Part shown: piece by piece, positions 1 through 64,000 of the stretch | Numbering within the stretch: position 1 is the first letter of the stretch | Layout of the letters: each line of letters opens with the position of its first letter | Source: Thalia democratica | Lineage: Eukaryota | DNA length: 64,000 nucleotides | Assembly: GCA_965202585.1 (NCBI GenBank) | Contig: OZ241826.1 | Location: forward strand, 94,054,001 to 94,118,000 | Direction: 5' to 3' | Made by a program: the position numbers and the translations under genes | Notes under the pieces: generated by a model | What the model saw: only the letters and a program-made list of their open reading frames with translations | What the model was told of the DNA's origin: nothing | Database searches by the model: none

Positions 1-818
1 ACTGAATGCTTCTTAAAATGCAACAATTGTTAAATTATCGAATTTTTAAACTTTTTTAATACAGTAAAATTATCGACCGTTTGTTTTTCATATTAACATT
101 TTGCACTGTTTGTTAAATTTTTTAAAACTACTGTTTCCGATTTGAAACATTTTGGATTTTTTAATTAGTAGTGATATAGATCGAAGACACTAGAAACCGG
201 ATTCTTCCATTAAACAGGGTGTCTAGTATTTTATTAGGTTACGTTTAAATTTAGTTATTTAGCTAGAGATGTTTTTGTTAAATTTATTATAAAATTGTTG
301 GGACAGTAATCACTTCAAAATCTTCTACAAACTTTTTGTTTTAATGTTTTTTCCTAGGACAAAAGACAAAGGATTTCAAATAATACCGAAATTAGTTGGT
401 TACTAATTGTTAAATTTTTATTCAGTGAAATTAGATAAATATAACAAATTTATTATGTTGTTCAGGCTAGTAAGCTTCTAAAATATATAAGTTTTAATGA
501 GGAATTACAAACAATAAAAATAAATTTTTCTGAAAACAATTGTTAAATTTTTTTAGAACTTTTAATTACCTAAACAATTTTATTAGTTTTACTGCAATTT
601 GTTGGTAATCATTTCGTTATGTTATCAAACTTGTTATAGTTTTTTAGAACTTTTTATTACAAAAAAACTTTTTTATTAGTTTTCATTTTACTTTTTGGTA
701 ATTATTTTATTTCTGACAAGCAGTAAAAGTTTTATTTATTGTGTTCTTAATTAAAATTTATTTAATCACAAATATATTTAAAATAAGTTAGTGTTTTGTT
801 TGTTAAGTACCTTTTTGA
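1..818 (+). repeat. Segmental duplication block A, copy 1 (direct paralogue at 51137-51967)
   Basis: The window opens actgaatgcttcttaaaatgcaac, which recurs at 51137. Similarity is colinear through to gttaagtacctttttga (~818 and ~51967). The block may extend left of the window. Confidence 0.95.
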
Positions 819-2049
819 GTTTATCCTATCTTGTAAATTATTAGCATAGGAGGCAAATAGTCTAGCAATCAATATTATCAATTTTCTTAATATAAAATAG
901 TAAAAAATTGTGTTTATATCATTTTATTAACTCATTTTTTGAACTTTAAATAAATAACTTAGATAAAAACTCCTACATCATTATATATTTTAAAGTTTAT
1001 CGAACAAAATCTTTAAATCTTTTGATTTTACAATTATGTTTTTATCTGACAAAAAATAAAGAACAAACGAGCGAAAATAATAAACTGAAATAAATGTTTT
1101 CAGATTTTATTGATATGTGTTTATATTTAAATGAAGTTTGAGATCAATACGAGAAGCCATATTAAAATTGTTGATATAGAAAATTTTGAAAATATATTTT
1201 ATCATATATATAGAAAGTGATTGATGTGAAAAATAAAATTTAATACCATTTGAAAAATGTTTTTAACTGTTTCTAGTACATAGAAGTTTTTAAACAAACA
1301 TTAGAATAGTTATCATTTTTAGGTTTTGTTTATTTTTCTGAACTTATTTTAAAAAAAGAACTCACAATTAAAGCTGTTTACTCTTAAGTTAAAATTAAAT
1401 ATTTTTAGTCTTAAATTCTTTAATTTTTGAAAGAGTTTATTTTAAGATAATAAATTTATCATTGATACTCATGAAATTACCAAAACAAAATACTGCCATA
1501 GATTTTAAACGATCAAGCTTATGATATAAAAAAGTTAATATATTCTATTAATATTTTAACAACTATCTAAAAAAGACATTTATTAGATAAAACGTACATT
1601 TTTTTTTTCTTTTATTTTTTAAATAATAAAGTAAAATATAGATGAGGTACATTTATTTTTTGCTTAAATAAAATTTCAGAAATAATTTATATTTTGATTA
1701 TATTTTAAGGTGTAAGTTTTTCAGATACGTTATTATCTGAAATTAACTTTTTTATACGTTATGTTGTTGTTTTCATACTTTGACAAGTTTAGTCATTTTA
1801 GTCATTTCACGATAAAAACTTTAAACTACAAATGTCAATACTTTTTTTATTTTCTTAAATACCTCACAGTGTGTTTTAATTAAAAGAAAACGATAAATGC
1901 ATCAAAATATTTTTCATTTAAAGAAGCACCACCCCTTATTTGTTCTTTCTTTTAAAATATTCTTGCATAAGAAGAGTGTAGAAATCAGTTTTAATAAAAT
2001 AATATTTTTTTTAAACAATTATTAAAAAGACTGTTTAACTTTATCAAAT

Positions 2050-2224
2050 GTTTTTAAGCAGTATCATAGATTTTTTATAACAATTGCCTCGCCTGTATTT
2101 TGTAGCTCCTGTTACCACAGCGTTGGTGAATTTGAAAAGTTTAATTTCTTGTTTAACTGCTTCGTACAGTTCAGGGTTGCTTTTTTAAATTTGAATTCTT
2201 AAACTTGCAAACCATTTTTGACAC
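2050..2224 (-). pseudogene. Possible decayed coding exon, unknown product
   Basis: GC-elevated island reading CQKWFASLRIQI*KSNPELYEAVKQEIKLFKFTNAVVTGATKYRRGNCYK after a weak AAG acceptor, with one in-frame TAA. Confidence 0.3.
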
Positions 2225-2879
2225 CTTAATAATTTTAAATTTCGTTAACTGTATGAATTTTAAACATTAATATTTTAACATCTGACTTTTAAAGTATTGT
2301 AGACAACAAAGTTTTGTGTTACTGTCTAGTTTTAAAGTCTTTTTTTTTTTCAATATATATTGCATTATTCCAAATTAGGTAAACATACTAGGTTTGATTT
2401 GAAACATATAATCTTATAACCTTCTTTTAATAAAAAAAAATTGTTTTTGTAAAATAATATATGGCTTTGTTTTCTAAGAGATTTGTTTTTTTTTATACCT
2501 TTTAAAAAATATACTTTTAATTTTTTTAAATGTACTTTTTTGTTTTCCTTTTGGCTACATAAACTGTTAAGCAAAAAAGCATACATCTGTGTTTACAGGT
2601 GTTATTAAACTATAATATTCAAAAATACTTCACAGTTATTCTAGATAGACTACCTCTGACTATTAGTAGTAGTTTCAGATGATCCGACTAACTAAAATTC
2701 TAACTATGAATTATTACTTAAGAAAAACAAACAACTTTTTTACAATTGTCCAGCATAATTTCAACATTGAAATACAATTTCACTCCCACAACCCAACTCA
2801 AATATTCGTTTACGGACAGCAGATACTTGACTTAAATAAAATTTAATTCATAAGTGTTTTTAAGTTGCTACTTATTTAT

Positions 2880-3095
2880 TTTATAAACTCTATCCTTTCT
2901 GATGTCAGTAAATACACGAAGCATCTATCCAAGTCCGCCGTCCAATGGATTTTGATCAAATTGATCAAACAAATATTTCAACCGCTCGGTGGTGTATTGT
3001 TCGATTGATTTTCATGCAACTCTTCGCTTTATCTTTTTAACAACTTCTTCCAAATTGATAATTTTTAGAGCTTTCTCGCACATTGATTTAGTTTT
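2880..3095 (-). pseudogene. Possible decayed coding exon with an EF-hand-like loop
   Basis: Frame KSMCEKALKIINLEEVVKKIKRRVA*KSIEQYTTERLKYLFDQFDQNPLDGGLG*MLRVF. FDQFDQNPLDG resembles an EF-hand loop. Two in-frame stops. Confidence 0.3.
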
Positions 3096-4347
3096 ACGAA
3101 CTTATAGATCGAAAGTATTTTATATAGCTTATAAAAATTATTTTTATTAGAAAGGCACTTCAAGTTATCAATTAAAATCTATTGATGTACCAAAGAACAA
3201 CAGTCTAATTTAGATTATCTATAAATATTTATTGAGTATTCGTTATTAAAAATTTATTTAGATTATGTAGTTATAAAAAAATTACGACTATTTTTATGTA
3301 TAGGTAAGTAGTTGATATAAAAAAAACTTTATTTTAAAATATGACAAAAACGAATTTTTTATTAGGTGTTTATCAGATAAATGATTAAGCACTGTATTTT
3401 TAAACATGCTACCTTTTTAAATTTGTCTCATACGAAATAAATTAAAAACAAAATTGATATCAAAAAAATTTATTTAATTAAATTCCAAAAATATAAATTG
3501 TGTATTGCACTTTGTATAAATAACAATATAATAACAATTGAATAACTTTGAGAACCAGTATTTTTTTTTGAAGTTATGTTAAATATACTATACAAAAAAC
3601 ATAAATAATTTAATTAAAACAATGGTTATGATGAATTTCACCAATTTTCAAGTTTTAAAAAATGTCCCATGAATAAAAGCAATTAAAATTATAAGTTTTT
3701 TAAAAACAGACTCGAACTATATATAAAATAAAGATTCAAATAGTTTGTTTTTTACTTAAATTCTTTTGATATGATATGTGAAATGGCACAACCTTTTCAA
3801 AATTAGAGTTTTATTTTAAATTAAAATGCTGTAAAAGTAAGACCAGAGTTACTTAAAATTATTTTACTTCTCAGAAAACTTGTTTAGAGTTGGTTGTCTA
3901 TAAGTTCTTGCATAGCAGATAGAAGAAAATATATTTTATATTTGCAAACATTCAGAGTACGTCTTAAAACGACAAACCAAACAATATCATATATTAAAAT
4001 GAGAAAGATTTCATAAAACAACAAAAACATTGACTATTAAGTTTATAAACACCAGCTTGAATTTATGTTAGTGGAGTTATAATTTTAAGTATTACTTTGT
4101 ACTTCACTACATTTGAAATAATTAACTTTAAGGTCAAATAGTGACTATCAGCATGAACAAAACTTGCATTATAGAAAAATAAAATATTATATTTTTTCAA
4201 TCCTTTCTTAACACTTTTCACCGCTTCCATTACTAAAATAAACACATTTTAGTAAAAAACTAGCTTGTATGCTTCATTAAATTTTAAAATTTCTTAGCTT
4301 AAAGCAATTTTTTTAATTTGTAATCGTTTTATTTGTTATAAAAGACA

Positions 4348-5074
4348 CAGTAACCTCTCGCATCTTTACGCACTCATGACGTTACGCACTTTCGTTTAGT
4401 TACGCATTTTAGAATTATAAAAAATTCAAAAAATTAAAATATTTATTATTATTAATACTGCACAAATTAGTTCTATTGTATATTTTTTAATTTAAAATAT
4501 GTTTTTAAATGCTAAAGCACCTTTCTATATCTGTAGACTTAGTAAAATTAAGTTTGTTGACTAATTGATAAAAATTAAGTTATACCTCATTACATCAGAA
4601 ATTTTGTTAACAATAACATATTAAATTAAAATTCTAAAATAAATATGACTGTGTTAAATAATGAAAGTATTACAAAATAATGATAGTTTAAAACACAAAT
4701 AAATAATGCAGCACTCTAATTATAAATTAACTTTGTTAAGTAGAATAGAAAATAAATTTTAAGTATCAAATAAGTCACATATAAATAAAATCTACTTATT
4801 ATTAAAATAAGTAAAAAAAAATTTAGTAATATTTTTTATATAATTTAGTTTTTTTTTAATATATGTATAGTTTTATATTTTGTTTTCATATTTAAAAATT
4901 AGTAAAACAAACAGTTAAAAGGGGGAAAGTCCACAGTCTGCTTTTAACTAAGGCAATATCAAAAACTGCCATTATAGTAAGTATATTTGGTACCTCTCGT
5001 ATCTTTACGATCTCTCGAATCTTTACGCACTTTTTCTATCGACACAAAGTGCGTGAATAAGCGAGAGGTTACTG
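4348..5074. mobile_element. Non-autonomous Tc1/mariner (pogo/Tigger-like) MITE, 727 bp
   Basis: Perfect 14-bp TIR CAGTAACCTCTCGC at 4348 and its reverse complement ending at 5074, with similarity continuing inward (..ACGCACT). Flanks are TA on the right (5075-5076) and CA on the left (presumed mutated TA TSD). No internal ORF of note. Confidence 0.85.
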
Positions 5075-5559
5075 TAACTTTAATTAATTTTAGTACAGTT
5101 TCGGACTTTTTTGCAGTATATAACTTTTTATACTTAATTGCTTATATTCACATAGTAAAAATTATCGATAGTTCATAAAACCTTAAAATCTATTAATCAT
5201 TTTAATTTAAAATAACAATATAATTAGTTTATTTACAAGTTAAAAAGGTAAAAATTGTTTTGCTTTTTTAAACAAAGTGTAAATGTCTTAAAGATTCTAA
5301 TTAAGTAAGAAATTAAAGTTTGGACATTGCAAGAAATTTTTGATAACTAGCACACAAATTTTTATAAACCTTTTACATACAAATTAAAATAGACAAAAAT
5401 TTATTTATTTCGAGCATAAAATCTTCGTTTTTAATTTCATATGAGAACCTTTAAGTCTTAAAAGCAAATATTAAAAACCGTTTAATTATTAATTTAAAAA
5501 CCTTAAACATGTTGTATACAATTAAATTGTTAAATAGACTAGCACAAACTTGAACGCCT

Positions 5560-6450
5560 AGATTACTAAAATAAGGTTTTACAAAACTCAAAGGAAATGT
5601 ATGACTCAATCTTTGTTAAGAAATTTGTTTGCTCTTTAATTTTTTAACATGTAGAAAGTACTAAAGTTATCAAGAAATTTCATAATGTTTAAATTTTATA
5701 TCAAATAATAAAGGCAGTTGTTTGATTAAAGTTATTTAAGTTATAAAAAGTGTATACTTTGCTACGCTTCTTAAATACTGTTTAAAAATGTTTCTTTATT
5801 TTAACATGAAATGAAACTGAAGTTAGTTGCATCACTTTTTTTGTTAGTTAACAAAAAAGTTTTATCAAATTATTTATACTTTACTAAAATTTCAAAACTA
5901 TAATTTATCTGTATTTCAAAACAACATATAAGATTTTCGATAAATATCCAGGTAAACCGTATGTACAAAATCTACTCATATACTGGAAATTCATACTACC
6001 TATAAGAGTGGTTTTAGACTTTAATTTTTTTTTTTCAATTGGTAAATTTTCTTTTGGTTACGAGAATGTAAAACTAGTTAAGTCTTTTTCATGCAAAAAT
6101 TAAATTGAAAAAAAAATAAACTAAGAATTGAAAAGAATTAAATAAATTTGTAATCGGTTTGAAAACTAAGAAAATTTTTAGCCTTGAAAGCAGCTTCTCT
6201 AAATCTAGCGATAATTTTTTCTATTTGTCAACAAAACGCTTGTCGCTTCTTTATGTAATTAGATTTGTATTTAAAACCATTAATTTACAAAATTTTCAAA
6301 TCTGGCAATTGTAAAAAGTTGGATGTAACAAAGAACTAACTTTTCTCAAGTCAAAAAAATATATACAGGACGAAAACTTCTTTCAAGATAGTATAGTAAA
6401 TTTCTATAAATCACAACTACAACTTGTATGACCTGTCGTTTTAAAGTTAT
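5560..6450 (-). mobile_element. Highly decayed Penelope-like retroelement (RT C-terminus and GIY-YIG remnant)
   Basis: Broken frames give KVSSLLHPTFYNCQI*KFCKLMV...KRFVDK*KKL (RT C-terminal/linker-like), then YEFPVYE*ILYIRFT (GIY-YIG-like), then DNFST...LTKIESYI, in the expected order. Many stops and frameshifts; boundaries approximate. Confidence 0.45.
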
Positions 6451-9045
6451 AAATAAAATTTATTATAAGTATTATTAAAAATTCATTGAAATATTGAATA
6501 CTTAAATGTATTTGAAAACTGATGTATGTTTAAAAATTATTTATTTTTTAGATAATCAAATAACCATTTTAAACTATCAAGTATTATTAATACGAGTGCT
6601 ACCAAGTAAATAACACGAAGTCTTTTTAACATTTAAAAGCTTACTTATGAAGTCTATATAAAAACTTTCAAAGTATTTTCATCAAATGTCAGTTATTTAC
6701 AAATAAATAGGTTTTGTTTAGATTTTTTATCTAATGTTGTGATAAGTAAGACTTGCTTTTATTTATCAGTTAACCTTAACTGAACATTATAGGATAGTAA
6801 AGTACCGTTTATTTTGATTAAGGAGTACAGAAATATTTTGGTATTAAAAAAATACATTTAATAGATAGTTTTTACAAATAAGTTAGTAAGATAAAATGAT
6901 TTATTTACGTCATATTCTTTGTAAACAAAAATTAAATAAAAAAATCAGTAACATACTGTTATAATGCGGATTTTGTTTTTAGGTAATCTGTTTAACCCAA
7001 CGTAACGCTTCTGATTAAAACAATATGTCAAAGATCTTTTTTTTAAGTGTTGTAAAAAAAAAACTCGGTTAAAAGTTTTTTATAGTTAGCTTTGAGTCAT
7101 ATTAAACTTGCGATTTCAACGATTCTTGAAAATTGATATTGCTGTCAAAGTTATGCTTTGTATAAAATAACATATCTTTTTTTTTTTATTGTATTGCAAT
7201 TATTAAATCGTAATAATTTTCGACTTGTACATTAGCAGTAGATAAGTTAGCTCATATATGTCATATATTGCATTTTTATTTTATCAACTGTTGTTACTTT
7301 AGTACTGAAAAAAAGAACTACTTTATACTACATTAACAAATGTGAGGTTTATCTAAAATATTGACGTAAAAAAGTGTAAAACTAGATATAAAGTTTTGAA
7401 TTCAAATTAAAAACTAAAATATTGTAGCTATTTAAAGTTTCGTACTCATTAAAAATAATTGGTATCAATTTTTGAAAACTGTGTTTGATTTTGTATTTAC
7501 AGGATATTCTATGAAGTTGATTTACCTTAATAGTTTAATGATAAGTACATTTTATGTATAAAACAAAAAATATTTAATTAGAAACATATTTAATATATTC
7601 ATTTAAATTAAATACTTTAAGTTTAATTAATTTGAGTATTAAAACTTTATAGTTGACAAACTTACAAAAAAAAGTAATTGAATTTATTTTTGTTTATAGA
7701 TGGAGTATAAATTATTTTTTAACTTTAGTTTTACTAGGATTTTTATGATTTTAGTTTTTTGTATGACATATCGTAATAAGTACCTAAAATTAATATTTAG
7801 AATGATTTGGATTAATCAAAACTAAAAACAGTTATAATTAGATTGTATAATTTGCTATAACATAGACTATGTTACTGTAAAAGATAAAAACAGAAGTATC
7901 TGCGTTGTTTTATACCACATGTTCAACTTTTGCAAATATTTTTCTTAAATACTGTTACAACTATTTAGAAAACTGTCAGTTAATTATTACTGTCTTGTTT
8001 GTACTTTTGTAAATTACCTCAAGTTTTGTCATCTTGCAAGTAACAATCAAAAAAGTTTGTTGTATAAATTAAAATTAGTTATTCATAGAAATTTTGTGTT
8101 ACTGTTATTAGATAAATACTAATTTGTCTATTCAATTCAACATTTTTTTTGCAAATTTATAAGCTTTATTATAAAAATAATTTTCTTATTTCTATTACAA
8201 CAAACTTTAAACTGTATTTTAGTTTTAGATGCAGGTGTTTTTTACAATATCGTTCATCTAACACTTAACTACATTTAATAGGTTTTGTACTAAAATTTCG
8301 TCAAAATTTTTAATTTTTACACTTGTTCTAAAATAATTAAAGTGTTTTATTTTAAGTAATTTTTTGAAAACAAAGTTCAGATCTAATATTTTATAATTGA
8401 CGAGTTAAAATGTGCTTTTTTATTTCCCTACGAAAAATTTCTTAACTTTAGGTAGTTGGTTAGGTAATTAATTAGAAATATTATAATTGAAATCTACAAT
8501 TCAGTAAAGATGAAATTATAATTCAAACTATTTTTAGTACTAATATCAAAATTAATTTTTTATAAAAATAAATAGTAGTAACAGTACGTAGCATACTAGA
8601 TGACTTGAATGATTATCATAATACTTAAAATATATAAATACTGTTTTTAAATTCAATTATTTATAGTTTTATAATTGTTGAGGTAGTTTTTATTCTATTT
8701 GAAATAAATAAAATTAAGATATTTGCTGTATTTAATACCTTTTTTAACAACGAAACTTGAAAACATAGAAAAAATTTAAGTTGGAAAAAACTTAAAATTT
8801 AAACTTATTGATGATTTATATAATTAAAACAATTGTAAAGCAACTGATATTTTTAAATTTTACTTTGAGTTTACTGATTGTTTCGTAGTTTAACTCTTAA
8901 AAGTTCGATCCCAATGGAAATAAATAAGCATTTTATATTAAAATACTTTTAGTTTAGTAAATGTGACATGAATTTTAAATCAGCTTAGTTACTCAATCAA
9001 ACAATTTAATTCAATTTTAACAGCTCTTCTTCATAATTTTGACAT

Positions 9046-9408
9046 ATGGATTACCAATTTAGAGGTTTGCTCGACATTCAACCGATGGAAGGTAGAAATG
9101 GTTGTACGATAACCAGGTTGGTTAACCGTAAAAATTTCAACTGGGCTATAATTGATTCAACAGTGTATGGATTTTGTTTGGCAAGTTTTATAAAAATGTT
9201 TGTTACTACTAGATGTCAGACCTCATATAATGATATGAAGCGTTACATTGAAAATTGAAGAATCAGTTGTTTTTATACGGTATTAGGTGAAAATCATTTG
9301 ATTCCTGATGCATTATTGAATGGATCTGTTGCTGCTTTCAGACAGTTTATCAAGAATGCTGATCCAAATTCAAAAATAGTTCGAATTTTCGTAAGGATTG
9401 ATTACTAA
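9046..9408 (+). pseudogene. Orphan 120-aa gene, copy 1, with a premature TGA at codon 71
   Basis: The frame continues past TGA (9256-9258) as RISCFYTVLGENHLIPDALLNGSVAAFRQFIKNADPNSKIVRIFVRIDY to TAA at 9406-9408, the same length as the intact paralogues, which have GAA or GGA at this codon. Acceptor-like ttttaacAG ends at 9023; AATAAA at 9471. Confidence 0.9.
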
Positions 9409-9789
9409 ACGTTAGCTGGTATTTTGTATAACGTTATTGTTTACTACTATTTTTGATCGTTACGTTTTATAATAAAATGTTTGAGTTTTACAATAAATAA
9501 ATAAGTTATCTATATATCAATAGTGTTTTGTTGTTGTTGGAACTACCTTTTTTAGAAACTATCGTCAGACTAGTTATTAAACAAAATGTATACATAGTAG
9601 TAGTTATAAAATAAAGTACGTTTTTGCACTTATGAAATAAATAGATCAAAAATTGGCAGTAATGTATTAACTTACTTGAATAAATTTTTACAATTGGCTT
9701 CTATCTTCAGTAAAAGTATTCCATGGATCGCAGTAAACAGCATTTTTCAAAACAACAACAAAAATAAATGGTGACATTTATCAATTTCT

Positions 9790-9922
9790 ATATAAAAATT
9801 TAATTCCCGCCACAACAACTATTTTTGGTAGTAATTTTCAAACAAAAAAATGGTCATTTGCGGGCCACATTTTACTTTTTCGTACCGATTTTGCCTGTGG
9901 GCAGCTGTTTAGCCATCTCAGT
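9790..9922. mobile_element. Old hAT-type MITE right-end remnant that predates the triplication
   Basis: gcgggccacattt...gcctgtgggcagctgtttagccatctcag resembles the right end of the element ending at 62059. Homologues occur in the other two copies (~34285-34410, ~53820-53935). Confidence 0.35.
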
Positions 9923-10027
9923 AACTAAGGGATTTAAATTGTGGAAACGCTAAGTTTAAAAATCTCATCATGTATCAAAGTGTAAAACATTTGGTCGGTA
10001 TAAAATTAAGCACCTGTTTACACAATC

Positions 10028-12213
10028 GGGTGGATGTCACTGTTGCACGAGCGTCACTTTTCGACGAGGGGATACTTTTGCACGAGCGGACACTTTAGCA
10101 CGAAGGGTCACTTTTGCACGAGCGGACACTATATCACGATGGGACAATTTTACACGGCGTCATTTTAGCACAAGGGGCCACTTTTGCACGCAGGGTAATT
10201 TACATTTTGGCACGATGACATTTTAGCACGGAACATCAATTTTGCATTTTGGTCAAAAGTTTTTTAGCTAGTATAACTTTTTTTTTACATAAAAAGAAAC
10301 TAAAAACTAAAATTTAATAACATACTTATATTAAAGTCAAAAAATAAAATATTTAAATTTTTAAACAGTAAAAAGTAATGTTAAAAACAAACTAAGGAAA
10401 GATAAAACAAAGTTATATATAAAAGATTCATACCAGGTACAAAAAATTTAATTTATTTAGAAACTAGGATGAAACATACTTTAAGTGTAAGTTAATTATT
10501 CTAGTTTATTTTGAACTTTAATATATTAATCAACAACTTGTCATCAAAACCTAGACCATTTAAACTGAAAGACACATGAAGAAAAAAAAAAGTTAACAGA
10601 AATAGTTTATTTATTAAAACAAAGATAAAAACATAATTTGATATTTAATTCATAGGTTAACATGAAAAACAAAACTTTAACCACAAACTACTTAACTTCG
10701 CTTTGATATAAATTGTTAGTATTGTAGATCGTACATTGTAGAACGATCAACGTCAAATATTTAAATGCATTGACTAACAACAAGAATAAAAACCTAACGC
10801 TTCAACGACATTAACAATAGACTGGCCATATGAATAATAATTAAATGCAATAAAAAAGCACTCATTATTTATAGAGTAAAGGTGCTGCTAATAAAATTGA
10901 ACTACTAATTAAGCTAAATATTAAAATTAAATCAACGGTTGTTAAAAATTATTTATTAATTTTACTAACACAAATATAATTCTCATAAAACTTTTTTACT
11001 TTAATTGAAATTCATTAAAAATTTTGCAAGAAACTAATTTATTTGTGAATTTGTACCATATTTAAACTGACCGTAAAAAAAGGAATTCTGATAAGCCTAA
11101 TTATTGAAATGTTGCAGCGGTTAAAGACTAATATAGTATATTTTCTTTGAATATAAGCTTAAACTTCCAAATGTTACTCTATCATTGGCTCATCATTATT
11201 ATGCAACATTATAGTAATGAAATAATCGAAGTTCAAATCATTAAAAACACGCTCTTTTATTTTTATTTTTATTCTCACGCTAAATTAAAAATTAAACTAA
11301 AAAATATGCATCAAGTAAAATCTGAAATACATTTCACTTCATAAATTAACTTTTTTTTTTCATTAACAATTCTTTAAAATTAAAATATATCTAAAATATT
11401 TGTTTAACAACTATATAATGCTAATCTTAATATCAACATAATTTAAGTAAAAAATAATATTCAAGATTCGTATTTTAAAGCCTTACTAAATTAGATTTAT
11501 CTTTTTGTTTAGAAATTAACGATTTTCAGACAAAATTTATTTAGAGAATTCAAAATTGTTTTTATTTGAAATTGGAAATTTTAGTTTATTTTAGTTAATC
11601 ATCTAGTTTATTTGAATTAAGATTAAGAATATAAATTAATGAATTGTGGTAACTGTAAAACTTCAAATAAAAATATTTTTTTAAGAATTTTATTTAATCA
11701 TTGACGACGTCTTTGCCGAAACTTGGTTTGTAAAATAATTTTTTGCAAGAATAAATTCATAAAAACTTTAGATTCAAATTTCATTAAAAAACTACCACAT
11801 TTATTCACTCAAAACAACGTGCGTTTAAAAGCGAATATTGTTTAAGTTGACAAAAAAATATCTAAGTTTTTATTTGAAAAAATAAAACATAGAAGCCTGC
11901 AAAAGTGAAGTTGCGATCAAAATTGACTGATTGTTTAAAATTTTCTCAGTTCATAAGTATATCCGTGAAAATATAACACCGTGCAAGAGTGACGTATTGC
12001 AAAAATCTCGCCATGCAAATGTAACGAGAAAAAGTTTTGATGTGTAAAAATATCACCGTGAAAAAGTGACGCCGTGCAAAAATGTCCCTCCGTGCAAAAA
12101 TTTCCCTCCGTGCAAAGAGTGACCGTGCAAAAGTGTCTCCTCGTGTTAAGTGACGCTCGTGCAAAAGAGTCGCCTTGCAAAAGTGTCCCCTAGTGCAAAA
12201 GTGACCCAGTCCC
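10028..12213. mobile_element. Foldback/MULE-like non-autonomous element, ~2.2 kb, with long TIRs made of 17-18-bp tandem units
   Basis: Arms at ~10028-10245 and ~11975-12213 are built from (G)TCACTTTTGCACGAG-like units in inverted orientation, with GGG...CCC termini. Flanked by ACACAATC / ACAAAATC. Paralogous empty sites carry a single TACACAATC (34183-34191, minus) or TATACAATC (54036-54044). Confidence 0.9.
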
Positions 12214-13577
12214 ACAAAATCATATTATGACTTGAACTTAATTTAAATAAGAAATACTTTATGGAAGTAACAAGTTTTATGATGTAATATTGCTTTTATT
12301 TTGTTTCTGGTTTTAACTAAGTTATTAGTAGTTCAATCAACTTTCGTAATTTACTTGTTGTGAATTGTTTTGTACAGAAAATTGTAATATATTGCAAATT
12401 TCAAAACTTACCAAATTTTAAAACTTACGCTTCTATTAATTAACTTGTGGCTTTAAAACAACTTTGGTCATAGTGGACAAATAGGAAAAAATTGCTAGCT
12501 AACGATAGCTAACAATAACTTAATAGTAGAAATTATTGTTTTAAAAGTTGAGTTTTGTGAAAAACGTTCAACTTAAGAAGCTTAAAAATCTTATGGAAAA
12601 CAGTTGGTTTTTTAATTAATTTCAGTTTGAAATAGTTTGCTGCCTGCACCACACTAATCTACTAATTTATAGATAAAAATTACTAAGTTAATTTATCTAA
12701 TCAAACAGTACTTAAAATTCATAAACATTTGTTAGAATTTCAAATTATCTTTTGAGTAGTTATAAACTGTTTTATAAGTTAAAAGACATTAAACATCTCT
12801 TTGTTTTTTGTTTGATTCTTTTTTTTTAGATAAAGTTAAAGATCTTTCAACGCAGCAGGCGAGCATGAATACTCTGAAAGGAGTGAAAAATACGTAGAAG
12901 CTGTAATTATAAAAAGTTCTATAAAGCAGCTGTGAAATTTCTCAAAAGCTGTACTTGGGGTACTCCTGAATGGACTTTACAATAACTTTTGTATTGTATA
13001 TATGATATTGTACGATGTCAATAACTATTAAACATATGTTTGGTTTTCTAAAACATTATTTTTTTTGTTTTCTTAAATACTGTTTTAAAGTACAATTATA
13101 ACTTATTTTAGATATACTTTGACTTTTAAATAAGAAAAAGACAAAATTCAAATAAAAGCAAACTTTGGGTTTTCTTAGAAAACTACCAACACTGTAGATG
13201 GAACTCTATAAGTGAATTACGATGCTGATTAAGATGATGTAGTCATAGAGAGCTGCAATAAATTTCATCCTGAACTCAGGAATTCTAAAAACGTCATTTT
13301 TAACAATTAGTTGAATTTTTCTGTCATGAATAAACAGAAACATCTGTTTAATTTTTTTTTTTACTTATTTGACATAAGGTTCAGTTATAACATTTAATTT
13401 AAAAACAGTAAGCAAACAAGAAAGACTGTCTTTTAATTCTAACAATTGAAACTTCCTTTCACCAATAAATGAGGCTTAAAAACACTTTATATTTACATGC
13501 TTCAGTATGTAAAACGTTGCAAAATACTTTTTAATAATTTATATTTTTAAACTATAGACTCATAGTACAGTTGTATG

Positions 13578-13603
13578 TATATATATATATATATATATAT
13601 ATA
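13578..13603. repeat. (TA)13 microsatellite
   Basis: Read directly from the sequence. Confidence 0.95.
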
Positions 13604-14406
13604 GAAGACAGTAGAAATGTTTTTGTGTCAAAAACAATTGTTTTATATTGTACTGTAGATCATAGTTTTTAAACTCATTTACATAATCGCCATTCTTCAA
13701 TAGACATCGCCCCTTGAAAAAAATATTTAGTTTATTAAATAATGCATTTAATTTTTTTGCACTTTTTTTATTTTATATTATGATAGATTAAAGAGGCCGT
13801 GCTGTTTGATTGCTTTATGTATATACAAAACTTAAACTTACTTTATTTAAAATAGATTTAAAAGATTTAAAAGTTTGAAATAAGTTTACATATTGACTAT
13901 GTTTTTACTTTGTTATGAAATCTAGGTTAAATTGTTTTTATTTTTTTCGAAAACCTCGTACAATACTTCTGTGCACTTTTAAGCAGTCATTAAAGTCAGC
14001 TAGTAAAAATTTATTGTTAAATTTAATTATAAAAAGACCTAAATCATACAATTACCGACTATCTTCATTAATTTTTTAATTTTTTGTTGCCTAACAGTTT
14101 TATCATATTTATTTGAATGTTTGTATCAAAGTGCTCTGTTTATAAAAATATTAATATGTCTTATAATTTTTTAACTGGTTTTCTCAGCACAACAGAATGT
14201 AGCTAAAATTGCTCGTAAACATACATTTTAAGATTAAATATATTGATTTTTTTAAACTGGATAAATGTTTTTTAGTTTTAAAAATTCATTTAAAAATTAT
14301 CTTTTTATTTAGTCTAGTCTAAGATAATAAATCTAATTACATTTATAATTTTGTAGTTTTTATGTGATCAGACTGGTATAAATTCTAATCTATTGATATA
14401 AAATCC

Positions 14407-14800
14407 CAACTATCAAATCACAGTAGATTGCAACATTAAAACCATCACAAGACAGTAGATCACAACGATACAACTATAAAATCATATCATATTACATCAA
14501 TACAACTATTACATCACAGTAGAACAAAACAACATAAGTATCACAGTAGATCGTTAATACATCTATGATATCACAGTAGATTGCAACAATACAACCATCA
14601 AATCAAATCACATTAGACCGCAACAATACAACTATCACATCAAATTAGACTATATCAATACAACTATCAAATCACATTAGACTATATCAATACGACTATC
14701 ACATCACAGTACACTGCAACAATACAACTACCACATCACAGTAGATTGCATCTCTACAACTATGACATTACAAAAGATCGCAACAATACAACTATCACAC
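14407..14800 (+). repeat. 32-bp minisatellite, about 12 degenerate units
   Basis: Consensus CAACAATACAACTATCACATCACAGTAGATTG. The same unit occurs at 58051-58224 and 62978-63160. Confidence 0.9.
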
Positions 14801-16009
14801 TATTTTTGATAGCATATTTTATTTTTTTATAACTTACAATAATTAGTATTTAAAAAATGTTAAATTAGCAACTTACTTGAAAATTAAGGTTTACTCTGCT
14901 ACAATTAACTTAGATGAAAAATATATTTTATAGACTGTAAAACATCTCTAACTATTTATTTATGTGTACTTATCTAAATTTGCAAGCTAAAAAATAATGT
15001 TTTATTAACTTGTTTTTATAATATTTAGACAATTTAGTATTTAAAAAACTGGTAACATCCCATATCGTATCTTAAAATTTACAATAGTTTATTGCCCTAA
15101 CTTTCTTTATATAACTATTTTGGCTTAAGGTTTGAGTATAACGAAAACAATACTTTTGATAAAAACTTTATAAGGTTTTTTTTTTACTAAATATTCTTTT
15201 AAAGTTTAATGATGAACCTTGTTCTTTTAAATTTTAATAGTTTTTATAAAGAAAATTGCAACCCTATACCTAATGAGCAATTTGCATTGTTTAAATATCT
15301 AGGTGTAGATGTTGACGGTTCAGGATAAATATCAGAAAATTTAAAGATAAATCAAAGATAAATATCAGAAAGATAAAATCAAACAACTGATCAGCTTGGT
15401 TGATGTCCCCTTAGTTACACTAGTGGTTTAATTACTAAAAAATACAAGTGAAACCAATAAACTATTAGTATCATATTTATGTTTTGAGAAAAGTAAATTT
15501 GAAGCATTACTGTTTTTCCTATTTTAAGAAATACTCATCTGCGAAATTGAGAAAATGAAGAGTTATTTTATCATTAAAAATGATAGGTATAATGTGTTTG
15601 TGTTGCTTATCTATAACAAAGTAAACAAGTTCTGATATATTTCCAATCAATTTTTATTTTTCGAATATAAAAAACAGTAAGCTTAAGACTTTAATTTTTT
15701 AGTTTTTTGGAAATGCTTTTTTTTTATTGTGTTAACTTTTAATAAATTAAACAAACTCTATTTCAAGTACAATGAAGTTTATTTTAAACTTAAACGTAAG
15801 TTTATTAATTTTATAACGAACTTGTTTGTAGTTTATTTTGTTAAATTTTAATATTGTTAATATAACAGAATTTATAGCATATATTTATCTATTAAACTAC
15901 AATTGTTTAATAAGCTAGTATATAGGTAACCTTACAGCCTTTAAAGATTTTTTAAAGGTTGTAGAGAAAATTGGCTTTAAGAATTTTTCTTGCGGAAAGA
16001 TGAATACAT

Positions 16010-16290
16010 GCAAACACAACGCTTTGTGCAAAATCTAGTTATAAAAAAGGGATGATTCGTGGAAAATTGTCACCTATGCGAAACTGACAATGTATAAAAC
16101 TGTCACTGTACTAAAGTGACATGCAAAATTGATTAAGTGGGAGTATTTGGGTATTAGGTGGGCATTGATCGTATAGTATTTGTTTCAGAGGGTAGTTGAA
16201 TCGATTGGAAATTAGTTACGCGTAAATTGATTCGAGTCGGGAATTATGGAGCATTGTATGCGGGTTTGAACTGAGAGCGTCCCTATACTT
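16010..16290. mobile_element. Degenerate TIR-element relic(s)
   Basis: gtgcaaaa / aaaattgtcac / aaagtgac units resemble the foldback repeat family. They are followed by a G-rich subrepeat tract ending ...gcgtcccta. No partner end found. Confidence 0.3.
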
Positions 16291-17093
16291 TTACTTATTT
16301 TTTGTTATTTTTAAGCACATTAGTTTTTTTTCGTTCACGTCATACTACCTGATATACAACTCTTAAATTAAAAACTTATTTATTAGGTTTGAAGTTTTTA
16401 TTTACCTTGATAACGATATAAATTTACTGTTGGAAAGCTTCGTCTAAATAACAAAATAAATTATTTTCTGTTTTTTTTAACTAAGTTACAAATGGTAATA
16501 AATTTTTTACTACTTTTTGCTAATTTCTGTCATTTTCTACATATTAAAATTTTTTTAAGTATTTTTATTCTAAGTTAAATAAAAATAATTTTTTTTTTTT
16601 TTTAATTGTACTGGTACGAAGTGAAATATACTGCTAAAGAATAAAGTCAGTAGCATAAAAAATTACAGTAAAGAACAACGAAAAAATTAATCATTTTATA
16701 TAACTTAGAAGAATAAAAAACATTTTAAAAAGTAATTTATTAGCGAAACACTTAATAAAAATATTGAAAACGCAGTAGTTAGCTTTTTTCTAAAATCAAT
16801 AAAATTATGATATTTTTTGCGCTTTTTACTTAATTCAAATTGTAGTTTTAATTAGTATTTTAGCTTTACATACTTATCTTTATATTAAACATACCAAAAA
16901 ATTGTAAATATTTGAGATAATTTAATATTTTTTTAAAATTTTTAATATGAAAACATTAACACTTACAATTTTTTCAAATAGAAAAGAAATTTTTCTATAC
17001 TATTTCTCAGAATAAATTATTATTCATAAGGTTCATAAAAAACTTTTTATTGTCTAAACGGGTGTTGACGTTTTAATTTTGCGAGTTAAAATG

Positions 17094-18541
17094 TCATATC
17101 TCCAGTTTTGGAATCGTCAAAAAGAAGTTGCTACCGTCTGTTGCCGTGCGACAAGATTCAATCGACCATTCATTTTTGTCAGCATCGTAACAAAGAACTT
17201 CAGATGCTTCAAACTCAAAAACTAAAACTTTTCTCCCCATACCTATGGCGTGAGTGAGCCAAGAATATGGAGAATACATGCCAGATCTATAGGTTGGGTA
17301 ATGATTAATAAATACAAATGCGTTTGATGTAGAGTCGTACATTTCAAGGAATTTCTTACCAGATCCTATCGCAAACAATTTGTTCTTTATAGCAATTAAA
17401 CTATGCATCGATGCTCTTTCTTTCATGCTGGGCATGTATGTCCATTCATCAGCTATGTGGTCATATGCCTCAACAGTGTTTAAAGACCCACCGTTAAATC
17501 CACCAGAAACAACAATTCTTTCTTCAAATACTGTGCAAGCTGCACTTGATCTAGCTTCTTTCATGCTTGCGACATTACCCCATGTGTTGTCATTTGTATC
17601 AAAAAAAATACAAGTTGCTGTATCTTTGTTTGCCAACTCACCTCCAATAAAATAAACTTTACCTATAAAGCCACAAGCACAATAACAAACACGATCATCA
17701 AACATATCTCCTACAACTTCTAAAGAATCAGTAGCAGTTGAGTATTTTTCAATTTTTTTTAAATCTCTACCTTCATCGTGTGAACATCCTAACAAGTAAA
17801 CATGACCTTTTAAATATACCACTGGTGTGGTACGATATGGAAAACGACGGTTTTTTGTGAGCGAACTAGCTTTTCTACATCTAATAAGATTTCTACCATC
17901 TATTTTGTCCACGAAACTTGTATTTATATCAACATCGCTGTCTACCGATGAGAAATAGTCTCCGCAGTGCAAGATATCAAAGTTGTTTTCCTTGTAATGC
18001 CTCGTTGTGAAACATGAACTTGGCAAGTGTTTATAGTACGATTCTATATTCTCAAGTATCTCGTTTATTAGTGCTAGACACTCATCAGCTTCATGAAAAG
18101 ATGTGGATTTGTTTAAAACTTGTACCAGAGCAGGTTTTGTCAGTAAAGGGAGGCGAATTAGTAATAAGACATTTTTTGCATGTTTGGTTCTCTCATCAAG
18201 CCTGTAACTTACCCATTCATTTGCCGCGGAGAAAACTTCAATTTCTGAAGTGATGTGTAAGTTAGAGCTTGAAATAATTCGTTTCATCAGTGAAAAATCT
18301 AACTCTAAGAAGTTGTCAGTTTCGGCAACTGTTGTGAACCAAAGTTGAATAAAGTTTAAAGTCAATTTAGAAAGGTCATTCAAGTTGTAAAGTTTAGACA
18401 AAAAATAAAAAGTTGCTACGTTTTGGAGTTTTATTTTACTCTTCATGAGTTTAAGCACACTATCTTCCAAATTTTTATCAAATTTTATTTGGTTAAATTT
18501 CATAACTTTCAAGTATTTTATCACATCTCCCGGAAAGGTAC
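17094..18541 (-). CDS. Kelch-like (KLHL-type) protein, exon 2: degenerate BTB C-terminus, BACK domain and Kelch repeats
   Basis: The 476-aa open frame contains BACK motifs (NVATFY, FLELDFS, SSSNLHITSEIEVFSAANEWV, LLLIRLPLL) and Kelch repeats (VYFIGG, W..VASMKEARSSAAC, IVVSGG..VEAYD..W.YMPSM). Acceptor aactttcAG at 18543-18542 (phase 1); TGA stop at 17096-17094; AATAAA at 17051-17046. Confidence 0.93.
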
Positions 18542-18864
18542 CTGAAAGTTGTTATTTATTTTAACACTAATAAAAACAAAACTGCAATAAGGTTGTTTAT
18601 TCGATAGTATTAATATCAAGCACACTTCAATATACTGTCCATTTTTCAGTGTCTTTAAAAATATTTTGAGATTTTCTTTGTAGATGATTTTAAGAAAAAA
18701 GTAATTCTTGTGTATACATACATTATTTTTACAAAATACAAGTGTTTTACAAAACAGTTCTAAGAAACCACATAATTAATTCAAAGCTTAATAACTGCTT
18801 AATAAAAAGTGATACAATGCTGTTTTTCTTTTTAAATACATACTTCATTATATATGTTTTAATT

Positions 18865-19631
18865 TGGTAAGTGTCAGAAAAGAACAGTGTCACTTTAGCA
18901 CGGAGTGACATTTTTGCCTGAAATAATTTTAAATCTTTTGAAAAGTTTATTTAAATAATGTTTAATTATTTAAAATACTTAACAAAACAAACAAATAGTT
19001 GTGAAAATTAGTTTTAACACTTATAAAAAATATCGTCTTAAAAAAATTATAAATAAACTTTTTACTATGAGCTAAAAACGAAGTATAATAATTTTTAATA
19101 TTTGTATACCTCACTTTTTAATTAAAACTTACGCTAAAAGTTTAGCCGTATTAAAGTTAATTAACGCATTTAAAAAAGTTTAAATAACCCTAAAGCTTGT
19201 ATTTATTGTTAGCTTTGTTAAAATAATCGTATAGCGTAAACTTTAAAGTAAAAGTATAAAAACATTTTCATCTAAAATTAAACAGTAAAACAGGTTTTTA
19301 AAATTTAAAATTTATTTTTGTTATAGTATGAACTAAAGCTTAAACTTGTAACTAATTTAAAGCTTGCTAACTTTTTATTTATAAGTTGCATAGTTCGTTT
19401 TTAGATTTTTAAATAATACAGTACCTAATGTTATTTAAGCAAAGAAAAATATTGCAAAAAACCTTTGTGCTAAAATTTCATTTTTCGGCCAAAGTGTCAC
19501 TCCGTGCTAAAGTAATACTCTGTGCTAAAGTTTCACTTTGTGCTGAAGTGTCACACCGTGCTAAATTGTCACTACGTGCTGAAGTGTCACTCTCTGTTAA
19601 AGTGTCACCCGTGCTTTTCTGAACCGTTCCC
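18865..19631. mobile_element. Foldback/MULE-like element, 767 bp, inside the Kelch-gene intron
   Basis: Ends ..TCAGAAAAGAACAGTGTCACTTTAGCACGG and ..GTGCTTTTCTGAACCGTTCCC. The right arm has about 8 tandem 17-18-bp units (GTGCTAAAGTGTCACTCC). 9-bp TSD GTTTTAATT (18856-18864) / GTTTTAGTT (19632-19640). Confidence 0.85.
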
Positions 19632-19702
19632 GTTTTAGTTAGACATAATATACAAATATATTAATTTAAAACTAAATCTATTATTCATATTACAAAATAT
19701 AC

Positions 19703-19886
19703 CTGCTTGAGAATATATTACACTAAAATCTCTTTCCTTGAAGACAGTTGGGGAACTTTCTCTGCATAGCTTTTGAAAATTTTCTCGCCGTTTTTTTAAG
19801 TTTTTTGAAATATTGTTAACTTTCAATTCACTTCTATTTTTATGGATTTCATTGAAGTCCGATACTTTAAAAATTTTATTTTCCAT
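19703..19886 (-). CDS. Kelch-like protein, probable exon 1 (MENKIFKVSDF...FSVIYSQA-G)
   Basis: ATG at 19886. The open frame ends GCA G|gtatat (donor 19702-19701, phase 1), matching the phase-1 acceptor at 18542. 184 + 1448 nt = 1632 nt = 543 aa plus stop. The junction reads IYSQAGTFPGDVIKYLKVMKFNQI, which echoes BTB IYTG..V..LL..A.FLQI. Confidence 0.7.
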
Positions 19887-20159
19887 TTTATAAGTGCTGG
19901 TTATTTTTATAGATAATAAAAATTTTGTACTTATCAACTTTAATAACAAATAAATATGTCCTTAACTACATTTTTGTATAATATTTTAGGCTTTACAACA
20001 AAATCTTTTAACTTTTTGATAATTAGTGTAGTATATTTTTAACATTATAAATTATTATTTTGAACATTTATGATTGTTAATGTATTTTATTAAAACAAAA
20101 ACAAACATTTTAAAGACTCAAGTAGATTCTTCGTATATCATAAACTAGTCAGTAATTCA

Positions 20160-20640
20160 AATACGCACGAAAACATTTATGCACTAAGGGTCATTTTCGC
20201 ATGAGAGTAATAAAAAATATCTAAAAAAAAACAAGTTACTGACCGAGGGTAAGGGATAAGGATAACAGTGACAGTTAAAATAAAAACTAAAGTACATTGC
20301 AAAGAGAGTTTAAAACAAAACTAAAAAAAGTACCAAAAACAAAAATGAGTATTAAGCCTAGGGTAAGGGTTAGTGGTAAAAGTAATAGAAAAAGTATATA
20401 TCAATATACATAATAAAAATTGTTAACTAAAAAATAAGAAACATAAAAACTATAAATAAATAAGTTAAAATACAATAAAAAATCTAACGACTGAGGATAT
20501 ATATAATAAATTTTTATTTTTTAATTTTCCATTTATGCTAAACTGTATTAGTACAAAAGTAAGCCCTTGTGCAAAATTGATGCCATTCAAAATTTTCTTC
20601 GTGTAAAAATGTCGCTTTGTGAGTATTACACTCCTTACCA
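20160..20640. mobile_element. Older degenerate foldback-family relic
   Basis: A few gcacga/tcatttt units at ~20160-20210 and inverted gtgcaaaa/gtgtaaaaatgtc units at ~20560-20640, around a 6-bp-periodic interior. Confidence 0.4.
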
Positions 20641-21089
20641 ATAACTAATAGTTTTATATACAACTTTTTTTGTGATTTTTAGTAAGTAAAAGCATGTGTA
20701 AGGTTATAAAGTATTTAAAAAGAATATTAAAAACAACAAAAATTAAAAACATTTCAACAAAACAACATAAAACTAACTAATACTGATACTAATAATACAA
20801 AGGGCTACTCTATATTAAACTAGGCATGATAGAGTATTATATTTAAGAGAAAACAAACCTTAACAAATATTTAAAAAATATTTTTCTTTAGAAAATACTT
20901 TCAAACGTGGTCAAATTTTTACACAAGATGTAATCTAACAGGAATATGCTTAGAGAATCAGTAAAACAAAATAAGATCTAACTACTTGAAGTGCAAGCAA
21001 AAAAAAAGGTTATGAAAAATAACATAAAAAAATATTTTATATAACTCAACAAAACAATATAAATGTCTACTCCATAATATCATGTTTAC

Positions 21090-21266
21090 TGCAGCAGGCT
21101 GTGGCTACAAATGCTCCCACCACTCTCTGTTGCTGGATCTTAACTTTATTCAACATTACATTAGTAATGGATTACTGTATTTTGTCTGCTCTTTATTTCT
21201 CCTTATCTTTACTCTATTTATCTTGTATCAGTAAAACACATGACCTTGCAAGCTTTCTCTTAAACA
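21090..21266 (-). pseudogene. Decayed symmetric (phase 1-1) coding exon, helical-looking product
   Basis: ttatcctAG acceptor and GTaaac donor bound exactly 177 nt. Frame VFKRKLARSCVLLIQDK*SKDKEK*RADKIQ*SITNVMLNKVKIQQQRVVGAFVATACC has three stops, each one base from a Gln codon. Confidence 0.45.
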
Positions 21267-22270
21267 CTAGGATAAAGAAGAGCTTTAATTTAAAGATTTC
21301 CATTAAATTTAAATAGTTATCAAATGCAGTTTGATATCCTTTTACACATAAATTTAGTTTGTATATAAAAATGTTTGTTTTAAAACTTGGTTTTATTTAC
21401 AGATGTTTTATAAAATACATGGTCATACTCTAAAATAAATAGTTTTTTGAAAAATAAAGGGCTATAAAAATATTTCCTCAGTTTTTTACAATCATTTTTA
21501 CACGATAAAAAGTATTAATATAAATCAATATGATATTTTATTATAATTTAGCATTTTTTAAATGTTTAAAGTACAATTGTAAATACAATTAAAAATTTAA
21601 ATAAACTATATATTCTCATTTTCTAAGAAAAAATTAAAACGTAGTTCCCTATCAAAAAGTGTTTTATCGTATCTTTAATTTTAATTAAGAAATCTCATAG
21701 AAAATCTGTTTCAGTTGATACTACGACATTACCATTTGAAAAGGTGCTATATATTTATACAAAAGCAACAATAAAACATTATTCTTGTTATAATACTTAC
21801 ATTTAGTTATAATTTTTCAATTAATTATATCAATTATTGAGTCATTTAACAGTTTCTAAACAAACTTGTTTGCAATAAATTTGACCTAATTATTAGAGTT
21901 AATTATCAAATGCCAAATTTAAATATCCTAAAAAAGTAGCAGTCCTACGTAAAATATAGAAGCAAAATTAAATATGTTTGCTCTTAATGAAAATGTTTTC
22001 TAGCTTTTAAGTTACATTCTGCTAAATAAAATTGATGATTTTTTATTAAAAAAATATGTTGCTTAATTTCCATAAAAGTATATTTATTTACTTTTAAAAA
22101 ACTAGAACTAACAAAGTTAAAGCTTTACAATAAAACTTAAATGATAAAAAAAGAGTCCTAACTTGATTTAGTTGAGGTAAGCATGACTTATAACTTTTTA
22201 AACAGTTATTACAAAAATATGTTATTAAGATATCTTACTAAATTAACAAAGAGATAAAAGGTTTTATAAC

Positions 22271-22679
22271 CAGGGTTGACTAATTTATTTTGAGATATTT
22301 CTTTCAGGTTTTTAAAGTTTTTTTTAATGTATTTTAAAAGTACATTTTTTTCGGTCTACTTTTAGTTTAAAGACTAAGTTTAGTGTTAAAAACTTCATTA
22401 AGTAGTATAACAACATTGAATAGATACTTTGAAGCAACTTAAAATGTTTTTTTTTTATATATAAGTTTGTGATAAAAACAAAATTGATATCGTAGAATTT
22501 TAGTGTCAAATTTAAATGTTACTACTTAACATGTTTATTTTGTTAAAATTTCCACTGTTTTAAGTGATTTTTGTTCAAAATTCCCTTTTTTACAAAGTTT
22601 CAAGGATTTTCCAGTTTTCTTTAACCTAAATTGGCAAATTACATGATTTTAAGTGAGTCCAGGTTTCTTGGCAAGCATG
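22271..22679. mobile_element. Degenerate ~410-bp TIR element (CAGGGTTGCCA-type ends)
   Basis: Starts CAGGGTTGAC and ends TGGCAAGCATG. The interior is similar to 23114-23545 and 60470-60657. TSD not recognisable. Confidence 0.5.
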
Positions 22680-23113
22680 TATAATTGACAAAATTAATTA
22701 TTAAAGGATATGTATATTAAACTGTTGATTTTAATTTCATTCAACTTTAAATCATGATTTCTAAATCTTTTTCTTTTTCAAATTGCTTTATTTTTTAAAC
22801 TAAAAAAAACCTATTGCTACCTCCGAGGAGATTTCTCAAAAATCTATAATTAAAAAAGCTTAAGACCTATATTTTTGCTTTTCATCATCAATTTCATAAT
22901 ATTTAGTGTAAATCTTAAGTCATGGCCTTGTGGCGTCACTTTAACATCTCATGGTCCCTAAATTTCTTTAAATTTTGCTCTTTATCATCAACTCAAGAAT
23001 AATTGCAAATTATGACCTTATTGCCCCATTGTGGTCCCTTTACTACTTATGGCCCTCCTTTAGCCCCTTTACTGCTTACGTTCCCATTTTTTTAATACCC
23101 ACAAAGGAGTTGG

Positions 23114-23545
23114 CAGGGTTGCCATAGTTTTTTCAAAAATTTATCCAGGTTTTCCAAAACTCTTCCAGGTTTTTTAAATTTCTTCCACGTTTTTATAAGT
23201 ACACATTTCGAGTCTATTTTTGTTTAAAATTTAGTTTAGGGTAAAAAATTTTATTTAATAGTAGTAAAACATTGAAAAGATTCTGTAAAGCTACTTTAAT
23301 ATATTTAAAAATAGAATAAAAGTTTTAGTTGAAAAAAAAAAAATATATATATATTATTGAGGAAAGTCAAAGTTTTTATACTAAACATGTGAAAGTTTTT
23401 TGAATTCCAGATTTTTTTATTGATTTTGAACAAAATTTCATATTTTTCTTTTTTTTTTCAAAATTTCTCAAGTTCTAGATTTTTCCAGGTTTTTTTAAGC
23501 CTAAATTGTCAAATTCTAGGTTATTTTAGGTAAGTGACACTTCTG
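23114..23545. mobile_element. Second degenerate CAGGGTTGCCA-type TIR element
   Basis: CAGGGTTGCCA at 23114, then ttccaggtttt subrepeats and a ttttccagg..ttaagcctaaattgtcaaattctagg block shared with the other copies. Right end eroded. Confidence 0.5.
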
Positions 23546-24974
23546 AGCTGGGAAATATGGGTTATGAATGTGGATTTAAGAATAAGGAAATGTGGACTTT
23601 CATATATAAAATTTAAGTACACAATTTATATGTACCTTCCTACTAATAGATTTAAGCATGTGATATTATTAGTGGCATGCTTAAAATAAATTAAATTTAA
23701 CTATAAGTAAGCTTTGGTTTATAGATTTTTATATGTTACTTTTAAACATGCTGCTTTTTAAAAGTTTAGGTATAAATAATAAAAGACAGTAAAATTTGAA
23801 AACTAGGATAGTGACTTTACAAATTTAATCTAAAAATAATTTACAAGTGTTTACTAACATAAATCAAATAATAGATAAAGTGAGGCTTTTAATAATTAAT
23901 GTTTGGGAAAAATTTAACACATTCGAAATAAGATAATAATAGAAATTATATTCTTTAAATAATATATTATTTTTTGATAATTTCAACTATATTATAACTA
24001 AAAATTAGTCACTAGCTTTTTTGAATCAAAATTTTATAGAAAAACATTTTGATTTTTAAATTTTGTTTAATACACAAAATTGATAACAAAACACTAGTAA
24101 TGTACTTAACTTTTATAAAATATTTGACATTTCCTGCTACTTATACTATTTGTCCAATTTTTTTTTTAATGAGCTTATTTTATCAAATAATGTGAATTTG
24201 CACTTGAGTCACTGATTTTAGATTCAGTATTCAAAAAATTATTTAAATTAAGGCAGCATAAAAGGTATATATTGTCCTTAAATTTAAGGATTTTGACGTG
24301 TGATTTCAGTTTGATACAATAACTTAAGCTCAAAGAAAAAAAAAACATTTTTTTGTTTTGTTTTTGTAGTTTTTTAAAATATATTCATAAATGTTTTTAA
24401 TACAATTGAAATTTCAAACTATTATACTTATGACTTTATTATTATCACGTGTTTTAAACTTATATGTTAGAACTTTAATAGTTACAGTTTTTTCAAATTA
24501 TTGCCAAGGTTTCGTACACTGTTGTTGACAAGAATTTGGGTATAAAGTAAAGCTTTCGATATACGTAATTTGTTATAAACTGTTTTTAAGACAGTTGAGT
24601 AAGGAATATAGGGTTTTTGTATTAAAACATATTATATTGGTTTGCATTTTCAACTTCTTATAATTGAAGTTTAAAGTAGTTTATTTATTAATTACTTTTA
24701 TTTACAGTAAATTAAAAAATATATGCATATTTCAAATAAATTTATAAGGATTTCGTTGGTAAACTTAAAAATCTAATCTTAATCTAAACTCTTACCTAAG
24801 CACTAACCTAAGAGAAGGTGAGTTTATGTTCTAACTGTAAACAATAAGTATACTACAACTAAAACCTAATAAAAAGTTCTTTTAACATTTAAACTCGTTA
24901 AAGCTCTGAAAGTACAATGTTAGTTATAACTTAAAATATTATTTTTCATAACAACAAAACACTAACTATTCACA

Positions 24975-25063
24975 TTGTTTATTGAACGATAGAAAAACGC
25001 TCAAAAGTTTGGTGTAAGGAACTGGTGTACAGAAAAACCTTTCGGTTATCGAGTCGTACACCA
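24975..25063 (-). repeat. ~90-bp dispersed repeat with a nested hairpin (inverted copy at 38631-38725)
   Basis: tggtgtac...gtacacca stem with an inner AACC-GAAA-GGTT hairpin on the minus strand. Homology to the second copy stops at cgttcaataaacaat. Confidence 0.75.
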
Positions 25064-27568
25064 CAACTACATATTTAAACTCTTTTTTTCTATTCCTTTG
25101 CACTAATACTTTTAATTTTTCTAAAGCATTGTTTGAGAATTAGTTTTTATAAAGAAATAATACGGATTAAATCAACTATTATTGTTTTCACGTATACTTT
25201 TCTGAAATGTGTTGCTCATAAATATGAGAGTTAGCATAAAAAGTTACTATATTATGCATTTAGATTTGTGAGTTAAATTACACAAATCTAAACAAATAAG
25301 TCAGAGTTTCTAATTGGGTTTTGTAATTAATTAGTATAATATTGTTTTTTTTTTAAGTTTAACCAACTAATCCAAAAAAAAAACCCTTAACGTTTCATAT
25401 AATGCTTTAAGTTTCATTTTAAGATCTAATTTAACAATTAATTTAAGTTTCATATTTAGAACTAATTTAAGCATTTAAAGAACTTTATTATAAAGTTTGA
25501 CTTGATTTCTTAAAATTGTTAAACTTTTTTCATGCTCCTGTTTTTGACTTTTCTTGTTATTTAAAAATATTCTTTCTAACAAGCATAAAAACTTTACACA
25601 TACAAGATTAATTATTCAAAATTTTTATTTGTAAAACTAAGTTTCACCTTTTAGGGAGCTTCAGTTACAATTTAAATGTTTTTCAAGAAGTCAAGTTTCT
25701 TTTTGACAAGGTTTAAATTTTAACTGAAATGAAGATCCCATAAAGGGTAAAACTTAATTTTGCAAGTAAAAATATTGTATAATAAACGTTTTATATCTGT
25801 TATATGTATATTTTTATAGACAATTTAGCATATAATCATTATTTTTTAAAAAACTTAAAGTACAAGTTATATATATTTTATTAATCTTTAAAGTATAACT
25901 ATTTATATTTTGGAGACTAAAGTGCTTATCATTTATTTTTACTATTAATGATACAAATTTCAATACATTAAAAAAACTTTTGCAATATTTTATTTCGAAT
26001 AAACATTTTGAAAATAATATGCACTAACTGATTTTTCACTTTTTATTTTATAATTTATCTTTTAATCTTTAAACTCTTGTTAATTACACAGTTTTTATCA
26101 TCAAAATAATCTAGTAAACCTTCTTAATGTAAAACTGGTAACACTGAATTTTTTTTAAATCAAAAAATATTTTTGACATCTATTTTTTTAAAATATTATT
26201 ACTTAATTAAAAAAGATCTAATTTAGCAAATTAAAAACAAAGACTAAAAAATTTAAACGAAATTTTTTTTTTTAAATAAATCTTATTTTAGTTGAAAATG
26301 TTCTAATAATTTTATGTCTAAGAAATTGTAAAACATCTATAAAATCAAGTTTACGTCTAAATTACACTAATACGTTAAAATATAATAGTAAATATTATAG
26401 TATAATAGTAAGAAAAGTAATATAATTTATAACATAAATCGTCTTAACTTGAATTGTCGTGCACCCCTATAAAAGGATCAAGCTGAATCCGGTAGATCAC
26501 TTACTCCAGATGCTCCGGCCCGCTGAGGCTTATTTTTTTTTGGATCCGGTCCGTCAATTATTTACGTTGATCACCCCTAAATTAAAGCATAAAAAATTAG
26601 CTATCTTAAAAAAAAAAGTTTGATATCAATTTCTTGTAATGACTGGTTTGCAACAGTGAAACTCTGCTACCTTAAAAATTGAATGAGAAAAACGAATCAA
26701 GCCTTAGCTAACAAACAACTTTCTAAATCTACCAAACACTCAAAAACCACTACAAAAGGATATTATTGTAGTAATTGAATACACTTTTTAAACAGAGACG
26801 TTATAGACTTTTTCTTGAGATTATTGTTAAAAAATAAGTAAATAAATACTCAAAAGTTTACTAAAGAGGTTAGTGTTATAGAAGTTTCTCTTCGTTGAGT
26901 TTTAAATGTTGGATGGTGAATAAAGTAACAAAATTCTTGAAATAAATTCTAAAATTGCAGTTTCAAAATTTATTTTTTAATGCAGGTGTAAAAGGTATGT
27001 CCTAAGTTTATAGTATTATAGTTATACACTTTAATATTTGTTATAAATGAATACAAAAGGTTAAAACTCATTTGACTGAAACAAATTTTACTTATAAATT
27101 TTATTAGGTGTAAATAAGTTGAAGCATTTAATTTTTGATTCTATATAATTTATAGCTAAACTAAATAAAATATATAGATCTATTCTACATTATACAAGAT
27201 GCATGTTTAAAAAAAATATATGTTAAAAAATGTTGTTTAGTATTATAGTATAAAAAAAATATTTATTTTAAAATAAATTAAACAGTTTTTAGAACAAAAA
27301 ATCTAAATGCAGTACATTTTCTTAATTTAAAGATTGTAGCAGTTTCTAATTGGTTATATAAAAGAAGTCTTATGCACAACTTTCATCGTATTTTTTTTAA
27401 CTTTCACAATTATTCATTTATAAAGTTTTTATTCTAATATTTTTCTATAAACTAAATAAGTCATTTAATTTAAAGTACTTGTAATTTTTACATAGATTGT
27501 AAATATTTTAAAACTATAATCATAAATACTTTCAACAAACAAAAAACAAACATTTTTGTAAAAAAAAA

Positions 27569-28054
27569 ATGAGTGGCAACTTCAATCTGAACGAGCAAAC
27601 GGATGCTGCACGAGATTCACCTTCAGAAGGCCAAAGTGCACGAACAAGTCCAGTACAAGATAATGTACAAGAGGCAGACGTTATTAGACAGAGAATACCA
27701 GTATCAAGCGGCACTTTATCGAGCAAAGACAATTCAAATGAAAGTTTGGATACTTAAGCAGAAATTGCATCAGTACGAGCACGACTAGTAAGTCTTATAA
27801 TGCAACAAAGGGAGTTAGATGCCAGGCACAGGGAGTCAGTTTCTAGGCACAGGGAAGCAGCTGACAGGCAAAGGGAAGTAGCTTCCAGGCTCATGGAAGA
27901 ATATGCAAGGCTAAGGGAAGCAGTTGCCAGAGATCAATTTACTTGCGCGCCCGACAGAGGTCGTATGACGTCACGAAACATGCGAAATGGGTTTCAGAAA
28001 ACAAGACTCAATTCAGTTGGTGATGAGCCTTACTCTGATGGAGAAAATGATTAA
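27569..28054 (+). pseudogene. Orphan coiled-coil protein ORF (161 codons) interrupted by one TAA
   Basis: ORFs 27569-27757 and 27800-28054 are in the same frame (offset 231 nt), joined by AEIASVRARLVSLI. The region is clearly more GC-rich than its flanks and has heptads RHRESVS/RHREAAD/RQREVAS/RLMEEYA/RLREAVA. Confidence 0.75.
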
Positions 28055-28384
28055 ACTGTGTATTAATTTTTAATTTACAAAAAAGAAGTTTTCTAATAAA
28101 GCTTTCTTGATATAAATTAGTGACGTTTTAACTTTAAATCTCTAGAAATATATAATATCATTTTTATATGCTGTAAACAAACTATTGCGAACTATAAATA
28201 GTTTTATGCTTTTTAAGATACTTAATTAATTTTTTTTTTTTTTCGGCTATACAAATGAACAAGCTATTTTTTAATAAAATATATAAAACAACTTGAAGAT
28301 TTTCTTTTTTTTGTATTGAGTATAAGACATAATAAGACGTAGTAAACGAACGAAAGCTTAGTCTGGAAACTAATAACTTTGGGT

Positions 28385-28560
28385 AATAATGTTTAGTGTG
28401 CAGCAATATGATATTTTATGCATTTATTTGATTATTTCGTGGTAAATGCTTATCTATTAATTCTAGAAAATGCTTAACAATTTTGGTGTGTACAGATTTG
28501 ACAGAACTACAAGTATTATTACTCCTAGCTTTTTGAGCTTCGCATTGTTTTTCTAAATGC
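28385..28560 (-). mobile_element. Penelope-like retroelement fragment (post-RT linker)
   Basis: SVKSVHTKIVKHFLELIDKHLPRNNQ followed, after a frameshift, by ISYCCTLNI. This matches my recollection of the PLE motif FSKSVKTNIGK.FL.LIDKHFP.NN...KISYSCMPNI. Confidence 0.65.
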
Positions 28561-29397
28561 GTTAAGCTCAAAGCTTTGACTATAAAATATTTTTGGCACA
28601 AATACCTAGTGAGACCAATTAAATCGAAAGTTAAAAATTGTTAATTACATTTAGTATTTTTATAATGTCTTTTATCATAGTTTTTACACATTGGAACAAT
28701 AATACGTGAAAAATACGAAAAAGTATGACTTTTAGTAAAACCTATGTAAATCTAAGCTTATCTATCATTAGAAATGAAGATATAAGATTTTAAAACTGAG
28801 CGTGAATTAGTATTACATTGAAATAAGATTTGTAACTAAAAACTAAAGATTAAAACAAACACTGAGTATTGTTTTAGTACGTCTTTTTACTACGACGAAA
28901 ATATCAAGCTTTAGATAAAATAAAACTACCTTATAATAAAAATAACTTAAATGTTACAAGTAATTTTTCCTGGCTTTCATAAAATGATGTTAGCTGATGA
29001 GATAGAACAAGTACAATCAAAGATATTACATTACAAGTTTTTATTAATCCGTGTAATATTTAAAACTAGAAGCGAGTTAGAAAAAAGGAGTAAATTTGAA
29101 AGTTTGCCTAAGTTTCTACAAAGTATATATGATTAAACTGAAGCTTTATGTAAACTTGAGATTTTTAGAGTCTTTTTTTAGTGTAAGTTCCCTTTCAAAA
29201 AAGTTTCTTCTAGTAACAAATTGTTTTTGTATCTTATCCAAATTAACTAAAGCTTTGCAATAAAATTTCTATCGAGTCATCTTAAGTTTTAAAAATCCTA
29301 AAGAAAATTTTAAACTAGCTGTGACTCCTGCCTAGTTGAAACATACTTGTGTTTAAGTTACGCACATCTTGAAAAGGACTTTAATGTACTAATAACA

Positions 29398-29809
29398 GGT
29401 GCACGACTATTCAAATTCGGATATTTCAATTTCCGACAATTCAAACTCTTAAAAAAATAGAAAGGGGCACTACTAAAAAGGTAATGTGTATTTGTCAAAT
29501 ATAAAAAATACTTATGTAGGTCCTATTAATACCTACTAGCCATTTTTTTCTTTTGGCAAAACATAGAAATTATTTTGAGATATGGTTTAAATTAAATTAA
29601 AAACATATATATTTCTAGTAAGTTTTGTATATCTTATAAACTAATTAAGATTTTGAAAAAATGAAAAAATGGCTTGTAGATATTAATAAGATCTACATAA
29701 GAATTTTTTTTTATTTTTATTATATATTTAGATATAGTCTTTTAATTCGTTTTATAATAAATTGAATTGTCTGAGTTTGAGTTGTCCGAATTTAAATTCT
29801 CATGTAACC
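29398..29809. mobile_element. Degenerate ~410-bp MITE
   Basis: ttcaaattcggatatttcaatttccgacaattcaaa at ~29405-29445 is the inverted counterpart of gaattgtctgagtttgagttgtccgaatttaaa at ~29765-29797. Superfamily and TSD uncertain. Confidence 0.6.
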
Positions 29810-30148
29810 ACTTAAAACCTAGAACTGTCAATATCGGATTTTTAGCAATTTTCCTCTAATTTAACAAATTTCAACTAATTTGCCTATTTTTTATGGATCT
29901 ACAAATATGCATCAAATGAGTAATTTTTAAATCGTTATAAAAATGTCCGGCTGTATATAGGACTATTTAGTATTTTGTGCTTTTAAAAAATTCTACAATA
30001 CTCGCTTAAAAGAAATAAGGTATTTTACACTTACTGTAAATAATATATTTAACTTATCGCACGAGAAATTGTTATAATACTAGACATTAACGTACCAGAT
30101 TTTTGAATTAGTTAAAATTTTGTATTTTTGCTAAAATTATTCTTTCAG

Positions 30149-30509
30149 GTGGTTAAAAAAAGTTAACAGGTCATTTAAAATCAATCGAAGCGTATGATCA
30201 TCATGATAAAAAATGAAACTATTTTCCTGATATGGTGGAGGCAAGAGTTCGTCATTCATTAGTTACTTTAGGCAACAAAGTGTTTGCAATTGGTGGATAT
30301 TATAAATTTTGCTGAGAAGCTTTTGATAAAATAAGTAGTAAATTCACCTTGATTACTAATGTGCAAAAACTTACGAGATTTATACACGGTATTGAAGAAG
30401 GTGCTTGTTGTGTTGGTGATAAGATTGTTTAGTTGGTATTTTTACCAAGAATAAAATTGAGTTAATCGAGTACGACACTAAAACTGATGTGTTCAATACA
30501 AAAATTTAA
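30149..30509 (+). pseudogene. Kelch-repeat pseudo-exon, paralogous to the C-terminus of the intact Kelch gene
   Basis: After ttctttcAG the frame reads GG*KKLTGHLKSIEAYDHHDKK*NYFPDMVEARVRHSLVTLGNKVFAIGGYYKFC*EAFDKISSKF..CCVGDKIV*, then shifts frame to IELIEYDTKTDVF. It aligns to SGGFNGGSLNTVEAYDHIADEWTYMPSMKERASMHSLIAIKNKLFAIG. Four stops and one frameshift. Confidence 0.88.
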
Positions 30510-31009
30510 TAACCTTCAACAATATGTATTTAGTTATCTTGGAGATCATAAACTTCCTTTTGCTTTTGACGAAAGTGTTAATAATTTTTTGTGTTTAATT
30601 ATTAAATTACGTTCTAATAAAATATATGTTATCTGGTTACATTTTTATTTCTTGACTTAGAAACCAGAGAAAAAACATGTATCTCAAAATAAAGTTACGT
30701 ATTTAGCCCAAGAGTACTGTTGTGAAACTTGTTATTGTTCTCACTGCATTAAGGTACTTAAAAAACCTTTTCCACTTATTAACAAAAAAAAAACATTTTT
30801 ATAAAAACTAGTATGTACAGTTTTGAAAGTGAAATTATGGTGCTAAAAATGAAGGCCCTTCGTATTTAAGCGTAAAAGCATTATGAAAAAAGTAGAATTA
30901 CTTTGCTAATTTGATAGAAATAATGTATTACCATTTAATAGTTACAATAGTCATCAAAATATTGGAAATATTAATCAAACCAGATTTTTTCTTTAGGTAT
31001 TTTTTTGTA

Positions 31010-31093
31010 ATTAACTGGATAGCTTTTGATAAAATAAGTCGTAAATTTGCATACATCACCACTGTGCAAACATTTACAAGATATAACAGTTAA
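31010..31093 (+). pseudogene. Second short Kelch fragment
   Basis: WIAFDKISRKFAYITTVQTFTRY matches *EAFDKISSKFTLITNVQKLTRF at ~30313-30385. Confidence 0.65.
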
Positions 31094-31155
31094 GGAGTGA
31101 CATAATTCTTTATATTTAAACAACATAAAAAAAATCACAAAAAAAAACCTATTCA

Positions 31156-31482
31156 AACAGGTCGGCAAATTTGGTTCCGTAAATTTTTTTCAGCTAAGAG
31201 GATATCTATTTTAATTATAAAAAAAAAAACTCACTACTCATTTCTATATCTACCTAGTTTAATCACTAGTGCTTTTTAATGCTAATTAAATTACACACTT
31301 GAACTAATTAGAATTTCAAACAACTGCAACTCCCGCCAAGTTTCTTATTATAGATCTACCCGTGATAATTTTCTACTAAGAAATTTTCCATGTTTGATTA
31401 AAAAGTTAGTTTTATTTAGTTAATTAGAATTATTTTAAAGAACTGCGGACCATTCTAAACTATAAATTGCTGCCGACTTTTA
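31156..31482. mobile_element. Possible eroded hAT MITE
   Basis: caggtcggcaaa on the left and ctgccgactt on the right resemble CAGGGGTCGGCAA TIRs. No TSD. Confidence 0.3.
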
Positions 31483-31949
31483 TACTAGAAGGGTTTGAGA
31501 AAATAAAGACTAGAACATTATGAGTGTTTTTTTTTCGACGTATATTTATACTGCCTGATTTTTAAACTAATTAAATATTTTTTTGCTTAAATTAATTGAA
31601 GTTAAGATTTGTTAGTTGTCGACACAGTACTAATTAATAGAAAGTTTTTTCTTTACAGGTGTGAGCAACTTTTTTCTTTGGTAAACCAAAAAGCTCATAG
31701 CAGCTTTCTTTTTCAAAGATTTATTGTTTAAATTTATTAATTTTTTTCACTTTCAAACTATTTCATATAAAATCTTAACTTACTATTAACCAAACTCTTT
31801 ACTTAGTTTAATGTTATAAAGTATAAATTATTCTACTTAGTTTTACTTGAATACTCATAACTAAAATAAAAAGTAAATGTTTGTACTATGTAAATTTTTG
31901 TTATTATTTTAAAATTTTATACGTTTAAAATTCACAGTAAAAATATTAT

Positions 31950-34900
31950 AATATTTGTAATGTACAACTTAATACTCAAATTGTCCTTAACTTATGTTAA
32001 TGATTTTTTTGACTTTTTTGTCTTTATCTCAATTGCAATATAAAAGAAGATATTGAAATTTTGAAAACTAAACCAGCAAAACTTTTAATTTTCACTAGTT
32101 ACAATTGTTGAAGTACTTTAAAATTTTTGTCTGCAATCAAGCAGAATGTAATTTAAAAGAAAATTTGTAGAAATGAGTACAGTTTTAAATTAAAATCTAC
32201 AATTGTAAGTGTATTTCTTATTTTATTTGTTTAAACTTTTATCTATTATGGGTTATTTTAACAAAAGTTTACTTAAAAATAATATGAAGAATCAAAATTT
32301 ATCGTACTATGCACTCTGCCACGCTTAATGACGTCATAAGATTTTTACACACAAAATAAAATTTAAGTATTAGAATGTATAGAGATTTTTTTGACGTTAA
32401 ACAAACGTTTCAGTTTGTAGTAAAACCTACTTTAAAAATTTTGAAGGTACAGTAATGTACTTTGTTTTTTTCTAATCTTGCATATGTTAGATATACATAA
32501 GTTAAAGAACTATGCGAACTATAATACAACAGATATGTAAAATATTAAAATATGTCGTCAGTCAGTGCTTGTATTATACAGGTTATTACCAATTAGATAA
32601 ACAATATAGTACAATCTGTAAGTAGAAAAAAGTTAAAATTAAGATTTTATGTCAATATTAGTATAACTCATCATGACTTTTTGTAAAGCTTAGTGTAAAA
32701 GTTTTTTAAGTTAATACAAGCACTATATTTGTATTTTAAAATCAAAGTTGTAATTGAAATATTTTTTAAGTTTTAGTTCTAAAACAAAACCTTTTTTTTT
32801 ATCAAGTTAAAAACTTAATTTTTCCGTAACTATGAAAATAAACAACAATGTTTAATATGTTTATTTTTGATAAAACTTTATCATGTTGTTTTTAAATATT
32901 TTTTTAGTTATAATTTAACTTTTTACAACTTAATCATAAAATATTTTGTATGTTAAATTTAGCTTTTGTTTTAATCATACATTTTATAACTGTATATGTG
33001 TTTTAAAAATTGACTTTAAACAATTTTAAAACAAAAATAGGAAAATACTAATGAGTTTTTACGTTGAAGAAAGTTAAATGTAGTTTGTTATTATTTTAAA
33101 CCGCCTACAAAAGTTACTTTCAGAGATTTTGTAATTTTTTCATTTTCTTAATAAGTTGTAGTTTTCAACTAAAAAAAAACACTATTTAACTCTAAAAAAC
33201 ATTTAAATCTAAATGTTATGTCGTTTTATATTCATTTGTTAGAGTAGTTTTACTAAAGTAACCTTATATTGATTAAATGTTGTTTGTTAAAAATAATATA
33301 ATAAATTTTTGTTTTTTCTTGATTAGTTTACGTAAAAAAATTTAATTATAAAACTTAATTTGTCAAGTTTTTTTGATCAGTTATTAGTACAAATAACAAT
33401 AATAGTAAAAAAATAATTCTGGGAATGGAATTAGTTTACATTTTAAATACAAAAGTTTTGTTAGTTAGTATTTCAAGATAAAAAAACACGAGGTAACCTT
33501 GACAGTTATTATCAAGTTACGTTTTCAAATAGTTATAACAATAAATTTAAATTTTATTTGCAAAAGTTTAACACCTGATAAAAAATATTACTTTTGGTTT
33601 TATTTTTTACACTAACACTATCTATGTTACAAAAGAAAATAAAAGACTGGTTATAAATGTTTTTAGTTTTAGTTTAGTCTCAAAGTATTAAATTCAAGTT
33701 ATATTTATGATTTTTACGTACTGTTTAATTAATTAGTTTAACTTAGTAATTAATCCTTTATCTTCAAAATAATTAACTAATGTGGTGCAGACTGTGAGCT
33801 GTTTCAAACTGAAATAAATTAAAATGCCAATTAACTGTTTTTCATAAGGTTTTTAAGCTTAAAAACTTGAAAGTTTTTTACAAAATTTAAGTTTTATAAC
33901 AATATTCTTTACTATCGAGCTATTGATAAAAAATACGTTAGCTAGCAAACTTTTCATATTTGGGCACTATGACCAAAGCCACAAAATCAATAAATACAAG
34001 AGTAGTAATAAAACTGAAATTTAATATTTTCCTGTACAAAATGATTCACAACAAGTTAACTACAAAAGTTTGTGGAACAACTAATAACTGATTTTAAAAC
34101 CACAAACAAAGCAAAACAACATCATAAAAATAATTACTTACGTAAAATTTTCCATAGCTAAATTAAGTTCAAGTCATAATATGATTGTGTAAACTGGTGA
34201 CAGACGATTTTTTACAGACCAGTTTTTTTACACTTTGATACATGAATAAGGTTTATAAACTTAGCGCTTCCACAATCTAAATCCCTTAGGTACTGGGATG
34301 GCTAAACTGCTGCCCACAGGCAAAATCGGTGTGAAAAAAGAGGCCCGCAACTGACCATTTATCTGTTTGAAAATTACTACCAAAAATAGTTGTTGTGGTG
34401 GGAATTAAATTTTAATATGGAAATTGATAAATGTCACCATTTATTTTAGTTGTTTTGAAAAATGCTGTTTACTGCGATCCAGGGAATACTTATACTGAAG
34501 ATAGAAGCCAATTGTAAATATTATAAATAAAGGTACTTTATTTTATAACTATGACTATATATACATTTTATTTAATAACTAGTCTGAAGATAGTTTTTAA
34601 AAAAGGTAATTCCAGCAACAACAAAACACTATTGATATATAGATAACTTATTTATTAGTTGTAAAACTCAAACATTTTATTATACAACGTAAAGATCAAA
34701 AATAATAGTAAGTAATAACGTTATACAAAATACCAGCTAACGTTTAGTAATCAATCCTTACGAAAATTCGAACTATATTTGAACATCGATCAGCATTCTT
34801 GATAAACTGTCTGAAAGCAGCAACAGATCCATTCAATAATGCTTCAGGAATCAAATTATTTTCACCGAATACCGTATAAAAACAACTGATTCTTTCATTT

Positions 34901-36720
34901 TCAATGTAGCGTTTCATATCATTATATGAGGTCTGACAACTAGAGGTAACAAAAATTTTTATAAAACTTGCCAAACAAAATTCATACACTGTTGAATCAA
35001 GTAAAGCCCAGTTGAAATTTTTACGGTTAACCAACCTGGTTATCGTACAGCCATTTCTACCATCCATCGGTTGAATGTCGAGCAAACCTCTAAATTGGTA
35101 ATCCATGTCAAAATTATGAGGAAGAGCTGTTGAAATAGAGTTAAATTGTTTGATTGAGTAACTAAGCTGATCTAAAAATTTTAATCAAAAATCAGGTTAC
35201 ATTTACCGAAGTAAAAGTAATTAAATATATAATGCTAACTTATTCTAATTGGGACCAAAATTTTAAGAATTAAACTACGAAACAATCTGTTAACTCAAAG
35301 TTGAAATTAAAAAAAAATATTAGCTAGTATACAACTGTTTTGAATTATATTAATCATCAATACGTTTAAATTTTAAGTTTATTCAAACTTAAAATTTTTT
35401 AACTTTTCAAGTTTCGTTGTTAAAAAACGTATTAAATATAGCAAATATTTTAATTTTGTTTATTTTAAATAGAACAAAAATTTCCTCAAGAATTATAAAA
35501 CTATAAACAATTAAAATAAAGAGAACAGTATTTATATATTTCAAGTATTATGATACTCATTCAAGTCATCTAGTATGCTGCGTATTCTATATTATTATTT
35601 ATATTTATCTAAAATAATTTTTGATATTAGTACTAAAACTTATTTAAATTATAAATTCATCTATACTGAATTGTAGATTTCAATTATAATCTTTCTAATT
35701 AAAGTCTAACAAACTAACTAAAGTTCAGGATGTAAAGAAACAAGAGAGCACATTTTAACGTCTTAATTATAAAATATTATATCTGGAACTTGTCTTTAAA
35801 AAATTACTAATTATAAAATAATTTAACTATTTTAAAACATGTGTAAAATTCAAAATTTTGATGAATTTTTAGTACAAAACCTACTAAATGTAGTTAACTT
35901 TTAGATGAATGATATTGTAAAAAAAACGTACATCTAAAACTATAATATAATTTAAAAAATGTTGTAATAGAACTAAAACAACTATTTTTATAATAAAGCT
36001 TATACACTTGCCAAAAATATATTGAATTGAATAGACAAGTTAGAATCTATCTAATAACAGTGACACAAAATCTCTATGAATAACTAATTTACATTTATTC
36101 AACAAACTTTATTGATTGTTACTTGAAAGATGACAAAACTTGAGGTAATTTACAAATGTACAAACAAGACAGTAATAATTTAACTGATAGTTTTTAAATA
36201 GTTATAGCAGTACTTTTCAAAAAATATTTACAAAAGTTGAACATGTGGTATAAAATAACGCAGATACTTTTGTTTTCATCTTTTACACTAACATAATCTA
36301 TGTTATACCAAATAATTACATTCTAATTATAACTGATTTAAGTTTTTAATTAATTCAAATCATTTTTAAGATTAACTTTAGGTACTTATTACAATATGTC
36401 ATACAAAAAACTATAATCATAATAATCCTAGTAAAACTAAAGTTAAAAAATAATTTATACTCAATATGTAGACGAAAAAATACTTCAATTAATTATTATT
36501 TTAAGTTTGTCAATTATAAAAGTTTTAATACTTAAATGTATTTAACTTAAACTAATTAACTTAAATGAATATATTAAATATGTTTTTAATTAAGTATTTT
36601 TTGTTCTATTCATAAAATGTACTGATCATTAAACTATCAAAGTATATCAGTTTCAAAACATATCCCCTAAATACAAAGTTAGAAACATGATAGAGTTTTA
36701 ATAAATTTAGTAAATCTTTC
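31950..36720 (-). repeat. Segmental duplication block B, copy 2 (inverted)
   Basis: Reverse complement of ~51970-57050 and, over 33630-36720, of 7440-12810. Example: ctctgccacgcttaatgacgtcataag at ~32313 vs cttatgacgtcactaagcgtggcagag at ~56604. Confidence 0.9.
34744..35106 (-). CDS. Orphan 120-aa protein, copy 2 (intact)
   Basis: Complete ATG..TAA ORF with 100/120 residues identical to copy 3 (my count). No indels in the ORF although the flanks have many. Upstream atttcaacAG acceptor-like site is conserved with copy 1. Confidence 0.85.
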   Translation of the reverse strand: MDYQFRGLLDIQPMDGRNGCTITRLVNRKNFNWALLDSTVYEFCLASFIKIFVTSSCQTSYNDMKRYIENERISCFYTVFGENNLIPEALLNGSVAAFRQFIKNADRCSNIVRIFVRIDY

Positions 36721-36882
36721 AATCTAAATGTTGCTAACTTCAACAAACTGTTCTCTAAAATAAAGCTTAATTTAATCAAAATAAAGCAAACAAGTCAACT
36801 GACTAAGATGAGGCATACAAGTAATTTCAAATCATTATACTAAAATATATTTAAAAATTCTATAAAAAATTTATAGAAGTGT

Positions 36883-37193
36883 TTATATCTCTAATTTTTT
36901 AGTAAAACTTTTGCAAATATAATTTTTATTACTCCACTGTTCACGAGAAAGTCGGAAAAACAAATCCCTGCAAAATTTCCGACATATTTTAATAAAATTT
37001 GTTGAAGAAGGAGTTGCTTGTCGACGAAAGCACAAACGAAAACAATAACAAATCGCCAAAAAATCAGCAGGTACTTCTTGAGTAAGAGTTTGCATCAAAG
37101 AGTTTGTGATGATGAGGAAGAAAAAGTTTGGATCGGAGATAGCTGAGAACAGTTCAAAGAGCTTTCTTTGAAGAACAAGATCCAAGCGATTAC
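36883..37193 (-). other. GC-elevated coding-like island, possibly an exon, unidentified
   Basis: A 100-codon open frame follows ctaacAG at ~37195. Other frames on both strands are also nearly open and I recognise no motif. Confidence 0.25.
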
Positions 37194-38630
37194 CTGTTAG
37201 TTTAATTTTTTTTTCTATTTTTATTACTATTTTGCTTATCTAAATTTATAAAACTCTGATATACTGATAACATTTTATTTATATGTTTAGTATACATATG
37301 CACTGTATTTTTCATACAAAAAAAAACTATCTTTTAATTTGCTAACAGCTGTTTCAACGCTTAAAGCGTTTATTTGTTTATTTTTAAATCTTATTGTATA
37401 TCTAAATTACTTTTGCTTATTTATCTTTTAGTAGATGGAGCTATAAATCACAGTCAGCAGTTAGGTAAAACAAATTATATTTTGTATCGTATCGTTTTTT
37501 ATCAAAGTATATTTGTTTTTATACTTTATAACGCAGTACTTAGTGACTAAAACAGTAAAAGTTTTTTTGAAATGAAAAAACAACTCGATAAATTATAAGC
37601 TATTCGACTAAAAAAACATATATCAATGTTCAAAAAATCAAATGTGGTTGTTTAAAAAAGATATATTTTTAACTTTGATTATTTAATTTAAGTAAAAAAA
37701 TCTTATATAAAATGTTGGTTTAAACTTTTTTTTGATTTTAATTGATTCTAAACTGCTGTAGTTTTATATTACTTGAGTTTATACGTATTTTCAACGTTTT
37801 TAAATACTTTTTTGACATAAAGTTTAAAATTTGTAGCAGAAAAATTTCTTTGAAATTATTTTTAAATCGAATTAAGTTTAATCAAAAATAAATATATACC
37901 TAGTATGACCAAAGCACCTTAGTTGCTTATGTTTTTTAACTTTTAAAATAAACTTTTTATAAGCTCTATTGTTAAAAAAATTCTCCTGTTTCTTTTAACC
38001 AAGAAAGTTTATTTTAAGTGTTAAATATTTAATTAACTAAATATAATTACTTTTTAAACCTTTTTTGGTTATATAGATAGTTTTCAAACACTGTACTAAT
38101 AAATTATTGAAAATAAGAATGAGTAATTGTAGGCCTTACTACATTTTAGTAATAAAAATATTTGTTGTTACATTTCAGACTGAGAAAAAAAAAAGTTATA
38201 CTGTTAATACCGATATTTTTATAAGCTCAAAGGTGGTAAGACCACTTAAAAAACATTTCTCAAATAAACTAATTTAAGTGATGTATTAAACAGCTAGTAA
38301 CAAAATAAAAATACTATACTTAACTAATATATCATGGATATCATTTTATGTTAACTTTTTGCCTTTCTTAATATTTAGTATAGTTTAACTTCACTATAAA
38401 CATTAAAACATTTAATTGTTAAACTAATAAGTTTTTATACATCTTGAAAGCATTTTAAAGCTATTTAAAAATTCTGCTAAAAACTTAGTTTAAAAGCTGA
38501 AGTCATAACAAGAAACAATAACTTATTAGAAAAATTTTTTTGGAATCCTGAAAACTTTAATTATTTCTTCTTATATGTATTCTCTTAATGTATTCTTGAA
38601 AACAGTTCTTGACATGACTTTAAACTGTAT

Positions 38631-38725
38631 CCTGGTGTACGACTCGATAACCAAAAGGTTTTTTCGTACACCAGGTCCTTGGACCAAATATTTGAGCGCT
38701 TTTTTTTTCGTTCAATAAACAATAT
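38631..38725 (+). repeat. Second copy of the ~90-bp hairpin repeat
   Basis: Perfect 12-bp stem CCTGGTGTACGA (38631-38642) / TCGTACACCAGG (38664-38675) enclosing AACC-AAAA-GGTT, overlapped by a small GGTCC-TT-GGACC palindrome. Confidence 0.8.
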
Positions 38726-39899
38726 TAAATATTTTACGTTAATGGGTACTCAAAAAACAATGCTTTTATATAAATGATCACTTTATCTTTAAGTATTCAA
38801 AAGTAGTTTTCTAAAAATGATGGTAGAAAAATATCACCCCAAATAATATATCAATCTCATTGATTTTTTTAATTATAAAATTTTAATGATATTATTTTTA
38901 CCAATCTTGTAAAAAAATACTATACCATTGTAAGCGAATTTGTTTTATTTTACTTTTAACACAATTCCTATTTTTATGTAGTTCTTTGTATTATTCATAG
39001 CTTATCCATTTCAGTTTTGGAATTAAAAACGTTTATTTTTCGCAAGCATGAATGTGAAAGTTTAAAACATTTAACTAAAAAACTGACTACAGAAAATATA
39101 CTTTTCTCGATGACATAGCTTATCTACACTAAAAGTTAAATTAAAATTAAAGAGAATAAATTACGATTAAAATAACTGATGCTTTAAAACAACTTATGTT
39201 TTTAAATAACTAAAACATCTCTGACAAGCTAATTAATTTGTAAAAAAAGACATTTGTTATAAACACTAAAGTTGGCGCTCAAAATTTAAATGAAAAAAAA
39301 TCGAGCTAATTCAATTAATAAGTCATAAAACAAAATTTATTTTTTACTAATAATTTTTCTTGGGCTAGTTTCATTTATTAAGTGAAAGTTTACAAGTAAC
39401 ATCTTACAAATGTTGTAAGTTATTATTTATGCTATCCTAGACTATTTTGTTTTGGAGTTTTTTGTCTCAAGTTTGTAGTAATGTCATAAGCTGAAGTCCG
39501 TCGAAAATGACCCAAAGACTCTTATTAAACGTTTTTTGGTTCAAACAAAAAACTTTTACTTTCATCTCTTTTTAGTCTACTTTGCAAGTATGGTTTAAAT
39601 ATGTTTTTAGTTAAAAAATAATAATTGATGCATGAAAAAAGGTTGAGATTAAACCCTTCTCAACTCATTCTATTTTTTTGAAAAAAGTTTGAGTATCAGT
39701 AACAACATATAGCACTGAAAACACAAGTCTCCATACTCAAAGTTCTACTTAAACTGATAATGTTTTTTATACGCGTGCTGACAAAATTCGCCATATGTAC
39801 TTGTCTTACTAATAAATGTGATCTTAAGTACATTTTTTCATGAAAATCTCATGATCAATATCTAACTTTATAATGATTGATAAGTAACTAATCCAACAT

Positions 39900-42800
39900 T
39901 AAAAATTTTATTGCATTTTGACTTTTTCCTTGACCAGTTGTGGTCTGTAACTTTTATTAATTATTATTATGGGTAATTTGTTTATTATATAACTTTATCT
40001 GCTTTTTTTTTGCTTAATTAATTAGTGTCTCTACCTAACTGGTGAGTATGCAACTTTGTCTCTTTCTGCAGTAACCGGTGAGTATGTTACAGTTACTTTC
40101 TTCAGTAATTAGAATTCCTTCAAATTTTCCTAATATCTTTTTCTTTTCTGAAACGTTTCATAACCGTCAAAAGTTGTTTATACTAGTTGATTTACTAACG
40201 CGAAAAAGAATCATTAAGTTGACTAACACTTGCTAAAACTGAATATGGTTGACATCTCCACAAATGAGCTCTCTAAATATGTCACTTATTACAAAATATA
40301 CTGACAATTTACATCTTTGAAAGTTTGACACATCATTCCTAGTTGTGTTGCTCTCGATTTGTTCAGTTTCAAAAAGCTGTTTATTTTTGTGAGCAAGCTA
40401 CGTATTTAGTAATAAGTTCATGTTAAATGTTCTTCTATTTAATAATTTTATAAAATATCCTCATTCCAAAACGACTTGACGGACTTTGCTTGATTTATTT
40501 ATAGAGAAGACAATCCCATCTTCTTCAACTGTTGGATTGTCTTTGTCAAGAGTTTCTTCTGGATCAATGCTATCATCAAACACTTTATGATTTCTAATAA
40601 AGATAATTTAGAGTCTAAAAGGTTTGACTATCTTAAGAAAAGTATAACTCAAAAAATATATCTTCTTCGTGCTGCATCTATAAAGCTTCCTTACTCCTAA
40701 ACTTTGCTTCTTTTTGTGAAATCATTTCTATGTTCTTATTCTCAATCAGAACGACATACCTGGTGATTGTTAAGATAGGAAAAAAGGGCTTCTACAGCTT
40801 GGTTGTTTTGGAACCTTTCTTCGTTTGGCAAAAATTTCATCAAAAGCTCTCATTGGAGCCCACTGTCGGAAGAATACGTGATGAATTAGGGTAAATAATG
40901 TTTCTCTGTCTGCAGTAACCGGTGAGTGTGCTCGACTTTTTTATTCTTCACTAACTAGTGAACTGAATATGCACAAGAGTGTCTTTCTGTAGTAATTGAT
41001 AAGTGTATTTGAGTCACTTTTTCTGCAGTATTAAGATCTTACCTTTGATGAGCTTTTTTTAGGTTAATTAGTTGAATGAAAAACCTTTTTATGTGCATAG
41101 TTTATTGGTTAACCATTATTAAGCAAAAATTGCACACACATGTTTTTCTGTTCGGTAGTAGTTCCATCAAAAAGTTTAGCATAAGTGTCCATTCTTAAAC
41201 ATAAAGAACTGTTTTTATGGTCTTTTATTGTTATAAAAGCGTCTGTTGATGTGAAATAAAATGTTCATATTTAAGTTTTACTTCATATTACTTTTATTTA
41301 CGACATTCCTACACACCTGAAAGATTCTAATTCTTGTGCTTTATAATCGCAAAGACAAATCATAAAGATAATTTGAACTACTGATGTCATTGCACTAATT
41401 AGTGTGAGCATATCATTTAAATTAACCTATATGTTTTTTGTTTGGTTTTGATATTGTAAGTGCACTGAAATTATAATGGGAAAATTATCAGTTGAATTTT
41501 CAAAGTGTTAAAAGACTACAAATTAAGCTTACTATCATCTTGATATATCTATAAAACTTATTTTTGAATAAGTTATAATAAATTACCTATCTTAAAATAT
41601 AGTAATCTAATGATTCTGTATTCATCATATAACTAATGAATGCATAAATACATAGCTGAAGTCTGTTTCAACTTTGAACGGCAGAAGCTTGAAAAATTTT
41701 TGAACAGTGTACAGCCGTTTTCTCAAAAATCTGGCACAACAAAAATAACTCTTATTTTAAAAATCATTTTGCCCATAACGTGTTTGTAAAATTGTATCGT
41801 GTCCTTATCTTCTTTAGATCCTTTTATGTGGCTTGCCAGAGCCTTCATTATGTTGGCTGTGCAAACAGGTACTATAACTTTATATATTTTGTACTCACCT
41901 TTGTAACATCTAAACATATAAAAAAAATAGCTTTACATTAATTACTTATCTTAATATATAGTCGTCTAATGAATCTGTATTTATCACATTCAACAACGAA
42001 TGCCTAAAAACGTAGCTGAAGCCAGTTACAACTTTTAACGGCAGAAGTTTGCAAAATATTTGAAGGGTGTACAACTACTTTTTTTAATTAATCGTGTGTA
42101 ACCTTTGACACTTTTCCATTATGAAATTTAAAATTTTCCGAAAGTTGATATACTTGTTGCCTGTTTTACACAAAGATACCTTCATCTAGACGTCAGAGAA
42201 TCTAGACTACAAGATTATGATGCCTCTTCTTTTCAGCAGCTGGATTGCCTCCATATTTATCTGAAGGTGGTTTATCATTTGAGATATCAGCCACGTGACA
42301 GCTTGGAATATCTGTTATGTTAAGTTCAAAGTAATTAGATATTATAAAGTTTAACTCTGGTTTCAGCAATACTTCTGATATCTTAGTCAAAATACAATAA
42401 TCCGTTCCAAATTTTAAACTGTTTGAATATTTATATTTTACTTAAACCTTATAAATGATTGAACTATAATGCAGTAAGTTATATCAGCAAAGCTTTTTAG
42501 CTGCGATCTATTTAAAGAAATAACTTTTTATATAAAAGTAAAATAAAGTCAGTTTCTTTATTGATATTTATTTAAGGTAAAGTTCTACTAGACATCTTTG
42601 AGTTGTTGTAAATTTATGTCAGACGTTTTAAACAACTGACTTTAATAGCTGGTCCTTTCACTGCATCACCAAACAGTATTCGATTTTAGCTAGGACGAAA
42701 ACAACCTGTTTCAGTCCTTTAACATGAGTTTCGAAAGCAACTAATTTTCAGATATTTCGCTAAAATTTAAATGGAAAAATCTGTCACAATTATCAAAAGA

Positions 42801-45800
42801 AATAGAATAAGTTTTTGAAGGTTCAAGTCTTTTTGACAAACACTGCATACAAAATCAATTAATAATAAACTATCTAACTCTAAATTATACGCACTCATCT
42901 AAATATATTTTATCTAAAGACATGCAAATTAAATAGAAGCTATTTCTCTAGATCTTTTAAACAGCGAACTAAGAAAGCCTAGCTAGTTTCCTTTTCCCTC
43001 ATCAGAACAACCCCACCAGACGACCAAGAGAACTTCCAGACATTTGCTATTCGAAACCTTCTTAAACTATTGATTTGCAATTATCATTATTGATGTTTTA
43101 GATAAAGTTCTGCCAGACATCTTCGAGTATTAACTGTTATAAATTTATGTCAAGCGTTTTTAATAGCTGACTTCAATAATTGGTTCTTTCACTGCATCAT
43201 TAAATAGTATTTGCTTTTATCTAGGACGAAAAAAAGACCTATTTATGATTGTATGTTTTTATTCTGATCTTATAATTTATATTTTTTTTTTTAAATGGCT
43301 GACCCGCCTTAGTAACTGAATAAACTCGCTATGGGTCAAATCTAGTTTTACTTATATTACTTACCAGTAACATTCACATGTTTTTGTTCTTGTGCAGTTC
43401 AAAGTCAATTTTAAACAGTAATTTTAAAGTAACTCATTTGCATGCTTTGTTATAGTTTTCTTGGAATTCGATTAATGCATTATGAGTTTGTAACAAAAGC
43501 ATTACAAAAGAAAAATGTCTTGAAATAATATTCCAAGTTGTTTAAAATAATTTTGCTAAAAATTTATTTCAATATTTAGACTGTAACTAGTGTCATTTCC
43601 GTCTTATCGGCCAAAATATCTTCCAAACGACTAAGATTTTTTTTAATATACAACGAAATTTAAAAGTAGCTGATACTAATGATGGTATATTTTGCTGCTA
43701 CACCGAATAAAATTTCATCGTTTTCAAACATTTTTTTAACAAGACTTAAGTTTATTGTTATGTGGCATGAAAACATAGTAAAATGATTCCCACAAGCTAC
43801 AGTTCATAAATTATAGTTTTGTGGTTTAACATTTTTTCAAATTTTGATTTATAATCAATGAGCTTTCACATCTCTGACTCTTATTTGCATCAATGCATGT
43901 TAGAAATTCTACGCAATTGTCTTTCAGCTTGCCCTTTTCTGTCCAGATTTTGAAATTTTCATCCGTGATTAAAGCCGTTTTGAATCTATTTTCTTATAAG
44001 TCATCATACTTAAGCTTGTACTTCAAAAAGAACTGACAAAAGATTTTTATTAGCTTTTAACCACATTTCTTAGTTTTACTAATCTTTTAAATTCTTTTTA
44101 ATATCAACTTGTACTGTTTGCCCCTAACAAATATAGAACTTTCTTTTTATATCAGTTTTAAATACAAACATTTTCTTTCTGCCTCTTATAAACTTACTGA
44201 CTAGAGTTTTATATTTGTTACATAAATTTATAATTCTAAAAAAATTTTTTAACTTTCGTGCTAGACGTCGGTCATATGCATTGAAAAAAAGCCCTGAAGA
44301 AATTTTGAATGACTTATAATTGATATACACAAAGTTTCGACAAACGATCACATTAAAAACTGTTTAAAATAACATGTGGATCTATGTTGGGCGTCTTCAA
44401 ACTTCTTGGTTATTTCTTATATCTTACCAGGAAATGTTATCTTGAGATGTCAGATGGTGTAAGATCAGCATGATATACAAGCGGAATAGTTTTGGCTCAA
44501 ACTTTCAAAATGATTTTTTGTTACTTTCAAGTTTGGAACAACGTACTCGGTTTTTCCTAGTTGGACTTGACAGAAAAAGTTTACAAAAACATGTTTTGAA
44601 ACAGTGGTCTTTACACTATGATTGTACATAACCATATTTTAATGATCCCTTATTAAACATAAACAGAAGTACTTTTAGTCGACTTTCTTCAGTATTTATT
44701 GCCATTTTAGTGGCATTTTTTAGAAGTTTTACTTTTGGCCGTTTTGCTTGTACCTGTTAATGATGTTTTGATATTGATCTTAGTACACAGCACTCTATAT
44801 TTTGCTTTCTATTTCCTTGACTTAGTTAAGTGTTTAACTAGCAACACAGAGAAATGTTTTGCCTTCACTAACTACTTCAAATTAATTAGCCATTAGTTCT
44901 TTGTGTTTTAATAAAAATCAAATTTTAGCATCTTTAGATTGATTTTTTATTACTTTGGTATTTGGAACGAAGTACTTATTGTTTTTTATTTTGATCTTTC
45001 TCATCTATGACTTCTTCGACTTGCCTCAAATCTATGACTTCTTCGACTTGCCTCTAATCTATAACTTCTTTGAGTTGCCTCTCATCTATGACTTCTTTGA
45101 CTTGCTTCTCACCTATGACATTTTACAGGTAGTTAAGAGCTGGTTTTACTAGAATTATTCTCACCTGTACAATGCACAGTTAAATGTGATTGCAGCAATT
45201 GGAAAGCTGAAGTTTTCAAGCTGCTCCTTTTCAACCTCAAGGCTCATTTGGTTTCTTATTTAACAGAAACATTGTCCAGTAAATGGTTTTATTGCAACTA
45301 CAAATATTTAATTTTTATATATTCTTTTTCTTTTAGCATTTTTTTTATCTATTCATTTTTTAAAACAGAACTAAGTTTGAAACTCGTTTGATAGACGATA
45401 TTCAGTTTCGATTGTATTTTTTAAGACAATTAGTTTGAAATTTTGTCAGTTACTAATGACTGGTTAAAACATCTGTTAAGCATAAATTTTGTGATCGAAA
45501 TTAAAGGCATTTATATAAAATATTTTTAATTTTAAGTCATCTAATATATTTTTTTAAAAGTTTAGCTAGCTTTAAAATATCACATTCCTAACTTGATCTT
45601 TCAGTGACTCAAGATAAGCCTTATCTATCAAATACTTGAACACAAGCCTGCTCAAGTATAAAGTCTCATTGAATCAGTTGTTAAGGATTGCAGGTAGCTC
45701 GACCTAAGTCTCTTTTAGTAAGGTTGGCCAGGTTTTCATTACAGTATTTATGTAGATTCATATCATAACTATCAAATTTATTTCAACAAGTACGAGTGGA

Positions 45801-46110
45801 TCTTCTGCTGTTGTTGGTGGTGCATAATAAGAAAGTTGCTAAGTGAGTGTCGGTGCAGTTACAAACCTCCTACTTACAGAGAAAAACGCCTTTGCTCAAC
45901 TTATATATATTTTTTGCTGTTATCAAGGTGATGTTTCTGCAATTTATAAGTACATTTTCATGTTTCAGACATCTCACAAGCTTATAAACTCTGAACCAGC
46001 GCAGTAACTTTCTGAAGAAGCTTTCTTCTGCTGTTACTTTGGTTGTGCACATTACATAAAGCATGTCGGCATGTTTTGTCATTGCATTTGGTAGCTTTCT
46101 CAAAACAGTT
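39900..46110 (-). pseudogene. Long decayed coding-like tract (fossil gene or large element) with internal repeats
   Basis: Successive minus-strand frames with sparse stops, e.g. CNDKTCRHALCNVHNQ (~46060), TALITDENFKIWTEKGKLKDNCVEFLTC (~43950), VFDDSIDPEETLDKDNPTVEEDG (~40550). Internal direct repeats at ~41560-41720/41920-42090 and ~42500-42720/43070-43240, plus 36-bp units at ~40035-40100 and ~40905-41030. Family not recognised; boundaries approximate. Confidence 0.4.
45001..45120. repeat. 27-bp tandem repeat, about 4.5 units
   Basis: Unit TCATCTATGACTTCTTCGACTTGCCTC. The minus frame gives a 9-aa repeat DERQVEEVI, with one copy carrying TAG. Confidence 0.9.
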
Positions 46111-49100
46111 CTTTTTTTACCACCAATGTAAATTACTTATATTCAGACAAAGGTGGAGTTTTTGCAGTTTAATATTTTTCTAACACTTTTTATTGGATTA
46201 AGTATTAATTTAAAGAAGCACCTAAAGCTTATTTCTTACTTTTTAAATAGCTTATATACATTTCTGTCTTTGTAAACATATTTATTATCTACTTCTAGTC
46301 TATAAAAACTTTATCAATTACTGTCAAAAACTTATTTAGAATATTTTCAAAGACTTTTTCGACAAATAATTTTATAAAACTTTTCGTAAGTTTACTATTT
46401 TATGTAAAACATATAATTTACTGAAACAAAACAAAGTTCTAAATAACCCTTTTTTGTAGTTAACTTATACTTTGATAAATAATAAACTTTCTAAATAATC
46501 ATAGTAATAAATTAAATTTATTAAAAGACAACTTATTTTTTTAGCTTGTATGACAAAATTCTCAATTTGTAAAAAGTAAAATAATTTCTCTTGCTGAAAT
46601 TTTTTATTAAATTAATTGTTTTGAGGATGTAATTAGATACATGAAACAAGTAACAAAAATGTGAACACTTCTTAAGTATGAAAAAAAAGATGGGTCAATA
46701 CTACCATATTACCATACGTAATTCTTTTTTCTCTCATAGTTGACTCGTTCGTAGATGAAAAACTACAGAGAGAAATTTATCAAAAGCATTATTATAAGTA
46801 AAGAAATATATGATAAAGTTACTCAACTGTAAGATAGTGGTTGTATTAAATGTCGAATATTTTACTAAATGATAATTTTTATTTTTGCAAACGTTTAGAA
46901 ATAATTTAAAAGCATATCGTGTTACTTTATTATGTTACTAAGAGACTATATTTAAACTTAATAACTATAAATATTAAAAGTGTACGTTTCTCAAGGAAAA
47001 AAAAAGTTTTAGATAATTAAAGTATTATAGTTTTTCTAAATTTGTTTTAAATTAAAATCTTATAGCTAATTACAATACTTTTTTCGCTTTAAAAATATAT
47101 TTATTATTCTATTCTGAAGTTCGATTACTGACTTAAGTATACTATAAAAAAACTTAATTGTTTTATGAAAGTAGCAAGTTAAATGATACTCGTTTCAAGT
47201 TAATTATTACTTTACATGTTTAACTATGTAAAAAACATGTTTAAATTTGTTAAAAAAACGTTATTTACCTATTATTTCTTTGCCTTTAAGTAAACATTAC
47301 AGAGCTTATATAGCATTTAACCTGCAACTACAGAAAAAACAATTGTGCGAAACTTTTTACATATAAAATTAAAAAACTTTGTTGTTAACTAACTCTTACA
47401 ATTAGTGCTTGAAATAAAGTTTAGTAACTTATTATCTTTTTTATTGAAACGATTATAATACATTCTAGAAATAGTTTCATACTAAAGTTAAAGCAGTTAA
47501 CTTATCTTAACGTAATTGTTGGCTTTTATATACTTTTTGTATAATAAGATAAAATTAGATAACTAACTTACAGAAAACTTACTACTAAGTTACTGCAATA
47601 CTCAGTTTAAAACTCTTAAGTATACAATTAATTATTATTTTTTCTGAATCTAATCAAACTGTAAAAAACTTTAATTCTAACAAAATTTGTTTTTAATTCT
47701 GTCCATTAATTTTTGATGTCAAATTAAAGTACTTAACTTTTGCTAGTATCTACGATATTATAATACACACGTTATTTTAATCTATGAAACTTAAACATTT
47801 ATTCTCAGTTTATCTTTATAAAAAACTTATACTCCATGTTTAAAATATTTTTAAATAAAAACGCTAATAACTGTTATCTAAAACATCTAATTAATTTTAA
47901 GATTCATTGTAAAACTCAAAAGATACAGCATCAAAATTTATTTTTAGAATTTATTTGCTTTAACTACAGTTTTCAGTCTCATTTTTTAAAATTTTTGCTT
48001 CATGTTTAACAAATTGATTTCAAATATTTTTTTCCCAGCTTGTTATGAAAAAGTACTTATGTTGTTAATTTCAGCCTGAATACTACATGCTAATAGTTGT
48101 AAACTATTACTAATAAATAAATACAATGCCAATTAAAAAATTTAAGTTATTAATTAGTCATACTAGAATTTTTAAAATTTAAATTTTATATATATTTTAA
48201 TGTAAAGTATTAATGATAACAAGTTTTTTTAACTAGGAATTTATTTTGAATATCACTAAGTTAATAAACTCTTTAAATTTTTATAGTGAGTTATACATAT
48301 AAGAAATTTAAAAACTTTAATTGAAACACTAATTTTCTATATTTATAATATACTTTATCTCTTCATCAAAATCTATCAATTTAAATGATACTAAGTTAAA
48401 CTTAAAGTGTGTAAAAAGTGAACATTATAGGTATAATATTTACTTAATCAAATAAAAATTAATATTTTTTCATTATCAATCATGATTGCAACCGGTTGAT
48501 TATAAAACACCTCAATTAATCTATTATAAGTCGAACTGTTTAATACATGATTATTCAAAATACTATACTAAATGACACACAAATAATCTTAATCTCTAAT
48601 TTTAAAGGGTCGTAACAAAAAAAAAATAAAATAGATAAACTTAGTAAAAAAACATTTTAAATAAGAAATTTCTCCTATATATTTATTTTCGGACTTTCAT
48701 ATAAACATGTCATGGTTACTTTTTAATTCTAAACTTCTGTTGTTTTGCAAGATGTTTAGTTTGCACAAATTAGCTTTTTAATTGTACTCCTTTATAAGTA
48801 ATGACAAACCATTAAAATTATTTTTTGATATGTGTATTTAAAAAAATACTTATATTAATAAAACTTGCTGCGTAATTTAAAAAATAATGGAATAAAATCT
48901 TTTATATTATAGTTTATATTGAAAGAAAAGTATTTTTATTAAATAAAAATTATAGTTTTCTCAATTTACTTCTAGTCTAAAACAAATTCACCAAATAAAA
49001 ACCAACAGTTTTAGTAGACTTTTACGTCATATATTTTATACTAGATATCGCAGTTTTACTATTTATATAGCATATATGTTAAATGAGAAAAAAAAAGCTT

Positions 49101-49217
49101 TAACTCATCTTATTGTGTGACTAACTAACCTTTTTTTTTAAGTACTAAACGTTCTAAATAACACTTTTGACAAATTACAATTATTAAAAGATAAATATGT
49201 TTCAGCTTAAATTCTAA

Positions 49218-49967
49218 ATGTTTCAGTTGAATAGAAGTGAGTTAGTGTCACTTGCTAAAATGTGTCATAAAAATAATTTTTATGAGGATGCAACTAGCTA
49301 CATGAAAGAAGTGATAAATAAGGGAATACCTCTAAACTTTGAAGAAAGAAGTATGTTATTTGAAAGTTATGGGAAGCTTACACAACCGTATATTAATTTC
49401 TTGCTTTCCCTTGATGACCCGAGTGTAGATGCAAAACTACAGATAGAATTATACCAGAAAGCAAAATCAAAAGTGAACAGATTTTGCTATGAAGCTATAC
49501 AATTGTTAGACAGTGACTGTGTAAAAATTGATACTGATGATGAATCTGCTGCTGATTACAAACGTTTTAAAGCATGTTTACATTGTGAAAAAGCTGATGT
49601 TTCAGCAGGTGCAGAAAGAAAATACGAAATTCGTGAAGCAATAAAGCTATATAAGGAAGCATATGATATTGCAACAAAGAATCTCAATCCAGCGCATCCA
49701 GTCACACTCAAGATTGCGATTAATTTTTCTTCACTTCTCTTCGATATTCACGAGCCTCATAGAGCTCTTCACATAGTTAGAGAAGCCCACATAAAAGGTT
49801 TTTCAAACCTATTTGCGTTACCTGACGAGTTGAAAAACAGTGCTAAAAAGTTTTTAGATGTACTAAAGGACATCTTGGATCAGGCTCAATTTAGTTTCGG
49901 AATTCAGTTCATGTTAAAGGCTATTTGTTTAATGGCATTAATTTTATGTTGTTACTTAATTATCTAA
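49218..49967 (+). CDS. Highly divergent 14-3-3-like protein (249 aa) with a C-terminal hydrophobic tail
   Basis: Colinear with the 14-3-3 consensus: ELVSLAK, YEDATSYMKEV, LNFEERSML..Y, YKEAYDIA..L.PAHPVTLKIAINFS, LKDIL. Single coding exon; tgtttcAG acceptor ends at 49205; AATAAA at 50040-50045. Confidence 0.92.
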   Translation: MFQLNRSELVSLAKMCHKNNFYEDATSYMKEVINKGIPLNFEERSMLFESYGKLTQPYINFLLSLDDPSVDAKLQIELYQKAKSKVNRFCYEAIQLLDSDCVKIDTDDESAADYKRFKACLHCEKADVSAGAERKYEIREAIKLYKEAYDIATKNLNPAHPVTLKIAINFSSLLFDIHEPHRALHIVREAHIKGFSNLFALPDELKNSAKKFLDVLKDILDQAQFSFGIQFMLKAICLMALILCCYLII

Positions 49968-50410
49968 TTATGAACTTGTATAATTTATTTACAAATGTTG
50001 CGTTATCAGATTATCAGTTGATGTTTAGTCGTTTGTTGAAATAAACTTGGTTATAAAGGTTCGACTACTAATATTTTTTGTAAATAATTCTTTCATTGGG
50101 CTTGTTTTTTTTTGGTAGTCTAGCTTGTAAGTCTAATTAATTTAATTAATCTATCGATAAATATAGTAACTACTAGTTTATTGTGCCAAGAAAGCCATGA
50201 GAATATCTATTGTTGTATCCTAAGTTTTACCTTTTGTAAAACTTAAAAACTCAAATTAAGTGATAGCTTAACGTTAACTTTTTAAATTACTGTTTTTATT
50301 AGCAATTTTCTTTATAATAATACTAAGAATTTTAAAATTTTCGTGATTTGGCATACAACTTACGTTTTAAAACAACAAAAGTAAAGGAAAAAGTGCTTAA
50401 AATTACTGAT

Positions 50411-50458
50411 TTGACTTAAGACTGGCTTCGTCCTTATAAGGACTCATCTATTGGTTGC
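50411..50458 (-). ncRNA. Degenerate hammerhead-ribozyme-like motif (probably inactive)
   Basis: The minus strand reads TAGATGAG-TCCT-TATA-AGGA-CGAAGC-CA-GTC, against the hammerhead core CTGATGAG-stem II-CGAAAC..GTC. Stem II is perfect, three core positions deviate and stem I pairs poorly. Confidence 0.4.
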
Positions 50459-51136
50459 AACCGAGAAATTTTCAATCTACATACGGCTTTTCATCCTTTC
50501 ATATGAAGCAACCATTTCCTGGTATTGTTCAAAGACTGGTCACAGTCTAACAAAAGCTTGTGTTCTGATGATAAAAGATTACTATCAACCCTTTTGTAAA
50601 TCTTGAGCTTGTCTCACGGCGTATGAAAGTCCAGGCTTCTGCTCAGCAGACGTTCTCGTTGTTTTTGTTGATCATATTTAATATAAGCGTATCAAATGTT
50701 TTGCCTAGTAAACGTTCTATTAAACGTTGCATGGCAAAAGACAATGCTGACGTCATTGATCAATACTATCAAATGGTTGCATAAATTTGAGCATCTTAAA
50801 CCGTTTTTTTTTAGATTGAAGACTATGTTTTTTGATTATACAATTTTAAAACATATGAAATCTGGCTATTGTAACTTACTGAACTTAACTTACTAAAGCA
50901 TCTTGGACATATTTTAGACTTTATAAATATAAAAAATATGTAGTATATTTATTAAAATGGATCATATACCAAAAATTAGTTGTTGAAGCAATTTATTTTA
51001 AATTCTACTAAACAGAGTTAACAACCTTTGTGAATAGCACCTTTATTGAGCACATATACAGATTTGAACACATTTCAAACTAAATTTAACTAAAAAATCT
51101 AGTTAAAAAATTAATTTGATGGTAATACCCAGATTA

Positions 51137-51967
51137 ACTGAATGCTTCTTAAAATGCAACAAATGTTAAGTTATCGAATTTTTTAAACTTTTTTAATACA
51201 GTAAAATTATCGACCGTTTGTTTTTGATATTAACACTTTCCACTGTTTTTAAAATTTATTGAGACTACTGTTTCTGATTTGAAACATTCTTAACTTTTTT
51301 ACTAGTCTTGATATAGATTGAAGACACTAGAATCCGGATTCTTCGATTAAACAGGGTGTCTAGTATTTTATTAGGTTACGTTTAAATTAAGTTATTTAGA
51401 TAGAGATGTTTTTTTTAAATTGTTATAAAATTATTGGGACAGTAATCACTCCAAAATCTTGTACAAACTTTTTGTTTTAATGTTTTTTTCCTAGGACAAA
51501 AGACAAAGGATTTCAAATACTACCGAATTTAGTTGATTACTAATTGTTAAATTTTTATTCAGTAAAATTAGATAAATATAACAAATTTATTATGTTGTTC
51601 AAGCAAGTAAGCTTCTGAAATCGATAAATTTTTATGACGAATTTTAAAATAAAGCTTAAAAACAATAAAAAGAAATTGATCTGAAAACAATTGTTTTAGT
51701 TTTTAGGAACTTTTAATTACCTAAACAATTTTATTAGTTTTCCTGTAATTTGTTGGTAATCATTTCGTTATGTTATCAAATTCGTTATAGTTTTTTAGAA
51801 CTTTTTTTTACCAAAAAAAAAATATTAGTTTTCATTTAATTTTTTGGTAATCATTTTATTTCTGACAAACAGTAAAAGTTTTATTTATTATGTTGTTAAT
51901 TAAATTTTTTTTAATCAAAAATATTTTTAAAATAAGTTAGTGTTTTGTTTGTTAAGTACCTTTTTGA
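51137..51967 (+). repeat. Segmental duplication block A, second copy
   Basis: Direct copy of 1-818. It abuts block B directly, without the ~7.1 kb that separates A and B in copy 1. Confidence 0.95.
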
Positions 51968-53063
51968 AATAATGCAAATAATTTTTGAATAATACTGTTA
52001 CAACTACTTAGAAAATTATCAGTTAATTATTAATGTCTTGTTTGTACTTTTGTAAATTACCTCAAGTTTTGTCATCTTGCAAGTAACAATCAATAAAGTT
52101 TGTTGTATAAATGAAAATTAGTTATTCATAAAAATTTTGTGTTCTTGTTATTAGATAGGAAGTAATTTGTTTATTCAATTGCACATACTTTTGGCAAGCG
52201 TATTAGCTTCATTATAAAAATAATTGTTTTAACTCTACTATATAAAACTTAAAATTGTATTTCAGTATTAGATGTATGTGTTTTTCACAACACCATCCAT
52301 CTAGAAGTTAATTACAATTAGTAGGTTTTGTACTAAAAACTCATCAAAATTTTGAATTTTTACACTTGTTCTAAAATAGTTAAAGTATTATATGTTAAGT
52401 AACTTTTTAAAGACAAAGTTTAGATCTATCATTTTATAATTGACGAGTTAATATGTGCTTTCTTATTTCCTTACGATAAATTTCTGAATTTTAGGTAGTT
52501 TGTTAGATTATAAACTAGAAATATTATAATTAAAATTTACTATTCAGTAATGATGAATTGATATTTTAAATAGTTTTAGTACTAATATCAAAGTAAATTT
52601 CAATTAAAAATAAATAATAATAAAAAGTACATAGCATACTAGATGACTTGAATGAGTATCATAATACTTGAAATATATAAATACTGTTTTTTTATATATT
52701 TATACTTTTATAATTGTTGAGGAAGTTTTTGTTCTATCTAAAATAAATAAAATTAAAATATTTGCTCTATTTAATACTGTTTTTAACAACGAAACTAAGT
52801 ATGAACAAACTTAAAATTTAAACTTATTGATGATTAATATAATTCAAAACGTTTGTAAAGCAACTAATATTTTTAAGTTTTACTTTTAATTGAATGTTTC
52901 GTAGTTTAACTCTAATTTCGGTCTCAATTAAATAGAATTATATATTTAAATTTTTTTACTTCAGTAAATGTAACCTGATTTCTGATTAAAATTTTTAAAT
53001 CAGCTTAGTTACTTAAATAAACAATTTAATTCAATTTTAACTGCTCTTTCACATAATTTTGAC

Positions 53064-53426
53064 ATGGATTACCAATTTAGAGGTTTGCACGACATTCAAC
53101 CGATGGAAGGTAGAAATGGCTGTACGATAACCAGGTTAGTTAACCGTAAAAAATTCAACTGGGGTGTAATTGATTCAACAGTGTATGGATTTTGTTTGTC
53201 AAGTTTTATAAAAAAGTTTGTTACCTCTAGTTGTCAGTCCTCATATAATTATATGAAGCGTTACATTGAAAATGGAAGAATCAGTTGTTTTTATACGTTA
53301 TTAGGTGAAAATCATTTGGTTCCTAATGCATTAATGAATGGATCTGTTGCTGCTTTCAGACAGTTTATCAAGAATGCTGATCCATGTTCAAGTATAGTTC
53401 GAATTTTCGTAAGGATTGATTACTAA
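53064..53426 (+). CDS. Orphan 120-aa protein, copy 3 (intact)
   Basis: Complete ORF of the same length as copy 2. The upstream acceptor-like AG is changed to TG (ttttaactg at ~53035-53043). Confidence 0.8.
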   Translation: MDYQFRGLHDIQPMEGRNGCTITRLVNRKKFNWGVIDSTVYGFCLSSFIKKFVTSSCQSSYNYMKRYIENGRISCFYTLLGENHLVPNALMNGSVAAFRQFIKNADPCSSIVRIFVRIDY

Positions 53427-56051
53427 ACGTTAGCTGGTGTTTTATATAACGTTATTATTTACTACTATTTTTTATCGTTACGTTTTATAATAAAATGTTT
53501 GAGTTTACAACTAATAAATAAGTTATCTATATATCAAAAGTGTTTTGTTGTCGTTGGTATTACCTTTTTTAAAAACTATCTTTAGACTAGATATTAAACA
53601 AAATGTATACATATTCATAGTTATACAATTAAATGCGTTTTTGTACTTATAAATATTTTAGACCCACAATTTGCAGTAACGAATTCATTTACCTAAATAA
53701 TAATTTTCAAATGGCTTCTATCTTTAGAAAAAGCATTTCCTGGATAGCAGTAAACAGCAATTTTCAAAACAACAACAAAAATAAATGGTTACATCAGTCA
53801 ATTTCTATATTTTAGTTTAATTTAGCCACAACAACTTTTTTGGTAATAGTTTTAAAACAAATAAGTGGTTCCATGCTGGCCACATTTAATTTTTTCTCAC
53901 CGCTTTTCCTGTTGGCAGTAGTTTAGCCACGACAGTATTTTAGGAGTTTTAACGAAAACGTAGAGTAGAGAAAGGCATTTTTATTCTTGTATCAAAATTT
54001 TAAACATTTGGTGGGTAAATAATTAAGCACCAATTTATACAATCTTATTATGACTTAAATTTAATTTAGCTATGGAATATTTTACGCAAGTAATTATTGT
54101 TATGATGTTGCTTTGCTTTTATTTTGTTTGTTGTTTTAAATAAGTTTTTAGTTGCTCCACAAACTTTCGTAATTAACTTGTTGTGAACTGTTTTGTACAG
54201 AAAGTTATCATATTTTAATGCTATTACTTACTCTTTTATTTATTAATTTATGGCTGTAGAACCGCTTTGGTCATAGTGCACAACAGGAAAAATTTTATAG
54301 CTAACGTATTTTTTATCAATAGCTCGATAGTATAGAAATATTGTTATAAAGTTTAATTTTGTGAAAAACTTTCAAGTTTAGAAGTTTAATAACCTTATGA
54401 AAAACAGTTAACTGGCTTTTTTATTTATTTCAGTTTGAAACAGTCTACAGCCTGCAATACATTAGTTAATTATTTTATAGATAAAAGATTAATTAGTAAG
54501 TTAAACTAATTAATCAAACAGTACGTACAAACCATAAATATAACTTCAGTTTAATACTATCTTTTAGAGTAGTTATAAGCTGTTTTGTATCATAAATACA
54601 TTGAAATTTCTTTTGTTTACGAGGTCGTAAGATATCTTCGATATAATTAAACCTATAATACACAAATGAGGATAAACAACTATCTAATTTTCTGCCTAAC
54701 CTTACTTAAACGAACTGTGTAATACAACAACAAGCCTACAACAATCTTGTCTTGACTGAATATAAATTATTTTAAACTTAAACTTTATTAAGCAGATTTT
54801 TTAAGCTGTCATAGTTTCAGTTTTGTTTATGACTTGTTCTAATAAGTGACTAAAATTAGTTTTTGAGGTAATTAAGACTAAATAAAAAATAAAATCAGTT
54901 AAAACCAGTGTTTTATATTTTGCTGTAACATAGATAATATTAGTGTAAAAAATATAAACAAAAATTATCGGAATAAATTTTATCAGGTGTTCAATTTTTG
55001 CAAATAGAATTTAAAATTTATTGTTAGAACTCTTTGAAAACTGTAAGTTGATAATAACTGTCTAGGCTACCTCATGCTTTTAATCTCGAAAATACTAACT
55101 AACTATTTTTTTTCTATTTAAAATGTAAATTAATTCTATTGACAGAATTATTGTTTTACTATTATTATTATTTGTACTTAAAAACTGATCAAAAAAATAG
55201 GACAAAATAATTCTTATAACGGAAAATTTTTTTTGTAAACTAGTAAAAAAACAACTTAAATAGTATATTTATTATTTCATTCATAAAAAACTACATTTAT
55301 TAATATAAGGTTACTTTAGTAAGAATAATTTAACAAATTAATATAAAACGACATAATGTTTAAATTTAAATGTTATTAATGTTTAGTTAAGGTTCAAAAC
55401 AATAATCTTTTTAACAAACTGAAAAATTTACAAAAAATCTCAGAGTAATTTTTTAGGCGATTAAAAATTTTAACAATTTACTTTACAAAGCTTTGTTTTG
55501 AAATTTTATAAAGTTAAAAATAAAAATACATATACATTTATAAAATATTTGATTAAAAAAAAACCTAAATTTAACATACAAAATATTTAAAGATACAGTA
55601 TTAAAAAGTTACATTAAAACTGAAAAAATATTTAAAAAAATTGATAAAGTTTTATAAAAAATAACCATCTTAAACATAATAATTCACTAACATAGTTACA
55701 AAAAAATTAAGTTTTTCAACTTGATAAAAAAAAATTTGTCTTATTTTACTATTGAAACTTAAAAAATATTTTAATTAAAACTTAGATTTTAAAATATAAG
55801 TTTATTGCTTGTAATAACATAAATTAAATAAAAAAAATTACACGAAGCGTTACAAAACATCATAACTAGTTATGCTACTATTGACATAAAGTTTAAACTT
55901 ATCTTTCTTTTTACTTTCAGTGGAAACTATATTGTTTATTAAAATGATAGTGACCTGTATAGTACAAGCACTAACTGTCGACATACTTAAATATTTTAGA
56001 AATCTGTTGTATTATTGTTTGTATAGTTTTTGAACTTATGCTTATCTAACA

Positions 56052-56411
56052 CAGAGGTCGGCAAGCTGCGGCCCAAAATGCAGCAAAAGGACCAAATGCA
56101 GCCCTCAACGTCAAAATCTGCGACCCGCGCGCTCCTTTTTAATCGAAAATATACAATTTAAAAATAATAAAAACTAAAGATTTTGTAATAAAAACTTACA
56201 GCTAGGCTCTAAATTCAAAAAATACTCTTTATTAGTGCTCTAATATTGCTTAATTTATCACATTTTTAATCTTAAATAATATTCTTCTTCTAGTTACTAG
56301 AACTTTTTAAAAGTAAATGTGGCCTTCAGTGGTTTTTTCTAAATAGTGCGACCCGCGAGCAATTTTTTTAGAAAAATTGGTCCGCGAGTTACATTAGGCT
56401 ACAGACCCCTG
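56052..56411. mobile_element. hAT (Buster-type) MITE, 360 bp
   Basis: Ends CAGAGGTCGGCAA and ..AGACCCCTG, with GC-rich (g)cccgcg subterminal motifs. 8-bp TSD ATCTAACA / ATCTAGCA with central TA. The paralogous empty site has one ATCTAACA (32485-32492, minus). Confidence 0.92.
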
Positions 56412-56490
56412 ATCTAGCATATGCAAGATTAAAACAATATTACAAAGTACATTACTGTACCTTTAAAATGTTTAAAGAAAATTCTACTTT

Positions 56491-56548
56491 AACGTTTGAC
56501 TAACGTTTGATTAACGTTTGATTAAAGTTTGATTAACATTTGATTAAC
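56491..56548. repeat. 11-bp tandem repeat x5 (AACGTTTGATT)
   Basis: Read directly. It is not expanded in the inverted paralogue near 32390. Confidence 0.9.
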
Positions 56549-58050
56549 AACAAAACAAACCTTTACATATTCTAATACTTAAAGTTTATTTTGTGCGTAA
56601 AAATCTTATGACGTCACTAAGCGTGGCAGAGTGCAGTTATTATTTTAAATCTTTATACGATAAATTTTGATTCTTCTTTTTTGTTTTCAAGTAAAATAAT
56701 AATTCATAATAGATAAAAGTTTAACTAAACAAAATAATTTTTTATTGCTTAATATTGAAAAATACTTACAAAGTGTAGATTTTGATTTGAAAAAGTTCTT
56801 ATTTCTTCATATGTTCCTTAAACTACATTCTACTTAATTACTGACAAAAATTTTAAAGTACTTTAAGCAATTATAACTAGTGTGAAATAAAAGTTGTGCT
56901 AATTTAATTTTTAAATTGTAATATCTTTTTTTTATAATGTTAAACATATTTTTCCCTCAAGACAAAGTTTTAAACCTTTATTCAAAACAAGGCTCAAGTG
57001 TGCTAAAAAAATAATTCGTCTAATTGTTCATAATGTGAGTTTTTTAATGCTTAAATAATTTCGGCTTTTCTTTACATATTTATATAGTTGTTTTTACTCA
57101 AAAAAAAAAACAAACTTCATGTTGTTTAAATTAAATCTGTTTACTTTGCAAATGTTGTTTTGATTACTATCGAGTTGACGAAAAATAATAACAATGATAA
57201 TAATAAAGTTTTCCATGTCCATTTTAACTTGTATCGTTAAGCTTTTCCTTGTCTTTTAAAATAAATATTCAACAGTATTTACAACTTAAGTACAACAGTG
57301 TAAAGATATAACAGGCTTACTACTATTTATTTAAAAATTATAAGAGCATAGACTTACTACTATTTAGCTTACTTTATTATCTAGTTTTTAAAAAATACTT
57401 TTTAATGTTTTATGAAAACAAAGCCAAGTTTGAATTTGGGAAATGCTTGTGAAATTATGAAAAGTTCTATCTGATCTACAAAAAAATGCTCATTTTTACA
57501 GGTATAATTTTTTATCAAAAGCATTATTTTTAAATTTAAGTATTAATATAAATCAAATAAGCATTAGAACACTTTTTGTGAACAAAGAGAAGATGTCATA
57601 AAGGTCCACGTCAGTTTTCTAATAGTTTTGTAGGGTTTTACAACTGAATTTCAATTAAAAATATTTTTTAGAAACAGTTTTTTATGATTACATAAAAATT
57701 ATAAACTGTGTATTTTTTAAACACAAACTTCATACAGGTAGCAATGGTTATCATTTAGGTGATTTAAAACTTACTTATGCTTGTTTTTGTATTAGTTGAT
57801 ATTTTTAACATACTTTTAACAATCATTTCTACAAAAAGAAAAAAAATTATTTATTTTTAAAGTGATTTGTTCAATGAACAAACCAACACTTTCAAATTTT
57901 TATACTGCTCAAAACCAATTTGTCTTCTGTGTTTACATCATTTTCGAATTCATAAAAAAATAAGTATGTTTGTTAGCAGAAGAACTAAACAAACTGTTTA
58001 GAGCCCTACTTCGTATTACTTGTTGCTTTCGGTCTAAAGTCTTCAAAAGT

Positions 58051-58224
58051 TTGCAACAATACAACTATCACATCACCGTAGATCACAATGTTACAACTAG
58101 CACATCACAGTACATTGCAACACTAGAACTATTGCATCACATTAGACTGCAATGTTACAACTATCACATCACAGTAGATTGCAACACTACAACTATCACA
58201 TCAAAGTAGATAGCAACGATACAA
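58051..58224 (+). repeat. 32-bp minisatellite, about 5 units
   Basis: Same unit as 14407-14800. Confidence 0.9.
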
Positions 58225-58269
58225 ATAAGTAGATAAAAACTATCAAACAAACATTTTTTTACTTATTAC

Positions 58270-58514
58270 CAGGGACGTAGCTAGCTCAAAAAAGTTACGA
58301 ATCTACAAAAACTAAAACATCTGAAATGACGCGTGATAACATCCTAGCGGGAATAAAGCAACTTAAACTATCTCTAATGTTATTGAATTTAATCTGAAAC
58401 TCTGCAGTTATGTTAACACATTAAAAATTAAATGTTGAAGTACGAGTGATAAGTGTATACAAGGCAATTTATTTTTCTCCCTAACCCCTTTGACTCTTTA
58501 TGTGTTGCCACTTG
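58270..58514. mobile_element. Possible eroded MITE
   Basis: CAGGGACGTAGCTAG left end and a weak ..cccctt..tgccacttg right end. No TSD. Confidence 0.3.
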
Positions 58515-59884
58515 TGCAAACCTAGAAAACATTCATTAAAAATAAGTATAAAAAAATCACAATTTAAGTCAAAAAGAATTGTATCGTTTTGAAAATTAAA
58601 CATTTAACGAAGTCAATTGTAACAACAAGTTATGCAAATTTTTGTAACATAAAGTTGTATGATTATGATTTTTGAAGCTACAGCTTCAATTAGAATCAAT
58701 TTTGCAATGCGGTTTTTTGTCAAATTAAAGCAGGGGTCGGCAGGCAGTTGGTAGTCGAGAGGCAAATTTAAAGTTTCCAAAGTTTTCGCGGGCCGCAGTT
58801 TTAGTTTTAGTGACATTTGAATAATGTTTTGGTTTTAGTTTTAGTCAAACTAAAAAAAGGTTTTAGTTTTATTTACCCTATTATTTTAAATGACTTTTAG
58901 CTATACATATAATGCCTATTTAAGTTAATATTTATTAGAATATAATTTACATTGACTAATATACTTAAGTATTAATAAATTATGTACTTTCATAAGCACT
59001 TAATAACTTAAACTTAATACTTTTGTAATTTTACTTACCACCTAAATATCTATAAAAACCTAAGTTGAAAGACAATTTATGGGTTACTTTTATACATTTG
59101 TTATACTATCAACTCTTTTTTCATATTTCTGAGAATATTTACTTCAAAGATATTTTTTGCGTGTTAAACAATTTACGCTCATTCAAAAACTTATTAATTA
59201 GTTAACTTAATAAAATTAAAACCTGTTTGTATTCCAGAAAACTAAAATAGATTCTTTAACATAATTTATTCTCGAAAGTTTTTTTGAAATATCTTATTAG
59301 TAATTAGTATTTTACATGGTTGCCACTTAAAAAGCAAAAAATGTCTGAGTTGTATCAAACCAGCCTAAGTTTGTTAAAAGTTGAAAAAGCTAATAAATAG
59401 TTGTTAATCAAGCTTAAGTACCTAGTTAAAATATCATCATTATCAAAAAGTACACAAAATGTAAGAAAACAAGAAAGAGTTACAATTAGTAAACTACACT
59501 ACAGTCATAAAAACTATTCTGAGAACTAAAAGATTTCTCTAAGTGGTTGAAATTAAAGTTCCACACACAGCTGAGTTTTCAAGCTTTTAAAATAGCCTGT
59601 TTGTGTAGCAACCCAGTTAAAATAAAGTTCACAACATAAAGTATTGACGAAGGTTATTAACAGTAAATAAATAACATACCAAAAATATATAAGTCAGCTG
59701 GAATGGACAATTAAGATTCTTAAACAAATTTAACAAAAGTATAAAATTCTATTGAGTCATTACCGAAGTAGAAAAACTTTTTTTTATTAAGCATTTTAGC
59801 AATTCTTTATCTGAAATAAGAATATTGCATTTAAAAGTAGTAATTGTAAAATATAAAACGAGCTACAAGAATAAAAAAACGTTA

Positions 59885-60369
59885 CTTAGGCGTTATTGCG
59901 AGAAACGATAAGAAAACAAATCACCTAAGTTAATTCTCCAACAAAGCACATTGTTATCTTCAGTAACTACAGAATGATCAGAAAAAATTGTTAAGTCAAG
60001 TTATAAAGTAGCAAAATTTGTTACTTAAAATGAAATAACGTTTATAATTGAAAATTTTTCTAAATAATTTATGTTGGCAGTAATGAAAAGCTTTTGTTTA
60101 TTTTTTCACTGAAAACTAGAAGTCGTATTCAGGAAATGCATTAAGGTTATAGTCGCATAAATCAAACTAGGACTTTAATCAATCTTTTAACATGAGAGCA
60201 CTGATAAAAAAAAAATATTGCTCATCTGAGAATTTCTATTAGAGATGTTTTTAATAACTTTGGCATTTTAGTAGAGTTTATTGGTTTAGTTTTAAAGCGA
60301 AGCACAACAATCGGTGAAATTTTACAATTAATGGTGCAATGCACTAAAACAAAGTCTTTGGAAGTATAA
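59885..60369 (+). pseudogene. Decayed hAT transposase (GTF2IRD2/ZBED5/SPIN-like N-terminal half up to the first catalytic Asp)
   Basis: Fragments in order: LRRYCE; SEKIVKSSYKVAKFVT*NEITF..FSK*FMLAV; SLKTRSRIQEM; HESTD-KKNIAHLRISIRDVFNNFGILVEFIGLV..STTIGEILQLMVQC. These correspond to Buster motifs LKRHYE, ASYKVA..IAK..KPF..GE..KE.ML, SLSRRTV.RRI.EM and DESTD..AQL.IFIR. Confidence 0.8.
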
Positions 60370-60429
60370 TTCTTTTATTTCTAGAATAAAATTTAATTAA
60401 AGTTGAATAAAATGTCTTAACAAATATAT

Positions 60430-60657
60430 CAATATTAAAAAATACTATTAAGCTACTTTAACATATTTCCTAATAGAAAAATATTTATTTGGTAAGTTTT
60501 TTGTGTAAAATCGAAGTTTTATTACTTTTCATGTAAAAATTGTTTGAAATTCCAGGTTTTGTCAAAAATTCTCAAATTCTAGTTTTTTTCCAGAATTTTT
60601 AAGCATAAATTTTCAAATTCAAAGCTTTTCCTTGATTCAAGCTTTTTGGCAACACTG
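60430..60657. mobile_element. Nested CAG(T/G)GTTGCCA-type element inside the hAT
   Basis: Ends TGGCAACACTG at 60657. The interior matches 23370-23530. Left boundary uncertain. Confidence 0.55.
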
Positions 60658-60919
60658 GTTGTTCACACTTAACTGTACACAATAATATAAATAACATTTT
60701 GAATTATATTAGCTGCAAGACTTAAGATTTAACATATATTATAGCTTAAACCAACACTGTTGATTGAGCAAAACATACATCAGAAGTTTAAATTGCCACT
60801 CTTTTAAGCAAAAAAGCCAGCCTGAGTCAACAAAAATATTTCTGATATTTTTGTGTACAAAAAGCAATTCTAGACAAAAGCTTAAAAAATGACTTAGTTG
60901 ACCTTGAGATTTGAAGTCT

Positions 60920-61195
60920 AGTTTATATTAAATAGGTAGATCCAAAAAACAGCAAATGTGTGTATTGATATGCAAAGCATAAAAGTTAACTTAGTTTGAC
61001 AAAATCAAGTCTTCAAATAGTGATAGTCTGAGTTTGTGGCAATGTTTAAATGTTTATTTGCTTGAATTTGAATCAAACAATGTACAATTTTAACAAACTT
61101 ATTATCCCTAAATCTATTTTATATTAAATAGGTAGCTTAAAAAAAAAAATAATTGTGTGTATTGATATTCCTGGCATAAAAATTAACTAAGTTAA
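60920..61195. repeat. ~90-bp imperfect direct repeat pair
   Basis: tttatattaaataggtag...tgtgtgtattgatat...gcataaaa.ttaact.agtt at ~60920-61010 and ~61110-61195. Confidence 0.75.
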
Positions 61196-62977
61196 AAAAA
61201 AAATGTTTGCAAATTGAAAATGTATACCTAACAAAAACTATATTAGTTTATGTAATATATATTGTTTTAAATATGTGTGTAAAATTTAGATATTACTTGT
61301 AGAAACAACAATGTTAAAAAATTACGTATAAACTAAACTTTAACAAACTAAAGTGTTAAATAAAAAGTTGTTTAAAATATGAGTATGTTTTAAGTTGGTG
61401 TGCATAGAAATTAATTTAAAGTGCAAATAAAACTTTTAAAAAATTAAAATGTGTTAAAACAAAAATTAAATAAGCCTTATGTTTTATTACTGTGTTATGT
61501 AAAATTTTTTTACACTAAAATGTAACATATACAAATAAAAAATCTATTAAGGAAGCTTAGGTATAAAAAATATTGAAAAAGAATATCTAAGCTATAAAGA
61601 TATGACACTTAAGTTATTTACTATGCATCACTTTTGTACAAAATGGAAAACATTTGCATTTAGTTTATTTAATAAATAAGTATTATATATCTAACTTATT
61701 AAATCTAAGCACTGCACTCTTTACACTCTTTTTTCAGATAATTACTTGCTGTTGTTAAACAGATATATTATGAAACTGAAAAAATATCCTGTTAGAATAC
61801 TAATCTGTCTTTTTCTCATTTTTAAACTAAAGCGGTAATTTTTTCTAATTGTATTTAAATATTATACAGAGATTTAAAACCGAACTAATTAAATTAAATC
61901 AAATTACCAAAAAAGTTAACTTGAAATATATTTTGCTCAGCGGGCCACATTTACATACTCGCGGGCCACAATTTTTATTTTGCGGGCCGCATTTCATTAA
62001 AAAAATTAACGTGTTCGCGGGCCGCAATTGGCCCGCGGGCCGCAGTTTTCCGACCCCTGAATTAAAGCTTTAACGCGCTAAATGTTACAATTTAGATGTA
62101 TGTAATTCGTTTAATTTTTACGACACTAAAAAGAAAGAGTGCATATATGTCAAAATTATCTCTCAGGAGTGCATAACTAAGTTAAAATGAATACTTATAA
62201 CTAAGAAAGCAAAGTCCTTTTAAGCAGAAATAAAAGCAAGTTTTTTTGCACAATAAGCAAGCCACGTGCCTGGTTATTACCATTATAAATTCTAGACAAG
62301 AGTATAGTTTATTTTAAACCTACTCTATAACTCATAATAAATAAATAATAAATAATAACCTAACTATTACTGATAATAAATGATACTTAGAGCTACTAAT
62401 AAGAATCTAAGCATGACTTAAAAGAACATCTTGTATTAAAGAACATTTGCAAAAACTTATAAATATATAAGAACATCAAACTTTAGAAAGTATCTTAAAT
62501 GTGGTCAAAACTTTACAAAGGAATTATATCTAAAAGGAGTTTACTTTACTTGTGTATAAAATCATAGTACATTTAAGTAAAATGTGATTTTAAAAAGATA
62601 CACTGTTTTACAACGAGATTTACATTAAACAAGAAAGAATACTAATGTCTACTTGAACAACATGTTAACAACAGCAAGATAGTTTAGAATGAATGTCGAT
62701 TTCTAAACTCAGTAAACAAATAGATGAACATAGTCTGAAAGGTATTTCATAAGACTTATATTCTCCTAACTTAAACTTTCTTCTAACTATTTCAGTATTC
62801 AACTAAACGTAAACACAGTGTAACTGGTATGTATTTCATTACAGAATAATGGCTTTCCGAAAGTTATTTTAAACTTGCCAAGACCTTTATGTAAACTTAA
62901 GACAATTCTAAAAAGCACTAAGACTTTTAGCCAGTTTTCTCAAAGGTTGGTTTTATAAATAATTAAACAACGAAAAT

Positions 62978-63160
62978 ATGATAATTGTAGATACATAGTG
63001 TTGCGATCTAGTTTAATGTGATAATTTAACGCTTTATTCTACGATGATGTAGTAGTTGTATTTTAGCAATCTACTGTGATGTGATAGTTGTATTGTTGCA
63101 TCTAGTGTGATGTAATAGTTGAATTGTTGCGAACCACTGTGATGTGATAGTTGTATTGTA
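62978..63160 (-). repeat. 32-bp minisatellite, about 5 units, inverted
   Basis: ctactgtgatgtgatagttgtattgttgca is the reverse complement of the 14407 unit. Confidence 0.9.
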
Positions 63161-63444
63161 AAACTGTTCTATACAACACATCGTTTGTGCATAGGCTAGT
63201 AAACAAGCTAATACAAAAACAAAACTTCAAAGTCTGTCATAAATTTAAATAGCGACTATACTGCACAGCAGTTTTACTCAGAGTTAAAGTTTAAAATAAA
63301 TTGAAACGAAAAAGCACAAGTAGACTTTATGAAATCTCAATTTGATCACAAAGTTGTTTCAACTACTAACTTAACAATTATCTTTTGAAGTAAAAAGTCT
63401 TTTGAAAACTACTAATGATAGTTTTATAATGCGTAGGACTGAAC

Positions 63445-63790
63445 TATTGTAATGTAAAGATGAAGATTGTCATTTTATTTTACGTTCAATGAATGATAAA
63501 ACATCTCAAGATAACTCTAAAGCTTTATATATCTTTACAATTAATTATGTTGATTAAAATGAATTTCAAAAAATTCAAAATGCTGACCTCAATCTTCACG
63601 GAGTTAAATCTGAAAAACTTTTAAATATGCTTAAGTATGGTTATCCAAAACATTGAAAATCTTATAATAAACAGTGCAAAAAAGATTGTTTTGGTGAAGA
63701 CATTTTTCCTACAAATAACTGCTCTTGTAAAACGTCTAACATGTTAACATGAGAACTTTTAAAGGGCACTTGTTATTCTAAAGTAGGTGG
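63445..63790 (+). pseudogene. Possible decayed coding frame, Cys-containing
   Basis: About 115 codons with three stops: ..NEFQKIQNADLNLHGVKSEKLLNMLKYGYPKH*KSYNKQCKKDCFGEDIFPTNNCSCKTSNMLT*ELLKG. No family recognised. Confidence 0.3.
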
Positions 63791-63825
63791 TAAAATAAAA
63801 GAATTGTCTTTTGTTTTTGTTGTAG

Positions 63826-64000
63826 GCTACAAAAAAGAAAATACAAAAATGATTTCGACGTTGATAGAACAAGTTTATCAGGAGGAAGAAATGATGACAG
63901 ATCTATAGATTTTAAGAAACTTACAAGTGTTATTTCAGACAGCAGAAGTTTTTCCATTTCTTCAGGTTCTTTTATAAATCCTATAAACCCGATTCAATTA
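63826..64000 (+). CDS. Probable internal coding exon, partial, running off the window
   Basis: Strong acceptor tcttttgtttttgttgtAG (63824-63825), then 58 open codons LQKRKYKNDFDVDRTSLSGGRNDDRSIDFKKLTSVISDSRSFSISSGSFINPINPIQL to the window end. Confidence 0.5.

Follow-up and report, generated by a model that had tools for sequence, protein, structure and literature searches.

Probable stop-loss origin of a hydrophobic C-terminus in a 14-3-3-like gene family of a pelagic tunicate

Results

Organisation of the locus

The window analysed here, a stretch of 64,000 nucleotides, carries on its forward strand an uninterrupted and intronless open reading frame of 249 codons (49218-49967), which runs from an ATG to a TAA exactly as had been claimed for it; the DNA that surrounds the frame has a GC content of ~24%. 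Working from the 5' end of the gene downwards, codons 1–223 (49218..49886, +) encode what Pfam, AlphaFold2 and Foldseek each assign to a 14-3-3-fold body of nine helices, with replacements at the phosphate-binding residues. Below this sits CAA (Gln) at codon 224 (49887..49889, +), a triplet that we believe, from its alignment with the stops of paralogous genes, represents a former stop codon. Codons 225-249 (49890..49964, +) then form a hydrophobic extension, for which homology to untranslated sequence, base composition and hydropathy all point to a former 3' UTR. The frame is closed by a TAA (49965..49967, +), kept in the four intact copies of the gene that bear the tail and in two degraded ones (L021 and L023), and is followed two codons later by a second in-frame stop, TGA.

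Upstream of the gene, a CRE-like TTACGTCA (49022..49029, +; ~196 nt before the ATG) is kept in nearly all of the 12 aligned subfamily copies, degraded ones included, and may serve as a promoter element, to judge from its sequence. Closer in, a putative TATA-like TATTTATATAG (49060..49070, +; ~158 nt before the ATG) is present in the four tail-bearing copies, with a related TATA-like TTTATGTAAC in their sisters. On the other side, an AATAAA at 50040..50045 (+), 73 nt after the stop, is a putative polyadenylation signal; it is conserved throughout the subfamily alignment, sister and outgroup copies among them.

The region at 51180..54216 (+) is part of a large segmental duplicate, repeating sequence found at 43-12393 of the window, downstream of the degraded copy L021 that lies just before the window itself (G000:C1:94052192-94052892). 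Direct repeats within the window are 81–94% identical, with a spacing of 42–51 kb. A processed retro-pseudogene was considered and rejected, given that homology among copies extends 1 kb or more into both flanks, the upstream motifs are conserved, the unit lies in a ~44–51 kb segmental duplicate and the frame is intact; the recent retro-pseudogene that the original prediction had named as an alternative falls with it, on the grounds of the shared flanks, the segmental duplicate and a complete lack of indels (see below).

A predicted 14-3-3 fold with an altered phosphate pocket

The ORF protein matches the Pfam family PF00244 with an E-value of 2.6e-27 and a score of 96.3 bits against a curated cut-off of 33.2 bits, the match extending over residues 12–220 (profile positions 1–219 of 223), which bears out the proposed membership of the 14-3-3 family; 14-3-3 chains in the PDB are matched at ~1e-21. 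An AlphaFold2 model of the single chain, built from a 36-sequence alignment, contains nine helices (pLDDT 94.5, pTM 0.87), and comparison with human 14-3-3 structures in Foldseek gives TM-scores of 0.80–0.89, with an rmsd of 2.0–2.7 Å and 24–27% identity—the expected fold is thus recovered. Set against canonical 14-3-3 proteins (human zeta, theta and sigma, together with the epsilon-like protein of the genome itself), the likeness therefore takes in the nine-helix fold at ~24–27% identity over the domain, a conserved motif in helix 7 (LNPAHPV against LTPTHPI) and N173 (zeta numbering, used throughout), which is retained as N169.

The differences are concentrated in the pocket. In canonical 14-3-3 proteins K49, R56, R127 and Y128 bind phosphate; in HMMER and MAFFT alignments the equivalent residues here are G52, Q56, C123 and E124, such that the clamp is gone, with N224 and W228 additionally replaced by I219 and A223. 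The residue numbers of the original prediction (G52, I59, L63, C123, E124, N169, I219 and A223) are correct on recount, and its equivalences for K49, R127, Y128, N224, W228 and N173 stand; those for R56 and R60 do not, as a deletion of three residues in helix C brings these two positions opposite Q56 and N60 rather than I59 and L63. Neither alignment leaves a basic residue at R56 or R60, and the central claim, that the phosphate-binding residues have been lost, is confirmed. Judged from sequence comparison and the model together, the ORF product is a 14-3-3-fold protein without phosphate-binding residues.

Prediction of a homodimer gave an ipSAE of 0.49, as compared to 0.00 for the best control, and so passed the mark set for the method; among the calibration proteins, 21 of the 30 whose solved structures are pairs did likewise, as opposed to none of 23 whose solved structures are single chains. 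Since many 14-3-3 dimers have been solved, the pass may stem from structures that the predictor had already learnt. At least 95% of the contacts recur between runs, the partner is modelled at a pLDDT of 86, and the interface is formed by residues 4–24 and 57–81, i.e. the helices A, C and D used by canonical dimers. We take the prediction to indicate a likeness to 14-3-3 dimers, not binding.

A large divergent family in the host genome

Canonical 14-3-3 proteins are normally few in number and among the most conserved of all eukaryotic proteins. A profile search of the host genome, covering 802 Mb in 1833 contigs with a GC content of ~25%, found at least 146 matches to PF00244. These are clustered in arrays, with positions at 93.8–94.8 Mb (which holds the window) and 37.3–37.6 Mb of contig C1, at 18.9–19.2 and 73.5–73.7 Mb of C2, and on C6, C4 and elsewhere. 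One match is a canonical member, an intronless epsilon-like 14-3-3 (G000:C2:31707822-31708484; 352 bits) that is 73% identical to the epsilon protein of the mollusc Pomacea and 72% to that of the insect Drosophila. A few others are multi-exon loci of canonical type; all remaining matches are divergent single-exon copies. Intact frames of 190–403 amino acids are carried by 55 of the 58 loci that were read, and many other members of the family contain stops.

The three-residue deletion in helix C, the missing K/R/R/Y clamp and the missing acidic, disordered C-terminus are common to the whole of the divergent family, whose members end 0–6 residues past helix 9; in each of these respects they differ from canonical 14-3-3 proteins. 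It had been proposed that the hydrophobic tail replaces the acidic C-terminus. This does not hold, as the family as a whole is without the acidic tail and the hydrophobic one was added later. A further difference lies in number and tempo: the divergent family comprises more than 100 intronless, fast-evolving copies, as opposed to a few highly conserved genes. Pairwise dN/dS varies by subfamily from 0.17–0.28 (L063-L066) up to ~1, which indicates birth-and-death evolution in a family where some genes are under clear constraint. Taken together, we are dealing with a large lineage-specific expansion, in which tandem and segmental duplications have multiplied the genes of a pelagic tunicate, probably a salp.

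The identity of the host is supported by its mitochondrial COX1 (contig C1833), in which AGA/AGG codons fall at conserved glycine positions and TGA encodes Trp, genetic code 13 restoring the canonical COX1 motifs; decoding of AGR as Gly marks it as a tunicate. In a COX1 search the top matches, at 92% and 88%, were entries of a marine catalogue. Host DNA is also present in TARA Oceans metagenomes, as befits a pelagic organism.

Outside the genome, relatives closer than canonical 14-3-3 came solely from marine metagenomes or Logan contigs in a collection of 1.84 billion representative proteins, and most such marine relatives derive from TARA samples that also hold the canonical 14-3-3 of the host; the first named match in the protein search was a canonical plant 14-3-3. 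One Logan protein (P0004) has its best match in this genome at no more than 52% identity, from which we conclude that the divergent family exists in at least one other species. For the tail-bearing clade, neither a word-indexed protein search nor an exhaustive HMMER search found an orthologue (the best match in the latter being 51% identical and tail-less), the clade was absent from JGI metagenome contigs by both exact-pattern and protein-guided scans, and the exact ORF protein was absent from a collection of 15 billion proteins.

Origin of the C-terminal tail

The tail is carried by just four of the 55 intact copies: the gene described here (L010, the ORF at 49218-49967) and L018, L013 and L006. 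Each has 249 codons; they lie between 93.88 and 94.77 Mb of C1 and are 93–96% identical in DNA. Over the last 25 residues, the highest 15-residue Kyte–Doolittle mean is 2.7–3.0 in this clade vs 1.0 or less in the other 51 intact frames. A maximum-likelihood tree groups the four in a single clade (100/100), which arises from within the tail-less members on a long stem of 0.59 changes per site, with the canonical gene far outside.

Alignment of these genes places the CAA at codon 224 exactly opposite the working TAA of four intact, tail-less paralogues (L012, L014, L015 and L057), and opposite TAA, TAA, TAA and TAG in the sister pseudogenes L022, L024, L025 and L026, respectively. The 75 nt of DNA that encode the tail are homologous to the 3' UTR of the tail-less paralogues, a homology that runs on as far as the shared AATAAA at 50040. 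In composition, too, the tail (49% T, 25% GC) resembles the downstream UTR (45% T, 24% GC) rather than the body of the gene (29% T, 34% GC), where no 75-nt window exceeds 39% T. The aligned stop codons, the homology to UTR and the UTR-like composition together identify the tail as a stop-loss extension, and we have high confidence both that the ORF belongs to the family and that its tail arose by a change of TAA to CAA at codon 224. The original prediction had allowed that, should orthologues stop before the hydrophobic segment, the tail would be read-through of an AT-rich UTR; this is indeed the pattern found, with paralogues taking the place of orthologues.

A ciliate-type code, in which TAA would be read as Gln, was also considered for this codon and rejected: the host is a tunicate, Gln is encoded by CAA or CAG throughout the frame, and there is no in-frame TAA or TAG. 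On this reading the tail is a new C-terminus being born by way of a single T to C change at the first base of the stop.

Hydrophobicity of the tail

The tail (residues 225-249) reads FSFGIQFMLKAICLMALILCCYLII. Its last 15 residues (235–249) are non-polar and uninterrupted and end the protein, as originally described; a span of 19–23 residues takes in K234 and Q230. The Kyte–Doolittle mean reaches 2.61 in a 19-residue window, which corresponds to the last 19 residues of the protein with nothing beyond the hydrophobic core, and 2.99 in a 15-residue window; the classical transmembrane threshold for the former is 1.6. AlphaFold2 models the tail as a straight helix continuing helix 9 (H203-248), at a pLDDT of 83–87. 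At the opposite end, the protein opens with a polar stretch (MFQLNRSELVSLAK) that becomes helix A of the fold, leaving no N-terminal hydrophobic signal; the lack of such a signal, combined with one hydrophobic segment in the last ~30 residues, is the arrangement expected of a tail anchor.

How unusual is such a peptide? When compared to stop-free segments of 20–40 amino acids in all six frames of the window, it is extreme: just 0.3–0.6% are as hydrophobic, even though 11% lie over the classical transmembrane threshold, and some selection for hydrophobicity is on this measure conceivable. The relevant null is nonetheless the sense strand of the family's own T-rich 3' UTRs. Hypothetical read-through past the stops of the other 51 intact paralogues, with the downstream piece of each analysed separately, gains at least 20 residues in 17 of 51 cases. 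In seven of the 51 the 15-residue mean of the new segment is at least 2.0, and in two it is at least 2.7 (L071, 3.12; L075, 2.70), as set against 2.99 for the real tail. Since T-rich codons encode Phe, Leu, Ile, Cys and Tyr, the added peptide is a greasy helix; and, given that read-through of the family's UTRs is often greasy, hydrophobicity is no evidence of design. For this 14-3-3-like family, a transmembrane-like tail is thus nothing out of the ordinary once a stop has been lost, in agreement with published work on U-rich noncoding sequence (bioRxiv 10.1101/2022.07.20.500724; see below).

Maintenance of the tail-bearing frames

Across the four tail copies there is no indel event in the 750-nt coding sequence vs 10–13 events per 500-nt block of flank, and mean divergence is 6.1% in the coding sequence vs 7–17% in the flanks. 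No premature stop has arisen in ~87 substitution events (P ~0.006), a value from a simple neutral simulation that is somewhat optimistic in that intact copies had been chosen. Within the clade dN/dS is 0.6–1.0, or ~0.8 when pooled, and is not significantly below 1. The worry attached to the original prediction, that a ratio near 1 might signal a dead copy, is therefore justified to the extent that these values are not distinguishable from 1; the absence of both indels and stops points the other way, towards maintenance of the reading frame. The four tail-bearing frames, each taken as a whole, appear to be maintained by selection, though fast-evolving. Equally, the copies may be subject to drift, and the choice of intact ones may account in part for their open frames.

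Dead copies in the same subfamily comprise two of the tail type (L021 and L023) and six tail-less sisters (L022 and L024-L028), disrupted by stops, frameshifts and deletions; the intact fraction is accordingly 4/6 for tail-type copies and 0/6 for tail-less sisters, a pattern also compatible with a gain of function.

For the tail alone the data are sparse: six substitution events, two of them synonymous and four non-synonymous (K->N, C->F, I->V and L->S), a probability of 0.66 that no stop would have arisen, and ~1.7 indels expected vs none observed; this amounts to no statistical power.

Discussion

Alternative explanations

The rival reading with most in its favour is that the tail is a neo-functionalised anchor that keeps a phospho-independent dimer of the 14-3-3 type at the ER or some other membrane, the new function explaining why the clade was retained and three times duplicated. 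Much in the data is consistent with this: a 19-residue mean far over threshold, with the 15-residue non-polar run placed at the C-terminus; the lack of an N-terminal signal; a tail modelled as one long helix with helix 9; a frame and a hydrophobic character kept in 4/4 copies, with nothing beyond the four replacements listed above; maintained frames; tail-less sisters that are without exception pseudogenes; and a hydrophobicity that few random translated segments match. Against it, the tail by itself carries no statistical signal; comparable peptides would emerge from other 3' UTRs of the family, that of L071 being more hydrophobic still; the uninterrupted core is just 15 residues long, lacks a polar C-terminal flank and, if stretched to 19–23 residues, includes a Lys; and protein and metagenome collections yielded no orthologue of the clade. 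We regard this reading as possible though doubtful. The membrane-tethered pseudo-14-3-3 that was originally put forward thus survives in part: loss of the pocket and a hydrophobicity of membrane grade both stand, while the tail as an evolved feature of a unique protein does not, stemming as it does from a recent stop loss shared by four near-identical paralogues.

A second possibility is that we are looking at young copies en route to becoming pseudogenes, their frames open through recency and neither body nor tail functional. The clade's dN/dS is certainly higher than that of the constrained L063-L066 group, stops are found in many members of the family, L021 and L023 are degraded copies of the very same type, and the sequencing runs that match the locus, all of DNA or of unknown type and none of RNA, cover gene and flanks evenly, as is the case for DNA. 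What makes this improbable in our opinion is the contrast between coding sequence and flank, both in indels (none in 4 x 750 nt) and in divergence, along with the lack of stops.

It is less probable again that the tail is an artefact of the gene model, absent from the protein either because the gene is silent or because polyadenylation or splicing of the mRNA takes place upstream of, or inside, 49890-49964. The DNA-like coverage of the matching runs would fit such an account, as would the fact that the tail region was UTR until recently; in opposition, the sole conserved AATAAA lies past the present stop, the family is intronless throughout with no conserved splice signal evident in the tail, and, now that codon 224 reads CAA, the tail is necessarily encoded in every mRNA extending as far as the conserved poly(A) signal. 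Lastly, a tail ancestral to the subfamily and lost elsewhere through CAA -> TAA is hard to credit, for although the tail clade and its sister group, taken by themselves, make one change in either direction equally parsimonious, intact outgroup genes have TAA at the same codon, 51/51 of the other intact frames end within a few residues of codon 224, and the clade is nested in the tree with a tail of UTR-like composition.

A model for the tail-bearing clade

On balance, we favour a tail that arose as a by-product of recent stop loss and is tolerated. The family as a whole has lost its Lys/Arg/Arg/Tyr phosphate clamp and its acidic C-terminal tail, keeping the nine-helix fold and, in silico, the N-terminal dimer interface; its divergent members would most likely be dimeric, phospho-independent helical scaffolds that bind ligands via what remains of the groove. 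In the common ancestor of the four young copies, the TAA at codon 224 changed to CAA, with translation continuing through 25 codons of T-rich 3' UTR until an in-frame TAA is met, and the four frames, each judged over its whole ORF, appear since to have been held open by selection. The tail-bearing protein, if made, would be expected to be captured by the triage machinery for tail anchors (BAG6/TRC-GET), its fate being either membrane insertion or degradation.

A bolder version of these events can be entertained, in which the T->C change in the stop made a tail-anchored membrane scaffold out of a soluble, phospho-blind 14-3-3-like dimer, and the new protein was retained and multiplied to four copies as the tail-less sisters died out. 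We consider this unlikely; were it true, a 3' UTR would here be caught in the act of giving rise to a membrane protein, inside an undescribed, 14-3-3-derived salp family of more than 100 members.

Relation to known systems

Tail-anchored proteins such as Sec61beta, cytochrome b5 and the SNAREs have no signal peptide and combine a soluble N-terminal domain with one very hydrophobic helix at the C-terminus; a hydrophobic span that crosses the bilayer measures ~18–22 residues. The predicted ORF protein shares with them the soluble N-terminal domain, the lack of a signal peptide and the hydrophobic helix at its extreme C-terminus. It differs in having a core of 15 residues (19–23 with K234 and Q230 counted in) and nothing after that core, and in being conserved only among four paralogues that are ~95% identical.

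The closest parallel to the tail itself is found in stop-loss extensions under BAG6/TRC(GET) surveillance, with which it has in common that one base of a stop codon is changed, that a U-rich UTR encodes the extension and that the resulting C-terminus is hydrophobic and resembles a tail anchor. U-rich noncoding sequence has been described as giving rise to hydrophobic C-termini that resemble tail-anchor signals, which BAG6 triages between degradation and membrane insertion, with nonstop variants such as SMAD4 T1657C as examples (bioRxiv 10.1101/2022.07.20.500724). Unlike such variants, the change seen in the tail clade is fixed, has been inherited through three duplications and leaves the frames intact; it is evolutionary rather than somatic or disease-related. 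The same preprint also cites de novo transmembrane segments that emerge from thymine-rich noncoding DNA (Carvunis 2012, Vakirlis 2020). The likeness here is that T-rich noncoding DNA has become coding and yields a transmembrane-like peptide, the difference being that our tail is joined to an existing folded domain and is not a stand-alone new ORF.

Significance

Neither an expansion of 14-3-3 genes in tunicates nor a tail-anchored 14-3-3 came up in our literature search, and the expansion of the fold reported here (at least 146 matches and at least 55 intact genes, with the clamp lost across the divergent family) is apparently undescribed. It is a larger and firmer novelty than the tail. The tail nevertheless provides a clean, datable case in which loss of a stop codon in a T-rich genome gives a folded protein a transmembrane-like C-terminus, and the clade that bears it offers a natural test of whether hydrophobic tails of noncoding origin are disposed of by BAG6 or put to use as tail anchors; a further lesson is that greasy C-termini in AT-rich genomes should not be taken as design. 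For the family itself, the question is to what new use a fast-evolving, phospho-blind and tandemly amplified branch of the 14-3-3 proteins is putting the fold.

Local duplication and a possible gene conversion tract

Comparison of the tail-bearing 14-3-3-like gene of the window (L010, C1:94103218) with another of the four tail-bearing copies (L018, C1:94470706) reveals a mosaic pattern of divergence: in the 300 nucleotides upstream of the start codon the two differ at just 1 of 298 sites, against 4.0% of sites in the coding sequence and 5.5% in the 3′ flank. The near-identity of the 5′ region, set beside the more divergent coding sequence and 3′ flank, suggests a recent gene conversion tract across the promoter and 5′ UTR of this pair.

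At a larger scale, window positions 43–12393 and 51180–54216 form a large direct duplication (81–94% identity, at a spacing of 42–51 kb), which shows that the 14-3-3-like genes have been amplified within segmental units of ~50 kb; the partner unit carries a degraded tail-type copy, L021, immediately upstream of the window. Both copies of the segmental duplicate contain an array of 32-nt tandem repeats (14366–14858 and 58021–58259). The 74-nt bin at 50572–50645 is a dispersed repeat of very high copy number, its word depth in contigs from three runs being ~10,000 as compared with ~100–600 elsewhere.

The window also holds a single-exon open reading frame of 476 amino acids on the reverse strand (17094–18524), a KLHL-type gene or exon with BACK and Kelch repeats (Pfam E-values of 1e-21 and 3e-20); the BTB part is absent from this frame. 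Elsewhere in the assembly, genes on the mitochondrial contig (C1833:8315–9631) follow the tunicate code, with AGR read as Gly and TGA as Trp, and the nuclear contigs C4 (56.84–56.94 Mb) and C757 (31294–32138) carry several degraded COX1 copies (NUMTs).

Extent and relatives of the 14-3-3-like family

Across the genome we find at least 146 matches to PF00244. The divergent, intronless 14-3-3-like open reading frames that are intact number 55 or more, and all of them lack the phosphate clamp; arrays are located at C1:93.77–94.82 Mb and 37.3–37.6 Mb, C2:18.9–19.2 Mb and 73.5–73.7 Mb, C4:73.3–74.7 Mb, and C6:71.8 Mb and 76.1 Mb. Estimates of dN/dS differ between subfamilies, from ~0.2 to ~1. Four members (L067, C2:74379885–74380508; L068, C2:74371156–74371776; and those at C1:94823609 and C2:18875774) have an architecture unlike that of the remaining family: these proteins are 388–403 amino acids long, and their 14-3-3-like domain is followed by an extension of ~170 residues, acidic and Ser/Asp-rich at its end. 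Comparison of the two intact copies (L067/L068) gives a dN/dS of 0.40.

In public protein sets, the only close relatives come from marine metagenome contigs. A Logan contig from a different sequencing run (SRR17148707; locus L085) encodes a 236-amino-acid member, P0004, with which its closest counterpart in the present genome (C4:54124041) shares only 52% identity; the divergent family is therefore present in at least one further species. Taken as a whole, these clamp-less genes look like a lineage-specific, previously undescribed family.
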